A DNA stretch of 64,000 nucleotides from Candidatus Levyibacteriota bacterium (GTDB lineage Bacteria; Patescibacteriota; Microgenomatia; Levybacterales; UBA12049), in assembly GCA_963722305.1 (NCBI GenBank), contig CAVRKE010000001.1, positions 309,549 through 373,548 of the forward strand, read 5' to 3'. A program made the position numbers and the translations under genes. This document shows, piece after piece, positions 1-64,000 of this stretch. The number at the start of each line of letters is the position of its first letter. The stretch's first letter is position 1. The notes under the pieces are model-generated. The model saw only the letters and a list, made by a program, of their open reading frames with translations. It had not been told where the DNA came from and made no database searches.

Positions 1-202
1 TAAAGCCGGGTGGCTGGAGATGGGCGGCGCGGGCATGGTTCATCCGAATGTCTTAAAAGCTGGCGGCATTGACGCCAATAAATATAGCGGTTTTGCTTTT
101 GGTTGGGGAATTGAAAGAGTATTAATGATGCGCGAAGGATTAAAACTCGATGATATCCGAATTTTGTATTCGAACAATTTGGAGTTTTTAAAACAATTTT
201 AA
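1..202 (+). CDS. pheS: Phenylalanine--tRNA ligase alpha subunit, C-terminal fragment (5' end outside window)
   Basis: C-terminal motif ...[11 protein letters not shown]...[13 protein letters not shown]... is typical of the PheS class II core; the ORF is open to the window start and sits just upstream of pheT. Confidence 0.8.
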
Positions 203-211
203 TTTATGAAT

Positions 212-286
212 CCCGTTAGAAAAATATTGTTATATCAAAAGTTTGAATTTATAATTTCCATTTTTAGAAAGGAGAATTTTCTAACG
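212..286 (+). promoter_or_regulatory. 12-bp inverted repeat (cccgttagaaaa / ttttctaacggg) bracketing the pheS-pheT intergenic region and the pheT RBS
   Basis: Perfect 12-nt inverted arms at 212-223 and 275-286, which end 2 nt before the pheT ATG. Confidence 0.3.
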
Positions 287-288
287 GG

Positions 289-2235
289 ATGAATATTAAA
301 ATTTTAGACAGCTGGCTGAAGGAATATGTCAAAACTAAAGCCACTCCGCAAAAAATCGGAGAGCTACTTTCACTGTCCAGCGTTTCGGTCGAGAGAATTG
401 AACCTTACGGCAATGATTTCGTTTATGATATCGAAGTTACCACCAACCGACCGGACCTTATGAGTGTGATCGGAATTGCCAGGGAAACCGCCACCGTCTT
501 AAAACAAAACGGCATTGAGGCACAGTTCTTAGCGCCGAAATTTACCCAACCGCAAACACCAAAGAAAAGTCTAATTGAAATCAGGAACGATCCGAAGTTG
601 GTGAACCGGCTCTGTGCGGTGGTAATGGAGGTTGAAATTGGCGAAAGCCCGAAAGAAATTAAAACAAGATTGGAAGCTTCGGAAACCAGAAGTTTAAATA
701 ATTTAATTGACATTACCAATTATGTGATGAAAACCATTGGCCATCCGACTCATGTTTTTGATTTTGACAGACTAGCAACAACAGTGCTAACCATACGGGA
801 GGCAAAATTAGGCGAGGTTATTAAAACTTTGGATGAAAAAGAATACTCTTTAAACGGCGGCGAGATTGTGGCGGCTAACGACAAAAACGAAATCGTTGAC
901 CTGTTGGGAATTATGGGTTTGCAAAACAGCGTGGTGACCCAAAATTCCAAACGGATTTTATATTTTATCAATAATAACGAACCGACAAAAATCCGTAAAG
1001 CTTCGATGTCACTGGGAATTAGAACCGAAGCGGCCGTTGTCAACGAAAAAAATCTGGACCCAATACTGGCTTTTGACGCCCTTTTGTATGGGATTAAACT
1101 TTATCAACAATTTGCTAAGGGTAAAGTGCTTTCGGACATTATTGACCTTTATCCAAACAAAGTAAAAGAAAAAACTGTTGAAGTATCGCTGGAAAAAATA
1201 AATAAAGTGATTGGCGTTAAGATTGATCCGGAAAAAGCCGTGGAAGCACTTTCGGGCTTAGGATTTAAAACAAAACTGACAAACGGAAAAATACAAGCGA
1301 CAGTTCCGTCATTTAGAATCGGTGACGTTGAGATAGAAGAAGACTTAATTGAAGAAATTGCCCGAATTTACGGATACCATAATCTGCCAAGTGAGCTTTC
1401 TCCACAAACACAAATCATTCCGCACCGGTTTGCTAACGACTTTTATTGGGAAAAAAGACTAAAAGAAGCCATGAAATATTGGGGCTTTACTGAAGTTTAC
1501 ACTTATTCCATGGTCTCCGAAGGATTGTTTGAGGGTCCGCTTGAGGATGCGGTAGAAATAAAAAATCCTTTAACCCAAGATTTTGTCTACCTGCGAAAAA
1601 CCCTCGTTCCCAGTCTTCTAAAGGTTGTTTCGGAAAATAAAACTGACGAAGAAATAAAAATATTTGAAATCGCCAATATTTACAATAAGAAACAACACGC
1701 ACTCCCCGAAGAAGTTCTAACTTTTGCCGGAGTGATTAAGAAAAATAAAGTGTCTTTTTACGAAGTCAAGGGAATAATTGAACAGCTGTGTCTTGACTTA
1801 GGGATAAAACAGTTGGTTTTTAAACAATCGGAAAAATCGGGTAACGGAGCAGCCATTTTTCTGAATAAAGAATATTTAGGGGAAATTGAAGTTCTTGACG
1901 CCGACTTAATTGATTTTGAACTTAATTTTGCGCTCTTAACTTTGCATGCCACGCAAAAAAAGGTCTATAAACCATTGAATAGGTTTCCGCCGGTGGTTGA
2001 AGACTTATCAATCATTGCCGGCGCAGATGTAAAAACCGAAGATCTAATTAACGTTATTCAATCTCAAAGCAATTTAATTACTCAAGTTTCCTTAAAAGAT
2101 TCTTACCAAGACTCACGAACCTTTCATCTTAACTATCAAGATCCGGGAAAAAATTTAACCAACGAGGAAGTAAAGGAAATTAGAAAAAAAATCATTTCCT
2201 CCTTAAAACATAATTTAAACGCTTCTGTAAGATAA
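289..2235 (+). CDS. pheT: Phenylalanine--tRNA ligase beta subunit (short form, 648 aa)
   Basis: B3/4 and B5 domain-like sequence and a C-terminal anticodon-binding region; gene order pheS-pheT; RBS AAAGGAG upstream. Confidence 0.85.
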   Translation: MNIKILDSWLKEYVKTKATPQKIGELLSLSSVSVERIEPYGNDFVYDIEVTTNRPDLMSVIGIARETATVLKQNGIEAQFLAPKFTQPQTPKKSLIEIRNDPKLVNRLCAVVMEVEIGESPKEIKTRLEASETRSLNNLIDITNYVMKTIGHPTHVFDFDRLATTVLTIREAKLGEVIKTLDEKEYSLNGGEIVAANDKNEIVDLLGIMGLQNSVVTQNSKRILYFINNNEPTKIRKASMSLGIRTEAAVVNEKNLDPILAFDALLYGIKLYQQFAKGKVLSDIIDLYPNKVKEKTVEVSLEKINKVIGVKIDPEKAVEALSGLGFKTKLTNGKIQATVPSFRIGDVEIEEDLIEEIARIYGYHNLPSELSPQTQIIPHRFANDFYWEKRLKEAMKYWGFTEVYTYSMVSEGLFEGPLEDAVEIKNPLTQDFVYLRKTLVPSLLKVVSENKTDEEIKIFEIANIYNKKQHALPEEVLTFAGVIKKNKVSFYEVKGIIEQLCLDLGIKQLVFKQSEKSGNGAAIFLNKEYLGEIEVLDADLIDFELNFALLTLHATQKKVYKPLNRFPPVVEDLSIIAGADVKTEDLINVIQSQSNLITQVSLKDSYQDSRTFHLNYQDPGKNLTNEEVKEIRKKIISSLKHNLNASVR

Positions 2236-2240
2236 ACGGT

Positions 2241-4676
2241 TTATGGCGTAGGAGTTAGCGTCGGAGTAGGAGTATCTGTTGGCGTCACGCTAACGTTAGG
2301 AGTCGGTGTCGGCGTGTCTGAATTCTCCTGGTAGTCTGAAGTCTGGGTTGGCGGATAATATTCCGGATGGTCGGCCGCGTAAGTTTGTTTAATCCAGGCA
2401 TCAATTCCATCCTGCCAGCGGTTTTTACCGTCGGTGGAAATCGGATCGTCCTCTTTGAAAACAATGTAGTCTTTAGTGTCATAATCTCCGCTGTTAATTT
2501 CCGAAGCATCGGCTAATTTTCCCTGTTCGTGCTTGGAAAGTTTAATTGTTTGATAAATAAGTGATTGGGAGGTTGGTTGGGTGCCGTTAATAAAGTATTC
2601 GCTTCTGGTCGGCTGCCCCGGTCTTGGCAAACCCCCGCCCAGGGCATCAATTTGCATCGCAATTACGTCATCCGGTTTTTGCGGCGGCTCATCTTTTTTG
2701 CCTTTAATTTTTAAGACATAGCTCATGATTTTATTCCAAATCGGCGCGGCGCCGGTTATTCCCGATGCTACCTTGCTCATCGGCGTATTGTCGTTGTTGC
2801 CCACCCAAACTCCCACAACATAAGAAGGTGTATAACCAACCGTCCAGTTATCCCTGATGTCATTGGTGGTCCCGGTTTTGACGGAAACGCTGGGAAATCC
2901 GGGAATCACCAATTGTGAATAAAGGCCAAATTCCATTGACCTGGCAGTATTATCTAAAAGAATATGTGAGATTAAGAAACTTACTTCCGGAGAAAAAATT
3001 CTCTGCAGACTAGGGGGATTATATTTATACAAAACATTGCCCTTAGCGTCATCCACCTCGAGGATTGAGACCAACGGCATCTTTTCCCCAGCGTTGGCAA
3101 ACACCCCGTAAGCCTCCATCTCGTCAACCAAACGGACATCTCTTCCGCCCAAAACCAGCGAATAACCAACATCCGCCATATTGGCATCGGTCGGCTGCCA
3201 ATTATCAATTCCCATGTTATACGCATTCTGCATGACGTTCTTTATCCCCACCATGGCCAGCATTTTTACCGCCGGAATATTTAAGGAATTGGCTAAAGCA
3301 AACCTTACCTGCACCGGTCCTCGGAATTTTCCGTCATAGTTAACCGGAATATAATCTTTATCGCTGTCCTGAGCCTTGAAATTCGTCTGCGTATCCATTA
3401 AGAGAGTTGCCGCGGTGTAACCTCTGGAAAAAGCAGTGGCGTAAGTAATCGGCTTCAGTGACGAACCGGGTTGTCGGTAAGAAATCGCGGCATTAAAATT
3501 GCCGTCGTTTTTAGTATCGAAATAATCTTCAGACCCAACCATCGCCAAAATTTCGCCGGTTTTGGGAATGGTGACCATGGCCGCGCCATTTCCGACATCA
3601 AGACTTTTATCGCCGGCAATTTCTGTCTTAACAATTTGTTCGGCTTTACTTTCAATATTATAATCAAGTGTTGTTTTAACTCTTAAGCCGCCGCTTTCCA
3701 CCACTTGTTCTCCAAACTGATTAATTAATTGCTGTTTAACATACATGACGAAATGCGGAGCCTTAATGCCAATACTATTTTGGGCAAATTGCATTTTAGT
3801 TATTTCAGTCAAAGCACTGTCGGCTTGTTTTTGTGTAATATATCCGTCTCTAACCATTGATGCCAAAACCACCTGCGTCCTTTGGATATAATATTTATTG
3901 CCGCTAAACGGAGAATAAGTACTTGGGCTTTGGGGAAGACCGGATAAAAACGCGCATTGGGCCAAATCTAAAGTTTGGACATCTTTATTAAAATACAATT
4001 GGGCCGCCGCCTCAACCCCGATGGCGGTTCCGCCATACGGCACATCATTCAAATACATTTCCAGAATTTGGTCTTTGGTGTATTTTCGGTCAACCTGAAT
4101 CGAAAGCATCAGCTCTTTTATTTTTCGGGGAATTGTTTGCTCGGGCGACAAAAGCACATTTTTAACCAGCTGTTGAGTGAGAGTAGAACCGCCGGAAAGA
4201 CCCCTAAGCAACACAATATTCAGAGCTGCTCTTAAATAACCGGTTAGCGAAAATCCCTGATTGGTATAAAAATTCCGGTCTTCAACCGAAATTGTTCCCT
4301 GTTGGAGATATTTGGGAATTGTTTTTAGCTCCACGTAAGTCCGGTTTTGATTTTGGTAAACAGAGTAGAGAAGCGTACCGTTGCGGTCGTAAATTCCACT
4401 AGACTGGTTGGCCTGCGCGGCAATTAATTTTCCCGGGGTTGGCAAATCCCGTCCGTACCAGATAAATAAAACAACCATCAGAATGATTAAACCGATCAGG
4501 CCAAAAAAGGCGAACTTGGCCAGACGGCTGTATAAAACTATTCGCGGAGTAGTACTAATGCGGTTAAAGCTATTGAAATTTCTACCCAGTTGCCTGTTAA
4601 ATTTAAAACCGAAGCTGGGAAGACTCAGAATGAAGTACTTATTTCTTCTTCTAGATCTCCTCTGATAATCTAGCAT
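2241..4676 (-). CDS. Class A penicillin-binding protein (transglycosylase + transpeptidase), PBP1A-like, with a C-terminal Pro/Thr-rich tail
   Basis: N-terminal TM anchor; a GT51-like region (...RNFYTNQGFSL...TLTQQLVKN...); a transpeptidase region with a possible SxxK (SSLK) and KTGT motif; C-terminal TPTPTP repeats. Confidence 0.85.
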   Translation of the reverse strand: MLDYQRRSRRRNKYFILSLPSFGFKFNRQLGRNFNSFNRISTTPRIVLYSRLAKFAFFGLIGLIILMVVLFIWYGRDLPTPGKLIAAQANQSSGIYDRNGTLLYSVYQNQNRTYVELKTIPKYLQQGTISVEDRNFYTNQGFSLTGYLRAALNIVLLRGLSGGSTLTQQLVKNVLLSPEQTIPRKIKELMLSIQVDRKYTKDQILEMYLNDVPYGGTAIGVEAAAQLYFNKDVQTLDLAQCAFLSGLPQSPSTYSPFSGNKYYIQRTQVVLASMVRDGYITQKQADSALTEITKMQFAQNSIGIKAPHFVMYVKQQLINQFGEQVVESGGLRVKTTLDYNIESKAEQIVKTEIAGDKSLDVGNGAAMVTIPKTGEILAMVGSEDYFDTKNDGNFNAAISYRQPGSSLKPITYATAFSRGYTAATLLMDTQTNFKAQDSDKDYIPVNYDGKFRGPVQVRFALANSLNIPAVKMLAMVGIKNVMQNAYNMGIDNWQPTDANMADVGYSLVLGGRDVRLVDEMEAYGVFANAGEKMPLVSILEVDDAKGNVLYKYNPPSLQRIFSPEVSFLISHILLDNTARSMEFGLYSQLVIPGFPSVSVKTGTTNDIRDNWTVGYTPSYVVGVWVGNNDNTPMSKVASGITGAAPIWNKIMSYVLKIKGKKDEPPQKPDDVIAMQIDALGGGLPRPGQPTRSEYFINGTQPTSQSLIYQTIKLSKHEQGKLADASEINSGDYDTKDYIVFKEDDPISTDGKNRWQDGIDAWIKQTYAADHPEYYPPTQTSDYQENSDTPTPTPNVSVTPTDTPTPTLTPTP

Positions 4677-4729
4677 ATTCCTAAGTATAGCAAATTAAAG
4701 CCTTTGAACAAAATCTGGCTTGCGACCAG

Positions 4730-4744
4730 AAAATTTGCTATACT
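4730..4744 (+). promoter_or_regulatory. Extended -10 promoter (TTTGCTATACT) for tyrS; the mRNA is essentially leaderless
   Basis: TGcTATACT lies 6 nt upstream of the ATG at 4751. The same AATTTGCTATACTTA box precedes the PBP gene (minus, near 4683) and pilD (minus, near 18717). Confidence 0.45.
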
Positions 4745-4750
4745 GAGCCT

Positions 4751-5932
4751 ATGAACGATATTGACGAGCTGTTGACGCGAGGAGTCGCAAATATAATCCC
4801 AGGGAAGGATGAGCTTAGAAAACTTCTGGAATTAGGCAAAAAATTAAACGTTTATTTGGGCATTGACCCGACTTCGACCCACATTCATTTGGGTCACGCA
4901 GTGCCTTTACGAAAATTGCAAAAACTGGCCGAACTTGGCCATCATGTTACATTTTTGATTGGAGATTTCACTGCGCTGGTTGGTGACGCATCGGACAAAG
5001 ATTCCGAAAGACCGATTTTAACCTCAGATGAAATCGAAAAGAATTTTCAGACCTACAAAAAACAAGCGGAAAAATTAGTTGATTTTTCAAGAATTGTAAT
5101 CAGAAAAAACAGCGAATGGCTTTCAAAATTAGGCTACAAAGAAATTCTACAGCTGACACAAAAATTTTCCCTGAACGATTTTATCAGCCGTGAGCTAATT
5201 CGAAAAAGGCTTGATGAAGGGAAGAGAGTCAGACTTGACGAAACAAATTATCCGTTAATGCAGGGATACGACAGCTATTTTATGGACACCGATATTCAAG
5301 TTGGAGGAACAGATCAAACTTTTAACATGCAAGCAGGGCGCACGCTGCAGAAAGATTTAAGACAAAAAGAATCTTTTGTCTTAGCCACTGCCTTTTTGGA
5401 AGGAACCGACGGCCGCAAAATGAGTAAAAGTTGGGGAAATGCTATTTGGCTTGATGATGAACCCAATGATATGTACGCCAAAGTAATGGCGGTTGTAGAT
5501 GATTTAATTATTAATTACTTTACTCTTGCAACTAATTTGTCTTTGAAAGAAATAGGGGAGTATGAAAACAAATTAAAGTCCGGTGAAAATCCAATTAACA
5601 TTAAAAAAGAATTAGCACATCAGATTGTCAAGGAATTACATGATGAAAATGCCGCCGATACGGCCGAAAAAGAATTTGAAAAAACCGTTCAGAATAAAGA
5701 AATGCCTGACGAAATAGATCTATTTCCGGTTGGCGACTTTAATCAAACTATTTTCGAAGTCACTTCTGATTGGGCAGGCCTAAGCAATTCTGAACTTAAA
5801 AGATTAATTCAACAGCAAGGCGTAGAAGTAGATGGAAATAAAATTGATATGGAAAGTGCAAATAAAAAAGCGAAGACCGGAATGGTTATCAAAATTGGTC
5901 AAAGAAGAATTGTAAAAATATCATCAAAGTAA
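4751..5932 (+). CDS. tyrS: Tyrosine--tRNA ligase
   Basis: HIGH-type motif (THIHLGHAVPL), KMSKS motif present, C-terminal S4-like domain. Confidence 0.85.
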   Translation: MNDIDELLTRGVANIIPGKDELRKLLELGKKLNVYLGIDPTSTHIHLGHAVPLRKLQKLAELGHHVTFLIGDFTALVGDASDKDSERPILTSDEIEKNFQTYKKQAEKLVDFSRIVIRKNSEWLSKLGYKEILQLTQKFSLNDFISRELIRKRLDEGKRVRLDETNYPLMQGYDSYFMDTDIQVGGTDQTFNMQAGRTLQKDLRQKESFVLATAFLEGTDGRKMSKSWGNAIWLDDEPNDMYAKVMAVVDDLIINYFTLATNLSLKEIGEYENKLKSGENPINIKKELAHQIVKELHDENAADTAEKEFEKTVQNKEMPDEIDLFPVGDFNQTIFEVTSDWAGLSNSELKRLIQQQGVEVDGNKIDMESANKKAKTGMVIKIGQRRIVKISSK

Positions 5933-6059
5933 TAAAATAATACCTATGGAAATGTTTAGGAAGAAACAGTGGATTTGGAAAGTAATTGTCGCGATTGCAT
6001 CTGTTGCTTTAATCGCAACATCGGTTTTGGCCTTCCTTCCGCCACCATCAAAGTAAAAT

Positions 6060-8072
6060 ATGGATTTGCATTTACCGGTCAGCCAGTTTTCGAGAAGCTA
6101 TAAAATGTATGCTCGCCGTCTTGAAAAGCTTGGCATTTTAAGACTTGAAGATTTTTTATGGCATATTCCTTTTCGCTATGACGATTATTCTTTGGTTTCG
6201 GAAATTGGGCAGGTCCAGCCGGGCGAGACGGTCACAGTTAGGGGAAAAGTTGAAGAAATTAAAAACCAGTACACCAGGCGCTACAAAACACTGCAACGAG
6301 CCACTGTCAAAGACCAAACCGGCACCATCAACGTTTTGTGGTTTAACCAGCCCTTTCTGACTAAAGCCATTAGAAAAGGCGATTTACTCTCGCTCTCCGG
6401 AAAAGTCGGTCTTGAAAGAAATAAACTCGAACTGCAATCGCCGGACTATGAAGTTGTCTTTGAAAACCGGACAATTCACACCGGAAGATTAGTGCCGGTC
6501 TACCCGGAGACCAAAGGGATTTCTTCAAAATGGTTGAGGCGCCAGATTTTTAAGTTACTCGAAGCAAAAAACCAGATTAAAGAATATTTGCCCGAAAGCT
6601 TAATCAGGGAAAATGACTTAATGAAACTAAGTGACGCGATTGCCAAAATTCATTTTCCCGATAATTTAGCGCAGGCCCAAAAAGCCAAAGAAAGACTGGC
6701 GTTTGACGAACTGCTTGAAATCCAGCTGTCTTCACTTATCCGCAAAAAAGCTTGGGAAAAACATAGCCTTAAAACCCCCTGGAAAAAATTTGATGACAAA
6801 ATCCAACAGTTTATGCAAAAGCTCCCGTTTGCACTTACCGCTGCTCAATCACGGGCAATCGAAGAAATATTAAGCGATATTTCATCGCAAAAACCGATGA
6901 ACCGGCTCTTACAAGGCGAGGTTGGTAGTGGTAAAACCGTCGTCGGGGTGGTGACAATGTACGCCGCCTTTTTGAACGGCTTTCAATCCGCTTTTATGGC
7001 ACCGACAGAGATACTGGCCAAGCAACACTTTAAGACAATTTCTACCTTACTTAAACCTTTTGGAGTCAAAGTTGGCTTACAAACAGGCAACAATAAATTG
7101 ACCAAAAATGGAAAATTTGACGTCGTTGTCGGCACCCATGCTTTGGTTTATACAAAAGTTAAATTTGAAAAATTAGGTTTGGTAATTATTGACGAACAAC
7201 AAAGATTCGGGGTGGAGCAGAGGACCATTGTCCGGGAAAAAGGCGAGAACGTCCATCTTTTAACCATGACGGCAACACCAATCCCGAGAACTGTGGCCTT
7301 AACCATGTACGGCGATTTGGATTTATCAACCTTGAATCAAATGCCCAAAGGCCGCAAGGCGGTCAAGACCTGGCTGGTACCTCCGGAAAAAAGAAACGGC
7401 GCTTACAACTGGATTAAGCAACAAATTATTGAAAACAAAGACCAAGTATTTATCGTTTGTCCGTTTATCGAAGAGTCGGAAACTATGCTCACCGTCAAAG
7501 CTGCGACCAAGGAGTTTGAAAAGTTAAAAACAGAAGTTTTTCCGAACTTGCGACTTGGGCTTTTGCACGGGAAAATGAAAGCTGGAGAAAAAGATGACAT
7601 TTTAAAATCATTCCGTGACGGAAAAATTGACATTCTGGTTTCGACCCCGGTGGTTGAAGTCGGCATTGATATTCCTAACGCTACCATTATGCTAATTGAG
7701 GAAGCCGACCGCTTTGGGCTGGCACAACTTCACCAAATGCGTGGCCGTGTTGGCAGAGGTGACAAACAATCGTATTGTTTATTATTCACTTCGAGCAAAA
7801 ATGCAACCACCATTGAAAGATTAAAAGCCTTGGAAACAATGTATTCCGGCGCAGAATTGGCGGAACTGGATTTGAAACTGCGCGGCCCAGGACAAATTTA
7901 CGGCACCGCCCAACACGGAATTCCCGATTTAAAGGTTGCCAGCTTTTCCGATTTTGCCTTAATCGAGAAAACCAAGCAGGAAGCGGAAAAAATATTTCCT
8001 GAAATCGAAAAGTATCCAAATCTCAAAGAAAAAATTGACGAAATGAACCAAACACAGGTTTCTCCGGACTAA
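6060..8072 (+). CDS. recG: ATP-dependent DNA helicase RecG
   Basis: N-terminal wedge/OB region; Walker A GEVGSGKT; DEQQRFGV motif; helicase C-terminal motifs (QLHQMRGRVGRG). Confidence 0.85.
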   Translation: MDLHLPVSQFSRSYKMYARRLEKLGILRLEDFLWHIPFRYDDYSLVSEIGQVQPGETVTVRGKVEEIKNQYTRRYKTLQRATVKDQTGTINVLWFNQPFLTKAIRKGDLLSLSGKVGLERNKLELQSPDYEVVFENRTIHTGRLVPVYPETKGISSKWLRRQIFKLLEAKNQIKEYLPESLIRENDLMKLSDAIAKIHFPDNLAQAQKAKERLAFDELLEIQLSSLIRKKAWEKHSLKTPWKKFDDKIQQFMQKLPFALTAAQSRAIEEILSDISSQKPMNRLLQGEVGSGKTVVGVVTMYAAFLNGFQSAFMAPTEILAKQHFKTISTLLKPFGVKVGLQTGNNKLTKNGKFDVVVGTHALVYTKVKFEKLGLVIIDEQQRFGVEQRTIVREKGENVHLLTMTATPIPRTVALTMYGDLDLSTLNQMPKGRKAVKTWLVPPEKRNGAYNWIKQQIIENKDQVFIVCPFIEESETMLTVKAATKEFEKLKTEVFPNLRLGLLHGKMKAGEKDDILKSFRDGKIDILVSTPVVEVGIDIPNATIMLIEEADRFGLAQLHQMRGRVGRGDKQSYCLLFTSSKNATTIERLKALETMYSGAELAELDLKLRGPGQIYGTAQHGIPDLKVASFSDFALIEKTKQEAEKIFPEIEKYPNLKEKIDEMNQTQVSPD

Positions 8073-8075
8073 ATT

Positions 8076-8104
8076 ATTGACTTTCATTATCCTGCGACCT
8101 ATAA
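8076..8104 (+). promoter_or_regulatory. Sigma70-type promoter (TTGACT-17-TATAAT) for the 8115 ORF
   Basis: Consensus -35 and -10 with a 17-nt spacer, 10 nt upstream of the ATG. Confidence 0.45.
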
Positions 8105-8114
8105 TACATTCTCT

Positions 8115-8621
8115 ATGTCAGGTAATGAACAACGACCAGGAAGAAAGACTCTAGCTATAGATGCAGCAGCTGCGGCACAAGTGGCAGCTGCGGAAGCTTT
8201 ACCTCCGGTAAACCCCATTGTAGCAAAAGATTTTTTAGATTTGCTGATGACTGTCAGACAGCCTCTTAAACCCGACCGCGGATATCAATTCTTTTCCACT
8301 TCACAACTGGAAGCCAGAATTACAGAGGTTCTGAGCGCCGTAGGCGAAGCAGTGCCAGGAATTAACAGGCAAACTTTAGAGGCAATCTTAAGAAACGACC
8401 CTTGGAATTATCCTCGTTGGCCACAATCTCCAAGACGAAAGGGGGCTTTTGAAACCGACTGGACACGAGTTTTGGATTTTCCCCAGCTTGCAGCTCATTG
8501 GGAAAGCCCAGTCTACAACAGAGAAAGAACAATTGCTCAACAAGATTACGGGGTTGGAGTGCATGAATTACACTTCTTAAGATCTGTATACGAACAAATA
8601 CGCTTGCCTTCTAAAGATTAA
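8115..8621 (+). CDS. Hypothetical protein (168 aa), locally GC-rich
   Basis: Long ORF with a consensus promoter; Ala-rich N-terminus; no recognisable motif. Confidence 0.4.
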   Translation: MSGNEQRPGRKTLAIDAAAAAQVAAAEALPPVNPIVAKDFLDLLMTVRQPLKPDRGYQFFSTSQLEARITEVLSAVGEAVPGINRQTLEAILRNDPWNYPRWPQSPRRKGAFETDWTRVLDFPQLAAHWESPVYNRERTIAQQDYGVGVHELHFLRSVYEQIRLPSKD

Positions 8622-8670
8622 AACCTAATCCCCATTGCAAGCTAAATCAAAATAAAGTAAAATACAGTTT

Positions 8671-8919
8671 ATGCCGCAGGAACCAAAGAAACGACACAGT
8701 AGACAAAGACAAGGCAAAAGGAGAGCCGCAATTCACTTAGCGCTTTCTAAAACCGTTTTATGCCCAAATTGCCAGGCGCCGATTATACCGCATAAGATTT
8801 GTAAACACTGCGGATACTACAAGGGCAAGATGGTTTTGGACTTGACGAAGAAAAGTAAATTGAGTGAAACGAAATCCAGCTCTGCTGGAAAAACTGAGGA
8901 AGAGAAAAAAACCGAGTAA
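8671..8919 (+). CDS. rpmF: 50S ribosomal protein L32 with a Lys/Glu-rich C-terminal extension
   Basis: N-terminal ...KKRHSRQRQGKRRA... followed by a CPNC...CKHCGYYKG zinc-ribbon-like motif typical of L32. Confidence 0.7.
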   Translation: MPQEPKKRHSRQRQGKRRAAIHLALSKTVLCPNCQAPIIPHKICKHCGYYKGKMVLDLTKKSKLSETKSSSAGKTEEEKKTE

Positions 8920-8922
8920 GCG

Positions 8923-9270
8923 ATGAAAAACCCTCTTGATCCACGTCATAAAAAACGACAAAAAGCTGTCGAAGATCTTTTTAAGATTGACTTTAAAAGA
9001 CAAACCGTCGGTGATTACGCTAAAGCCGTCTTCTTGAAAAAAGATTTTCTTGACCAGGCAATCAGTAAAGCCGCCCCCGAGTATCCGATTGCAAAAATCA
9101 ACCGGGTCGACTTGGCAATCTTGAGACTAGCGGTTTACGAGTTACTGGTTGAAAAAAAGGAGCCGCAAAAGGTTATAATAGATGAGGCAGTTGAACTGGC
9201 CAAAGAATACGGAGGAGAAGGTAGCCCGGCGTTTGTTAACGGCGCTTTGGGAAAATTAATTGAAAAATGA
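8923..9270 (+). CDS. nusB: Transcription antitermination factor NusB-like
   Basis: About 115 aa; the N-terminal RHKKRQKAVEDLF and the overall helical pattern resemble the NusB family; 3 nt after rpmF, with a 4-nt overlap with rnc. Confidence 0.55.
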   Translation: MKNPLDPRHKKRQKAVEDLFKIDFKRQTVGDYAKAVFLKKDFLDQAISKAAPEYPIAKINRVDLAILRLAVYELLVEKKEPQKVIIDEAVELAKEYGGEGSPAFVNGALGKLIEK

Positions 9271-9956
9271 TACAGTTACCAAAATTTAAAAATAAATTAT
9301 TATTTGAACAGGCATTTACCCACAGAAGCTATTTAAACGAAACCAAGGAACAGCTTTCCTCTAATGAGCGCCTGGAATTTTTAGGAGACAGCATCGTTTC
9401 TTTTGTCGTTTCGCAGTATCTGTATCGAAGATTCCCCCAGTTTGAGGAGGGCTCGCTCACTAATATCCGCTCCCTGATGGTCAACACCAAAAGTCTGGCC
9501 GGAATTGCTCGGGAACTAAACTTCGGCAGCTACTTAAAGCTCTCCAAAGGAGAAGAGGAATCTAAAGGTCGGCAAAACCAAAGTTTGCTGGCAGATTGTT
9601 TTGAGGGTTTTATCGGTGCTTTATTTTTAGACCAGGGGATCGAAGCCGTGGCTAATTTTTTGGGTTTAGTACTGCTGCCTAAAGCCGAAGACATTATCCA
9701 AAATAAATCTTTCAAAGACCCCAAAAGCTTATTGCAGGAACTGGTGCAGTCAAGGAGACAAAACTCTCCCATGTATAAAGTGTTAAGCGAATTCGGTCCT
9801 GCCCACGCAAAAAAATTCCGAATTGGTGCATACGTTGACGGAAAAATGGTAAGTCAGGGGGAAGGAAAGTCAAAACGGGATGCCGAAGAAGACGCCGCAC
9901 AAAAAGCTTTGGACTTTTATAAGGGCGTCAGAACCCTTGAGAAGAAGCCAAAATAA
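9267..9956 (+). CDS. rnc: Ribonuclease III
   Basis: RNase III signature ERLEFLGDS; a C-terminal dsRBD-like segment (...GEGKSKRDAEEDAAQKALD...). Confidence 0.85.
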   Translation: MIQLPKFKNKLLFEQAFTHRSYLNETKEQLSSNERLEFLGDSIVSFVVSQYLYRRFPQFEEGSLTNIRSLMVNTKSLAGIARELNFGSYLKLSKGEEESKGRQNQSLLADCFEGFIGALFLDQGIEAVANFLGLVLLPKAEDIIQNKSFKDPKSLLQELVQSRRQNSPMYKVLSEFGPAHAKKFRIGAYVDGKMVSQGEGKSKRDAEEDAAQKALDFYKGVRTLEKKPK

Positions 9957-9972
9957 TGTTAAAATACAGCTT

Positions 9973-10194
9973 ATGTCATTAGTAATCAGATCATCCAGAG
10001 TCGGTAAAAAAGGCGAAAGAAAATTTCGTATTGTGGTCAAAGAAAAACGCTCCCGAAGAGATGGTGATTCCATCGAGGTTTTAGGTTGGTACGAAAAAGG
10101 GGAAAACGGCCTTAAAAAAATTGATAAAAGCCGATACGATTATTGGCTTTCGCAGGGAGCAAAACCGACTCCGGCAGTTGAGAAACTGGTGTAA
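9973..10194 (+). CDS. rpsP: 30S ribosomal protein S16
   Basis: MSLVIRSSRVGKKGERKFRIVV...; start taken as the internal ATG at 9973, because the longer ORF from 9880 overlaps rnc. Confidence 0.8.
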   Translation: MSLVIRSSRVGKKGERKFRIVVKEKRSRRDGDSIEVLGWYEKGENGLKKIDKSRYDYWLSQGAKPTPAVEKLV

Positions 10195-10197
10195 CTT

Positions 10198-10443
10198 ATG
10201 AAAGACGCTCTTTTAGACATTGTTTCAGCCATTGTGGAAAAACCCGATGAGGTAAAGATAAACGAGGAGACCCAGGAAGACGGAACCATCAATTACGTCG
10301 TGACGGTTGCCAAAGAGGACATGGGCAGGGTAATTGGTAAAAACGGTAAAGTCATCAGAGCGATTAGAACGGTGATGAAAATCCCCGCCATTAAAAGCAA
10401 CACCAGAGTTTTTGTGACGCTTTCGGAAATACCGCAAGAATAA
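10198..10443 (+). CDS. KH-domain RNA-binding protein (YlqC/UPF0109-like)
   Basis: VIGKNGKVIRAIR motif (GxxG KH loop); conserved position between rpsP and trmD. Confidence 0.7.
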   Translation: MKDALLDIVSAIVEKPDEVKINEETQEDGTINYVVTVAKEDMGRVIGKNGKVIRAIRTVMKIPAIKSNTRVFVTLSEIPQE

Positions 10444-10452
10444 ACAGGTATC

Positions 10453-11133
10453 ATGAAGATTTCGATAATTACGCTTTTCCCCGAAATGTTTGAAAGCCCC
10501 TTTGACTCTTCAATTATCAAAAGAGCAATTGATAAAAAACTGATTGAAATTGAATTTATCGATTTGAGAAGTTTCGGCTTGGGGAAACATCAGCTGGTTG
10601 ACGATACGCCATACGGCGGGGGAATGGGCATGATTTTAAGAGTCGACGTTTTAGAAAAAGCCATTGCAGCGGCAAAAGACAAAACTTTAAACTCAAATAA
10701 GCAAAAAGTAGTCCTTTTAAGCGCACACGGGAAAAAGTTTGAGCAGAAAGTTGCCAAAAGTTTTTCCAGGCTCGAACATTTAATCTTGGTTTGCGGTCAT
10801 TACGAGGGATTTGACGAAAGGGTAAAGAATTTTGTTGACGCGGAAATTTCTGTCGGGGATTTTGTTTTAACCGGCGGGGAGATACCGGCAATGTTAATTA
10901 CCGATAGTGTGGCCAGGCTGGTTGAAGGAGTAATTAAAGAAGACTCCGCTAACTTTGAATCCTTTTCGCCTTACCTTGAATATTCGCAATATACTAAACC
11001 GCAGGATTATAAAGGACTAAAGGTTCCAGGAGTACTGCTTTCCGGAAACCACCAGGAAATCGAAAAATGGAAAAAAGAGCAAAGTCTGAAAATTACCGCA
11101 AAGCTTAGACCCGACCTTTTAAAAAAGTCTTAG
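10453..11133 (+). CDS. trmD: tRNA (guanine37-N1)-methyltransferase
   Basis: MKISIITLFPEMF... N-terminus; a SPOUT-fold motif region (GGE...). Confidence 0.85.
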   Translation: MKISIITLFPEMFESPFDSSIIKRAIDKKLIEIEFIDLRSFGLGKHQLVDDTPYGGGMGMILRVDVLEKAIAAAKDKTLNSNKQKVVLLSAHGKKFEQKVAKSFSRLEHLILVCGHYEGFDERVKNFVDAEISVGDFVLTGGEIPAMLITDSVARLVEGVIKEDSANFESFSPYLEYSQYTKPQDYKGLKVPGVLLSGNHQEIEKWKKEQSLKITAKLRPDLLKKS

Positions 11134-11894
11134 AAAGGCGAAGAACCGCTTCTTATCACTGACGCTCCGGACGCCGTGGGAGAAGAAGACAACGCGGTAG
11201 GTATTAGTGGCAGCGCTACCTGAGCTTGGGCATTATTCCAGGAAGAAACAGTTTTTATCAGCGCTAAATCTTTATCGGAAAGAGCAGCTATCGGAAGCGT
11301 GTCATCAACATTTTGTGCAACAAGAGGTTTGTAGTAAAAAAATACCGTAATATCGCCTGCACCACTGTTTATTGTGATATCGGTTACTTCTGAAGCAGGC
11401 GCTGTTTTATAAAGCTCGGTAATAAATTGCATCATCGATTTAAAGTCACCGCTTAAGTTAATATCTATTTTAATCGATGGCGAAGCTGATACCCCGCCCT
11501 GCGTTGCACCAGACAGATTGCCAACGGAAAATTCAAAATCTCCGACCGAAACTCCTGTTTTGGCTGAAGCGTAGGAAATGGCATTGACAATTCCCGCAAA
11601 ATCCTTATCTGAGGGAAGAACAACAGACAAGGTTTTAAGATCTGCATTAGATTGTGAATCATCAAGATTTAGCAAAAAATTATAATTGTTTTTTAATACC
11701 TGCAGTTTTTGTGCCTCATCATTCAACTCTCGCGAAGAGATGAAATATTGCTGAAACTGGGGAATAATAATCAGCAGTAAAATTACAATACTGGCTAGAA
11801 TTATTCCAACAGGCAACAAATAGTCTTTGTAATGCCTGTATAAGGTTAACAAATTATTAAATTCGAAACTAGTTTTTTTGTTTTCAGGTTCCAT
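11130..11894 (-). CDS. Type IV pilus assembly protein, PilO-like
   Basis: Single N-terminal TM, a coiled-coil segment, and a position after pilM-pilN. Confidence 0.5.
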   Translation of the reverse strand: MEPENKKTSFEFNNLLTLYRHYKDYLLPVGIILASIVILLLIIIPQFQQYFISSRELNDEAQKLQVLKNNYNFLLNLDDSQSNADLKTLSVVLPSDKDFAGIVNAISYASAKTGVSVGDFEFSVGNLSGATQGGVSASPSIKIDINLSGDFKSMMQFITELYKTAPASEVTDITINSGAGDITVFFYYKPLVAQNVDDTLPIAALSDKDLALIKTVSSWNNAQAQVALPLIPTALSSSPTASGASVIRSGSSPF

Positions 11895-12435
11895 TTTGTG
11901 CTTTAACTATATCCGCCTCTAGGTGCAATGTGTAACTTCCGCTGGGATCTACAGACAGCCCCTGAATTACAATATTCTTAATTACTTTTCCTTGATTGCC
12001 AAGAGCAACGATGTCGTCAATAAACTTATTTATCGACACCAAAGACAATCCCGAAACGGACATATCCATCTTGCCTGTTACCACCGACAGCTCGCCTACC
12101 GACAAATCGGCCGGAACCTTGCTCAGGACTTGATTTATTTGCGGAATATAATTATCTCTTTGCGAAATTATATTGGAAATGTTGTTTACTCTGTCATTTA
12201 TTGATGCGTAAGTATAGAGCTTATTCTGCAAAAGAGAAAGTCCTGCTTTGGTCATCTGTTCATCCTTTCTGACCGAATCAAAAGGCAGCGTAACGTTTAA
12301 AATAAAAATCATTATTGCGATTAGAGCAACAACAAATAAGCTTATTACAGCTAATACTCTCACTATTCTTAACCGTCTTAATTCCTTTTCCAGTGCAGTA
12401 TTTTTATTGGAAATAAGATTAATATCGCTATTCAT
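11884..12435 (-). CDS. Type IV pilus assembly protein PilN-like
   Basis: Short cytoplasmic N-terminus (INLI...), a single TM, and a periplasmic domain; overlaps pilM and pilO as in pilMNO operons. Confidence 0.6.
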   Translation of the reverse strand: MNSDINLISNKNTALEKELRRLRIVRVLAVISLFVVALIAIMIFILNVTLPFDSVRKDEQMTKAGLSLLQNKLYTYASINDRVNNISNIISQRDNYIPQINQVLSKVPADLSVGELSVVTGKMDMSVSGLSLVSINKFIDDIVALGNQGKVIKNIVIQGLSVDPSGSYTLHLEADIVKAQNGT

Positions 12436-13468
12436 AGTCTTTCATTGCCAGCCCAACCGCAATGGTATAATCTGAGGCATTATCGAGTATGGTCTTGGGC
12501 ATCTGCTGAGACGCCAGCACTTTCCAGGGATTGGCGATGGCAGTTTCCAAACCGGAATTATTGGCAAAAAATATTTCAATTCCCGGAAGTTTAGCCGTAC
12601 CTCCCGATAAAATAATTTGTCTGATCGGGGCATCCTCTTTATATTTTTGTGAGTAGAAGGCAATCGACTTTTTAATTTCTCCCAAAATTGAATTGAGGAT
12701 TGGCTCGGTCGCTTTGCCAATTTTACCCCCTAAACTTTTACCGGAAATTCCGTAAACTCTTTTGTATTCTTCCGCTTGCTGTGGAGTTAAACCAAAGTCC
12801 GTCGCAATCGCCCTGTTTATTGCCGCACCGCCGATAGACATTGAATAGGTAAAAACCATGGCACCGCTTCTGACAATGGCAAAAGAGGTACTGATTGCAC
12901 CAATATTAACCACTAAACTGGTAGGGAAGCTGTCATCCAAAACCAATGACCTGATGGTGGCCAAAATTTCTGTTTCCATGGCGTTGACTTGGAAACCGGC
13001 TAAAGCGATTATTTTCTGGTATTTATTGATGAGCATGGTCGGCGCACCAACCATGAGGACTTGCATCTTATCGCCCTGGGCAACGTTAGCAGGTCTTTTC
13101 AAGACATTCCAGACTAGACTAATATTCGATAAAGGAACAGGAATATATTGTTCCGCTTCCCAGTAAATAGCCGACGCCAACTCTCTGTCCGATAAAACCG
13201 GCATATCCAAAACTTTAGTATAAACCTGATTTTCCGGCAAAGCGACATTTACCAATTTTGTTTCCGCTCCGGAGTCTTTAACCGCTTTGGCAATTGCCTG
13301 AGCCATTTCTTCTTCGTCCAACGGCGATTCCGACATCATCCCTTTTGCAGGCACAGGAGTAATCGAGGCAGCCTTTAACATAAAGGCACCCTTCTTACCG
13401 TCAAGAATAACCAATTTAATTGATGTCGCGCCAATATCGAGACCTAAAGCTTTTTTATTCATCTGCAA
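12428..13468 (-). CDS. pilM: Type IV pilus assembly protein PilM (actin-like ATPase fold)
   Basis: ALGLDIGATSIKLV N-terminus; the length and motifs are typical of PilM. Confidence 0.8.
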   Translation of the reverse strand: MQMNKKALGLDIGATSIKLVILDGKKGAFMLKAASITPVPAKGMMSESPLDEEEMAQAIAKAVKDSGAETKLVNVALPENQVYTKVLDMPVLSDRELASAIYWEAEQYIPVPLSNISLVWNVLKRPANVAQGDKMQVLMVGAPTMLINKYQKIIALAGFQVNAMETEILATIRSLVLDDSFPTSLVVNIGAISTSFAIVRSGAMVFTYSMSIGGAAINRAIATDFGLTPQQAEEYKRVYGISGKSLGGKIGKATEPILNSILGEIKKSIAFYSQKYKEDAPIRQIILSGGTAKLPGIEIFFANNSGLETAIANPWKVLASQQMPKTILDNASDYTIAVGLAMKDYE

Positions 13469-13474
13469 CCTAAA

Positions 13475-14383
13475 CTATGGCGAAAAAACCGTGTAAGGAA
13501 AAAGTTCGGCAGGAATTTGCGGAAAACCTTGAAATGCGGTGACTTTTCTTTGGATGTTGTTATTGTCGGCTGAGCCAACCGAAGAAATATTAGTTCCCTG
13601 ATCGGGAAGGTTCGGATCGGCAGGACCACTTTTTGAAGCGGCAATATACGAATCCGAATAAAGCGGATTAACGCTTACCAATAAGGCATTCGTCAAAGAT
13701 AGCGTTGTCTTAAATACTAGAGTAATCCCGTTGCCGACCGGATACGAGCCCAGACTAACTTTACTGCTGTCAAAACCATTGCCCCTAGCCGAAGCACAAA
13801 AATCCTCAGCGTATCTATCCAGATCGAGCTTATTCGGCGTTACGGTTGTGTCTTTGCTGATTACTGACACTTCAATGGCCGTATCCTTCGTTGCGCTCCC
13901 GCAGCCATCGTTAGAATCTCCCCAATAGATGGTTAAACTACCGGTCCAACTGCTGGCGCTTGTCCAGGAACCGACATCGGAAAAATTACTTACTTTAATA
14001 TCAGCAGGATTATCTTTTGAGACATAGCTTTGCGTATTTCCGGATTGCACTAAAAATGTGGTGCCACCGGAAACTTGAGAAATAGTAGTAGTATATTGAA
14101 TATTCGCATTACTATTTAGAGCGACGTTATTGAAGTTGGTTACGTTCGGGTTTACTCTTGTCATTGCCTGCTGTATGCCCGCTTCCGCCGCCGACAGGGC
14201 TTTTTGTGAGTTTACCTGTTCTTGTGAAGTCTTTAAATTAGTAATCGACCTTGAAGCTACCGATAGACCCACGGTCAACGCCACCACCATCACTAAAACG
14301 ACTATTAACAGCGCTTGGCCGTTTTGCTTTTTGAATATAACCATACCTAATATAGAGTAGCAGTAATTTTTAAGCTTTGTCAA
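13475..14383 (-). CDS. PilX N-terminal domain-like minor pilus protein
   Basis: QNGQALLIVVLVMVVALTVGLSVASRS resembles the PilX_N hydrophobic N-terminal segment; Ser/Thr/Asn-rich extracellular part. Confidence 0.5.
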   Translation of the reverse strand: MTKLKNYCYSILGMVIFKKQNGQALLIVVLVMVVALTVGLSVASRSITNLKTSQEQVNSQKALSAAEAGIQQAMTRVNPNVTNFNNVALNSNANIQYTTTISQVSGGTTFLVQSGNTQSYVSKDNPADIKVSNFSDVGSWTSASSWTGSLTIYWGDSNDGCGSATKDTAIEVSVISKDTTVTPNKLDLDRYAEDFCASARGNGFDSSKVSLGSYPVGNGITLVFKTTLSLTNALLVSVNPLYSDSYIAASKSGPADPNLPDQGTNISSVGSADNNNIQRKVTAFQGFPQIPAELFPYTVFSP

Positions 14384-14387
14384 CTTA

Positions 14388-14993
14388 TTAAAGATTATTT
14401 CTTAAAGTCACCGACGTCTGAAAATTTATCTGCGTTTGCTTCTCTATAACGGGTGTGATGCCCGGAGTAGTCGGTTTAGGGCTCAAGTCAAAGTTTATAT
14501 CAATGGTTGGCGGCATACCAGCGTTCGGCTGTTCGCAGGTAAAATAACAATTCGTCACTGTTGTTGTACTTGTGTTAATTAAATCGATTATCGAGGCGGA
14601 CTGGGAAGCAATCGGGTCTGGGTTTGCCGGATCGCAAATAAAAGTTGTCAGATTCTGATCAAATGATTCGATTCTCAGATAATGATACTGATGGGATCCG
14701 CTGGAAACACAACTTGTCGTATAGGTTGTTGGGTCAGTAAAACTGTCGGTATCGTTTATCCCGACAAAACTTTGTGCATAAGCAATCATTTTTGACATTT
14801 GGGAAATTGCATAATTCCCATTCTGTCTGACATCATTTGTCGACACACTTCTACTGCCACTCCTTAAAGCGGAAACTAAAATCGCAGTGATAATCGTACC
14901 AACCGCAACGAGAATAATCATTACCGCCAACAGCTCAATAAGAGTATAACCTTTATCCTTTTCTTGATTATTGTTTATTGGTTTTTGTCTCAT
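14388..14993 (-). CDS. Prepilin-type N-terminal cleavage/methylation domain protein (minor pilin)
   Basis: Leader ending ...KDKG followed by YTLIELLAVMIIL (class III signal peptide). Confidence 0.7.
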   Translation of the reverse strand: MRQKPINNNQEKDKGYTLIELLAVMIILVAVGTIITAILVSALRSGSRSVSTNDVRQNGNYAISQMSKMIAYAQSFVGINDTDSFTDPTTYTTSCVSSGSHQYHYLRIESFDQNLTTFICDPANPDPIASQSASIIDLINTSTTTVTNCYFTCEQPNAGMPPTIDINFDLSPKPTTPGITPVIEKQTQINFQTSVTLRNNL

Positions 14994-15529
14994 GGTGTCG
15001 GCACTGCATTAACATTGGCAAAACACGAATCAAGAGTGACATTGTGGCAATAATGATTACTGTCTGTAACAAGGGAAGGGCATTTTCCATCAGTCCAAGA
15101 AACCTTAACGGTGGCTTTGACATTCCCGTTGCAGGCAATATTGTCATTCGGTGGAGTCGGTGTTACATAGAGAACTTTCAAAAGAATCACTTCCCTGACA
15201 AAAAAAGGGTTGCCTTTTTCATTGTTGATGTTTTGGTTACAGACAAAATTTGTGGCTTGGGAAAAAGTGTTGCTCTGGTCAAGACACCAATAGCTATTGT
15301 TTGATGCGGAACTTCCGGCTCTTGCGTATAATGTAGTCCATGTTTGCGCTTCTCCTCTTATTATTTCCATTCCTTGCTGGGCGTACTGAGTTGCTAAATT
15401 TTGATATTTACTAAAATCCGCATTATTTACAGCTGAAATTGCCGCCACTGTGATGGCGGAAACGATGACGGCTGCCGCCCCTAAAGCGATTAGCGCTTCC
15501 ACCAAACTTTGTCCTATTTGGTTTTTCAT
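14990..15529 (-). CDS. Pilin-like protein with an atypical N-terminus (G/QSLVEALIAL)
   Basis: Short leader MKNQIG followed by a hydrophobic helix with E at +5; Cys pairs in the C-terminal domain. Confidence 0.5.
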   Translation of the reverse strand: MKNQIGQSLVEALIALGAAAVIVSAITVAAISAVNNADFSKYQNLATQYAQQGMEIIRGEAQTWTTLYARAGSSASNNSYWCLDQSNTFSQATNFVCNQNINNEKGNPFFVREVILLKVLYVTPTPPNDNIACNGNVKATVKVSWTDGKCPSLVTDSNHYCHNVTLDSCFANVNAVPTP

Positions 15530-16068
15530 TGGCTGATATTTCCTCCACTATCAACTGCTATCGTTTTTGTCGGATTCGGTGTGGTAAAAGTGCTATAGAT
15601 TACAATATTACCGCTTCCCACAACTCCACCGGTAAGAACTGGGAAAAACACATCTGTAGTGGTAGTGTTGGTTGAATCGAAATAAACACTTTTGGGCAAT
15701 GTTGTTTGAAAGGTGGTATGGGGCGATTCTGTCCCGGAGCACATAATGTAAAAGTAATAATAATTAGAGCCGGGAGGGGTAACCTCAACAATTTTTATTC
15801 CGTATCCGCCAAACGATTGGCCGACGTTGCAAGCTAAGTTATTTTCCGGATAAACCTTAACCTGTGCACCCGACAAAGATTTTGCCGTATTTAGCGCCGT
15901 TAGCAAGTCATTTTCTGCCTGCTGTAAAGTTTGAGTCTGACTGTAACTAACAAATGACGCCACGCCAATCGTTGAAATTGTCGCAATTATGGAAAAAACA
16001 ACTACCAGCTCAAGTAAGGTAAAACCCTTTGGCTGGCGTAGCAAACGGGCAGAGAAATGGTATTTCAT
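15526..16068 (-). CDS. Prepilin-type pilin (G/FTLLELVVVF)
   Basis: Class III signal peptide with a conserved Glu at +5. Confidence 0.7.
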   Translation of the reverse strand: MKYHFSARLLRQPKGFTLLELVVVFSIIATISTIGVASFVSYSQTQTLQQAENDLLTALNTAKSLSGAQVKVYPENNLACNVGQSFGGYGIKIVEVTPPGSNYYYFYIMCSGTESPHTTFQTTLPKSVYFDSTNTTTTDVFFPVLTGGVVGSGNIVIYSTFTTPNPTKTIAVDSGGNISQ

Positions 16069-16538
16069 GGGTTGGTTACTTTGTAATAATACTTGGTTGA
16101 GCAGCTGGCGGCGCCATTACAAGTACCGTCATTGTTCACGCCCTGGCTATCGGCCGTGTTTTCCAAACAAGCACAGAGTGTATAGGTTGAACCTCCACCG
16201 AAGTAATAATATGCGCCTCCATTATAATTACTGGCCACATTACCGTTTGGGTCACAGGGAATTGTTTGCATATAGACCGTAGTGCCACTACTTAAAGACA
16301 CTCCGCAACCGGCCGGATAATTTGTCCCGCTGGTAGGATATTGCCCATTGTCTGAACGGTAAATTTCCAGAGCCGCCTGAATTTGCCTGATATCCGATTT
16401 TCTTTGCGCATCCCTGGCTCTTTGCCTGACCCCGATAAAGTTGACCATTAAAAGCGTGGCTAAAACTCCGATAATGGCAATGACGATGAGCAATTCGATG
16501 AGCGTAAAACCCTTCACTGAATTTTTAATTTTTTTCAT
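16065..16538 (-). CDS. Type IV pilin / pseudopilin
   Basis: MKKIKNSVKG/FTLIELLIVIAIIGVLA... is canonical; C-terminal Cys. Confidence 0.75.
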   Translation of the reverse strand: MKKIKNSVKGFTLIELLIVIAIIGVLATLLMVNFIGVRQRARDAQRKSDIRQIQAALEIYRSDNGQYPTSGTNYPAGCGVSLSSGTTVYMQTIPCDPNGNVASNYNGGAYYYFGGGSTYTLCACLENTADSQGVNNDGTCNGAASCSTKYYYKVTNP

Positions 16539-17113
16539 GGCGACTGATTTGGGCTACAAATTCCGAAATTACAGACTGTTCCTGATCCGCTGCCACATGT
16601 TGCTCCCGACGGTCGATTGGGACAGGCTGCGCCTTTATTGCAAGTGGCCGGATCACTTCCCCTATCTAGACTAGCATAAAGACAATATCCCTGTCCATTA
16701 GCCGAATAATAAACGTAGGCCTTGGTTGGAGACGCCGGGTCTTTAGGCAATATGTTTATGTATGGTTGCCAGCTTGTTCCCCAGGCCATGTTACAAGGAG
16801 CGGAAGGACATGAGGTGTTATTTAGCGCATTGATAATTAAAAAGTTATTTGTACTGGCCGGATATCGTCCCGCATCTTGGTAGTAAGTTTCTAAAGCTCT
16901 CTGGATTTGAGCCAGGTCGGATTTTCGCCGGCTGTCGTTGGCTTTTTGGAATTGGGCTAAAGGGTCTAAAGCAGCAATAGTAATGGTAGCCATAACGCCT
17001 ATAATTGCCACTACAAGAATCATTTCTATCAAAGTAAAACCTGTCTTAATTTTTATCTTCATCATTATTTTAAGGCTGGCATGGGACAAAACATGTATTA
17101 CCATTTCCGCCAT
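16535..17113 (-). CDS. Type IV pilin; the true start is probably the internal ATG at 17062 (leader MKIKIKTG/FTLIEM)
   Basis: GFTLIEMILVVAIIGVMA motif; a Cys-rich C-terminal domain. Confidence 0.7.
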   Translation of the reverse strand: MAEMVIHVLSHASLKIMMKIKIKTGFTLIEMILVVAIIGVMATITIAALDPLAQFQKANDSRRKSDLAQIQRALETYYQDAGRYPASTNNFLIINALNNTSCPSAPCNMAWGTSWQPYINILPKDPASPTKAYVYYSANGQGYCLYASLDRGSDPATCNKGAACPNRPSGATCGSGSGTVCNFGICSPNQSP

Positions 17114-18023
17114 CTCTTATGCAATATGAACCGTTTCCGGGTCCTTCGTCTTCACAGTAAGTGCCTGGGTTACCGGGAATTTGTGGTGCATATCTTGCAT
17201 CATGGCAATAACAGCCGGGGGGAGTAGGCGTAGGATTACCGCCACCAGCTCCGCCACCTCCGCCAGCACCAGGGCTACCAGTGGGGGTGCCTCCGCCGCC
17301 GCCTGCAGGAGCACCACCTCCACCGCCTGAGGATTCAGACGGACCGGAAGGCACAGGTGTGAAACTTAGAGTGATATTACATTTTACCTCACCGGAGATA
17401 ACACAATAATTATAACCGCTCGGATTATTGCTGGGGAAACAGGATGACGAGCCGGAACCAAGTTGTTTCAAAGGACAGGCAGTTGAGAAATTAGAAGTTT
17501 TTACCACTTTTGCGTAAAGCACGTTCCACTGCGGACAACTTGAATCCACCGTATCCGGCTCATAGGCATAATTGGCCGAGCCGCCGAGCGACGGATCGCC
17601 GGGCACCTTTTCCATATAAACCGTGCCGTTGCTGCCTACCCAGGCAGTTCCGCTGTCCGGAAGGCTTTGCGGATAACAACCGGTATCGTTGTAATAAGTA
17701 TCAAGAGCGGTTTGCAACTGTTTTAAGTCCTGTCCACGCTGTGCATCCTCGCCTTTTTGGATTTGGGCTACCGGATTTAACGCGATAAGTATCACCGTTG
17801 TTAATATCCCCAGAATGATAAGCGTCACTAACAGCTCAATGAGGGTAAAACCAAACGGCGATTGAAAATTGAAAATTGAAAATTGAAAATTGTTTTTTAG
17901 CCGCCTAACAAACGAAGTACTTGGGAATAAATTAAATTTCCCCAAAAAAGACTGATGACGGCGCCCAAAACTAAGAATGGGCCAAAAGGAAGAGTGGCAT
18001 TTCTGAAACTTTTTTTCTTCCAT
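17070..18023 (-). CDS. Large pilin-like protein with a Gly-rich low-complexity linker and a Cys-rich C-terminal domain; start uncertain
   Basis: G/FTLIELLVTLIIL at residues 58-70; the ORF from the ATG at 18023 overlaps the pilD 3' end by 126 nt and contains the (ATTGAAA)4 tract; no canonical start codon between the pilD stop and the cleavage site. Confidence 0.6.
   Translation of the reverse strand: MEEKKFQKCHSSFWPILSFGRRHQSFLGKFNLFPSTSFVRRLKNNFQFSIFNFQSPFGFTLIELLVTLIILGILTTVILIALNPVAQIQKGEDAQRGQDLKQLQTALDTYYNDTGCYPQSLPDSGTAWVGSNGTVYMEKVPGDPSLGGSANYAYEPDTVDSSCPQWNVLYAKVVKTSNFSTACPLKQLGSGSSSCFPSNNPSGYNYCVISGEVKCNITLSFTPVPSGPSESSGGGGGAPAGGGGGTPTGSPGAGGGGGAGGGNPTPTPPGCYCHDARYAPQIPGNPGTYCEDEGPGNGSYCIRDGGNGNTCFVPCQP
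17861..17892. repeat. Heptanucleotide tandem repeat (ATTGAAA)x4 plus a partial unit, in the pilD-pilin junction/leader
   Basis: Units at 17861-17867, 17868-17874, 17875-17881 and 17882-17888, then ATTG; the unit length is not a multiple of 3. Confidence 0.9.
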
Positions 18024-18712
18024 ATAATTAGTATGATACCCATTAGTGCTCCTGTCAAGAAAGCCAAGTACAGGCTAACAATTATCTTCGGAAAGCCTAA
18101 GAAAAGTCCTAATAAAAAGGCCAGTTTGATGTCTCCGCCGCCCATTGCTTGTTTTTTAGTCAGGAGAGAAAATACCAGCGAAATAATCACAAAGAACAAA
18201 AATGCGCCAATTCCGGAAAGAAGATTAATGATTAAAGATTGTTGATTAAAGAATAAAAGATAACCTAGGGTAACTATCGCGGCGGGGAAGAGGATTTTGT
18301 CCGGAATAATGCCTGATTTTAGGTCGGTGAAAAAAATGACGATAAAGGATGAAATTACCAAAAGATAGTAAAATAAAGTGATTAATGATAATGGATTAAT
18401 GATTAATGAACTAAAATCTGTAATCTGTAATCTGTAATCTGTAATCATCAAGTAAGTCAGCGCAAACATTATTCCTGTTGTAATCTCTATTGTTGGATAA
18501 AAAAGTGGCAGTTGATGTTTGCAATACCGGCACCTGCCTCTTAATAAAACGAAGGAAAGTAGGGGAAGCAGGTCATACCAGCGAAGATTTTTTTGGCAAA
18601 ATTCACAATGCGAGTGGCCTTTAACCACCGTTTCGTTCCGCGGAATTCGGTCAGTTAGAACCCCCAAAAAAGAACCGACAAATAATCCTATCAGCAGCAA
18701 AAATAAAATCAT
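17897..18712 (-). CDS. pilD: Prepilin peptidase (A24 family)
   Basis: N-terminal CxxC...CxxC zinc-binding motif; multiple TM segments; GGGD(IK) catalytic region. Confidence 0.85.
   Translation of the reverse strand: MILFLLLIGLFVGSFLGVLTDRIPRNETVVKGHSHCEFCQKNLRWYDLLPLLSFVLLRGRCRYCKHQLPLFYPTIEITTGIMFALTYLMITDYRLQITDFSSLIINPLSLITLFYYLLVISSFIVIFFTDLKSGIIPDKILFPAAIVTLGYLLFFNQQSLIINLLSGIGAFLFFVIISLVFSLLTKKQAMGGGDIKLAFLLGLFLGFPKIIVSLYLAFLTGALMGIILIIWKKKSFRNATLPFGPFLVLGAVISLFWGNLIYSQVLRLLGG
18418..18445. repeat. Heptanucleotide tandem repeat (CTGTAAT)x4 inside the pilD coding sequence (encodes ITDYRLQITDF)
   Basis: Four perfect 7-nt units at 18418-18445; adjacent ATTAATG near-repeats at 18381-18408. 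Confidence 0.9.
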
Positions 18713-18746
18713 TAAATTAAGTATAGCAAATTAGTCACGTGGAAGA

Positions 18747-19325
18747 TTAGGAGTGTGTCGATGTACACCAGAAGCACCCGTCGCCGTTGTGACCTGCGCT
18801 GGAAGGTACTCCATTAGTAAACACGCAAAGATGTGTTGTCCCAGCAGTACCGTCTGATTTAAGCAATGCTATTTTTTGCTGGGATTTTGACTGAGGCTGG
18901 AAACAGGCAATGACATCGTTATTTACTGCATCATAAGTGACATAAATGTCCTGCAAATCATTTTTATCCTGTGCAAACGCCTGTTTCAACTCGTTTTCAG
19001 CAGTCAATGCGGTTACGCACGTTGCCATGCCTGGTGCTGGATCTAAAAGATTGACCGCTCCAGTGGGTGGAGTTCCACCATTGCAGCTAGCTCCGTTAGT
19101 ATCCCACGGAAAAGCATTGTGAGTAGCGTAATACCTTAATAAGGCATCGTTGAATTCAACTGCAGTATTTTTAGTGTTGGAATCGGCGGCTTTTTTAATT
19201 TGTTCAAACGGATCAATCGTGGCGACTAAGGCGGCGGCTAAAACTCCGAGGATACCGATGACGACCAACAGTTCAATCAGGGTAAAACCGCTGTTTTTCT
19301 TGAATAACTTAAGAAAACTTCTCAT
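18747..19325 (-). CDS. Type IV pilin (major pilin candidate)
   Basis: MRSFLKLFKKNSG/FTLIELLVVIGILGVLAAA; located between pilC and pilD; two Cys pairs. Confidence 0.75.
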   Translation of the reverse strand: MRSFLKLFKKNSGFTLIELLVVIGILGVLAAALVATIDPFEQIKKAADSNTKNTAVEFNDALLRYYATHNAFPWDTNGASCNGGTPPTGAVNLLDPAPGMATCVTALTAENELKQAFAQDKNDLQDIYVTYDAVNNDVIACFQPQSKSQQKIALLKSDGTAGTTHLCVFTNGVPSSAGHNGDGCFWCTSTHS

Positions 19326-19380
19326 CTATATATTAATATTACTCACATCCGAAAAAGTTTGTCAAGCCCCCAGTTTAAAG

Positions 19381-20583
19381 CTATTGGATACTGGAAATAA
19401 GGCTGTAAATCGGCGTAATTATTGAAATAATTAAAAAAGCCACGCCAATTCCCAGGACCACCATAATAAACGGTTCCATTGCCGTGGTTAAGCCCTTGAC
19501 TGTTTCGTCAACCTCCCTTTCGAAATATTCCGATGCCTTGTTTAGTGTCTCGTCAATTTTACCTGTCTGTTCGCCGATTTTTACCAGTTGAACCAGAAGA
19601 GAAGGAAAAAGCGGATTATAACTCATCGCATCACCGATAGTGACGCCTTTTTCAACCTGGCTGGAAACAGCCGTAATTGCATTTTTGTAATTAAGGTTTC
19701 CGGTTGTATCCGAAGTTTCCAAAAGCGCTTGCACGACCAGCGTTCCGGTTCCGACCAACAAACCGAAAGTTCTGGAAAACTCCGCCAAAATAGTCTTGCT
19801 GATTAAGTTGCCAAAAACCGGCAGCTTTAAAATAAAGGTGTCTAAAATTAATCTCCCGTCGGGGGTGTGTGACCACTTGCGAAAACCGAAAAATCCCAGC
19901 ACTACGGCAATTAAGACAATCGGCCAAAAAGTTACCATTGCGCTTGATATACCGATGACAATTTGTGTCGGCAAAGGGAGGGGAACATTTAAATTTTGAT
20001 AGAGTATGGACAGCTGGGGCATCACATAAACCATCATAATCATCATCACTACCACCATCAAAATAACTACTATCACCGGATACATTAGCGCCGACCTAAT
20101 GGTGCTTTTTAATTTTTCCTGTTTTTCCAGGTTATCCGCCAACCTGGCTAAAACCTTGTCCAAAAGGCCCGATTGTTCTCCCGCTTTAATAATTGAAATA
20201 TAAATCGGCGAAAAAACTTTTGGATGTTTCTCGATTGCCTGGGCCAAGGTTTTACCTTCCTCTACGTCATTAATGATGGTGGTTACAATCTCTGCCATAT
20301 GCGCATTCGGCATCTGGTCTTTTAAAATATCCAGAGCGCGCATTAAGGTCAAGCCCGAAGCAAGCATCGAGGAAAGTTGCCTGGTAAAAAGCACCAAATC
20401 GGAATTTTTGACGCTGTTAAACATCGGCAGATAATTCCAAAATTGATTATCAATTCTGGTAATCTGAATGGGGGTTAATTGCTTTGCCCGTAAATAATTT
20501 GCCGCCTCGTCAATATCTTTAGCATCTAAAAGACCTTGGGATAATTTTCCTTCTTTGGTTGCAGCTTTATATCTTAGTCTCAT
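19381..20583 (-). CDS. pilC: Type IV pilus assembly platform protein PilC (GspF family)
   Basis: About 400 aa with two GspF-type repeats and 3 TM segments. Confidence 0.85.
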   Translation of the reverse strand: MRLRYKAATKEGKLSQGLLDAKDIDEAANYLRAKQLTPIQITRIDNQFWNYLPMFNSVKNSDLVLFTRQLSSMLASGLTLMRALDILKDQMPNAHMAEIVTTIINDVEEGKTLAQAIEKHPKVFSPIYISIIKAGEQSGLLDKVLARLADNLEKQEKLKSTIRSALMYPVIVVILMVVVMMIMMVYVMPQLSILYQNLNVPLPLPTQIVIGISSAMVTFWPIVLIAVVLGFFGFRKWSHTPDGRLILDTFILKLPVFGNLISKTILAEFSRTFGLLVGTGTLVVQALLETSDTTGNLNYKNAITAVSSQVEKGVTIGDAMSYNPLFPSLLVQLVKIGEQTGKIDETLNKASEYFEREVDETVKGLTTAMEPFIMVVLGIGVAFLIISIITPIYSLISSIQ

Positions 20584-20659
20584 ATTTACTAATTTCGTTT
20601 GCTACTTTCGGATTTTATTCCTCAGTCCCTCAACCTACGGTCTCGGGATCTCACTTCGT

Positions 20660-21727
20660 TCAACCCACCATTCTTAACAGTTCTTCGGGTCTTAAGGAAT
20701 AACTTTTTGCCGTCTCAAGACTAACTGTTCCGGAGAGAACCAAAGAAGCCAAAGATGATTCAAGCGTTATCATTCCCGCGTCCTGTGAAGTTTGGATGAC
20801 CGAATCAATCAAGTGCGTTTTTCCTTCCCTGATGTTACTGGCAATAGCCGAAGTGCCAATTAATACCTCCACTCCGGGAATTCTTCCTCCGTTTATCTGC
20901 GGAATTAATCTTTGCGCAATTACTCCTTTTAAAGTCGACGACAGCTGAATCCTAATTTGGTCTTGCTGGGAAGCCGGAAATGAATCAATAATCCTGTCGA
21001 TGGTTTGCGCCGCCGAGTTGGTATGTAGAGTTGAAAACACCAAGTGGCCGGTTTCGGCAATCGTAATCGCCGCCGCAATCGTTTCCGGATCACGCATTTC
21101 TCCAACCAGTACCACATCCGGGTCTTCCCTGAGTGCACTGCGAAGCGCTAGCGCCCAAGAATGAGTGTCCAAGTCCATCTCCCTTTGCGAGATAATACTT
21201 TTGCCGGTGGAATAAACATATTCAATCGGGTCCTCAATCGTCAAAATGTGCACTGCCCGGCTTAAGTTAATCTCGTTTAGCATTGCCGCCAGAGTAGTGG
21301 ATTTTCCATGGCCGGTCGGTCCGGTCACCAACACAAATCCCTGTTTAAGCGTGGTAAAACTATGACAAATTTTCGGAAGATGCAATTCTTCTATGGTCCT
21401 AATGTTTGGTTGTAAAAAGCGGAAGGCGGCGCTTAAAACGCCTCGTTGGTAATACAGGTTCGTTCTGAACCTTCCCAAATCGCCATAAGCCCCTCCGCCA
21501 AATCCAAACGAGAAATCAATTTCTTTATTATTGATTAAAAGCTCTTTTTGTTCGGGTTTTAAGATGGAAAAAATCATCATTTCCAACTCCTGGGGAGTAA
21601 TTACTTGGTAGCTCGATAGATATCTTAGCGCTCCGTCTATCCTGATTGCCGGAGGAATTCCCGGCAAAAGGTGCAAATCCGAAGCGTTATTTTTAATTGT
21701 TAAGTCTAATAACTCATGTATTTCCAT
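20660..21727 (-). CDS. pilT: Twitching motility/retraction ATPase PilT
   Basis: Walker A GPTGHGKST; Asp box; His box (STLHTNSAAQTIDRI); 355 aa. Confidence 0.8.
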   Translation of the reverse strand: MEIHELLDLTIKNNASDLHLLPGIPPAIRIDGALRYLSSYQVITPQELEMMIFSILKPEQKELLINNKEIDFSFGFGGGAYGDLGRFRTNLYYQRGVLSAAFRFLQPNIRTIEELHLPKICHSFTTLKQGFVLVTGPTGHGKSTTLAAMLNEINLSRAVHILTIEDPIEYVYSTGKSIISQREMDLDTHSWALALRSALREDPDVVLVGEMRDPETIAAAITIAETGHLVFSTLHTNSAAQTIDRIIDSFPASQQDQIRIQLSSTLKGVIAQRLIPQINGGRIPGVEVLIGTSAIASNIREGKTHLIDSVIQTSQDAGMITLESSLASLVLSGTVSLETAKSYSLRPEELLRMVG

Positions 21728-21796
21728 AATCCTAGTTTATTAGTCACTAGTTGAGCAGTTACTAGTATCTAGTATCTAACCAACTAATAACTAGTC

Positions 21797-23545
21797 TTAT
21801 TCTTGTGCCACCCTTAGTACTTCTTCAACCGTCGTTACTCCTTGCAAAACCTTGAGGTAACCATCCTGTTTCATGGTGATCATTCCCTCCAATATCGCCT
21901 CTTTTTCAATTGTACCACTATCCGCTCGCTGCAAAACAAGACTGGCAACTTTTTCCGAAACAGGCAGGGTTTCGAAAATTCCTATCCTGCCAAAATAGCC
22001 GGAGTTGCCACATTCCGCGCAGCCTTTTCCTCGATAAAACTTCACTGTTGCATCCGGCTTTTCCGGCGGAAAATATTTACCAAGCACTATCTTCATTTCC
22101 GCCACAATCTGGGCAGGCGGGACATATTCGGCCCGGCAACTGTTGCAAACTTTTCTGACAATTCTTTGTCCTAGCACCGCATTCATGGTTGAAGCGAGCA
22201 AGAATGATTCCGCTCCTAAATCTAAAAGTCTGGGGAGCGCTCCGGCAGCATTTGAAGTGTGCAGAGTAGAGAAGACCAAATGGCCGGTTAAAGCCGCTTG
22301 AATGGCCAATTCGGTGGTTTCGTTGTCACGAATTTCGCCAACCAGAATGATATTGGGGTCCTGTCTTAAAAACGCCCTTAAACCATCCGCAAAAGTTAAG
22401 CCGACTGCCGGATTTATCTGTACCTGGTTGATGCCGGCCATCTGATACTCAATCGGGTCCTCAAGCGTCATAATGTTGACACGCGTGGTATTCAGTTTGG
22501 AAAGAACCGAATAAAGAGTCGTCGTTTTTCCACTCCCTGTTGGTCCAACGACAATAATAATGCCGTGCGGCCGAAGCATCGCCGTTTCCAAATTTCGCAG
22601 TGACGCACCGTTAAGCCCCAACTCCTGAAGTGTCGGGACTCCGCCGGATTTACGCAGGAGTCTCATCACGATTTTTTCTCCGAAAGATGTCGGCAAGACC
22701 GAAATACGCAGGTCAACCTCTTTATCTTCGACTTTAAAATTAAAACGACCATCCTGCGGAGTACGGTGTTCGTCAATTTTCATTTCGGAAAGGATTTTAA
22801 TTCTTGAGATAACCGCCTCCTGGACGCTTTTGGGCAAAGACAACCGGTCATATAAAATTCCGTCAATCCTGTACCTGACCCTAACCCGGTCTTCCTGCGG
22901 CTCAATGTGGATATCCGAAGCACGTGAGGTAACGGCGTACTCCAGAATGGTCGAAACGATTTTGGCAATCGGCGCCTCTTTGATAATCTGGGCGATTTGG
23001 GTGGTGTCGACTGTTTTTACTTTTCCGGCTTCTTCCGTTTCTTTTAAAGCCGCGCCGACTTCTCCGACAATTTCCTGCCGGTACTGCTGGTTAATGGCAT
23101 TTTCCACATCGGTGGGGGAGGAGGCGAAGGTTTTGATGTTTAACCCGGTCTTTTCCCGGACAAAAGTCACTGCTTCTAGGTCTACCGGATTACTCATGGC
23201 TACCGACAGCGTCTGGGTTTTTTCGTCAAAAGCAAAAGGAATTAGCGAAAATCTTTCGGCGACCGCCCTGGGCACATAGCCGACAGCCTGCGGTGAAAAT
23301 GAAGAGGTATCCAGCGTCATAAAAGGGATGCCGAGCAGTTTGGCTTTTTCTTCGGAAAGTTTATCGGGAGTAATAATGTTTAAGGATTCGATAATCGTTT
23401 CTTCGGAAACGCCTTTGCTGGCGCTTTTTACTTTGACATCGTCGTATTGGGTTTTGGTAATCTGCTTATCTGCCAGAAGAATATCCGCCAAAGTTTGGTT
23501 TCCTCCAGTAGTTTGAGATGACAGGTTCTGTGAATCGTCGGGCAT
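21797..23545 (-). CDS. pilB: Type IV pilus assembly ATPase PilB (GspE family)
   Basis: GspE N-terminal domain; Walker A GPTGSGKTTT; C-terminal tetra-Cys (CNSCRAEY...CAECGNSGY). Confidence 0.85.
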   Translation of the reverse strand: MPDDSQNLSSQTTGGNQTLADILLADKQITKTQYDDVKVKSASKGVSEETIIESLNIITPDKLSEEKAKLLGIPFMTLDTSSFSPQAVGYVPRAVAERFSLIPFAFDEKTQTLSVAMSNPVDLEAVTFVREKTGLNIKTFASSPTDVENAINQQYRQEIVGEVGAALKETEEAGKVKTVDTTQIAQIIKEAPIAKIVSTILEYAVTSRASDIHIEPQEDRVRVRYRIDGILYDRLSLPKSVQEAVISRIKILSEMKIDEHRTPQDGRFNFKVEDKEVDLRISVLPTSFGEKIVMRLLRKSGGVPTLQELGLNGASLRNLETAMLRPHGIIIVVGPTGSGKTTTLYSVLSKLNTTRVNIMTLEDPIEYQMAGINQVQINPAVGLTFADGLRAFLRQDPNIILVGEIRDNETTELAIQAALTGHLVFSTLHTSNAAGALPRLLDLGAESFLLASTMNAVLGQRIVRKVCNSCRAEYVPPAQIVAEMKIVLGKYFPPEKPDATVKFYRGKGCAECGNSGYFGRIGIFETLPVSEKVASLVLQRADSGTIEKEAILEGMITMKQDGYLKVLQGVTTVEEVLRVAQE

Positions 23546-23554
23546 TACTATTAT

Positions 23555-23590
23555 AGTAATTGTTTTTGCGTTATAATGTCAACAATAATG
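23555..23590 (-). promoter_or_regulatory. Sigma70-like promoter for pilB (TTGACA-18-TACTAT), near-leaderless
   Basis: Minus-strand reading ...TTGACATTATAACGCAAAAACAATTACTATAATAGTA-ATG. Confidence 0.4.
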
Positions 23591-23747
23591 TTTCAAAATA
23601 GAGCTCATAATTACGCGAATTTAATTGACCTAGAATTATTGAAATTAGAAATGGGAAGTTGAAAATTGAATCCTTGAAATCTGGAATTCTAGAAATCGAA
23701 AAATCAAAATCCAGAAAATCCAACTTCCGATATCAAGAAATCAAAAT

Positions 23748-24413
23748 ATGACACAAAGCGTTTTAATTGTCGGGGAAAAAGAAAAAGCCAGGGAGAAAGC
23801 CTTAAACATTGCCCGGGAAAATTCAATTTCCCGGTTCGACATTGAAATAATCGAAACGGAAAAAGCGGTCGGGATAGGGGACATTCGACGTTTGCAGAAA
23901 AAGATTTGGCTCAAGCCGATTAAAAGTGAAATAAAAGCGGTAATTTTGGAAGCGTTTTATGAGATGACGGTGGAAAGCCAGAATGCCTTCCTGAAAATGT
24001 TGGAAGAACCGCCTGCCAATACAATTGTGATAATTCTTGTTTCCTCTTTGGATTTTTTACTTCCGACAGTCCTCTCCAGATGCAATTTAATTAACCTTAA
24101 TCAGCTCAAGAATCTTTCAGACGAAGATATGGAAAGTAACCTGAGATTAATTCTTGACCTTAAAAACCAAGGACACGCAAACGCATTAGTGCTGACCCAA
24201 AAGAATTCAAAAGATAAAGAAACCGCCTTGCAATTTTTAGAGAATTTAATAGTGGCCGCACACCAGGCCTTAGAAAGTAATACCGCTGAATTCTCGACTG
24301 AGGATTTGCGAAAAATTCTAAAGAATTTACAGGCAACTTATACGCTGATTAAATCAACCAACGTCAATGTCCGCTTTGCCCTGGAGAATTTATTTTTGAA
24401 CTTCCTTATTTAA
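23748..24413 (+). CDS. holB: DNA polymerase III delta-prime-like subunit
   Basis: AAA+-like fold with ...AFLKMLEEPP...TIVIIL...LSRCNLINL (SRC motif) typical of HolB. Confidence 0.7.
   Translation: MTQSVLIVGEKEKAREKALNIARENSISRFDIEIIETEKAVGIGDIRRLQKKIWLKPIKSEIKAVILEAFYEMTVESQNAFLKMLEEPPANTIVIILVSSLDFLLPTVLSRCNLINLNQLKNLSDEDMESNLRLILDLKNQGHANALVLTQKNSKDKETALQFLENLIVAAHQALESNTAEFSTEDLRKILKNLQATYTLIKSTNVNVRFALENLFLNFLI
24365..24403 (+). repeat. Direct repeat, copy A (the holB 3' end); the partner is at 25886-25924
   Basis: 39 nt, 36/39 identical: CAATGTCCGCtTTGCccTGGAGAATTTATTTTTGAACTT. Confidence 0.85.
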
Positions 24414-24457
24414 AACCCATAGTTTTATTTCCCGGCTAATTTTGCTATAATCGAAAA

Positions 24458-24907
24458 ATGATTAATGGATGGATGATTGTCCCTACATCAGACGGATTTA
24501 AATTACGAACAGAAGAAGCAATCGCCGGGCGAACTAACGGTGCTATTCTTTATACTGAAACATGGGGCGAACGTGATGTTCGGACTCGATTTTCCGGAGC
24601 TTTTGATTTAGGGGAAGGAAGCAAATATTACGAATTTAGCCTTGAAATTGATCAATCAGCAAGCATAGGTTTACCCTTTTCGCAAATTCACGTAGGTTTC
24701 AATCAAGAACTTCTCGGGGCAACGGCGCTCTCAAAAAGGGCACGCAAGAAAGCAATTGAATTAGCCGCAACCCTTCCTGAGGAACTTAAAACACTAGGAT
24801 CAAGGTTAGACAAAAGAGAACTAGCGGAAGCATGGCGAAAGACACTTGAAATTTACGATGAAATACCCCATGGAGAATCTGCTTCTCCTCAAGGAAGAAT
24901 AAAATAA
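24458..24907 (+). CDS. Hypothetical protein (149 aa)
   Basis: ORF preceded by an extended -10 TGCTATAAT at 24434. Confidence 0.4.
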   Translation: MINGWMIVPTSDGFKLRTEEAIAGRTNGAILYTETWGERDVRTRFSGAFDLGEGSKYYEFSLEIDQSASIGLPFSQIHVGFNQELLGATALSKRARKKAIELAATLPEELKTLGSRLDKRELAEAWRKTLEIYDEIPHGESASPQGRIK

Positions 24908-24970
24908 GCACGATAAGTTCTAAATCTCTACAAGTAAAAGCTCACGTGTATAATCTGCTAAAATAAAAGC

Positions 24971-25873
24971 ATGAATTTATCTACAAACAGACAGGGAGAG
25001 TTATCGGTACTTTCGGAGGCTGCCCTGTGGGGACTGTTTCCGGTTGTTACCGTTTTATCGGAAGACAAGGTTGCACCGCTGGTGGCTTTGGGATTTAGTA
25101 CTCTCTTCGCCTGCATATTTTTTGCCGTAGTTTTAACCCTGAAGAAAAAATGGAAAGAGTTGCTGCAAAAATCCGCGCTTTCGGATATTTTAATTTCAAC
25201 CTTACTTCTGGGCATAATTTATTACGTTCTGACTTTTTTTGCCCTTCTGCACACCAGCCCCGGCAATGCCAGCATTATTGGGGTGGTAGAAATATTTTTC
25301 AGTTTTCTGTTCTTCCATGTATGGCGTAAAGAAGAACTGGTGAAATGGCACGTTGTCGGCGCAATCTTTATGGTAATCGGAGTCATCATTATTTTTTCCC
25401 CGAATTTTCGCCAGTTTCAAATCGGTGACTTATTAATTTTGCTGGCAACCGCAATTGCTCCTTTCGGCAATTTTTTTCAAAGAAGAGCCAGAACAAAAGT
25501 TAGCAGTGAAAGCATCTTGTTTATCAGAACTGCCATCAGCGCAGCAGTGATTTTGTTTATGGCGCTTTTACTCGGTAATTCTTTTTCGGTGCGCGGACTT
25601 TCCGACATTTGGCTGTTGCTTATTATTAACGGCGCGGTTATTTTGGGATTTTCCAAAATTCTCTGGATTGAAGGGATTCACCGCATTAGTGTTATGAAAG
25701 CTAACGCTTTGGCAACCGTCGCACCGCCCACAACTTTAATTTTTGCCTGGCTCATATTGCAAAAAGCTCCAACTATATACCAACTATTTTCCTTTGTGCC
25801 GATATTTATCGGGGTAATATTTTTAAGCATTAACAAACGGGTTTCAAAGCAGGAAGCCGAACAACACGATTAA
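24971..25873 (+). CDS. EamA/DMT-family transporter (10 TM)
   Basis: Two repeats of 5 TM helices; about 300 aa. Confidence 0.6.
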   Translation: MNLSTNRQGELSVLSEAALWGLFPVVTVLSEDKVAPLVALGFSTLFACIFFAVVLTLKKKWKELLQKSALSDILISTLLLGIIYYVLTFFALLHTSPGNASIIGVVEIFFSFLFFHVWRKEELVKWHVVGAIFMVIGVIIIFSPNFRQFQIGDLLILLATAIAPFGNFFQRRARTKVSSESILFIRTAISAAVILFMALLLGNSFSVRGLSDIWLLLIINGAVILGFSKILWIEGIHRISVMKANALATVAPPTTLIFAWLILQKAPTIYQLFSFVPIFIGVIFLSINKRVSKQEAEQHD

Positions 25874-25885
25874 ATCAAGCATTTC

Positions 25886-25924
25886 CAATGTCCGCATTGC
25901 TTTGGAGAATTTATTTTTGAACTT
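25886..25924 (+). repeat. Direct repeat, copy B (a duplicated holB 3' end)
   Basis: See copy A; it lies immediately after the EamA gene stop. Confidence 0.85.
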
Positions 25925-25955
25925 TTAGGAAAAAGGTGCTATAATCTACAATACT

Positions 25956-26225
25956 ATGAGTCGCTTAGAGAATGGGGCAACAGCGGGACATTTTTTTGAA
26001 GATGGAGAAGATAGTACCGCACTACTTGGCAGAGCAGGGCAATTGATTGAAATTGAAGAAATTCTTCAACAGGGAGGAGTTCTTCCGGCAATCGAATATC
26101 GTATCGGCACCGACGCAAATAGACTTTTAACAGCGGGCGATTTACCTCTTATCGGCGCGGCGATCGACATAATCTCTCAAACAATTGCACCATCGAGCGC
26201 TGACATTGCAGCAATTCGCTACTAA
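25956..26225 (+). CDS. Hypothetical protein (89 aa)
   Basis: ORF 13 nt downstream of GTGCTATAATCT (the same box as at 28412). Confidence 0.3.
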   Translation: MSRLENGATAGHFFEDGEDSTALLGRAGQLIEIEEILQQGGVLPAIEYRIGTDANRLLTAGDLPLIGAAIDIISQTIAPSSADIAAIRY

Positions 26226-26275
26226 TCGGATAGTGTCAGAGAATTTGTTGCTGAACAAGAAACTTTTCGGGGAAC

Positions 26276-26539
26276 TCAATGCTTAAAGTTACTATGTTCA
26301 AACTGAGCGCCGTCTTTTGTAACAATAAAGTCTACGTCCCGAGTATACGCGGGTTTATCTCCGACTGCGGGGATTTCAGTCCTGGTTGAAAACCTAACTT
26401 CTTCTTGCTCTACTCTAGAACAGATCATTACTTGCGGATTAGGCATTACTATTGGTAGAGAAGGCTCCGGAGCATGTAAATCGGAAATTTCTAAGCGCGG
26501 TGCCCTAGTGCCAGCACTGATATCTATATGAACCTCCAT
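26276..26539 (-). CDS. Hypothetical protein (87 aa)
   Basis: ORF only; about 50% GC, higher than the surrounding sequence. Confidence 0.3.
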   Translation of the reverse strand: MEVHIDISAGTRAPRLEISDLHAPEPSLPIVMPNPQVMICSRVEQEEVRFSTRTEIPAVGDKPAYTRDVDFIVTKDGAQFEHSNFKH

Positions 26540-26805
26540 CCAGTAACATCCAGGTAAGCCTCGACCAACCTTAGGGGATTTTTACCTTCACTCTTAGCTA
26601 CACTTGGTCCGTTTTGCATTAGCGGACAGGTTGCGCCGGTAAGCCGCATTATGGTTCTGACGTCATCTGGAGTTAAAGCCGATAATGGTTTAATGTCTGT
26701 AGTTCCTGCTGCTAATTCGGCAGCTGCTGTCTGATCTGGCCTTGGTGCTTCTGGTGGTCTTGCCATAATTACTTGGGGCAGAATAAAGCGATTATAAAGA
26801 GCCAA
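26524..26805 (-). CDS. Hypothetical protein (93 aa)
   Basis: ORF only; overlaps the next ORF by 16 nt. Confidence 0.3.
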   Translation of the reverse strand: MALYNRFILPQVIMARPPEAPRPDQTAAAELAAGTTDIKPLSALTPDDVRTIMRLTGATCPLMQNGPSVAKSEGKNPLRLVEAYLDVTGWRFI

Positions 26806-26827
26806 AATGCGGATGTCAAGAACAATT

Positions 26828-27268
26828 TTAGCCGATGGTTTGCTGGCCGAGGCTTTTTCTGATGGCCGACTCGATTACTCGTTGGCCGACCACAATGTCG
26901 TGTTTTGTTTGCTCGGAAAGATTTAATTTGGGAACTTGTTTAAAGCTAAACCAGGCAAACCGGCCTTCTTTGGCTAACATTTTTTTGCCGACTCTTTTCA
27001 CTTCGGCATAATAGATACTGTGGTCTTTATCCGTTCCGCTGGCATAACGCGTATAAATGTAGAAAATTTTTTTGAGGCTGATTTTTAGGTTTAAGTGTTT
27101 TGAAATTAAATCTTTGAATGTTTGTTCACCCGAAGCTTCTGCGCCAACCTCATTTTCCAGTAAGGCCCATGGACCATTTTCGTCGGCGTTATTTTGTTGT
27201 TGCAAGAGAATTTGCTGAGACAGGGGATTGTATAGAAATCCGCTTGCATAAAAATCATTATGCATCAA
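26828..27268 (-). CDS. Hypothetical protein (146 aa)
   Basis: ORF only; no clear motif. Confidence 0.35.
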   Translation of the reverse strand: MMHNDFYASGFLYNPLSQQILLQQQNNADENGPWALLENEVGAEASGEQTFKDLISKHLNLKISLKKIFYIYTRYASGTDKDHSIYYAEVKRVGKKMLAKEGRFAWFSFKQVPKLNLSEQTKHDIVVGQRVIESAIRKSLGQQTIG

Positions 27269-27367
27269 TATATTATACCACTATTTGAACCGCTTTTGTC
27301 GGGGAAAATAGAGCCAGGATTTATCTCTTATTGACAAGGTAAATCAATAACTTTATACTCCTAAAAC

Positions 27368-27577
27368 ATGAGTCGATGGATAGAAGCAGCCAAAGCGTGG
27401 AGGATAAAAGGCCAGGCCGCACAGACCGGTATTGATGCAACAGCACCTCATTTGCCTAGTTACTTAGCTCGATATGAATACGGGCAAGGTATTTATGAAG
27501 GAGTAACGATTTATATCAATGCTGCTCGTAAAGTTATTGGAGGTGTTGGAAAAGTTCTGCAAAGGCCTAAATCATGA
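27368..27577 (+). CDS. Hypothetical protein (69 aa)
   Basis: ATGA overlap with the following ORF suggests translational coupling. Confidence 0.3.
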   Translation: MSRWIEAAKAWRIKGQAAQTGIDATAPHLPSYLARYEYGQGIYEGVTIYINAARKVIGGVGKVLQRPKS

Positions 27578-27996
27578 CTGAAATAAGAAGAACCAGACGG
27601 CTTGACCACATTACTTCACCGCTACCTGATGGGGAACTGGATGACATTTTAGCTCAACTCGACACAATTTCGGCTCACTTAAGTAATCCGAAAAATCCCA
27701 CCTTAGGTAATCCAGATAATCCCGCCGGAGAAAGAGCCGTTTATGAGGCAGAACAATGGGGATGGCAAAAATACTTACAGACTTTAGGCAGAACACCACA
27801 TTTACCGCCGGCAGAACAGACCGAAAGTGCCGAAAAGCTTGTTCGCTATTTTTGCGCAATTGGAGCCTCGGGTGGAATCAATCAATATTCGCCCAGAGCC
27901 CTCAGGGAATATTTTCTGAATGTTCATTTGGACGGGTCGCTACTTATCACTGTCAATGAAAGCGCCGTTAGACGAACGGGCATCCCTCAACCATAA
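27574..27996 (+). CDS. Hypothetical protein (140 aa)
   Basis: ORF only. Confidence 0.35.
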   Translation: MTEIRRTRRLDHITSPLPDGELDDILAQLDTISAHLSNPKNPTLGNPDNPAGERAVYEAEQWGWQKYLQTLGRTPHLPPAEQTESAEKLVRYFCAIGASGGINQYSPRALREYFLNVHLDGSLLITVNESAVRRTGIPQP

Positions 27997-28044
27997 CCGC
28001 GGTAGAGATACGGAGGATTTGATTTTTAAGCCTCTAGTGATATA

Positions 28045-28374
28045 ATGCTGCGTATGCCAAAAATTACTCCAGACAGACCAAGCGCAGAGCGACAAATGGC
28101 AATCAAACTAGCAATGACGGCAGAAGCAAGACCGCTTATTTTAGATACGCTTATATCTTTCAGCCATGTTGGAACAATAACGGTACGAGCAGTTGATTTG
28201 CGCACAGAAATTCCAAATATCCTTAAAGCTGAAAAGAAAGAGGGGGAAGAACCGCCGGAAGAAATATTTTCTATGGCCCTGGATCTACTTGTAGAAATGG
28301 GCCAAGTAACCCGCGTACCACGTCCTACTACTGACGGGGGTACTGAAAACTGGTATGAACGAGTCCAACGATAG
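28045..28374 (+). CDS. Hypothetical protein (109 aa)
   Basis: Preceded by TGATATAAT at 28033. Confidence 0.35.
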   Translation: MLRMPKITPDRPSAERQMAIKLAMTAEARPLILDTLISFSHVGTITVRAVDLRTEIPNILKAEKKEGEEPPEEIFSMALDLLVEMGQVTRVPRPTTDGGTENWYERVQR

Positions 28375-28390
28375 CGCCGTTCTCTCCGGG

Positions 28391-28425
28391 AAAAATTTGG
28401 GTTTATAGTCCTGCGGTGCTATAAT
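28391..28425 (+). promoter_or_regulatory. Island promoter motif copy 1 (AAAAATTTGGGT -35 ... 17 nt ... TATAAT); transcript for the 28437 ORF is near-leaderless
   Basis: A-tract plus TTGGGT at 28397-28402, a 17-nt spacer, TATAAT at 28420-28425, ATG at 28437. Confidence 0.5.
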
Positions 28426-28436
28426 CTGTTCTAACT

Positions 28437-28997
28437 ATGAGCGGAGAAAGAGGTAGTACCGGACATGGTTCTCAAGATGATGAAAATCAGCCTGGCGCGG
28501 AAAGAGACGGACCGTTCGCACCGCTCGAGGCAATTTTCTTACTAATTCAAAAAGACTCGGACAAGAAGCATATCTCCCCAAGAGAAAATCCTACAGCTGT
28601 TACATTTGGTCTTTACGTAGACACCGAATTTCGTAAATATATCTTGCATATTAGTCCTGCACACATCGTCGATGGAGTATTTAACGAAGCCGCCTTAAAT
28701 TTATACGAAGTGCGAACTGATAAAGTCCAGGGCAAACATGGCCAAGAAGTTGTTTGGACCAGACAACATATGCAGCAATGGCTGGTAAGAACAACCTGGG
28801 TTGACGGCGAACCTAAAATTACCGACAAAGATATCGATCCTATCATAGTTCAAACCGACGGAAATATTATCGGGCTACTCCCAATCGCAGAACGAGCAAG
28901 AGAAATCCTCCAAGAAAGGGGAACGAGAACCAGTAATCAACAAGCATTCGGCGCCGTTTTTATACCAAAACCTCCCAATGTTGGTAGTATTAATTAG
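28437..28997 (+). CDS. Hypothetical protein (186 aa)
   Basis: ORF with the motif promoter. Confidence 0.45.
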   Translation: MSGERGSTGHGSQDDENQPGAERDGPFAPLEAIFLLIQKDSDKKHISPRENPTAVTFGLYVDTEFRKYILHISPAHIVDGVFNEAALNLYEVRTDKVQGKHGQEVVWTRQHMQQWLVRTTWVDGEPKITDKDIDPIIVQTDGNIIGLLPIAERAREILQERGTRTSNQQAFGAVFIPKPPNVGSIN

Positions 28998-29057
28998 TTG
29001 AGGAGAAATCCCGCGGGCCGAAGATACCCATTGAGCAAAAAATTTGAGGCGGAACCT

Positions 29058-29537
29058 TTAATGAACCCAATTAACTACTTTCGGCACTTTAGCAAGTCTT
29101 AATAAATTCTGTTCACCTACTTGCGGCACATTAGCAAGTCTGAATAAATTCCGTTGTATTTCGGCTGGTGTTAAAGGCGTATATCCTTCCGGCAAATTAC
29201 CTGCTATAAATCTTTCCATTAATCTTCCTTGCTCATCATATCGATAAATAATCGTGTTACTGGGAACCACGAACCGCTCTCCGTCAGACCCCCTGAATCC
29301 TACGTATTCTCCGTCTCGATTGTGTATCTGTACAATCGGTCTTCCGGTTTCTTTCGATGTGAATGTTCCAAACTCATAACCTAGTAGACGAGACATTCTC
29401 TCGTCTGTTTGGGCTAATTCTTGTAACTGAGCATGTCTTTCGGCCGCTTGTTCTTCTGGATTATCTCCTTCTAGCATATTACTTAAAATTATACTACAAG
29501 ATGCACCAAAAAACAAAAAAATGTAGGCCGTAGGCAC
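29058..29537 (-). CDS. Hypothetical protein (159 aa; probable start at the internal MLEGDNPEE) with a C-terminal internal repeat
   Basis: C-terminal NLFRLANVPQV / NLLRLAKVPKV, encoded by an imperfect 30-nt direct repeat at 29086-29150. Confidence 0.4.
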   Translation of the reverse strand: MPTAYIFLFFGASCSIILSNMLEGDNPEEQAAERHAQLQELAQTDERMSRLLGYEFGTFTSKETGRPIVQIHNRDGEYVGFRGSDGERFVVPSNTIIYRYDEQGRLMERFIAGNLPEGYTPLTPAEIQRNLFRLANVPQVGEQNLLRLAKVPKVVNWVH

Positions 29538-29553
29538 ACAAACGTCTAAAATT

Positions 29554-29582
29554 TGGGGTTGAAAACTTAAAGTTGTATAATA
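29554..29582 (+). promoter_or_regulatory. Island promoter motif copy 3 (TTGGGG-17-TATAAT)
   Basis: AAAATTTGGGGTTGAAAAC...TATAAT; the ORF-track TTG start at 29573 lies inside the -10 box, so the true start is probably the GTG at 29588 (leaderless). Confidence 0.5.
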
Positions 29583-30106
29583 GCCTCGTGAAAATTAATT
29601 TTTATCCCGAACAGAATAATCTAAAATTCGCAAAAGCCGCCAAAGAATACCGGATGATTTGGGGGAAAGAAGGCAAAAAAATAACCGCAACGATTGAAAA
29701 AATAAGCGGTTTAAAGTTTAAAGAAAAGATAATCAACGCCTTAATCTATGACGAAATCTCATATTCCGTACCGTTGCAACTTCAGGCCGAGATGTCAATT
29801 AAACATAAAAAGGGCACTTTGGTTCATGAGCTGTGCCACCGACTGGTGGTAGGAAACCATATTAAGCTCAAAGCCGAAAAAACCTACAACAGCTGGAACA
29901 TGGCTATTCATAAACACATTGACCTGATTCTTTACGACATTCTGGTTGAGCTTTACGGAGAAAGTTTTGCCAAAGAAGAAATAAAATATGAAATCAGCCT
30001 TTGGAACCAAAAAGGAGTTAGCCCTTATAAAATTGCCTGGGACACCGTTTTAAAAATGGCCAAAGAACAGCGCCGCCGGGAATTTCAAAAATATCTTAAA
30101 AAATAA
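29573..30106 (+). CDS. Hypothetical protein with an HExxH (HELCH) motif; the start is probably 29588
   Basis: A single HExxH at residues 85-89; Lys-rich; no other identifiable domain. Confidence 0.45.
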   Translation: MYNSLVKINFYPEQNNLKFAKAAKEYRMIWGKEGKKITATIEKISGLKFKEKIINALIYDEISYSVPLQLQAEMSIKHKKGTLVHELCHRLVVGNHIKLKAEKTYNSWNMAIHKHIDLILYDILVELYGESFAKEEIKYEISLWNQKGVSPYKIAWDTVLKMAKEQRRREFQKYLKK

Positions 30107-30379
30107 CTGCGAAAATCGAGCGAAAGTCGAGCGAAAGCGAGATGCCCTAAGACAAATAAAATTTGGGTTGCCCCATTACGGCATGTTCTAACGAAATATT
30201 TCAATATGTCTATTGACAAATAATTATTTATAGGCTATCTTGTTTAAGATAATAAAGATCCTGCCCAATATATATTATCGGCGGCAATGAAATATATTTT
30301 GAGCTTTGAAACACCCGGTTTTTAAACTTAATTCAAGTTTTAAAAAGGGTGTTTTTTTAAAAGGAAAGGAGGTGAAAAA

Positions 30380-30826
30380 ATGAAAAAAATATTACTATCT
30401 TTAGTTTTAAGCATCGCAGTTTTAAGCGTTGCTTTGGTAACAACGCCTAAAGTCCAGGCGGCAACATGCAACGGAAATCCATACATCATAACCTATGTAG
30501 GAATTAATTTTACACTAACTAGTAAAACCTGGTGCTCCACATATAATTACGAAAAGGGAGATAGTTGGTATTCAATTGCTGTAGCAAATGTGGGTGAAGC
30601 CTGGAACGACAATATAGGTTCCATAAAAATGGTCGGCTGGCCTTATGGTAGCGTACTTCATTATTATCTTGATCAAAATTACAACCTTAGTTGTACTAAT
30701 TGCATGAAACTTACGACTACGGTTAACTCAACTCCTGAGACCATCCCGAATGTTTATGCTTATCATTGGCCAACTGGTCTTGGAAATATTAACACAATCT
30801 CATCTTTTGATGGAATAAGTCCATAA
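30380..30826 (+). CDS. Small secreted Cys-containing protein (148 aa, Sec signal peptide)
   Basis: MKKILLSLVLSIAVLSVALVTTPKVQA/ATCNG; strong RBS AAAGGAGGTGAAAAAATG; 4 Cys in the mature part; terminator downstream. Confidence 0.6.
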   Translation: MKKILLSLVLSIAVLSVALVTTPKVQAATCNGNPYIITYVGINFTLTSKTWCSTYNYEKGDSWYSIAVANVGEAWNDNIGSIKMVGWPYGSVLHYYLDQNYNLSCTNCMKLTTTVNSTPETIPNVYAYHWPTGLGNINTISSFDGISP

Positions 30827-30867
30827 AAGAATGGGGGAATTATTGAAATAGAACTGGCTTTTCTTTT

Positions 30868-30912
30868 CGTTTGCCAAAGAAAGGCCGGTTTTGGGTGTTA
30901 AAAATCAATTTT
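30868..30912 (+). terminator. Rho-independent terminator after the secreted-protein gene
   Basis: GGCTTTTCTTT-tcgtttgcc-AAAGAAAGGCC stem followed by GGTTTTGGG. Confidence 0.45.
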
Positions 30913-30951
30913 AATCTCGGGTCAGAGGCGTAGAAAATTTGGGGCGGAAAA

Positions 30952-31284
30952 CTATTCAGGAATTTGCAGTCCAACGTGTTGTTCGAGACGGACGATTCTT
31001 TTTCTTTGTTGCATCTGTTCTTCGTCAAGCATCCTCAGCATTGTGCTTTGGTCGCGCTTTACCTGAGAAACATCTCTTTGAATTTTCTTAATCTGATTAG
31101 CTTCATCATCAAGCTTAATTTCAACATTTTTAGTTCTGTTATCCAGCGCACCGATATTCGCTTGAACTTGCATTCTGGATAATCTAATTTGGCTTTCCAA
31201 AGTTTGGGTTGAATCTTTAACTTCTACTTCTACCTCCTGGCGGACAACTTTTCTAATCTGATCTAAATCATTTTTCGTTAACAT
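30952..31284 (-). CDS. Hypothetical charged coiled-coil protein (110 aa)
   Basis: Heptad-like Q/E/K/R-rich sequence. Confidence 0.4.
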   Translation of the reverse strand: MLTKNDLDQIRKVVRQEVEVEVKDSTQTLESQIRLSRMQVQANIGALDNRTKNVEIKLDDEANQIKKIQRDVSQVKRDQSTMLRMLDEEQMQQRKRIVRLEQHVGLQIPE

Positions 31285-31419
31285 AGAATAAAAAGTATAA
31301 TGCTGGTTAGATAACCTGTCAATCTATCAAACATTATCAAAAAAACTGTCGAGAACCGAGAAGATTTGTGGCGGCAACAATCTCGGCGCAAATATAAATT
31401 TGATATACTCAAATAGCTT

Positions 31420-32262
31420 ATGTGGATTTTATTTACCTTATTAACAGCAGCCGTTTGGGGAGTAGGGCAGGTGTTTGCCAAAAAAGGCTTAAGTCATACA
31501 ACACCTCTTTTTAATAACCTGTTGGGAGCTTGCCTGTTTTTCATATTGGCGGTTCCTTTTGCTCTATCAAACGGAGCTAATTTTTCCGAAGTCCCACGGA
31601 TTTTTCTGCCTACCTGCGTCATTGCCGCTTTACTGCTTGTCTACTACTATGTAATAAACCTAGAAAAAGTATCTTTATCCGGTACTATACAGTCCAGCTA
31701 TCCGTTATTTACAATTATTCTGTCTTTTATCTTTTTGCACGAAAACCCAAGCCTTCTGCAAAAATTGGCTGCGTTGATAGTTTTGGCCGGTACGGTAATT
31801 TTGGCTGCCGGAGAAGACATTGTTCTCTCCAAAAGAATCCGTTTCGGCAGATGGTTTTGGATAGCGCTTGCCGGAGCGGTAATGGCAGGAACCAGTGATT
31901 TTTTCGCCAAAACTATCTTAAACCACACCAATACTTACTCTTATATCTTAACTTATGCTATCGCTTATATGTGTGTAGCTGTTCTTAGTGCTTTAATTGA
32001 CAAAAACGGCAGAAAATTACCAAAACTTAACCAAAAAATTATTCCCACATTCTTGGGCGTTTCAATGATGGAACTGGGGACAATTACATTTTATCTGGCA
32101 ATCTCTTTAGGGCTGGTTTCGGTCGTCAGTCCGGCCAGTTCGTTTTATGTCGGGATAACCGCGGTGTTAGCCTGGATTTTCTTAAAGGAAAAAGTGAATA
32201 AACTCCAAGTGTTAGGAGTAATCCTGTCGGCCATAGGCGTCATATTTTTGGGGATAATGTAG
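31420..32262 (+). CDS. EamA/DMT-family transporter (second copy in the island)
   Basis: 10 predicted TM segments; 280 aa. Confidence 0.6.
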   Translation: MWILFTLLTAAVWGVGQVFAKKGLSHTTPLFNNLLGACLFFILAVPFALSNGANFSEVPRIFLPTCVIAALLLVYYYVINLEKVSLSGTIQSSYPLFTIILSFIFLHENPSLLQKLAALIVLAGTVILAAGEDIVLSKRIRFGRWFWIALAGAVMAGTSDFFAKTILNHTNTYSYILTYAIAYMCVAVLSALIDKNGRKLPKLNQKIIPTFLGVSMMELGTITFYLAISLGLVSVVSPASSFYVGITAVLAWIFLKEKVNKLQVLGVILSAIGVIFLGIM

Positions 32263-32319
32263 CCGCGGCAAAAAATGGAAAAATTCGGGGCGGAAAGTTA
32301 TCTATGATAAGATATTTTT

Positions 32320-32574
32320 ATGACTGCGACATGGCCATTGGAATTTCCGGGCATTAGAACAACAGATAAAGTTACGCCAAAACCTGCAGCTAAAACCGCA
32401 GTAATTCCAAAAACAGATACGGCAAAAACCAATAACGCCGCCAGCGCCATGCTTGCCGCCGAAGCCGCAGTCGCTATTTCAACGGTCAGTGGAAAACGGG
32501 TTACAACCCAAGAAACGCTATCGCTGAGCTCTCTTCCTCTCCAAAAACTGGCACCGAGACGGAAAAAAATCTAG
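32320..32574 (+). CDS. Hypothetical protein (84 aa, Ala/Thr/Lys-rich)
   Basis: ORF preceded by motif copy 6 (TTCGGG-17-ATAAGAT). Confidence 0.3.
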   Translation: MTATWPLEFPGIRTTDKVTPKPAAKTAVIPKTDTAKTNNAASAMLAAEAAVAISTVSGKRVTTQETLSLSSLPLQKLAPRRKKI

Positions 32575-32594
32575 GAGAAAATTTGGGGCAGAGC

Positions 32595-32999
32595 CTATTG
32601 TCCTGTTACCAATATTGCTAATTCTCTTCTACTTCTCGTATGCGTATCAAAATTTGCATCAACCCCTTTAATTCCTCTTGTATCCAAACCAATTACCCTT
32701 GAATTGGGAAAAGATTCTCTGACTCTCTCAATCAATGTTTCTTCCGGAACAGAAAATGGGACTTGTCGAAGTGGACCGCCTAATATTACAACATCGACCA
32801 CTTCGCCTTGTTTGCTTAATTGCTGTACATGTCTTTCCGCAGCGTATGAATTAGTAGCTGCTCCCACAACCCGATGTCCTTCTCTATTTAATGCATCAGT
32901 AATACCTTTGAGGTCAGCAAAATCAGGTATTATTACCAATACTCCTGCTTCTTTCGGCATAATGGAGGGAATTATACTACAAGCTAGAAAATAAAACAA
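32595..32999 (-). CDS. Hypothetical protein, possibly a degenerate receiver/Rossmann-like fold (probable start at the internal MPKEAG at 32960)
   Basis: VLVIIPDF...VVDVVILGG alternates beta and alpha elements, but the Asp pocket of a true REC domain is absent. Confidence 0.3.
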   Translation of the reverse strand: MFYFLACSIIPSIMPKEAGVLVIIPDFADLKGITDALNREGHRVVGAATNSYAAERHVQQLSKQGEVVDVVILGGPLRQVPFSVPEETLIERVRESFPNSRVIGLDTRGIKGVDANFDTHTRSRRELAILVTGQ

Positions 33000-33051
33000 A
33001 ACGGAGAAAAACTTGGGACCAGGTTGACTTTCGCCTTCCTAATAATTATAC

Positions 33052-33390
33052 TTGCTAGCCATGTTTAGAGGAGAACTCGACGAGGCATACACTCGGCCCT
33101 TTCCGGGCAGTGATTTCTTTACAAGCGAACAGGCCAGACACATTAATGCAGCGCTTGATTTTGCCTGCGAATTCGACAATTTGCACGGGAAGCCATTAGA
33201 TAAAACAATAAAGATAAGCGCAGCGCAAAGGCGTTTAATTATGCGCGCCAACGCTCAGGTAGTCTTCCAAACAGCACTGGCGCTCGGAGAAACAATCAAA
33301 GGAGATGAAATTATGAGAATACTTGAAGTCGGCCACCCTAGAGAGATGCTTCCCATCGCCACGCGCAGCCACCTTTTTGAAAGATCCTAA
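33052..33390 (+). CDS. Hypothetical protein (112 aa)
   Basis: ORF preceded by TTGACT-17-TATACT. Confidence 0.35.
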   Translation: MLAMFRGELDEAYTRPFPGSDFFTSEQARHINAALDFACEFDNLHGKPLDKTIKISAAQRRLIMRANAQVVFQTALALGETIKGDEIMRILEVGHPREMLPIATRSHLFERS

Positions 33391-33467
33391 AACTAAATTT
33401 AACCGGGGCCAAGCGAAAGCGAGGTGCCCGGAGGCAAAAATTTCGGGCGGAAAACCCATAGTTGTAT

Positions 33468-33510
33468 AAGTTACGAAATGTCGAATATGTTTCGTAACTT
33501 ATACACTCTT
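33468..33510 (+). other. Perfect 15-bp inverted repeat hairpin (GTATAAGTTACGAAA-13 nt-TTTCGTAACTTATAC) directly downstream of motif copy 9
   Basis: Stem arms 33468-33482 and 33496-33510; the left arm overlaps the TATAAG -10 of the motif promoter. Confidence 0.7.
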
Positions 33511-33576
33511 ACCTTCTGAAACTATGATTGGGAATACGTAGAATCGTTTATCAACTTTTTGCTATAATTATCTTAA

Positions 33577-33864
33577 GTGAATATTGTACTTATTACTATT
33601 ATTGTTGGGGTTTTGACGACCATTTTGTCCGTCATTATTAAAATCGTTGGTTTTCCGGATCAGATGGTCAAAAATTTCAAGCGCAAATCCACCGAAGGAG
33701 TCTCCACCACTTTTTACGTGTTATCCGTTATCACTTATATTGTCTGGACAATTTACGGATTGTTGAGAAGTGATATTGTAGTAGTTATATCTCAAGCATT
33801 GGGAATTGTTACCACCGGCATAATTGTCTACCAGATTTTTATTTATAGAAGAAAGAAAAAGTAG
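33577..33864 (+). CDS. SemiSWEET / PQ-loop (MtN3-like) 3-TM sugar transporter
   Basis: 95 aa, 3 TM, with GFPDQMVKNFKRKSTEGVS matching the PQ-loop consensus (G.PQ....K.KS..G.S). Confidence 0.55.
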   Translation: MNIVLITIIVGVLTTILSVIIKIVGFPDQMVKNFKRKSTEGVSTTFYVLSVITYIVWTIYGLLRSDIVVVISQALGIVTTGIIVYQIFIYRRKKK

Positions 33865-33898
33865 ATTTCTACTAGAAATCTACCTCATTTTCTGCTAA

Positions 33899-35941
<2,043 letters not shown>

Positions 35942-35974
35942 ACGTGCGCAGTCCAGCAGTTAAGCAGGGCGAAA

Positions 35975-36003
35975 CATGCAAATTTAGACATTTAATTTGC
36001 ATG
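35975..36003. other. Inverted repeat CATGCAAATT-9 nt-AATTTGCATG between the two gyrB-end repeat copies
   Basis: 10-bp perfect arms. Confidence 0.6.
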
Positions 36004-36030
36004 CGCCGTGCTGACGCGAAGCGAGCAGGA

Positions 36031-36065
36031 CTAAGCACGCTAACCTTGATATATAATAGTATCCC
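36031..36065 (+). repeat. Direct repeat, copy B (a duplicated gyrB 3' end)
   Basis: See copy A. Confidence 0.85.
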
Positions 36066-36557
36066 TTGACCTTTACGTCTTATAATGTTATAATCCGCTC
36101 AACTATGGTGCCTTTCATATCGCGAGAATATCAACGACTAATTCCTACTAATCCAAATCGATGGCATAGAAAAGGGTTTGAAGATACAGATACTGCATCC
36201 GTTGAACTAGGTAGTGATACGCCACTCAGCGTTGGTGAACTGGAAGGTAGATTAAGAATTGCGGCCACCGAAATTTTTGTAAAAGGAAAAAGAACTTCTA
36301 GAGTCTCGTTTTTACCAAGGAGAGAAGGCGAACAAGCAGTGACTGTTCTTTTCCGTCCGGCTGTTGAACAAGGACAAGTGGTCCGCTTAAAAGCTGCGCC
36401 CGACGCTCTTCAAGGATTACTCCGTGTCAATTTGTCTTTGGTTAATGGAGACGGAAAGGTTGCAAGAAGAATTATTAGAGGCAATCGGATGACTTACCCT
36501 GCTTTATTAGAACGCTTAGCCGACTTGCCACAATTACAACCTGCTCCAAATCGATAA
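36066..36557 (+). CDS. Hypothetical protein (163 aa)
   Basis: ORF with TTGACC-17-TATAAT upstream. Confidence 0.4.
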   Translation: MTFTSYNVIIRSTMVPFISREYQRLIPTNPNRWHRKGFEDTDTASVELGSDTPLSVGELEGRLRIAATEIFVKGKRTSRVSFLPRREGEQAVTVLFRPAVEQGQVVRLKAAPDALQGLLRVNLSLVNGDGKVARRIIRGNRMTYPALLERLADLPQLQPAPNR

Positions 36558-36893
36558 TTTTTTTTAAATAAACTGGAAGTAATTTTCCTATCCCATAATT
36601 GTTTGACATTTCGGTTTTTATAGCTTTTGATTCCCGAAAAAGAAATCAACGGAAAAAGAATTTTTGACACCCTGGAAATTCTGGCCAAAGCAACCGTCAG
36701 AGAAATACTTTCCCAAAATCAGTCTTGAAATAAACCCTGATTGATGATTTAAGATTTATGATTTTAGAATTCTTTAATCCTTAATCATTCACCTGCCCGC
36801 ATTGCTATGCAAAGCATTGCAGACGGGTCATTAATCATTACTTTAAGCCTTGAAATAGGACTAAAACTTATTTATAATGGTTAGGTTGTCTTT

Positions 36894-38913
36894 ATGGATT
36901 TATCTTTGATTTTTCAACATAAACTAATCATTTCGCTCCTCGCCGGAGCCCTTTCCATCGCCTACGCCTTATTCTTAAGCTACAGGGTTTTATCTCATCC
37001 AAGAGGCGATGCCAAAATGAATGCTATTTCCGACGCCATTGCCGAAGGCGCCATGGCTTACATGAAAAGACAGTACACGGTTGTGGCCATTATCGGAGTA
37101 GTGATTGCGGCCATTTTGTATCTTGTTTTTGGAGCCATTACCGCTGCCGGTTTTGCCCTTGGGGCAATTTTTAGCGCGGTTGCCGGAGTGGTCGGTATGT
37201 CGATTGCGGTTCGAAGCAATATCCGCACCGCCCAGGCGGCGAAAAAAGGTTTGGGGGAAGCTTTTGGTTTAGCCTTTCAAGGCGGGACAGTGACCGGTTT
37301 AATGGTGGCGGGACTGGCTTTAATCGCCGTTTCCGGATTTTACTGGGTACTGGAAAGAGTAGCGGGCGGGAATTTACAGCCATTGATCGCGCTTGGTTTC
37401 GGCGGTTCTCTGATTTCGGTTTTTGCCAGACTCGGCGGAGGAATTTTTACAAAATCAGCCGATGTTGGAACGGATATGGTCGGAAAAATTGAGAAGGGGA
37501 TTCCCGAAGACGACCCACGAAACCCCGGCGTAATTGCCGATTTGGTAGGGGATAATGTCGGAGACGACGCCGGCATGGCCGCCGATTTATTTGAGACTTA
37601 CGTCATTACCGCGGTCGCGGCGATGATTTTGGGGCACTTAACTTTCCCGGGAAACGGTGCGGTTTTGTTTTATCCAATGTTAATCGGTGCCATCTCGATT
37701 GTCGCCTCGATTATCGGCACCTGGTTTGTCAGGATGATGGGGAAGGGCGGGGTCATGCAGGCTTTGTACCAGGGACTAATTGTGGCCATGCTGGTTTCTG
37801 TGGCCGGATTTTACCTTTTAACCAACGGCATTTTTCCGGAAGGCTTAGGAAAAATTTCCACTCTGCAGCTTTTTTCAACTTCGCTAATCGGACTGGTTGT
37901 TACTTTAGGCATGGTGATTATCACCGAATTTTATACTTCGAAAAAATTCGGCCCGGTCAAAACCATTGCCAAGGCGTCGACCACCGGACACGGCACTAAC
38001 ATTATTGCCGGCCTGGCAGTGTCGATGAAATCAACCACCGCGCCAATTATTTTAATTGCCGCTGCTATTTTTGTTGCTTATGCTTTGGCCGGACTTTACG
38101 GCGTAGCCATTGCGGCCATGAGCATGCTGTCGCTTTGCGGAATTATTGTCGCCATTGATGCATTCGGGCCAATCACCGATAATGCCGGCGGAATTGCGGA
38201 AATGGCCGGACTTGATCAGAAAGTCCGCGATATTACCGATCCGCTGGACGCGGTCGGCAACACCACCAAGGCGGTAACCAAAGCTTATGCCATCGGCTCT
38301 GCGGGTCTGGCGGCTCTGGTTTTGTTTGCCAGTTACACCCAGGAATTAAAAGTCAGTGTTTTTTCTTTGTCCGACCCGACAGTTCTCGTCGGACTATTCA
38401 TCGGCGGGGCCTTGCCGTATCTGTTTGCCAGTTTGGCAATGGAGGCAGTCGGCAAAGCCAGCGTTTCAATTGTTGATGAAGTCAGAAGACAATTTAGGGA
38501 AATTAAGGGGCTGATGAAAGGCACTGCCAAACCGGAATACGGCAAAGCGGTGGACATTGTCACCAAAGCGGCCATCAGGGAAATGATATTACCAACCGTC
38601 ATCACGGTTTTAGCCCCAATTGTGGTCGGATTTTTATTAGGGCCGAAGGCCCTCGGGGGACTTACTGATGGGCAGCATTATTACCGGTCTGTTTGTGGCC
38701 ATTTCGATGACCACCGGCGGAGCGGCCTGGGATAACACCAAAAAATATATTGAAGAAGGTGCATACGGCGGCAAAGGCGGTTTTGCCCACCAAGCGGCGG
38801 TAACCGGCGACACCGTCGGCGACCCTTACAAAGACACTGCCGGACCGGCAATTAATCCGATGATTAAGGTGTTGAATATCGTTGCTTTATTAATCGCACC
38901 CTTTCTGATCTAA
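36894..38913 (+). pseudogene. hppA: Membrane-bound proton/sodium-translocating pyrophosphatase (V-PPase) interrupted by a +1 frameshift near 38663
   Basis: The N-terminal 590 aa (36894-38735) and the C-terminal 81 aa (38668-38913, ...[15 protein letters not shown]...[18 protein letters not shown]...) are both canonical V-PPase sequence but sit in different frames; deleting one nt near 38663 restores ...LGGLLMGSII... Confidence 0.8.
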
Positions 38914-39005
38914 TTTTTAATTTAAAATTTTAAATTTTTAATCAAATCCTAATGCTTTAATCATTCATTAGAAATTAAGAATTAGAAATTAGAAATTTTA
39001 TTGTT

Positions 39006-41488
39006 ATGGCTGATATCGGAAAACTACAAAATACGGAAATTGCTTTTGAAATGAAACGCGCGTACTTCGACTACGCCATGTCGGTTATTGTTTCCAGGGC
39101 TCTTCCGGATGTCAGGGACGGATTAAAACCGGTCCACAGACGTATTCTGTTTGCAATGCATGAAATGAATTTGACCCACGCCGCCAAATATTCCAAGTCC
39201 GCCAAGATCGTCGGTGAGGTAATGGGAAAATACCATCCCCATGGAGACGTCCCGATTTACGATTCTTTGGTAAGACTTGCTCAGGATTTTTCGATGCGCT
39301 ATCCGCTTGGTTGACGGGCAGGGAAACTTCGGCTCCATGGACGGTGACCCGCCGGCCGCGATGCGTTACACCGAAGCCAGAATGGCCGCCATCACCGCCG
39401 AAATGATGCTGGACATGGAGAAAGAAACAGTCGATTACATCCCCAACTTTGACTCAACCTTAAAAGAACCGGTTTTCCTGCCCAGCCTTTTGCCAAACTT
39501 GCTGCTGATGGGTAGCGAGGGTATTGCCGTTGGTATGGCCACCAAAATTCCGCCGCATAACCTAGGCGAAGTGATTGACGCGGTCGAGTATTTAATTAAA
39601 AAAGCTAAAATTACCATTGAACCAAGATTTACCATCACTTCCGAAGTTACGGTTGACGAACTGCTGGAACTGATTAAAGGTCCGGATTTTCCGACCGCCG
39701 GCGCAATTTATGACTGGACGGAAATTAAAAACGTTTATACGACCGGCCGGGGCAGAATTATTATCCGCGGTAAAGCCGAAATTGAAGATATCGGACAGGG
39801 AAAGAGTGCCATTATCATCACCGAAATTCCCTACCAGGTCAATAAAGCCTTATTGGTGGCCAGAGTTGCGGAACTGGCCAAAGAGAAAAAGATTGAGGGC
39901 ATTTCCGACCTTCGCGATGAGTCCGACCGGCACGGCATCAGGGTTGTGGTTGAACTAAAAAGAGACAGTGCGCCGAAAAAAGTGTTAAACAATTTATTCA
40001 AATACACCGCCTTTCAGACCAGTTTTCCGGCCAACATTGTTGCTTTGGTTGACGGCACGCCGCAAACCTTGAATTTAAAAACCATTCTGGAAGAATTCTT
40101 AAAACACCGCTACCTGGTAGTCAAAAGACGCAGCGAGTTTGAATTAAGGCAGGCCAAAGCCAGACTGCACATTTTGGAAGGGCTAAAAATCGCGGTGGAG
40201 AATATTGACGCGGTAATTAAAACCATTCGCGAATCCAAAGACCAGGATGATGCCAAGAAAAACTTAATGACCAAATTTAAACTAGTCGGACCTTCAAGCC
40301 ACAGCCATCTTGGATATGCAACTAAGACGTTTGGCGGCGCTGGAACGACAAAAGATTGAAGAAGAATACCAGATGGTTAAAGAAACGATTGCTTATCTAG
40401 AAGATTTACTGGCCCATCCGGCCAAAATTTTAATTGTCATCGGCGAAGAGCTGACCAAATTAAAAGAAAAGTATTCCGACCCAAGACGCACCAAAGTCTA
40501 CAAAAGTAAAGTCGGCGAGTTTTCCGAGGAGGATTTAATTCCCAATGAACCAACCGTGGTCACTCTGACCGATACCGGCTACATTAAAAGGCAAAGTTTA
40601 AATAGTTTCCGCACCCAACAGCGGGGCGGCAAAGGCATTATCGGCATGACTACCAAAGAAGAAGACAATATTGCCGAAATCAAGTCCATCGAAACCCACG
40701 ACAACTTATTATTCTTTACCAATAAAGGCAAGGTTTACCAGATTAAAGCTTACGAAATAAACGAATCTTCCCGAACCAGCAAGGGAACCGCCATTGTTAA
40801 TCTTTTGAATATTGAGGCCGGGGAAAGAGTTGAATCTTTTGTCAATTACACGACTAAAGGCTCGGAAGCAAAATATGTTTTCCTGGCAACCAAAAACGGC
40901 ACCGTCAAAAAAAGCGTTTAAACGGAATTTGAAAATATCCGAAAAAGCGGCATCTTGGCCATCAAACTTGATAAAGACGACGAGTTGGTTTGGAGTAAAT
41001 TAACTAGCGGAAACGACGACATCTTACTGGTCACCAGAAACGGGAAGTCAATCCGGTTTTCGGAAAAATCGGTCCGCGGCATGGGCAGAAACACCATGGG
41101 AGTAAGAGGAATTTTGATTAAAAAAGACGCTAAAGACGACCGGGTTATCCAAATGGACGTTGTCGGCAAAAACTTCAAAGTTGGAAGTGTTTACAATTAT
41201 GGAAAAAGGCTTAGGCAAAAAAACTCCGGTCAACGAATTCCATCCGCAGGGCCGCGGCGGGCAGGGAGTAAAAGTGGCCGAAGTAACCGAAAAAACCGGC
41301 AAAGTGGTACTTCGCAAATCATTCCGGAAGGCTCCGAAGAAGTGATTATTACCTCGCAAAAGGGACAAATTGTCAAACTGGAGGTTGCCTCCATACCCAA
41401 ATTGACCCGAGCCACCCAGGGCGTAATTTTAATGCGCTTTTCCGATAAAACCGACCATGTTGCTTCGGCAACGTGCATTGAAAAGTAA
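39006..41488 (+). pseudogene. gyrA: DNA gyrase subunit A, disrupted by four 1-nt indels and one in-frame TAA
   Basis: Canonical GyrA segments occur in alternating frames: ...[26 protein letters not shown] / VDGQGNFGS...; ...KFKL / SDLQATAILDMQLRRLAALE...; KKSV*TEFENIRKSG...; ...EKGLGKKTPVNEFHPQGRGGQGV... / ...SEEVIITSQKG... Frame changes are at about 39304, 40296, 41170 and 41310; TAA at 40919-40921. Confidence 0.85.
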
Positions 41489-41493
41489 TTGAT

Positions 41494-42339
41494 ATGATAA
41501 TCGACGGCCGGGCAATTTCCTCTGAAATTTTAGAGGACCTGAAAAAGCGGGTCGCAAGACTTAAGCAAAAAAGCATTACCCCAATACTGGCAGTAATTTT
41601 AATCGGCGACGCCAAAGCTTCGGCTATTTATGTCCGACAGAAAGAATTAAAAGCGCACGAAATCGGCGTTGAGCCAAAAATTTTCCGTTTTGACGAAAAC
41701 GTCAGTAATCTGGAAATTGAAACGCTGGTGAAAAAACTGGATAAAGACCCCAAAATTCACGGCATAATTTTGCAGCGTCCCGCCCCACCGCAAATCAAAG
41801 TTGCAGAAATCGAAGAATTTATTTCGCCGGTCAAAGAAGTTGACGGCTTCGGTATTAATTCCATCTACCCGGTTCCGGTGGCGGCAGCAGTAATGAAAAT
41901 GATTGAGAACGCGTATGGAAATTTAAAAATTGATGTGCCCTTTATTGACTGGCTGAAAAACCAAAAAGTAGTGGTCATCGGCAAAGGTGAAACCGGCGGA
42001 AAAACAATTATTCAACTCCTTAGAAAAAATGGCATTGAACCGTTGGTGGTTGACTCAAAAACTGAAAATCCCAATGCGGAAATTAAAAAAAGCGACGTGG
42101 TTATTTCGGCGGTGGGGAAGCAGGGGATTATCACAAAAATGAATTTAAAACAGGGCACCATTCTCATCGGCGTTGGCATTTATTCCGATGAAAACGGTAA
42201 AACCAAAGGCGATTATGATGCAACTGAGATAGAAAATATTGCCAGCTTTTATTCACCTACTCCCGGAGGTGTCGGCCCGGTCAATGTTTCAATGCTGATG
42301 GAAAACGTCGTTGAAGCTTGTGAGAGTCTTTCCAAATAA
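41494..42339 (+). CDS. folD: Bifunctional methylenetetrahydrofolate dehydrogenase/cyclohydrolase
   Basis: ...AVILIGDAKASAIYVRQK... and C-terminal SPTPGGVGPVNVSMLMEN motifs; 281 aa and intact. Confidence 0.85.
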   Translation: MIIDGRAISSEILEDLKKRVARLKQKSITPILAVILIGDAKASAIYVRQKELKAHEIGVEPKIFRFDENVSNLEIETLVKKLDKDPKIHGIILQRPAPPQIKVAEIEEFISPVKEVDGFGINSIYPVPVAAAVMKMIENAYGNLKIDVPFIDWLKNQKVVVIGKGETGGKTIIQLLRKNGIEPLVVDSKTENPNAEIKKSDVVISAVGKQGIITKMNLKQGTILIGVGIYSDENGKTKGDYDATEIENIASFYSPTPGGVGPVNVSMLMENVVEACESLSK

Positions 42340-43429
42340 GAAAAACTTCTAAGCACCACAATAAAACAGCTCCGTAGAAAACATGCGACTGCAAAAGTAT
42401 TGGAACGCTACTTGGGTTTTTAAGATTGAAGGAGATTAGAACGTAAGAAATAATAAGAATGAGAATGAACTTGAGATTTTTTTTGAAGTTTTGAACATAG
42501 AACAGCGTTGCCAAAAACGGAAACAACATAAACACAAAATGGTGCTGCCAGGAAAAATTATTGACGATTAAATTTAGGCTGATTAGTAAACCCAAATGCA
42601 TATTTTGAAGCTTTTCGCTTTTGCGGTTTTTGAAAATTACCAAGAATGAAATTAAAATAAAGATCAATGATAAAGCATCTTTCAACGCTTCCCGGAAAAT
42701 TCCCGCTGGCAAACTCCTACCTAAAAATCCGGTCAAAGCCTGGTTATAATAAGCGGTTTTCCAGCCGGTCAAAAGCGTTGACAGAAAGTTTTGGTAGAAA
42801 TATAAATTGATTTTTGGTCCAACGAGAACAAACGCCAATAAACCAAACACAAGTAATGAGAGGATAAACACTGAAAGAAACCTCCATTTTTTAGTTAGCA
42901 GAAAATAAAAGGGGATAAAAGCCGGAAACAATTTAAGACTGACTGAAAGCGCAAGTAACGGCGCTGACCAAATAAAATTCTTCTTTTGCTTTAAAAAATA
43001 AATTCCCGCCACGAAAATGAGTAGAATAAAATTATTGATCTGCCCCATCCCTAAAGTAAATTTGACGGGAAAGGAGAAACAGACCAAACCTAAAATTATG
43101 CACCCAAACGTTGAGAAAAGCGGTTGTTTGTAAATTTTAAAAATCAGATACACCGAAAGAAATAAAGAAATCAAAGACAACACTGTCCAGAGCTTTTCGC
43201 TGACCACAAACGGCAGCAAAGTCAGTGAGGAAAAAATAACCATTGCCAATGGGGGATAGATGATACCATGTAGATAAGGGTTAAGGCTTTTTACACCATA
43301 ATAATACTGACTAAAATCCGGATAAAAATTTAGCAATAAACTTTTACAAAGAATCAAAAACGAACCAAGAAAAAATAGCAAAGATAAAAGCTTAATTACT
43401 TTTTGCATAAGAAACACACCTCTTGACAA
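42281..43429 (-). CDS. Polytopic membrane protein, possibly a GT-C-type glycosyltransferase-like protein
   Basis: About 11 TM helices, Phe/Leu-rich; no catalytic motif recognised. Confidence 0.45.
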   Translation of the reverse strand: MSRGVFLMQKVIKLLSLLFFLGSFLILCKSLLLNFYPDFSQYYYGVKSLNPYLHGIIYPPLAMVIFSSLTLLPFVVSEKLWTVLSLISLFLSVYLIFKIYKQPLFSTFGCIILGLVCFSFPVKFTLGMGQINNFILLIFVAGIYFLKQKKNFIWSAPLLALSVSLKLFPAFIPFYFLLTKKWRFLSVFILSLLVFGLLAFVLVGPKINLYFYQNFLSTLLTGWKTAYYNQALTGFLGRSLPAGIFREALKDALSLIFILISFLVIFKNRKSEKLQNMHLGLLISLNLIVNNFSWQHHFVFMLFPFLATLFYVQNFKKNLKFILILIISYVLISFNLKNPSSVPILLQSHVFYGAVLLWCLEVFLIWKDSHKLQRRFPSALKH

Positions 43430-43470
43430 TTTAAGTAATCCGTCCTACTATTATTATATAGTATTTATTT

Positions 43471-44247
43471 ATGGCCAGATCATTTAAAGACAAACCGCCG
43501 TTTAAATGGTTTCTTCTTTTTGCTGTTTTGTTTGCACTGCCAATCGTTGTCCTGTCTGCCAACAGCAAAACGAATATTCAGCAACACGCCGCAGCAACTG
43601 TACTTTTCACAGGAGTACTTAAAATACAAATCGTCAATAGAAGTGGCCAAATCATAAACCTTCCTCAAGGGACAGTAAACGTGGTTGGGAACAATATTTT
43701 GGGACCAACACCAACGATATTTGGTGAAATTGCATCAGGCGCAAATGGTTGGACACAAACTTTAAATGAAGGAGAATATGAAATAACAGCAGTTAATGCA
43801 TCTAGCTATAAAGTTTCATTTGCTTACTGTTTTGACTGTACGAAGATTGCGATAACGGCGGGAGGATGGGGCAATTTTCCAAGCGGATTCGCTTACAGTC
43901 CATTTGTGATGGATGGACGTACAACATTAGTATGGGTAAGCTATATGCCCAACAATCCCTGTGTTGCTAAACAATCAAATGGTAAATATTTAGTGGGAGA
44001 AGCTTGCGGAGGAAGTGTTGAAGACAATGGAACCAAGGGAACTTTGTATGATTGCAGCGGTACTGGTTATGCAGTAACCGGTAAAACACAGGTCTGCACT
44101 GACGGTTGCCAGGTCAATAAAAACGCACCAGATGCCTGTATAACCTGTGCATCCCTGGGAGGAAGTTGCAGTTATAGTGGATGCTCCGCCAATCATAAAG
44201 CCATAGCTGGAGATTGTGGCAGTGCTTATATGACATGCTGTAAATGA
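43471..44247 (+). CDS. Secreted Cys-rich protein, paralog 1 (the six-Cys module is C-terminal)
   Basis: Signal/TM segment then ANSKTNIQQHAAA; C-terminal CASLGGSCSYSGCSANHKAIAGDCGSAYMTCCK. Confidence 0.5.
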   Translation: MARSFKDKPPFKWFLLFAVLFALPIVVLSANSKTNIQQHAAATVLFTGVLKIQIVNRSGQIINLPQGTVNVVGNNILGPTPTIFGEIASGANGWTQTLNEGEYEITAVNASSYKVSFAYCFDCTKIAITAGGWGNFPSGFAYSPFVMDGRTTLVWVSYMPNNPCVAKQSNGKYLVGEACGGSVEDNGTKGTLYDCSGTGYAVTGKTQVCTDGCQVNKNAPDACITCASLGGSCSYSGCSANHKAIAGDCGSAYMTCCK

Positions 44248-44347
44248 TTTTATTCTCTGTTTATTGAAACAATACTTAAAAAGGTCGCTTGACAAGAGAA
44301 AAAATAACCTCTACATTATTAATGGACAGAATTTATCGATATTATCT

Positions 44348-44971
44348 ATGGCTAAAAATAAACAAACATCCGGGAGATTTCCACATTTTAAGCTATTCTT
44401 GTTTCTTGCCCTCGTCGTCTCACTCGGATTAACTACTTTAGCCGCAAACACTAAAACAAATATTCAACAACACGCCGCAACAAATTGCGCATCCTTAGGT
44501 GGAACTTGTTCTTACGGCTCATGCCCAACCGGACAAACAGTAATTGCCAACTCTGCAGGAACCTGCTCATCAGATTACATGGTTTGCTGTAAAAATCCTA
44601 TGCCGGCACCGACTGGTCTTAGCGTATCTTATACCTACTGTCAAGAAAAGCAACCAGCAAGCATGGACTATGCATATTATAATGCTATTGTTACTTTCAA
44701 GTGGAAAGCGGTAAGCAATGCTACAGCTTATTTAGTCACCTTGTCTGATAGCACCCCTACTTATACCGGGAGTACTTACCACTATGCGACAAAGACGCAA
44801 GGAGTAACAACACTTACAATATCAAATAATTGGAGTTTTGAGCCAGGTGATAAGCCCTATTGGCAGGTACAGGGATACAATACATATACCAAATACGGTC
44901 CGCTAAGCGCTAAACAATATATTAACTTTAAATGCAACATATGGCCATTACCAACTATACCGCCTACTTAA
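44348..44971 (+). CDS. Secreted Cys-rich protein, paralog 2 (six-Cys module N-terminal, followed by an FN3-like beta domain)
   Basis: Start moved to the ATG at 44348 (MAKNKQ...), which is homologous to the paralog 1 start; ANTKTNIQQHAAT; CASLGGTCSYGSCPTGQ...CSSDYMVCCK; TTGACA-17-TACATT promoter at 44289-44320. Confidence 0.5.
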   Translation: MAKNKQTSGRFPHFKLFLFLALVVSLGLTTLAANTKTNIQQHAATNCASLGGTCSYGSCPTGQTVIANSAGTCSSDYMVCCKNPMPAPTGLSVSYTYCQEKQPASMDYAYYNAIVTFKWKAVSNATAYLVTLSDSTPTYTGSTYHYATKTQGVTTLTISNNWSFEPGDKPYWQVQGYNTYTKYGPLSAKQYINFKCNIWPLPTIPPT

Positions 44972-45019
44972 ACACGCTCAATACGAATTGACATATCATT
45001 CTAAATTAATTAATATTAA

Positions 45020-45817
45020 ATGGTGAAAAATTTCTACGAACAGTTTAAAACCCAAATTGTTACGGTTGTCATTATTTTTGTGGCGGTTTTTCTTTACATT
45101 AAACTGGCCGGGCCGATTCCATTTTTTATTAATAGCGTTAATACCACTAAAACCGATCTCTTCTCCAGTAGCGGAGAAGGCAAAATAACCGCCGTTCCCG
45201 ACCAGGCCACGGTTGATGCCGGAGTCACTGCCCAAAGTGCCACTGTTGCCGATGCCCAAAGCAAAGTTAATCAGACTGCCGACAAAATAATTAGCGATCT
45301 TAAAAAATTAGGCCTTGCGGATAAAGACATTAAAACCACCGATTATTCCGTCACTCCGAATTATTCCAACGAGATTGTGCCAATGGGGGCTGCGATGCTA
45401 CCAGGAGGACAACAAACTATCACCGGCTATACCGTCACCCAAAATTTGGAGATAAAAGTCAAACCGCTTGAAAAAACTAATAAAGTCGTCGATACCGCCA
45501 CCGCCGACGGGGCAAACCTGGTGGGGAATGTCAGTTTTGATTTTAGCGACAGCCTGCAAAAGTCTTTGCAGAACCAGGCCACTCAACAAGCGGTCGGTAA
45601 TGCCAAGGATAACGCCCAAACTCTGGCCAATGCCTCGGGAATTCGGTTGGGAAAAATTGTGAACGTGGTGGAAAATTCCAACCAGCCGCGGCCGTTAATG
45701 ATGTCCGCCGGAATGACAGCCGGTTCCGACCAAACCGCAACTCCTCCGTCAACCAATGTCACACCGGGAGAAAATACCATCACTGTTGACGTCGTCTTAT
45801 ACTACGAAACCTACTAA
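45020..45817 (+). CDS. SIMPL/DUF541-family periplasmic protein (BP26/OMP28-like)
   Basis: N-terminal TM; ...GYTVTQNLEIKV...ANLVGNVSFDFSD...QATQQAVGNAKDNAQTLA... pattern typical of SIMPL. Confidence 0.5.
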   Translation: MVKNFYEQFKTQIVTVVIIFVAVFLYIKLAGPIPFFINSVNTTKTDLFSSSGEGKITAVPDQATVDAGVTAQSATVADAQSKVNQTADKIISDLKKLGLADKDIKTTDYSVTPNYSNEIVPMGAAMLPGGQQTITGYTVTQNLEIKVKPLEKTNKVVDTATADGANLVGNVSFDFSDSLQKSLQNQATQQAVGNAKDNAQTLANASGIRLGKIVNVVENSNQPRPLMMSAGMTAGSDQTATPPSTNVTPGENTITVDVVLYYETY

Positions 45818-46650
45818 GAATTTCCGAGTGCTTTTTCGTCGGTTAAATACTCGTAGAATCTCTCGTTTCCCGAAGCAGGATTATTGTAATTCCCTAAAGC
45901 CATAATCAAGGCCTTAGTTTTTGAAACTCCCTCATGCAGATACGTTAGCCTGTGATTGTAAAGAAACCAGCCCATGAAGGCAGCCTCACGCCAATCATCG
46001 GGGTGCCTCTGCGGATAATTCTTCAAATTCTCAAGTCCCTTTGCCGCTTTATCAACATCTGCATTTGTCCAAATATTCACATCGCGCTGCCCTAAACCGT
46101 AGTAGGCAGACTTGCGATTATCAGTATTAGGATTTTCTCCCAGATTGGTTTCGTGATAAGCAATTATCAGCAACAGCAGGGGAGGGATGTCGTATTTAGC
46201 CCCTACCGCCTCAAAAATCGGATAGTAAATTCTAAATCCCCCTATAAAGTCTTGACTAAAAAGGTCCGGTCTTTTTTCCATTTTTGCCACCAGATTATCC
46301 AGCTTTACGTAATCAATTATTGGATCGGGAGTAAGGTCAGAGGTCTGTGTAATAGGGTCGTGAGAAGATGGCTCGGCAGCTGTGATAGTACGCACAGGTG
46401 GCGATTCATTGGGGGGAGATTCTTCGTGTATTGGCGGATGGAACAATACAATCTCTCCGAGTTCTGGAAACGCAGCTTTCGGAAAATAAACCTCCCCTCC
46501 TGGGGAAAGCGCTCTTTGCGGACCCGGAGGCGGCAGAATAATGTTTTGATTAGGCACAGCTCCTCCCGGCGACACAATGCTAAGGGCCAATAGCCCTTCT
46601 CTAGCATGTCCGGCAACACGTCTAATAATACTTGGTCGTTTTCTTTCCAT
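45814..46650 (-). CDS. Hypothetical protein with a C-terminal lytic-transglycosylase-like (SLT-like) motif and a Pro-rich N-terminus
   Basis: ...AYHETNLGE...SAYYGLGQ resembles the SLT E-S/T...GLMQ catalytic motif; weak. Confidence 0.35.
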   Translation of the reverse strand: MERKRPSIIRRVAGHAREGLLALSIVSPGGAVPNQNIILPPPGPQRALSPGGEVYFPKAAFPELGEIVLFHPPIHEESPPNESPPVRTITAAEPSSHDPITQTSDLTPDPIIDYVKLDNLVAKMEKRPDLFSQDFIGGFRIYYPIFEAVGAKYDIPPLLLLIIAYHETNLGENPNTDNRKSAYYGLGQRDVNIWTNADVDKAAKGLENLKNYPQRHPDDWREAAFMGWFLYNHRLTYLHEGVSKTKALIMALGNYNNPASGNERFYEYLTDEKALGNS

Positions 46651-46743
46651 ATGATTTTAAAACTATAAAAATGAGGATAAATACGAAAATTTAGGTCTAA
46701 TGATTATAAACTTTAATTTAGAAAAATACAACCCTTTAGTCGC

Positions 46744-47718
46744 TCACTTATTTCCGGAGTGGAAATTATGGTGGACTTCGTGCAATTGTCTGTTGGTAAT
46801 GTGGGTATAAATTTGGGTGGTGGCGATATTTTTGTGTCCGAGCATTTCCTGGACCGAGCGGATATCGGCACCGTTAGTCAAAAGGTCGGTCGCAAAAGAA
46901 TGCCGGAGTGTATGGACTGTTGCATCAACGGGAATCCTCGCTTTTCGAACATATTTTTTAACTATCCTTTCAACACTTCTAACAGTCAGTCGCATCTTCT
47001 CACCGCCGTTTTCTTCGACTGTTTTTCCCGAATAGCGGATAAATAACGGCTTAAAATCATCTTTTCGTTGGTCCATATACCGTTTAATCCAATCCGCCGC
47101 CCGGTCGGAAACAAAAACAATTCTCGCTCTGCCGCCTTTGCCGATTACTCCAAATTCACGCCTTTCCAAATTTACCTGGTCGTGGTTTAATTTTGCCAGT
47201 TCGGATACGCGCAACCCGGTAGAAAAGAGTAGCTCCAAAATCGCCCGGTCCCTGAGGCCTTCTTCGGTTGAAGTATCACATGACGTAACCAAACGGTCGA
47301 CCTGCTCTTTTTCCAAGAATTTTAGACTGCGACTTTCGGTCTTGGGCAAATCGATTTTTGAAGGCTCCAGGGTCTGGTAATCATTTTTTATTAAGAAGCG
47401 AAGAAACGAACGAAGGGCAATGACGTAGTAGTTTTGCGTCACTCTTTTTAAAGTCATATTTTTTTCATCAACCCGGTTAGCCAGAAACACCCGGAATTTT
47501 CTGACCGTTTGCAAATCCAAATCTTTTAAGGATTTCCCCGGTAGGTTAGTGTCATACCATTCGTTAAAAACATCCAGATAGTGCCTATAATCGCGGATAG
47601 TGAGCTTACTGCAGTTTTTTTCAATCTCCAAATACTCGAGGAATTGATTAATAAGTTCGGAAAGATTCTGATTATTCATAGACTGTATCATTGTGTCGCA
47701 CAATTTATGACTTGTCAA
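46744..47718 (-). CDS. Tyrosine recombinase XerC/XerD family
   Basis: C-terminal R...HxxR...Y catalytic residues (VHTLRHSFATDLL...LGHKNIATTQIYTHI); N-terminal SAM-like domain. Confidence 0.8.
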   Translation of the reverse strand: MTSHKLCDTMIQSMNNQNLSELINQFLEYLEIEKNCSKLTIRDYRHYLDVFNEWYDTNLPGKSLKDLDLQTVRKFRVFLANRVDEKNMTLKRVTQNYYVIALRSFLRFLIKNDYQTLEPSKIDLPKTESRSLKFLEKEQVDRLVTSCDTSTEEGLRDRAILELLFSTGLRVSELAKLNHDQVNLERREFGVIGKGGRARIVFVSDRAADWIKRYMDQRKDDFKPLFIRYSGKTVEENGGEKMRLTVRSVERIVKKYVRKARIPVDATVHTLRHSFATDLLTNGADIRSVQEMLGHKNIATTQIYTHITNRQLHEVHHNFHSGNK

Positions 47719-47720
47719 GG

Positions 47721-47812
47721 CTTATCCTGTTAAATTGTCTTACCGAGTCAGGCTCGGATTTGTACCGGCTTCGCCACGTCAGACGTTGCTTCGACGGATT
47801 TAACAGGATAAA
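47721..47812. other. Structured intergenic element: 12-bp perfect inverted repeat (ATCCTGTTAAAT / ATTTAACAGGAT) enclosing inner hairpins (CCGAG-5-CTCGG; ACGTC-A-GACGT)
   Basis: Arms at 47724-47735 and 47798-47809; located in the divergent promoter region between the xer-like gene and the GH18 gene. Confidence 0.6.
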
Positions 47813-47853
47813 GTTGACAACAAACACAATAAAATTCATACTAAATATATACG

Positions 47854-49401
47854 ATGCGGGACAAGTATATAGAACTAATCATCGAATACATCAGAGCAAA
47901 GCCGGAATATAAAACCGTGCTTAATGAAATAAAAGCCGATGTTCTAACGGTTGGCGCTACAGAAGAGGAATTTGATGAAGCAATTAATCAAATCACTGAC
48001 GCCGAAACCGCCAAATTAATCCTAGGGGGTGCACCATCGGTAGCTCAACCCATAACTCCTGAAGCCGCAGCCGAAATACCCGGACAAACCAAAACCCCTT
48101 CCGATTATCTAAAGAAAATGACTCCGCTTATTTTGTACGTCAAAGACCACGTTCTGGCTCACAAAAAATATTATGCGGCCGCATTGGCAGTAATGGTAAT
48201 TCTTTGCCTACTGCTATTAAACTTAGGTCGAAAAGCACCAGCCAGACTGGCCCAAACCCCTCCTCCTCCCATAAAAGTGCCGATTGTAAGCGGGGGAGCC
48301 ATTCCTGTGGTTTATGCAAACACCTTAGCCGTTGATCCCGACAAAATTTTCTCCGTAAAAAGCAATAACGTCCAGCTGACAGTAACCGGAAAACCCAAGA
48401 AAGAAGTTTTGGGATTTTTCCCATACTGGATGCTGCCAAAAGAAGACCAGGTAAACCTGGCAACTCTGACTTCGGTCAGCCTATTCGGCCTGGAAGTTGA
48501 CGGCAGCGGCAATATTGTCACCAATGGTTCCGATGGTAATATTGACGGCGGTTGGGCAATGTGGAAAGACCCAAAATTAGACGACTTCCTTCGGCGCGCC
48601 AAAGCACAAGATATTAATGTTTACTTAACGATTAAATGTTTTGACAGCGGTAATATCGAAAGTCTTGCTCAGTCCGATGACGCCCAGAAAAATTTAATCG
48701 CCAACACCATGTATCTGGTTAATTCCAAAGACCTGGATGGCATCAATATAGATTTTGAATATGTCGGTGTACCAACAGACGCCGTTAGAAACGGTTTCAC
48801 CAGACTAATTACCAATCTCAATGCCGAACTAAAAAGGCAGATCCCGAACGCCGTTTTGACAATCGACACATACCTTGTTTCGGGTTCGGAAAAAGATTTA
48901 TTTGATATCCCGATGGTGGCGCAAAATTCCGACGCTTTTGTCATCATGGGCTACGATATGCATACACCTTTAAACGGACCTGGCCCGGTTTCAGCCATGG
49001 GCGGAGATACGAATATTGTCGGCTATGTCCAGAATTATTTGGAGCAGGTCGACCCTTCAAAATTAATCTTGGCCGTTCCTTATTATGGCTATGACTGGCC
49101 GGAAAACGTCGCCTCGCCCTCTGCAGACATGGTGAAAATTTTGCCTTACGCCGAAGTTGCCGACCAAAGCCAAAATTTACAGCTGAACTGGGATGATACC
49201 TCCGAAACCCCGTCTTTTACTTATACCGACGACACGGGACAAGCCAGAATTGTCCATTTTGACAACGTCCGCTCTTTAGGGATTAAATATGATTTTATCA
49301 ATAAAAAGAACTTGCGGGGTGTCGGAATTTGGGCTTTGGGCTACGACGGGCAAAACCAGGATTTGGAAAAATTGTTAATCGATAAGTTTATAAACCAATA
49401 A
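47854..49401 (+). CDS. Glycoside hydrolase family 18-like (chitinase/YaaH-like) domain protein with an N-terminal TM segment
   Basis: DLDGINIDFEYVG matches the GH18 DGxDxDxE catalytic motif; about 515 aa. Confidence 0.55.
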   Translation: MRDKYIELIIEYIRAKPEYKTVLNEIKADVLTVGATEEEFDEAINQITDAETAKLILGGAPSVAQPITPEAAAEIPGQTKTPSDYLKKMTPLILYVKDHVLAHKKYYAAALAVMVILCLLLLNLGRKAPARLAQTPPPPIKVPIVSGGAIPVVYANTLAVDPDKIFSVKSNNVQLTVTGKPKKEVLGFFPYWMLPKEDQVNLATLTSVSLFGLEVDGSGNIVTNGSDGNIDGGWAMWKDPKLDDFLRRAKAQDINVYLTIKCFDSGNIESLAQSDDAQKNLIANTMYLVNSKDLDGINIDFEYVGVPTDAVRNGFTRLITNLNAELKRQIPNAVLTIDTYLVSGSEKDLFDIPMVAQNSDAFVIMGYDMHTPLNGPGPVSAMGGDTNIVGYVQNYLEQVDPSKLILAVPYYGYDWPENVASPSADMVKILPYAEVADQSQNLQLNWDDTSETPSFTYTDDTGQARIVHFDNVRSLGIKYDFINKKNLRGVGIWALGYDGQNQDLEKLLIDKFINQ

Positions 49402-49444
49402 TTGCAAATTGACAAAGAATAGATTGCAATGATAAGCTGAAGAT

Positions 49445-50101
49445 ATGAGTGAGAACCCCTATCTACCATTAACACAGGGCAAATCGGATTTCATTCATTC
49501 GCCGGCAACCGGAACCGCGGGGGCGATGGCTGCTAAAGGTCACCGAGGTTTTGAGTCACAAGCCCATCAAAGGCTTGAGCCGGGTCCAAACGCTCTCAGC
49601 AGATTTGCGAGAAGAGTTTGGAATGGCATTACGGGAGTAAACCATGCAATAGAAAGTCGTGATAAAAGCGGCGAAAAACAAGTCGTCTTTGGCCAAATCA
49701 CGGAAATAAATGTTGCCAAGGTGTTAGCCGGATTATCAAAGCCGGGTGGAAAGATGCAGACAGAACCATTCACCAGAGATGGTGCTTTTGCCAGATTAGG
49801 TTACCTCGGCGGCGAAATGAACCGTCCCAGGGAGTATGCCGCCATGCTTTATGCGCTTGGTGAGCTAATGCGTGAAGGAGTAATTGAAGAGCAACCCAAT
49901 CCAAATTTCGAAGGGACTTATTGGTTTAGAGTAAATCCACAACGACAAATAGAACTTACTAACATCGCTAATAGACCATTGGACCAAGATAAGAGCTTAT
50001 CCCACGAACTTGCCGTGCTGCCCGGCCGCCAGCCGGAACAAGACGCGTATATTAGGGATTTCTTAGGCAAAAATGGCGTACAGCTAGATTTAGCTGCATG
50101 A
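49445..50101 (+). CDS. Hypothetical protein (218 aa)
   Basis: ORF only; GC-richer than the neighbouring sequence. Confidence 0.4.
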   Translation: MSENPYLPLTQGKSDFIHSPATGTAGAMAAKGHRGFESQAHQRLEPGPNALSRFARRVWNGITGVNHAIESRDKSGEKQVVFGQITEINVAKVLAGLSKPGGKMQTEPFTRDGAFARLGYLGGEMNRPREYAAMLYALGELMREGVIEEQPNPNFEGTYWFRVNPQRQIELTNIANRPLDQDKSLSHELAVLPGRQPEQDAYIRDFLGKNGVQLDLAA

Positions 50102-50277
50102 AACAAAACAAAAAATCTAAATGCGATTTCCCATGCCACGGAATGTTCGGCGCAGTGCTATTTGTCTTCGTCAAAAAAAATTCTTGAGCGTTTTTGACTT
50201 ACTTTGCTTCACTCCGAGGCCGGAAAGCGTCAATAGTGATAAATTTTTACAAAATTTAGCTTCATTTAGCTTCAAAA

Positions 50278-50760
50278 AATAATTATTTATCAACCCCATA
50301 GTAGGGGAGAGCAGAAATTTTAGAAACCGGTTCAAAAATAGAGAATAATTGCCAAGAAGAGAACTGCCGTTGATAGACTCTGCAAAACATAACACGAAAA
50401 ACAGCGGTTGAAGAAGCACTTCCCCCGGCTTTTGAGCCTGAGTGATGTCGTAAAAGTATTATTGTACGACGTAATCAGTTTCTCTCTTCCGGGGTATTTT
50501 GGTCACTATTTTTTTATCTACCTCTAACACGGAGAGAAATGAAGACCAAGTAATGGCATTGAGAACCGTAGCGCTACCCTCTATATCCTCCTGCAATCAA
50601 TTATTTTTGCGGTAATGATACGTTATAAGCGCCTCTCTCCCCATGGTTCCGGCTTACATTTAATTTAGAGCCTTATATCAATCTAATCGTATACTTTTAG
50701 CTTCAAAAATCGTGAGTTTAGCCAATTATGTAATCCGGATCACCAAGAGCATAGTGCTCT
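50278..50760 (-). ncRNA. Candidate structured ncRNA, possibly a divergent RNase P RNA (very tentative)
   Basis: Minus-strand UGUAAGCCGGAACCAUGGGGAGAGAGGCGC (plus 50629-50660) resembles the P4/P5 5' consensus GAAAGUCCGGGCUCCAUAGGGCAGGGUGCC; a downstream GAACCGGUUU (plus 50325-50333) can pair with UAAGCCGG as a P4 3' strand; a CCCCUACUAUGGGG hairpin plus U-tract (plus 50276-50307) would terminate a minus-strand transcript; 960-bp coding-free span. Confidence 0.3.
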
Positions 50761-51065
50761 GACCTGAAGTGGCATTCGTATTTTATTCGTATTGCCTCCG
50801 ACTATTGTTCTCAGCCTCACCCTTGAGCAGAGCAAAGCCACTGCCTATCCGTGAAAAGTAAGGTGTAAATCTCGTGAAAACTAAAAAGTTATCCACATTA
50901 GCCGTGATTAGTATCCTATAATTTTAAAATAGTTTACTATATCAAACTATATCAGTCTTATAGTTTATTTATTTCCCGACCCTAATATAGTTCCCTCCAC
51001 TTCCCTCTTCTCCAGTAAGCCGGAGGTAAAAAACATGCAGCTAAAACGGTAAATTTGAAGCTAAA

Positions 51066-51905
51066 TTATCCAAAGTTTGTAAACAGCACCAAAAAAATAA
51101 AGGAAATTGCCGTCAACCAGAAATACTCCAGTATTACTCCCCTAAACAACCGCTTCTCAAACCACGCCTGACTTAAGCCAATTAAGACATAAAAGATTGC
51201 CGATAAGAATAGCGCCAAGACAGTTGGAGAGCTGGGCCGAAACCATAAAAAGACCGCAACCTCAACTAAACAAATGGTCAAAGACAAAGTCCAGAAAATT
51301 TGTGACAAGGGGTTACGGTCAAGTGTATAAACCCAAATTGACTGCATTATAAACAGGAACGAGTAAATAAAAATTAGTAGCAGGGTGATAAAAACATTAA
51401 TGTGAAAAGAAAACACAACGTTAGAAAGAAAAAAATAGGAAAGCAGGGTTAAAACCAGTGAAACGGTTCTGGCACCCGATAAAAGAGCAATCGTTCTAAT
51501 TGCGGAAACGGTAAAAATATTCTGGCTAAGATAAAGCGAATAAAGCCCTAACGCATAAAGGCTGGTTATGCCAACCCGGGTAATCAGTCTTGCCGGCACC
51601 AACAAGTAAAAAAGCCCCATGGAAAAGCTGTAAAGAAACGGGAGGATAAAAACCTGAATATTAAAATTATCTTTTAAATCTTTTCTCAGTGCCAGGAAGA
51701 GGAAAAACGATGTCAGAACCGACAGGATAAAAACAATTGAAATCGCCGACTTCCCCAACACGTATTCTGCGCTAAAAAGACCAAGTGACAAAACAATCAC
51801 CGAGAAAATAAATTTCTGTCGTTTGCTGGTTAATACTTTCGAAATAGAACTAGATATTTTATTGACCCGCCCCCTACCGCTAGTGACTTTCTTAAAACTA
51901 AACAT
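51066..51905 (-). CDS. Hypothetical polytopic membrane protein (279 aa)
   Basis: About 8 TM helices. Confidence 0.5.
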   Translation of the reverse strand: MFSFKKVTSGRGRVNKISSSISKVLTSKRQKFIFSVIVLSLGLFSAEYVLGKSAISIVFILSVLTSFFLFLALRKDLKDNFNIQVFILPFLYSFSMGLFYLLVPARLITRVGITSLYALGLYSLYLSQNIFTVSAIRTIALLSGARTVSLVLTLLSYFFLSNVVFSFHINVFITLLLIFIYSFLFIMQSIWVYTLDRNPLSQIFWTLSLTICLVEVAVFLWFRPSSPTVLALFLSAIFYVLIGLSQAWFEKRLFRGVILEYFWLTAISFIFLVLFTNFG

Positions 51906-51907
51906 AT

Positions 51908-52630
51908 TTACCCAAGATTGGTGTAAACCTTTTGGACATCATCCAATTCTTCCAAACTACTGATAAATTCCTCGATTTTAGAAAGCTTATCCTTCTCTTC
52001 AACTTGCATCGTCACCACCGGCTCGCGGATCAGCTCCGCTTCCAAAACTTCAATCCCCAAGGCAACCAGCGCATCTTTTATTTTTGCTAAATCCGCCAAA
52101 GAAGTATAAATAAAGACCTCATCACCAACTTCTTCGATATCCTCAGCGCCCTGGTCCAAGGCGACGGAAAATAAATCATCAAAAGATTTGTTTCCCTTTT
52201 TGGCAATAATTCTGCCGATATGTTTAAACTGGTAAGCTACTGAACCGGGTTGCCCAAAAGAAGCGTTCGCCTTATGGAAAATGCTTTTTACTTCCGCTGT
52301 TGTGCGCATCGAATTATCCGTGGCCGCTTCAACTATCACCGAAACACCGCCCGGAGCAAAACCCTCATAAATGACCTCCTCAACCTCTCCCGCATCTTTT
52401 CCCGAAGCCCTTTTAATTGCCCTATCGATGTTTTCTTTGGGCATATTTTCCGCCCTGGCGGCATCAATCGCCAATCTTAACCGAAAATTGGAGTTAGGGT
52501 CGCCTATTCCCCCACCGGCTTTGACGGCAATGGTAATTGCATTACCGAGTTTGGTGAAAGTTTTTCCCCGCTTTTGGTCATTTACTCCCTTTTGTCTTTT
52601 AATTTGTGCCCACTTTGAGTGTCCGGACAT
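51908..52630 (-). CDS. yebC: YebC/PmpR-family probable transcriptional regulator
   Basis: MSGHSKWAQIKRQKG N-terminus diagnostic of the YebC family; 240 aa. Confidence 0.85.
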   Translation of the reverse strand: MSGHSKWAQIKRQKGVNDQKRGKTFTKLGNAITIAVKAGGGIGDPNSNFRLRLAIDAARAENMPKENIDRAIKRASGKDAGEVEEVIYEGFAPGGVSVIVEAATDNSMRTTAEVKSIFHKANASFGQPGSVAYQFKHIGRIIAKKGNKSFDDLFSVALDQGAEDIEEVGDEVFIYTSLADLAKIKDALVALGIEVLEAELIREPVVTMQVEEKDKLSKIEEFISSLEELDDVQKVYTNLG

Positions 52631-52752
52631 AAAAAGTAATTAGCCATTAACAATCAGCAACTAGTTTAAGAACTAAAAGCTAAACGCTAGAGGCTAGATG
52701 TTGATATTATACTGTTTCTGTATTGACTTTTGCAATAAAGATAGTGTAGAAT

Positions 52753-53502
52753 TTGTCAATCTTTTACCCCATAATGACATTAAAAAATCAAGCCATTCAG
52801 ACGGCACTCGAAGGAAACTGGCAAGAAGCAATTGCTATCAATAAATCCCTTGTGCAGGAAAATCCCGAAGACATGGATGCTTTAAACCGCTTAGCTCTCG
52901 CCTATACTATTATGGGCAAACTAAGAGAAGCCAAGTCGACTTATCAAAAAGTGCTGGACCTTGACCCGCTTAATCCGATTGCCTTACGTAATTTAAAAAA
53001 ACTCAAAGACAAAGCCCTTAATCTTTCCGGAGGAACTCCCGGTAGTTGCATTAAAAATCAATTCCTGGAAGAACCCGGCAAAACCAAAGTAGTCGAGCTG
53101 GTAAACATTGCCCAACCGACTATCGTTGAGGCCCTTCGCACCGGACAATCTTTGGAGCTAAGCATAAAAAGGTTGAAAATTTTTGCTTTGGAAGGAAAAC
53201 AATATATCGGGGTTTTACCCGATGACATTTCCAGAAGATTAATTAAGTTTATCAAAAACGGCTGTAAATATGACGCCTATGTTAAATCCGCCAACCAACA
53301 TAAGGTCACTATTTTTATTAAGGAGCTAAAAAAGACCACCAGGTATAAAGACCAACCTTCATTTACCAGTATTACCGATTCGCCACTGGCTTTAGATAAA
53401 AACGGCAAAATAAGGGCCCAGGTTGAAAGCCAAAGAATAAAGGATGCCGAAAACGAAAGTGAGAGTGAAGACGAACAGGCAGAGTATTCCGAAGAAGAAT
53501 AA
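52753..53502 (+). CDS. Hypothetical protein with an N-terminal TPR-like repeat and an acidic C-terminal tail
   Basis: ALNRLALAYTIMGKLREAKSTYQKVLDLDPLNPIALRNL TPR-like; C-terminal ESESEDEQAEYSEEE. Confidence 0.45.
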   Translation: MSIFYPIMTLKNQAIQTALEGNWQEAIAINKSLVQENPEDMDALNRLALAYTIMGKLREAKSTYQKVLDLDPLNPIALRNLKKLKDKALNLSGGTPGSCIKNQFLEEPGKTKVVELVNIAQPTIVEALRTGQSLELSIKRLKIFALEGKQYIGVLPDDISRRLIKFIKNGCKYDAYVKSANQHKVTIFIKELKKTTRYKDQPSFTSITDSPLALDKNGKIRAQVESQRIKDAENESESEDEQAEYSEEE

Positions 53503-53509
53503 GCCTGAA

Positions 53510-54310
53510 TTAGAATTTAGAACTATTCTCTTTATCCGTACCGATTGTAATTATAATATCAGCCAGTCCCCTATTATCCGACTCAACTGCCGGAATACCC
53601 AAATATTCACTTAGTTTTTTGACCGTATAGCTTTTATCTTTAAAATAAGTTATTTTTGAATTTTGCATCACATTGTCTGCGGTTGACACCAAAACCACAT
53701 TTCCTCCGATATTGGTAACTAAGGTCGCCAGCCTTGTCCCCAAACCGAAAGTGTCGGTCGCGTTAATAATTTCGATGCTTTTGTTTTCCTGGTAAACCGC
53801 CGGGTCGGTGAAAGATAGCGACAGTACCGTTGACTTTTGTGCATCACCTAAATTTTCCGAAAAATCCCTAACGCTGATATTGTTTTTGGGAACGGTTTTT
53901 GAAAAAATAAATAACCTGATGGCGTCCAGAATAGTTAAGCCGTTTACATATTTCTGCATTGAGAAGATGGAATGAAAAACAGTCGTAGGAACATCTTCTT
54001 GTCCTGAATTTACCGAAACGATTGACCCGTCGATTGGAATTTCCAGCGTTCTTGCAAAATTACCCTTGACGCTTTTATCTTCAATATTTAGCACCGACAG
54101 TGAATTATCCTGGGGAGAAAAAGCCACAATCCGACTGTTATTCCTCGCGCTAAAACTGACTATGAAGCTGTGGGTGCCGTCAAATTTACTCGTTTTGACA
54201 ACCAGCAAAAATTTAAAAACTATCGAAATAATAATCAGTCCTAAAACAACAATTAAAAAAATGCCCGCCAGCCTTAAATTGGAATTTGTACTTTTTTTTC
54301 TTTTTATCAT
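53510..54310 (-). CDS. Membrane-anchored protein with a LytR_C-like C-terminal domain (LCP-associated)
   Basis: N-terminal TM; C-terminal IEIINATDTFGLGTRLATLVTNIGGNVVLVSTAD resembles the LytR/CpsA/Psr C-terminal domain. Confidence 0.4.
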   Translation of the reverse strand: MIKRKKSTNSNLRLAGIFLIVVLGLIIISIVFKFLLVVKTSKFDGTHSFIVSFSARNNSRIVAFSPQDNSLSVLNIEDKSVKGNFARTLEIPIDGSIVSVNSGQEDVPTTVFHSIFSMQKYVNGLTILDAIRLFIFSKTVPKNNISVRDFSENLGDAQKSTVLSLSFTDPAVYQENKSIEIINATDTFGLGTRLATLVTNIGGNVVLVSTADNVMQNSKITYFKDKSYTVKKLSEYLGIPAVESDNRGLADIIITIGTDKENSSKF

Positions 54311-54381
54311 CTTCGACTAGTAATCTCTACTCGTCGCTAAAGCGCACCGCAAGACACGTCAGACGTGTTCGAACGGCAAGC

Positions 54382-54519
54382 TTAGACGGGTTTCTTTTTC
54401 TTGGTGATAATTTCCGGCATTGAAAAAACAGGAGCATTTCCGAAATTATTGCTTTTTACCTCTTTGTCTTTTTTTTGTTTCTTTTTATCCCCCTTATAAT
54501 ATCCGCCAAAGCTTCCCAT
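54382..54519 (-). CDS. Small Lys-rich protein (45 aa), missed by the 60-aa ORF track
   Basis: GGAGGTGATTTT-ATG with ideal RBS spacing; MGSFGGYYKGDKKKQKKDKEVKSNNFGNAPVFSMPEIITKKKKPV. Confidence 0.35.
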   Translation of the reverse strand: MGSFGGYYKGDKKKQKKDKEVKSNNFGNAPVFSMPEIITKKKKPV

Positions 54520-54614
54520 AAAATCACCTCCTAATAATATATGAAATCAATTTTTGGCTACCAAGTCAACCCTCGTTAAATTGTTTCACACCGGCTCTGC
54601 CGAATTTAACAGGG

Positions 54615-55358
54615 TCAATGCTGGTCCAAATAATCCAAAAAATTTTGCAGTTCGGAAGGTAGCGGACTACTAAACTCTACTCTCTGCCCTCCTTTAGGGT
54701 GATAAAAGGAAATAGTTTTGGCATGCAGAAATACTCTCGCCAAAAATTTCCGGTCGTCCCTGGCAGTTTTTCTGCCCGCATAAAGAGCATCACCAAAAAT
54801 CGGGTGACCATGGTATTTCAGATGGACTCGGATTTGGTGGGTTCTGCCGGTTTTCGGGTTTAACTCAAGAACAGTTAATGGTTCTTTCCCTTTTTTCGAT
54901 ACTTGATACTTTAAACTTAATACTTTATACTTCGTCACCGCTTCTTTGCCGCCGGCCAGAACGCCGAATCTTTTTCTGTTCCACGGCAGTCTTCCCACGG
55001 GAACAATAATTTCCCCTTCCGGTGCCTCGACAGATCCGTGTACTAAAGCGAGGTAGGTCTTCTCTACCCTTCTGTCTTTAAACTGGGCCTGCAAATTGTC
55101 AAAGCTAGTCGCGTTTTTGGCCACCAATAAAATTCCCGAAGTTTCTTTGTCAATGCGGTGGACAAACCCGGCACGCTTATAAAAATCCGCTTCCCTATTG
55201 GAGTCTAGCCATGGTTTGTGGTTAGCAAATTTTTTCTCCAACCAATCCTGCACGGTCAACTCATCCTTGGTGGTTTCAGCTTTGTTAACTGTTACTCCGG
55301 AGGGCTTATCCAAAACGAGAATATCTTCGTCTTCATACAAAACCTTAATATCATTCAT
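54615..55358 (-). CDS. RluA-family pseudouridine synthase
   Basis: HRIDKETSGILLVAKN catalytic Asp motif; 247 aa with no S4 domain. Confidence 0.8.
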   Translation of the reverse strand: MNDIKVLYEDEDILVLDKPSGVTVNKAETTKDELTVQDWLEKKFANHKPWLDSNREADFYKRAGFVHRIDKETSGILLVAKNATSFDNLQAQFKDRRVEKTYLALVHGSVEAPEGEIIVPVGRLPWNRKRFGVLAGGKEAVTKYKVLSLKYQVSKKGKEPLTVLELNPKTGRTHQIRVHLKYHGHPIFGDALYAGRKTARDDRKFLARVFLHAKTISFYHPKGGQRVEFSSPLPSELQNFLDYLDQH

Positions 55359-56038
55359 TTCTTCAGTAAAAACTTATTCATTATCTCCTGGTTTACGAGA
55401 AGTATTAAAGATGAAAATAAAACTACCAGGATTAAAATATTTTCTACATTCAAAAAGGAAAAATGAGCGATGTCCAAAAACAATTTTGTCAAAAAATACA
55501 AAAAAGAAAAAACAGCGCTATAGATTAAGCCCAAAGTTCCGTCTCTGATTTCCCCCTTGCTTGAGAAAGGATAAATTAATTTTGCGAATAACAAAAGCAC
55601 GATGATAGATAAAATAAAAATGATGTTGGAAAAAAGACTGACTTTACCAAAGCTGATTAAAAGATTCCCGATAAAACCTAGCGGCATTACCCCCATAAAA
55701 GACAACACAAACAAATCCAAGATTTTACCGGTAGGCATTTTTTTGTAGCGGGCATAAAAGAATATAAAGACCTCCGCTGCCGCTAAACCGCCGATTAAAG
55801 ACAATCCCGGAAAATAAGGGAGAGCAAAAAAACCTAACGGGCTTAAAAGCTTGGGATCTTGACTGCCTAAAACAAAGAACAATCTCGAAAAAAACAATGC
55901 CACCAATGCTGTCAGAAAAGCCAGGCTAAATAATTTTTCCATTGCAATATCTTTTCTGACAATGACAAAATCATCTCGGGAGATATAGTAGAGAATGTAC
56001 AAAAAAACAAAAAAACTGAGCAAAAGAACAATCAGCAT
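55355..56038 (-). CDS. Hypothetical membrane protein (227 aa, about 6 TM)
   Basis: Hydrophobic profile only; no Lgt signature found. Confidence 0.4.
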   Translation of the reverse strand: MLIVLLLSFFVFLYILYYISRDDFVIVRKDIAMEKLFSLAFLTALVALFFSRLFFVLGSQDPKLLSPLGFFALPYFPGLSLIGGLAAAEVFIFFYARYKKMPTGKILDLFVLSFMGVMPLGFIGNLLISFGKVSLFSNIIFILSIIVLLLFAKLIYPFSSKGEIRDGTLGLIYSAVFSFLYFLTKLFLDIAHFSFLNVENILILVVLFSSLILLVNQEIMNKFLLKK

Positions 56039-56039
56039 A

Positions 56040-57323
56040 TTAATTTCTGTCCGTTATAATCCTAATCGCGGCAATCAATAACACAACTATTCCTGTTCCG
56101 GTGATGACGGCTTTTACACCGATTAAATCAGCCAGCCCTCCGACTACGACCACCGGAATGATTGACATAATACCAATCAAGGTATTTAACACACCGTAAA
56201 CTTTACCCCTTGACTCATCACTTGTCTCTTCCTGAAGAATGGTATTGGCAGGAACAAACACTAAGGAGGTTGCAAATCCCAAAATAAATGCCAAGACAAC
56301 CATAATATGAATCATATTAATTCTTAAAAAATGTGGAAGATAAAAATTAATCAGGTGGACAATTTGTCTTGATTCAACTCTTGAACCGTAAGGCAAAATA
56401 AGAATGGAAAGTCCCATCAGGAATAACCCTATTTTGGTTAATGCTCCCCGCGATTTATGGTGCAGGAAACTGCCGATAATGATTGCGCCAATCGCCAGTC
56501 CGATAATGGCGGGTGTCACAAACAGTATCGGGAAGCTTTCAACTTTAATTCTTAGAACGTGCTCCGCGTAGCCCGGACCGATTGCGGCCAGGACGTAAAT
56601 AAGGATTTGCACGACAGTTAACGAGAAAATGGCATGGGACAAATTTTTCGTTTTGGAGATTAAACTAAGAACAAATCTGATTTCATCTTTAAAACTTAAG
56701 GCAACTTGATTTTCCTCAAGCTTCTTTGGCTCAACTTTTGCTTTATTTATTCTAATTAATGCCGCAAAAATACCGGCGATTAAAAAAAGCGTTGTTAGTA
56801 ATATAAAAATGTTTGTTTTCCCAAGCATTAGAAGTATTGGCCCGGACAATGCATAAGCCAAAAAAATTGAGGCGTATATTCCCATGCCAAATAAGGCATT
56901 TGCCGAGAGCAGCAAATCTTTTCTAACCAGAAGCGGGATAATCGGCGTTTCTGCCGGGATAAAAAACTGAGTCGCCATTGCCACACCAAAAGTTGCTAAA
57001 TAAACCAATCCTAAACTCCTATAAAAAAAAGCTAATGGTAAAACAATTAAAGCTCTTAATAAATTAGTCACTATTAGAACGCTTTTCTTATTCCACCGGT
57101 CAACCAAAACTCCTGCCAAAATTCCGAAAATTAAAGCCGGCAGAGTAAAAGCAATTACTACTCCCGATACTGCCGTATTTGAATTGGCAACACTAAACAC
57201 AACAATTAAAAGGGCGAAGTTAAACAGATTCATTGAAAACTGGGAGAAAAACTCTGCGGCAATCAAAAAAAGAAAAGGCCTGATACGAAGAGTCTTTAAA
57301 ATAAGATTATCTTTCATACACAA
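56040..57323 (-). CDS. MFS-family transporter
   Basis: 12 TM; 427 aa. Confidence 0.7.
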   Translation of the reverse strand: MCMKDNLILKTLRIRPFLFLIAAEFFSQFSMNLFNFALLIVVFSVANSNTAVSGVVIAFTLPALIFGILAGVLVDRWNKKSVLIVTNLLRALIVLPLAFFYRSLGLVYLATFGVAMATQFFIPAETPIIPLLVRKDLLLSANALFGMGIYASIFLAYALSGPILLMLGKTNIFILLTTLFLIAGIFAALIRINKAKVEPKKLEENQVALSFKDEIRFVLSLISKTKNLSHAIFSLTVVQILIYVLAAIGPGYAEHVLRIKVESFPILFVTPAIIGLAIGAIIIGSFLHHKSRGALTKIGLFLMGLSILILPYGSRVESRQIVHLINFYLPHFLRINMIHIMVVLAFILGFATSLVFVPANTILQEETSDESRGKVYGVLNTLIGIMSIIPVVVVGGLADLIGVKAVITGTGIVVLLIAAIRIITDRN

Positions 57324-57332
57324 TGTTACTAG

Positions 57333-57890
57333 CTACTGAGCTTTTTCCGTATAAGCTCCGGTTCTAGTATCGACGCGGACTTTATCTCCTGTTTTAATAA
57401 ATGGAGGCACTTTTACCGTCAATCCGTTTTCTAAAGTTGCGTCTTTAAAAACATTGGTGGCCGAATTCCCCTTAACCCCAGGGGGTGTTTCGGTAACTTC
57501 CAAAACTACTTTCGGTGGAAGCGCCACCGAAAGTGCTTCGTCGCCTAAAAAACTAATCGAATAAGTTTCGCCTTCTTTTAAAAACCGGTCGCCTTCAATT
57601 ACCTTTAAGGGGACGCTGATTTGCTCAAAAGTTTGCGGGTTCATAAAATAGGCACTCTCCCCATCCTTATATAAATACTGGTGATCTTTTTTTAAGACGG
57701 TCACATCGTTTACTTTAGCAGTGTTGATAAAACTTTTTTCTGTAGTCGAACCGCTTCTTAAATTTTTGACTTTAACTTTAATATTGGCACTTCCCCGCCC
57801 CATCTTAATGTGCTCGTAAGATAAAACCTGTAAAAGGTTTCCGTTTTCTTCAAAAATTGTTCCGGCTCTCAGTTCTTGAACTCCAATCAT
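57333..57890 (-). CDS. efp: Elongation factor P
   Basis: 185 aa; N-terminal KOW-like region MIGVQELRAGTIFEENGNLLQV; three-domain length. Confidence 0.85.
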   Translation of the reverse strand: MIGVQELRAGTIFEENGNLLQVLSYEHIKMGRGSANIKVKVKNLRSGSTTEKSFINTAKVNDVTVLKKDHQYLYKDGESAYFMNPQTFEQISVPLKVIEGDRFLKEGETYSISFLGDEALSVALPPKVVLEVTETPPGVKGNSATNVFKDATLENGLTVKVPPFIKTGDKVRVDTRTGAYTEKAQ

Positions 57891-59377
57891 GATAATAAGT
57901 TTAAAACGGTTCTCACACCGTGTCCCGTACCTCCTTTTGGCCCTAAACTGTTGGCTTTGGCGGCAAATGCCGGCCCGGCAATGTCTAAGTGCGCCCAGGG
58001 TGTATTGTCCACAAATTCTTCCAAGAAAAGCGCGGCGGTGATGGCACCGGCATATCGAGAGTTGGGAATATTGGCAATGTCGGCCACCTCACTTTTGTTC
58101 ATTTCCTTATAGTCTCTTTCCAGCGGTAATTCCCAAACTTTCTCGCCCGCCTCAAAAGCGGCTTTTTTTATTTGCGCTGTTAATTCCTGATTGTTTGAGA
58201 AAAGCCCTGAAATATCATTGCCCAGTGCCACCATACAAGCACCGGTTAACGTGGCAAAATCGATAATCTTGGTGGCTTTCTCTTTGACTGCAAAAGATAA
58301 ACTGTCCGCCATGGTCACCCTTCCTTCGGCATCCGTATCTAAAACTTCTATCGTCTTGCCGTTCATCGCTTTGACCACGTCTCCCGGCACCAGTGATGTT
58401 GCCGAAATTAAATTTGGCGTAGCGGCAATTAAACCGATTACCGGAAACTGGGGTTTAATTTCCGAAATTACCGAAAAGACGGAAAGAACAATGGCTGCTC
58501 CGGACATGTCCATTTTCATATCCTGCATATGGTCGCCGGTTTTAACGTTAATTCCGCCGCTATCAAAAGTAATCCCTTTTCCCACGAGTGCAAGTTTTTC
58601 AGATTTTGTAACTTTATCGGGTACGTATTGTAAAAAAATGAACTTCGGTTCTGTCGCGGCCGCTCTGGCTATTCCCAAGAAAGCTTCCATCCCTAATTTT
58701 CCGGCTTGTTCTTTATTGAATATCTGACATTTGATGTGTGCGGGGTCTTTCTTGGCAAGTTCTTGAGCAAGATCTGCTAAATATGTCGGGGTGGCAACAG
58801 CCGATTGTTCATTAACCAAGTCGCGGGCCAGAATTGTTGCCTCGCAGTAAAGCTTGGCTTTTTTAATTCCGTTTTGAACATCCACTGAAGTTTTACCGGA
58901 AACTATCACGGTTGATAATTTTTTTTCTGCTTTCTTTGTTTTGTATTTATTGAAGTCGTAACTGCCCAAAATCAAACCTTCGGCAATTACCTGCGCTGAA
59001 ATATTTTGCCCAAGGTTCAATTCATTTTCCGCCGGTATTTCCAAAGTAATTGCCGCAATTTTCCCTTTCGTTTTTGCAGCAAAGCTACCCAAAGCCTCTC
59101 TTAAGTCATTGGCGATAAACTCTGCCTTTTTACCCAACCCCAATAAACTGACCGATTTTGCCAGGGAATTCTCCCCAAGATAAAAATTGAGGGTTTCCCC
59201 TCTTTTAGCCGTAAATTTGGCCGTTTCAATTGCCTTGGTAATATCTGTTTGCAGCTTAGTATCGAGCTTTTTGAAGCTTAAAAACAGTTTTGGCTCTTTT
59301 GCGGTCTGAAATGCCAGAACTAAAATGGCATCGGCGGAGATTTTATCCAAAGGATGAACAGAAAATTCAAATTGCAT
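57887..59377 (-). CDS. pepA: Leucyl aminopeptidase (M17 family)
   Basis: NTDAEGR-type motif (VLDTDAEGRVTMADS) and the M17 catalytic region; 496 aa. Confidence 0.85.
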   Translation of the reverse strand: MQFEFSVHPLDKISADAILVLAFQTAKEPKLFLSFKKLDTKLQTDITKAIETAKFTAKRGETLNFYLGENSLAKSVSLLGLGKKAEFIANDLREALGSFAAKTKGKIAAITLEIPAENELNLGQNISAQVIAEGLILGSYDFNKYKTKKAEKKLSTVIVSGKTSVDVQNGIKKAKLYCEATILARDLVNEQSAVATPTYLADLAQELAKKDPAHIKCQIFNKEQAGKLGMEAFLGIARAAATEPKFIFLQYVPDKVTKSEKLALVGKGITFDSGGINVKTGDHMQDMKMDMSGAAIVLSVFSVISEIKPQFPVIGLIAATPNLISATSLVPGDVVKAMNGKTIEVLDTDAEGRVTMADSLSFAVKEKATKIIDFATLTGACMVALGNDISGLFSNNQELTAQIKKAAFEAGEKVWELPLERDYKEMNKSEVADIANIPNSRYAGAITAALFLEEFVDNTPWAHLDIAGPAFAAKANSLGPKGGTGHGVRTVLNLLS

Positions 59378-59581
59378 AAGCTCTATTGTAACATTCCGAG
59401 CTTAAAAAATAAAGCGATTTGAAGAATTTAACCACGGTAGTTTCCGTCTATTAATTGCCCGTTTTCTCCAATTGGGATAAATAATTTCTCATCAATTAAG
59501 TATTGTCCCACCCTTATTATACCCTCAAGAGGATAGTCTCCTACAATGCCTGTGTCTATCCAAACAACTGGACTACTAAAA

Positions 59582-60529
59582 TCAGTCTGTGTGGCAATGC
59601 AACCTTCCATAATATCTTTCTTTATATGTGGCCTTGTCCCTTGCTCCTTTTATTGAATCCAAGATGTTTAACTCGCCGATCAATTGCGTAACTGCCTGCT
59701 GATGGCTTGCATACCGAGCAGTTGTTTCATAGGCCAGAGTTACGGAATCAATTGCAAAACCTCTAGCATGACTATCTCTTACTAAATCGGTTGTTAACTT
59801 TAGTCGTCCCATTTCATCTATGTTTCTTATCGCTTCAAGGTCTTGAGCGAATTGATCGTCGGAAACTGTTTCTAAAGGTTTTTGTTCTGGAATTGCTGCG
59901 TTGAATTCTTCGATACGAGCTTCTGCCGGATACATTCCATCCCATCTTAAAAATGCCAAGATTATTGCATCATTGTCATCTACTGGAGAATCCGGAAAAT
60001 TCTGCCTATATGCGGCCAAAAGTACTTCTGTTTGAAGTGCTAAATTTCGCCTCTTCCAGTATGAAGTTTGAACATCACCTCTCAACCTGTTAAGTTTATC
60101 TAGAAATGCAGGAGAAGTTGGATTAACGCCAAATATGTTATTCCCTAGGTCTACCTCGTCACCGTGGTAACCAACGTCAAAAACATAAATAGGAGTATCT
60201 TCACCTATTATTTTTCTGGTCTCCTCCAATAATTCCGTATGGTGAAAACCTTCTCGAAAATTACCCGGTATAGCAAGCATTGTCAGGCAACCGTTTTGTT
60301 TTTGTTGTCTTAGAAAATCAGTTGGCTCTATCCAGGCGGCAGGATCAATCCTAATTACTCTAAAGCCTAAGTCTTGCTCGAAATAACGGGCAGCAGCTTG
60401 TTCCTCAACTTCAACATTTCCCCAGTCAAAATGGTTAAAAACAAACCCCATGCTTGGTTTTAATCCTAATTTTTCAGCTGTAGATGACATGATAAACTGG
60501 AGTATAACAGAGAAGGCTATTTTAAGCAA
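59582..60529 (-). CDS. Hypothetical protein (315 aa); possibly continued by the overlapping 60-aa ORF 59428-59610
   Basis: ORF only; the 29-nt overlap with the downstream small ORF suggests a possible frameshift or fusion. Confidence 0.4.
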   Translation of the reverse strand: MLKIAFSVILQFIMSSTAEKLGLKPSMGFVFNHFDWGNVEVEEQAAARYFEQDLGFRVIRIDPAAWIEPTDFLRQQKQNGCLTMLAIPGNFREGFHHTELLEETRKIIGEDTPIYVFDVGYHGDEVDLGNNIFGVNPTSPAFLDKLNRLRGDVQTSYWKRRNLALQTEVLLAAYRQNFPDSPVDDNDAIILAFLRWDGMYPAEARIEEFNAAIPEQKPLETVSDDQFAQDLEAIRNIDEMGRLKLTTDLVRDSHARGFAIDSVTLAYETTARYASHQQAVTQLIGELNILDSIKGARDKATYKERYYGRLHCHTD

Positions 60530-60661
60530 CTATAAGATGTGGGCGAAGAGTGCCCCAAGAGCATTTGCCACTTCGTGGCGGCAGATTCCCACCCTTCGGG
60601 TTCGAAATCTATTTCCGCCTGAAAACATTTTCCAAAGCTAAAGCTTGAAAAATCTTTTCAG

Positions 60662-60744
60662 TGGGCGAAGAGGGATTCGAACCCTCAAGACCTTGCGATC
60701 AATAGTTTTTGAGACTATCGCGTATACCGTTCCGCCACTCGCCC
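60662..60744 (-). tRNA. tRNA-Leu (anticodon CAA), class II with a long variable arm; CCA not encoded
   Basis: GGGCGAG-U-GGCGGAACGGUAUACGCG-AUAGU-CUCAAAA-ACUAU-variable arm-GAGGGUUCGAAUCCCUC-UUCGCCC-A folds into a cloverleaf with a 7/7 acceptor stem. Confidence 0.75.
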
Positions 60745-60979
60745 TAACTTTTCTATTATACCAAACTCTTACAGTTTACAACCTAAGAAAGGACACTGAG
60801 CGTAACTTGAACGGAGTGAAATACTTTACGTATTGAGCGGAGCCCGAATCGAACGAGGTCCCGAGGATATCCGAGGGTGAAATGGTCAGACGTATGTCCA
60901 ACCACACAAAAAATTATACTAATCCCTCGATTTCACTCAGGACTAGTATAATTCCTCATCAAACTTCTGCCTTGCGAAA

Positions 60980-61189
60980 TTATAATGTTGGTGTTCCTAC
61001 TGGTGCTCCCGGTTCCGGTGCTGGTGCTCCCGGCACTGGCGCTGGTTCTGGTGTTGTTGGCGTAACCGGTGGAACTGCTGGCTCTTCAACTGGCGGGACA
61101 ACTGGCGTTACCGGCTCAGTTGGTGTCGTTGGTACTCCCGTTGGTTGCATTGGGTCAGCTACTGGTGTATTTACTGTTTGATCATCCAT
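60980..61189 (-). CDS. Small Pro/Thr/Val-rich low-complexity protein (69 aa)
   Basis: Strong RBS GGAGGGGGGTGA 8-10 nt upstream of the ATG at 61189; the opposite-strand Gly-rich ORF lacks an RBS. Confidence 0.3.
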   Translation of the reverse strand: MDDQTVNTPVADPMQPTGVPTTPTEPVTPVVPPVEEPAVPPVTPTTPEPAPVPGAPAPEPGAPVGTPTL

Positions 61190-61274
61190 TAATTAAATTC
61201 ACCCCCCTCCGATTTAAGAAAATTACTCTCTTAATTAATGATAAACAAAAAGACAAGAAGAAAGCAAGACCCTT

Positions 61275-62603
61275 TTACTGTTCTACCTCTCGCTTTTTCT
61301 CGACATTGTAGAAACGGATCCTGTCGCCGCGGAATAAGAGGTCGATTTCTCCCATCGGACCGTTTCTGTGTTTGGCAATTAATAACTTGGTCGGAATAAC
61401 ATTGGAAGTAACTTCGGCATCAAGCCGGTATAAAAACATTACCACGTCGGCATCCTGCTCGATTGCTCCGGATTCGCGAAGATCTGCCAGTTGCGGCTTC
61501 CTTTCTCCGCGGTGCTCGACCGCACGGGAAAGCTGCGAGACGGCCAGCACGGGAATTTTTAATTCTCTGGCCAAATTCTTTAACCCTTGGGAAACAATCG
61601 AAACTTCCTGAACCCGGTTGTCATATCTTCTTCCCGGATCCGCCAACTGCAAATAATCAACAACTAAAAGTTTTACACCCTGTTCGAGCTGTAGTCTTCT
61701 CGCTTTGGTTCGCATTTCCGAAATGGAAATTCCCGGTGTATCGTCGATAAAAATTGGCGCGTCTGCCAACTCTCCCATTGCTTGAGATAATTTGGTGAAA
61801 TCGGATTCAACCAGTTTGCCGGTTTTTAATCTCCATGAATCAACATCCGCCTGCCCCACCAACAACCTGTCGACCAGTTCTTCCTGACTCATTTCCAACG
61901 AGAATATCCCGACCGGCGTTTTTTGTTCTACCGCCAGATTTTGGGCAATGTTCACAATCATCGCTGTTTTTCCCTGTCCCGGCCGTGCTGCCAAAACCAG
62001 CAGGTTTGAAGGCTGCATGCCGGAAAGAAGGTTATCCAAATCGGTAAAGCCTGTCTGCACTCCCCGAAAACCTCCGCCTTTTTTATGCAGTTCATCAATT
62101 CTGTCAAAACTTTCTGCCAAGCCTTCTTTAATCGCACTAAAGCCTCTGATATTGTGCCCCTGGGAAATGGCAAAAATGGAACTCTCCGCCTTATCCAAAA
62201 GCTCCGGCACTTCGCTATCTTCCTTATAGGCTTTCTCCGCTATTTGTGTTCCGATGGAGATTAAACTTCTTTTGGTCGACTCTTCTTTAATCAAATCCGC
62301 GTAGTGCTCAATGTTAGCCGCGGTCGGCACGGAATTGACGAGCTCCGAAAGGTATGAGGAATCGACTTTGTCGCCGCTTTTGCTTTTCTTTAATTTTTGG
62401 GTAAGAGTGATAACGTCGATTGGCTTTCTTTCTTCATATAACAAAAGCATCGCGTCATAGATTATTCCGTTGATATCATTATAAAAATCCTTAGGCGAGA
62501 GTATTTCGGAAACCAGTCCAATCGAATCTTTATCGATAAGCACTGCACCTAAAACGCTTTGTTCTGCTTCATCATTATGTGGAGGAGTTCTGACATCTGC
62601 CAT
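61275..62603 (-). CDS. dnaB: Replicative DNA helicase DnaB
   Basis: N-terminal DnaB domain; Walker A (ARPGQGKTA); RecA-like C-terminal domain; 442 aa. Confidence 0.85.
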   Translation of the reverse strand: MADVRTPPHNDEAEQSVLGAVLIDKDSIGLVSEILSPKDFYNDINGIIYDAMLLLYEERKPIDVITLTQKLKKSKSGDKVDSSYLSELVNSVPTAANIEHYADLIKEESTKRSLISIGTQIAEKAYKEDSEVPELLDKAESSIFAISQGHNIRGFSAIKEGLAESFDRIDELHKKGGGFRGVQTGFTDLDNLLSGMQPSNLLVLAARPGQGKTAMIVNIAQNLAVEQKTPVGIFSLEMSQEELVDRLLVGQADVDSWRLKTGKLVESDFTKLSQAMGELADAPIFIDDTPGISISEMRTKARRLQLEQGVKLLVVDYLQLADPGRRYDNRVQEVSIVSQGLKNLARELKIPVLAVSQLSRAVEHRGERKPQLADLRESGAIEQDADVVMFLYRLDAEVTSNVIPTKLLIAKHRNGPMGEIDLLFRGDRIRFYNVEKKREVEQ

Positions 62604-62661
62604 ATTATTAGTATTAAGAATTTAGTTGAAATTTATAAAATTTACAAGAAGCAAAATCAGG

Positions 62662-63511
62662 GTTCTCCTACCCTGTTGGTAAAGCATGTAGCGTGTTTTG
62701 CAAGTAATGGTAAGGAGATTTAAACATTTCCGGTCTGGAAAATCTGCAGTAAAATTCACAGACATATTCTTCAAGCTTTTCTTCACTGACATGGTGGTAC
62801 ATCCTCCGGATAAAAGTCCTTAAAACGCCAAACATTCCTTCAATTTCAGAGGTGTTGGTAAACTCAAATTTCTTGTGAATGTCTGTCATATGGAATAGAG
62901 GATAATACTTATCAATATTTTTGTAAATAGTAGAGCCATCTGTATTTAGTTGAGACTCTGGTTTAACGTAAGTTCTAACAAAATCAATTGCATCTTTCTT
63001 CGCTGGGGCATCAGAGGAGAGGATTTGATAAGCAAGCTTTCTGGTTCCTCTCTCCTTTCCCATGAGAAGTGCGGTATTACCAAATCTGCCAAAGTAGGCC
63101 TCATCAAGCTGGACAATATGCTCTAGAAGCCTCCGATCTCTTGGTAATTGTTCTCTGAACAAGTCAAAGTAATGTCTGACTCCCTTCTCAGACAAAGAAG
63201 TTAGATCTTCAGTCTGTTTAACCGGCATTTGTTTTGTCCAGCACCAGAGAATTAACCAAAATCTCTGCAAAGGAATCTTCACATTGCAAAGCCAGGTATG
63301 GGAAAACAGCGAGAACTTAATCTGACATTGTCTACATCTGTATCTTTTTTCAAAGCGAACAATATTCCAGGATTTGCACTTTGGACAGAAGATATTTCTA
63401 CCAAAAACAGTTCTTCTGAGAAACTTTTTAATCTGGGCATCCGTAGGTACTTGTTTTAAATGGTACATAATCATATTCTAACGATTTTGTACCAACAGGG
63501 TGGGATTACCC
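62662..63511 (-). mobile_element. IS1595-family insertion sequence (about 850 bp) with 21-bp imperfect terminal inverted repeats and an 8-10 bp target-site duplication (C)AAAATCAGG
   Basis: IRL GGTTCTCCTACCCTGTTGGTA at 62662-62684; IRR (revcomp) GGTAATCCCACCCTGTTGGTA at 63488-63511; direct repeats CAAAATCAGG at 62652-62661 and 63512-63521. Confidence 0.65.
62668..63474 (-). CDS. IS1595-family DDE transposase with an N-terminal zinc ribbon
   Basis: CPKCKSW...CRQC zinc ribbon; QLDEAYFG DDE motif region; 268 aa. Confidence 0.7.
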   Translation of the reverse strand: MIMYHLKQVPTDAQIKKFLRRTVFGRNIFCPKCKSWNIVRFEKRYRCRQCQIKFSLFSHTWLCNVKIPLQRFWLILWCWTKQMPVKQTEDLTSLSEKGVRHYFDLFREQLPRDRRLLEHIVQLDEAYFGRFGNTALLMGKERGTRKLAYQILSSDAPAKKDAIDFVRTYVKPESQLNTDGSTIYKNIDKYYPLFHMTDIHKKFEFTNTSEIEGMFGVLRTFIRRMYHHVSEEKLEEYVCEFYCRFSRPEMFKSPYHYLQNTLHALPTG

Positions 63512-63516
63512 CAAAA

Positions 63517-64000
63517 TCAGGCCAGGAGCATAACGTCCATTTCTTCCGGAAGTTTATCTTCCGAAAGAGAGATTTTGGAAGAAGCTAGAGCGTTTTCTTT
63601 ACCCAAAGTTTTTGCCCCTTCTTTCGCTTTAGTCCCATATAAAACTACGACATTTGGCTCCATCGCCGTGATAACACTTTGCTTTAATTCGCTATCTGCA
63701 TTTAAAATTATTATCTTGTAATCTCCAAGTTTTTCCGCGGAAAATTTCTCCAAAGAGCTCGCTCTGGCAATTAAGGCCGAGACGTTCTCCGAGGACAACG
63801 CAAACACGGTATCTTCTTCCGAAACTATGCCGGAAATTTTAAGGCCACCTACCTCATACTCCCCCGCTTGTTCAATAATCACCCGGTAATTGTTAATTCT
63901 TTGCGGGTCAAAATTTTTACTAAAGGCGATAATGGCATCTGCATCAAATTTTTGTACCGAGGACTCGGGGTCTAAAGCCAGGGTTGTTTTTTTGGTCTTA
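63517..64000 (-). CDS. Hypothetical protein, 5' end outside the window (the ORF continues past 64000)
   Basis: The frame stays open upstream of the annotated Met at 63882 (…LALDPESSVQKFDADAIIAFSKNF…); the stop lies immediately next to the IS target-site duplication. Confidence 0.4.
   Translation of the reverse strand, partial: KTKKTTLALDPESSVQKFDADAIIAFSKNFDPQRINNYRVIIEQAGEYEVGGLKISGIVSEEDTVFALSSENVSALIARASSLEKFSAEKLGDYKIIILNADSELKQSVITAMEPNVVVLYGTKAKEGAKTLGKENALASSKISLSEDKLPEEMDVMLLA

Follow-up and report, generated by a model that had tools for sequence, protein, structure and literature searches.

A six-cysteine module resembling beta-defensins in sequence signature and predicted fold, encoded by two adjacent genes of a Patescibacteria genome

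Two adjacent genes in the window analysed here, a stretch of 64,000 nucleotides from a Candidatus Levyibacteriota bacterium, encode proteins sharing a six-Cys module of about 34–37 aa, which has the sequence signature of beta-defensins and is predicted to adopt their fold. ORF1 (P0003; 43471..44247, plus strand; 258 aa) is composed of a type A leader, a beta-rich region, a Cys-rich segment termed module C, and the beta-defensin-like module, and ORF2 (P0001; 44348..44971, plus strand; 207 aa) of a type B leader, the beta-defensin-like module, and a C-terminal beta domain. The match to the beta-defensin family in Cys framework, signature residues, and predicted fold was overlooked in an earlier sequence-only reading of this DNA, which had described tandem paralogs with a common leader motif and a six-Cys module that had swapped position. 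That description was borne out by two separate significant BLASTP segments, one in the leaders (ORF1 aa 9–41 versus ORF2 aa 12–44; 19 of 33 residues identical, E=7e-10) and one in the module (ORF1 aa 221–258 versus ORF2 aa 42–82; 21 of 41 identical, E=2e-9), the module being C-terminal in ORF1 (ending ...CCK) and directly behind the leader in ORF2.

Sequence signature and predicted fold of the module

The module of ORF1 (aa 224–258; 44140..44244, plus strand; PF00711) forms the extreme C-terminus of the protein and has the pattern C-x6-C-x4-C-x10-C-x6-CC-K, and that of ORF2, TNCASLGGTCSYGSCPTGQTVIANSAGTCSSDYMVCCK (aa 45–82; 44480..44593, plus strand; identified by PF00711, AF2, and Foldseek), has the pattern C-x6-C-x4-C-x13-C-x6-CC-K. 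The corresponding Cys spacings, 6-4-10-6-0 and 6-4-13-6-0, compare with 6-4-9-6-0 in hBD1, and both comply with the class framework for beta-defensins, C-x(4-8)-C-x(3-5)-C-x(9-13)-C-x(4-7)-C-C. Divergent copies in related proteins have variant spacings (7-8-13-5, 3-5-14-5, and 9-5-10-6), and some relatives (7-8-13-5; 3-5-14-5) lie outside the class range. The similarity to beta-defensins reaches past the cysteines to the G-x-C at Cys2 and Cys4 and the basic residue after CC. In an alignment of nine bacterial modules, invariance is seen at four Cys columns and at the Gly of the G-x-C before Cys4, and CC is followed by Lys in all copies except repeat R4 of P0007, which has CC-A-K (8/9).

Against PF00711 (Defensin_beta; gathering score, 21 bits), the ORF2 module scored 24.5 bits (E=2.7e-5) when isolated and 19.8 bits as part of full-length ORF2; the corresponding values for ORF1 were 20.1 (E=6.5e-4) and 11.1 bits, and the R1 and R2 modules of P0007 scored 16.7 and 15.0 bits, respectively. 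Defensin_beta was the top Pfam family for four of the six isolated module copies, each match spanning the entire 36-position model. Four other, more divergent copies (P0002, L003, and P0007 R3/R4) had no Pfam match, and no NCBIfam family was found for any member.

Structure prediction, which the sequence-only reading had suggested as a check, gave a beta-defensin fold. The AF2 model of the isolated ORF2 module (pLDDT 87.5; strands at positions 10–13, 21–24, and 35–39; no helix) was built from an alignment of two sequences only, by a network trained on beta-defensin structures, and is therefore not independent of the sequence similarity. In a Foldseek search with this model, ranks 1–15 were all occupied by beta-defensins (probability 0.75–1.0; TM 0.59–0.73; rmsd 1.3–2.2 A), with weak E-values (0.1–0.8) because the domain is tiny, and lower ranks by other trans-defensin-fold proteins; the alignments with hBD1 showed 36–39% identity. 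A Foldseek search of viral predicted structures with the module found nothing.

Defensins fall into two superfamilies, and the CxxxC/CxC pattern of cis-defensins is absent from the module sequence; no cis-defensin was present among its PDB sequence or fold matches. The disulfide connectivity of beta-defensins is C1–C5, C2–C4, and C3–C6, and that of inhibitor cystine knots is C1–C4, C2–C5, and C3–C6. No knottin occurred among the 18–19 HMM matches or the 35 Foldseek matches of the module. The module was matched to no housekeeping domain, and both proteins begin with a putative export signal.

Genes, leaders, and accompanying domains

ORF2 begins at TTG 44264 in the mechanical ORF list. Its true start is almost certainly ATG 44348, since the 207-aa form is held in a public protein collection (P0001), the orthologous leader of P0002 begins at the equivalent place, and a promoter-like site (44289–44317) lies downstream of the TTG. 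This site, TTGACA-17-TACATT (44289..44317, plus strand), and its counterpart before ORF1, TTGACA-17-TACTAT (43423..43451, plus strand), are consensus matches only; a CTTGACAA box is kept upstream of both genes.

Each protein starts with a candidate signal peptide or signal anchor, read from the sequence. In ORF1 (aa 1–29; 43471..43557, plus strand), a basic n-region, MARSFKDKPPFK, is followed by the hydrophobic WFLLFAVLFALPIVVLS; the corresponding ORF2 segment covers aa 1–32 (44348..44443, plus strand). The leaders of both proteins end in AN[ST]KTNIQQHAA, a post-signal motif identified by protein alignment and six-frame scanning, namely ANSKTNIQQHAA in ORF1 (aa 30–41; 43558..43593, plus strand) and ANTKTNIQQHAA in ORF2 (aa 33–44; 44444..44479, plus strand). 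Export via an N-terminal signal or anchor is what these leaders suggest, and those of two relatives, in which 30–50 aa precede the hydrophobic segment, look more anchor-like. A weak exosortase match in ORF1 (E=0.017) falls on the hydrophobic leader and was set aside as an artefact of hydrophobicity. AF2 modelled aa 13–49 of whole ORF2 as a single helix; this model, computed with no alignment, was of poor quality (pLDDT 53.5), and the matches to it in Foldseek carried no meaning. A six-frame regex scan of the window located the TNIQQH leader string, and likewise the beta-defensin-type Cys pattern, in no gene other than ORF1 and ORF2. The leader motif, scanned for as a DNA pattern across metagenomes, gave five matches, all of them chance hits in unrelated frames or proteins, and two viral-contig scans were negative.

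The similarity of the two genes at their 5' ends had been taken as a sign of recent duplication. At the DNA level, the similarity holds for the motif of ~31 nt (84% identity) and not for the remainder of the leader (47%). Across lineages, by comparison, the leader of ORF1 shares 75% of its nucleotides with its orthologue in P0004, and the leader of ORF2 shares 80% with its P0002 counterpart; the FolD, SIMPL, and XerC proteins of the lineages concerned are 77–90% identical. Because each leader is closer to one from another lineage than the two are to each other outside the motif, the two leader types predate the lineage split. With different module combinations behind these two old, conserved leader types, the syntenic locus is cassette-like and variable, and a recent duplication is not supported.

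The remaining domains could be resolved further than before in ORF1, where a single 200-aa beta-type domain had been described. The segment measures ~180 aa and comprises an all-beta region of ~120 aa (aa 43–161; 43597..43953, plus strand), which contains one C-x2-C pair and matches neither a Pfam family at E<=10 nor a PDB sequence, and the six-Cys module C (aa 162–223; 43954..44139, plus strand; NPC..QSNGxYxVG..C...LYxCxGxG...C..GC.VN....DxC). Module C is 50% identical to aa 48–99 of P0002, is present too in a 288-aa protein of L003, and has no Pfam or PDB match. The C-terminal domain of ORF2 (aa 85–207; 44600..44968, plus strand), bracketed by two conserved Cys (C97 and C196), had been called FN3-like, an assignment that was not supported: neither it nor its P0004 counterpart matches a Pfam family at E<=10, and AF2 gave an all-beta model with a pLDDT below 55. 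ORF2 and P0004 share 37% identity over 193 aligned columns (E=4e-31), and the alignment covers the corresponding P0004 domain. The Cys totals are even in both proteins (14 in ORF1 and 8 in ORF2). Together with the N-terminal signals and with relatives in which modules are reordered, these totals agree with the earlier description of domain-shuffled, disulfide-rich, secreted proteins. No Dsb/VKOR-type oxidoreductase was found among the ~45 ORFs of the window scanned against Pfam, the window representing about one tenth of the genome.

Relatives and the variable locus

The module family is very rare, being represented by six proteins from four independent contig sets. A HMMER scan of 1.84 billion representatives with a two-module profile yielded three real matches, i.e. 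ORF1, ORF2, and P0007; three further matches (P0005, P0006, and P0008) proved on reading of the sequences to be spurious repeat proteins. Word-indexed homologue searches with ORF2 and ORF1 recovered only the queries, P0002, and P0004, and the same type of search with the nine-module alignment returned nothing. Wherever the contig is long enough, the gene context of the relatives is that of Patescibacteria, and P0001 itself sits on a 608-kb contig. The variable locus lies between folD/GT87 and the SIMPL gene, and in a genome-collection scan all relatives of the adjacent SIMPL gene came from Patescibacteria MAGs; the contig of the closest one stops within SIMPL, so that no further cassette locus was obtained. 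At the syntenic locus in the relatives, the same modules are present in other orders and numbers.

The module-bearing proteins are multi-domain proteins of 160–700 aa with up to four module copies in tandem. P0002 carries its module at the extreme C-terminus after a PT-rich linker, P0004 carries a four-Cys derivative, and P0007 contains four tandem modules with PTPTP linkers between them. The P0007 gene is followed by a gene for a membrane-anchored cohesin-domain protein; a dockerin suspected by eye in P0007 itself was unsupported by Pfam, the neighbouring cohesin alone being real.

The neighbouring gyrA gene contains many frameshifts plus one stop. Such defects point to imperfect sequence quality or integrity in the region, which counts in favour of an artefact, in which eukaryotic contamination or a chimeric assembly placed a defensin-like sequence in a bacterial contig. 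The module, however, lies in frame inside bacterial ORFs that have leaders of bacterial type and promoter-like sites, is present twice within the window, and recurs in independent assemblies from other samples, with the same synteny in L001, L002, and L003 and also in L030; moreover, an identical 258-aa ORF1 protein was assembled from a second read set (ERR11594402). An artefact is effectively refuted by these findings, and we regard it as wholly improbable.

Origin of the module

The trans-defensin superfamily, thought to be confined to animals, may have genuine homologues in Patescibacteria, in the form of shuffled, often tandem modules of exported proteins from a variable locus, probably directed at the envelope of the host cell; we consider this quite possible, if somewhat short of probable. 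The same standing is given to a convergent look-alike, i.e. a bacterial mini-domain with the same Cys spacing and a few Gly but without ancestry common to animal beta-defensins. The question of convergence concerns origin and is compatible with either of the functional readings discussed below.

Evidence against convergence comes from sequence searches of the PDB. Beta-defensins ranked top in the search with ORF1, and hBD1 entries were the sole matches of the ORF2 module; the other six-Cys module, module C, served as a control and matched nothing. Profiles built from two, five, and nine bacterial modules and run against 177,635 PDB sequences retrieved only defensins among all matches with E<10. 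With the growing profile, the E-value of hBD1 fell from 2e-3 to 2e-4 and 1e-5, and the larger profiles also recruited hBD3 (7e-4), gallinacin-11 (4e-3), mBD8, and hBD2. That the addition of bacterial copies raises scores and recruits more beta-defensins is the behaviour of homologous families and argues against convergence. Likewise, the likeness goes beyond the cysteines: when hBD1 was shuffled with its Cys fixed (n=2000), the real sequence scored 27.4 bits versus -0.5 +/- 4.3, and 0, 2, and 0 of the 2000 shuffles reached the real score with the three profiles (z=4.9–6.6).

Other observations are those expected of convergence. The family is tiny and limited to a few Patescibacteria lineages, with only the three real matches mentioned above among the 1.84 billion representatives, and no sequences intermediate between these modules and animal ones turned up; in the divergent copies, the Pfam match is gone and the spacing is variable, and P0004 carries the four-Cys derivative. 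Other Cys-rich modules in the same proteins give weak, chance-level matches to unrelated eukaryotic Cys families (Lustrin, 0.02; Toxin_12, E=0.031, the latter to another module, located N-terminally in the 288-aa protein of L003). Furthermore, convergent origins of small Cys-rich folds are known, as in the cis- and trans-defensins, and defensins are presented as a textbook case of convergence by Shafee 2016, as cited in PMC8819291.

Horizontal transfer, either of an animal beta-defensin mature-peptide exon to animal-living Patescibacteria or of a bacterial module to the animal trans-defensins, appears improbable. It would account for the best matches being vertebrate beta-defensins, hBD1 foremost, for the absence of the big defensins of invertebrates from the PDB matches of the module at E<10, for the extremely patchy bacterial distribution, and for the extent of the module, which equals the mature-peptide part of hBD1 from three residues before Cys1 to CCK. 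Against this, the module is already diversified, with at least four architectures in lineages whose housekeeping proteins are 77–90% identical, and any transfer would therefore not be recent; in addition, the closest relative in the genome catalogue is labelled SMAG_U14563, which we take to denote a soil MAG catalogue.

If the homologues are genuine, the beta-defensin fold either arose before animals did or has passed between them and bacteria; alternatively, an ultrasmall episymbiont would have adopted an 'innate immunity' scaffold for attachment or attack. A full beta-defensin signature in bacteria would make it testable whether the fold dates from before the animals, spread by transfer, or arose by near-perfect convergence.

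Proposed function

A cell-surface or host-directed role, as proposed earlier, is plausible for a Patescibacteria genome. In the model that we put forward, and whose chances we judge to be about even, ORF1 and ORF2 are modular exported or anchored CPR proteins with a beta-defensin-fold binding head, encoded in a variable cassette locus. The two Patescibacteria (CPR) genes would be separately promoted, and their products would be Sec-exported or N-terminally anchored, fully disulfide-bonded, and extracytoplasmic. Each protein would consist of a hydrophobic signal, the juxtamembrane sequence A-N-x-K-T-N-I-Q-Q-H-A-A, and a cargo put together from a few interchangeable modules. The shared module would be of the beta-defensin fold (trans-defensin type), and its predicted three-stranded sheet can be superposed on those of hBD1, hBD2, and hBD3. 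The two leader types are joined to other module combinations in related lineages, which would fit recombination at the DNA of the conserved motif or close to it. At the cell surface or in its vicinity, the defensin-like module may act as a disulfide-locked binding head for the envelope of another cell, with peptidoglycan or lipid II, a glycopolymer, or the membrane as candidate targets, by which the episymbiont may attach to the host bacterium that it needs, or manipulate it. In this model, the uncharged versions in ORF1 and ORF2 look like binders, and the cationic versions in relatives could act on membranes or cell walls as well. We infer this binding or adhesion role from the architecture and from the one cohesin neighbour in a distant relative.

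The proteins could instead be defensin-type weapons, i.e. secreted precursors or carriers of antimicrobial modules directed against competitors or the host bacterium, a reading that we consider unlikely; they would kill or permeabilise these cells by membrane attack or lipid II sequestration, possibly once released by proteolysis at the PT-rich linkers or behind the leader. Lipid II sequestration or membrane attack is the mode of hBD3 and many defensins. The modules are similar to beta-defensins, and those of ORF1 and P0002 are terminal and end in CCK like mature hBD1, with the PT-rich linker preceding that of P0002. Charge speaks on both sides: the P0002 and L003 288-aa protein modules are cationic (+4, +3, and +3; hBD1, +4), whereas the ORF2 (0) and ORF1 (+1) modules and the P0007 repeats R1–R3 (0 to +1) are uncharged, unlike antimicrobial defensins. 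Hypervariability of the locus is a typical feature of antagonistic effectors, and the known bacterial defensin-like peptides actifensin and laterosporulin are bacteriocins (PMC6989792, PMC5396196). The embedding of up to four tandem modules in large multi-domain proteins, however, argues against a weapon, as does the lack of an immunity gene, a dedicated transporter, or a processing protease among the adjacent genes.

These genes point to a limited repertoire of secreted proteins that is rapidly reshuffled in a CPR genome of ~0.6 Mb, of the kind expected for host recognition by uncultivated episymbionts. The bacterial module would also make it testable what a non-cationic, domain-embedded 'defensin' does, and the modules are short enough for synthesis and oxidative folding to be quickly feasible.

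Comparison with known defensins and defensin-like proteins

No earlier report of the beta-defensin peptide class from bacteria was found in the literature searched. The known bacterial cis-defensins (actifensins, actinomycesin, and xanthusin; PMC11561630, PMC8819291, PMC6989792) are likewise small disulfide-rich units with a patchy distribution, but they are of the CS-alpha-beta type (helix plus sheet, CxxxC...CxC), whereas the present module has no predicted helix and a trans-type CC ending. Laterosporulin and laterosporulin10, class IId bacteriocins of Brevibacillus, have three disulfides and are described as defensin-like, with a beta-defensin-type bonding pattern (PMC5396196). Laterosporulin is, unlike the present module, a free bacteriocin of ~5.6 kDa and not a domain of larger proteins, and it is absent from the HMM and Foldseek match lists of the module. 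To our knowledge, its sequence lacks the beta-defensin signature, including the CC-K ending.

Among animal proteins, the big defensins of invertebrates have been proposed as the ancestors of beta-defensins, whose origin is traced no further back (PMC7203481). They likewise combine a C-terminal beta-defensin-like domain with another N-terminal domain in one polypeptide, but their hydrophobic N-terminal domain is absent here. Beta-defensin-like domains are repeated or fused, as in the bacterial proteins, in the tick carboxypeptidase inhibitor (1ZLH), the double defensin AvBD11 (6QEU), and ascidian rusticalin (PMC6339383), and 1ZLH and gallinacin-11 are among the structural and sequence matches of the module. 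These proteins, however, are of animal origin, and what their defensin-like domains are combined with (peptidase, none) bears no relation to the leader, module C, or beta domains described here.

The closest resemblance is to the vertebrate beta-defensins (PF00711; hBD1, PDB 1IJV/1E4S), with which the module shares the framework C-x6-C-x4-C-x9-13-C-x6-CC, the G-x-C before Cys2 and Cys4, often a C-P at Cys3, the basic residue after CC (ORF1 ending in ...CCK like hBD1), and a predicted three-stranded antiparallel sheet superposing at 1.3–2.2 A. It differs from them in its bacterial host, where it is known from sequence and models, and in its setting: vertebrate beta-defensins are cationic, free, secreted peptides of ~40 aa (~4–5 kDa), antimicrobial or chemotactic in activity and cut from a small prepropeptide, whereas the modules of ORF1 and ORF2 are uncharged and lie within proteins of 258 and 207 aa, respectively.

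Organization of ORF1 and ORF2

ORF1 (protein P0003; 43471..44247, +; 258 aa) is followed by ORF2 (P0001; 207 aa, +), which begins at TTG 44264 in a mechanical listing. We place its start at ATG 44348, because a public protein collection lists P0001 in the 207-aa form, the orthologous leader of P0002 starts at the same position, and a promoter-like TTGACA-17-TACATT site (44289-44317) lies 3' of the TTG. Separate sites of this kind (TTGACA-17-TAnnnT) precede ORF1, ORF2, and the SIMPL gene that comes next.

BLASTP aligned the two proteins in two separate significant segments, namely the leader (19/33 identical, E=7e-10) and a six-Cys module (21/41 identical, E=2e-9), the latter located at the extreme C-terminus of ORF1 (aa 221-258) and right after the leader in ORF2 (aa 42-82). 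A six-frame scan detected no further copy of the TNIQQH leader string and Cys pattern in the 64-kb window. The sequence-only reading of two ORFs sharing a leader and a position-swapped Cys module is thus borne out.

ORF1 consists of a basic n-region and hydrophobic segment (aa 1-29), the post-signal motif ANSKTNIQQHAA (aa 30-41), a beta-rich region of ~120 aa with no Pfam match, another six-Cys module termed module C (aa 162-223), and the shared module (aa 224-258). In ORF2, the leader (aa 1-44) and the shared module (aa 45-82) are followed by a C-terminal beta-rich domain of ~120 aa bracketed by two Cys residues. This domain had been called FN3-like, which was not confirmed: it has no Pfam match at E<=10, and AF2 confidence is low there. 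ORF1 and ORF2 contain 14 and 8 Cys residues, respectively, even numbers that are expected of fully disulfide-bonded extracytoplasmic proteins.

Beta-defensin-like module

The Cys residues of the shared module are spaced 6-4-10-6-0 (ORF1) and 6-4-13-6-0 (ORF2), compared with 6-4-9-6-0 in human beta-defensin 1 (hBD1). Defensin_beta (PF00711) is the only Pfam family spanning the module in both whole proteins, with 19.8 bits (E=7.8e-4) for ORF2 and 11.1 bits (E=0.41) for ORF1. The isolated modules scored 24.5 bits (E=2.7e-5) and 20.1 bits, respectively, the gathering score of 21 bits being reached by the isolated ORF2 module only. Their matches, like those of two repeats of the relative P0007 (see below), always span positions 3/4-36 of the 36-position model. 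In a single-sequence PDB search with ORF2, hBD1 chains were the sole matches, via NCaSlGGtCsYgsCP...aGTC...CCK. The hBD1 E-value fell as the profile grew, from 2e-3 (two modules) to 2.2e-4 (five) and 1.1e-5 (nine), and the nine-module profile also recruited hBD3 (6.7e-4), gallinacin-11 (4.3e-3), and hBD2. Defensins made up all matches with E<10 in these three profile searches of 177,635 distinct PDB sequences.

When the Cys residues of hBD1 were fixed and the remaining residues permuted 2000 times, the shuffled sequences scored about -1 +/- 4 bits, versus 19.4, 22.0, and 27.4 bits for real hBD1 with the three profiles; 0, 2, and 0 of the 2000 shuffles, respectively, reached the real score, indicating that the match rests on more than cysteines. 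It also takes in CC-K, C-P at Cys3, the Tyr that follows Cys2, and the G-x-C motifs preceding Cys2 and Cys4. A control profile of module C gave no relevant PDB match, showing that Cys-richness alone does not yield the defensin matches.

For the ORF2 module alone, AF2 with a two-sequence alignment gave a three-stranded model (pLDDT 87.5, pTM 0.56), but this model depends on the same sequence similarity and is not separate evidence. Foldseek comparison of this model with the PDB ranked beta-defensins 1-15 (probability 0.75-1.0), including AvBD3, hBD2 (TM 0.71, rmsd 1.3 A), hBD1, and hBD3, followed by other trans-defensin-fold proteins (sea-anemone toxin, alpha-defensins, and tick carboxypeptidase inhibitor); the E-values are weak (0.1-0.8) owing to the tiny domain. 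In Cys framework, signature residues, and predicted fold, the module thus agrees with beta-defensins, and we file it as a domain that, judging from sequence and model, looks like and would work like a beta-defensin fold. This likeness may have originated by homology, convergence, or transfer.

Relatives and the cassette locus

The family is very rare: searches of 5.8 billion clustered proteins and of 1.84 billion representatives yielded only four further members. P0002 (162 aa; contig L001) was found in two Logan assemblies, in the order gyrA-folD-GT87-P0002-SIMPL. JGI contig L003 encodes P0004 (181 aa) and an adjoining 288-aa protein (984-1850) in the order folD-P0004-288aa-SIMPL-SLT-like-xerC. 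P0007 (696 aa; leader ...QQTNTQQHAY), located with the next gene at 6208-8959 of contig L030, carries a tandem array of four defensin-like modules with PTPTP linkers between them (two repeats scored 16.7 and 15.0 bits with PF00711) and many further Cys-rich stretches. Directly after it lies a gene for a membrane-anchored cohesin-domain protein (206 aa; PF00963, 29.3 bits). Because P0007 showed no dockerin, its display on the surface through cohesin is no more than a lead.

Module C (NPC..QSNGxYxVG..C..LYxCxGxG..C..GC.VN..DxC) travels with the defensin-like module, occurring at 43954-44139 (+) in the window, at aa 48-99 of P0002, and in the 288-aa protein; it matched nothing in Pfam, NCBIfam, or PDB sequences. 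Past its leader, the 288-aa protein starts with CGGAGAQCLSQPCCTGFTCQ, a stretch weakly matching spider ion-channel toxin knottins (Toxin_12, E=0.031), which may be another eukaryote-like mini-disulfide module of the cassette system or a chance match.

The proteins flanking the cassette locus, the variable stretch between folD/GT87 and the SIMPL gene, are 77-90% identical across these lineages, yet the cargo between them differs. Leader A precedes the beta region, module C, and the defensin-like module in ORF1, and a 4-Cys derivative of the module and a beta domain in P0004. Leader B precedes the defensin-like module and beta domain in ORF2, and module C, a PT linker, and the defensin-like module in P0002. 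In the 288-aa protein, a divergent leader is followed by the knottin-like stretch, a PT linker, and a defensin-like module, module C, and a second defensin-like module. At the DNA level, leader A is 75% identical between ORF1 and P0004 and leader B 80% identical between ORF2 and P0002, whereas the ORF1 and ORF2 leaders share 84% identity inside the motif and 47% outside it. The duplication is therefore old, not recent as had been proposed. Cargo modules have been reshuffled behind conserved leaders, for which the conserved ~30-nt motif would be a plausible crossover point.

The product of the gene past SIMPL (45814-46650, -; L003 counterpart 2682-3452, -) is Pro/Thr-rich in its N-terminal half, while its C-terminal half weakly resembles lytic transglycosylases/glucosaminidases. 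Its identity between the window and L003 is only 39%, versus 78% for SIMPL and 90% for XerC, which marks the gene as a further rapidly evolving, envelope-related neighbour of the cassette locus.

Genomic context

Every relative of the SIMPL/DUF541 gene adjoining ORF2 in the genome collection is from a Patescibacteria (CPR) MAG, and a 608-kb NCBI/ENA contig carries the ORF1 and ORF2 proteins. The window also contains genes for GyrB, H+-pyrophosphatase, FolD (named via the FolD-type product at syntenic loci), a bifunctional PBP, GT87, SIMPL, and GH18. The GH18-family protein (515 aa; 47854-49401, +), encoded two genes 3' of the cassette locus, has a hydrophobic segment ~110 residues from its N-terminus and is thus probably extracytoplasmic; its substrate may be chitin-like or peptidoglycan-like. 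A type IV pilus cluster (11130-23545, all -) encodes PilM (12428..13468), PilC/T2SSF (19381..20583), a PilT-like ATPase (20660..21727), and an MshEN-domain PilB (21797..23545); between PilM and PilC/T2SSF, a run of small ORFs without annotation (13475..19325) probably codes for pilins or assembly proteins. Type IV pili are implicated in host attachment by CPR episymbionts.

The gyrA region (38900-41488, +) is split into at least three ORFs (39277..40359, 40310..40921, and 40955..41488), with at least four frame changes relative to the intact L001 gene and a TAA at a Leu of the relative (KKSV*TEF versus KKSALSEF); gyrB (33911..35932) and other nearby long genes are intact. Either this normally essential gene has decayed to a pseudogene, or the assembly is locally in error. 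An IS1595-family transposase gene (DDE_Tnp_IS1595 and zinc ribbon) is located at 62668-63474 (-); the main contig of the genome is ~0.6 Mb.

Predicted export and function

Both proteins would be exported via Sec. Their leader may be cut after L-x-A, giving a conserved mature N-terminus N-[ST]-KTNIQQHAA, may be cut after H-A-x-[AST], or may stay uncut as an anchor; 30-50 residues precede the hydrophobic segment in two relatives, which favours the anchor. The best-supported functional reading is that ORF1 and ORF2 are surface-exposed or secreted binding proteins, in which the defensin-like module would form a compact, disulfide-locked binding head aimed at another cell's envelope. Arguments for this reading are the arrangement in several domains or tandem modules, the presence of PT linkers, the cohesin gene beside P0007 in L030, and the neutral charge of the ORF1 and ORF2 modules (+1 and 0, respectively, versus +4 in hBD1). 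In these two proteins, the module is not the free cationic peptide typical of beta-defensins. Its main rival, a defensin-type antimicrobial, is favoured by the cationic copies in P0002 and L003 (+3/+4) and by the C-terminal position of some modules behind a linker.

Comparison with known defensins

The bacterial defensins described to date belong to the cis (CS-alpha-beta) type (PMC11561630). Laterosporulin, a "defensin-like" bacteriocin, has a beta-defensin-type disulfide pattern (PMC5396196) and is absent from the PDB profile and Foldseek match lists of the module. Searches of the openly accessible literature turned up no beta-defensin-type module reported from bacteria or CPR, which is not proof of absence. 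The module is a variant of the beta-defensin type whose host and protein architecture are both new, and the pair is of more interest than the sequence-only reading had realised. Fused or tandem beta-defensin-like domains are known only from animals, i.e. tick carboxypeptidase inhibitor, AvBD11, and rusticalin (PMC6339383).
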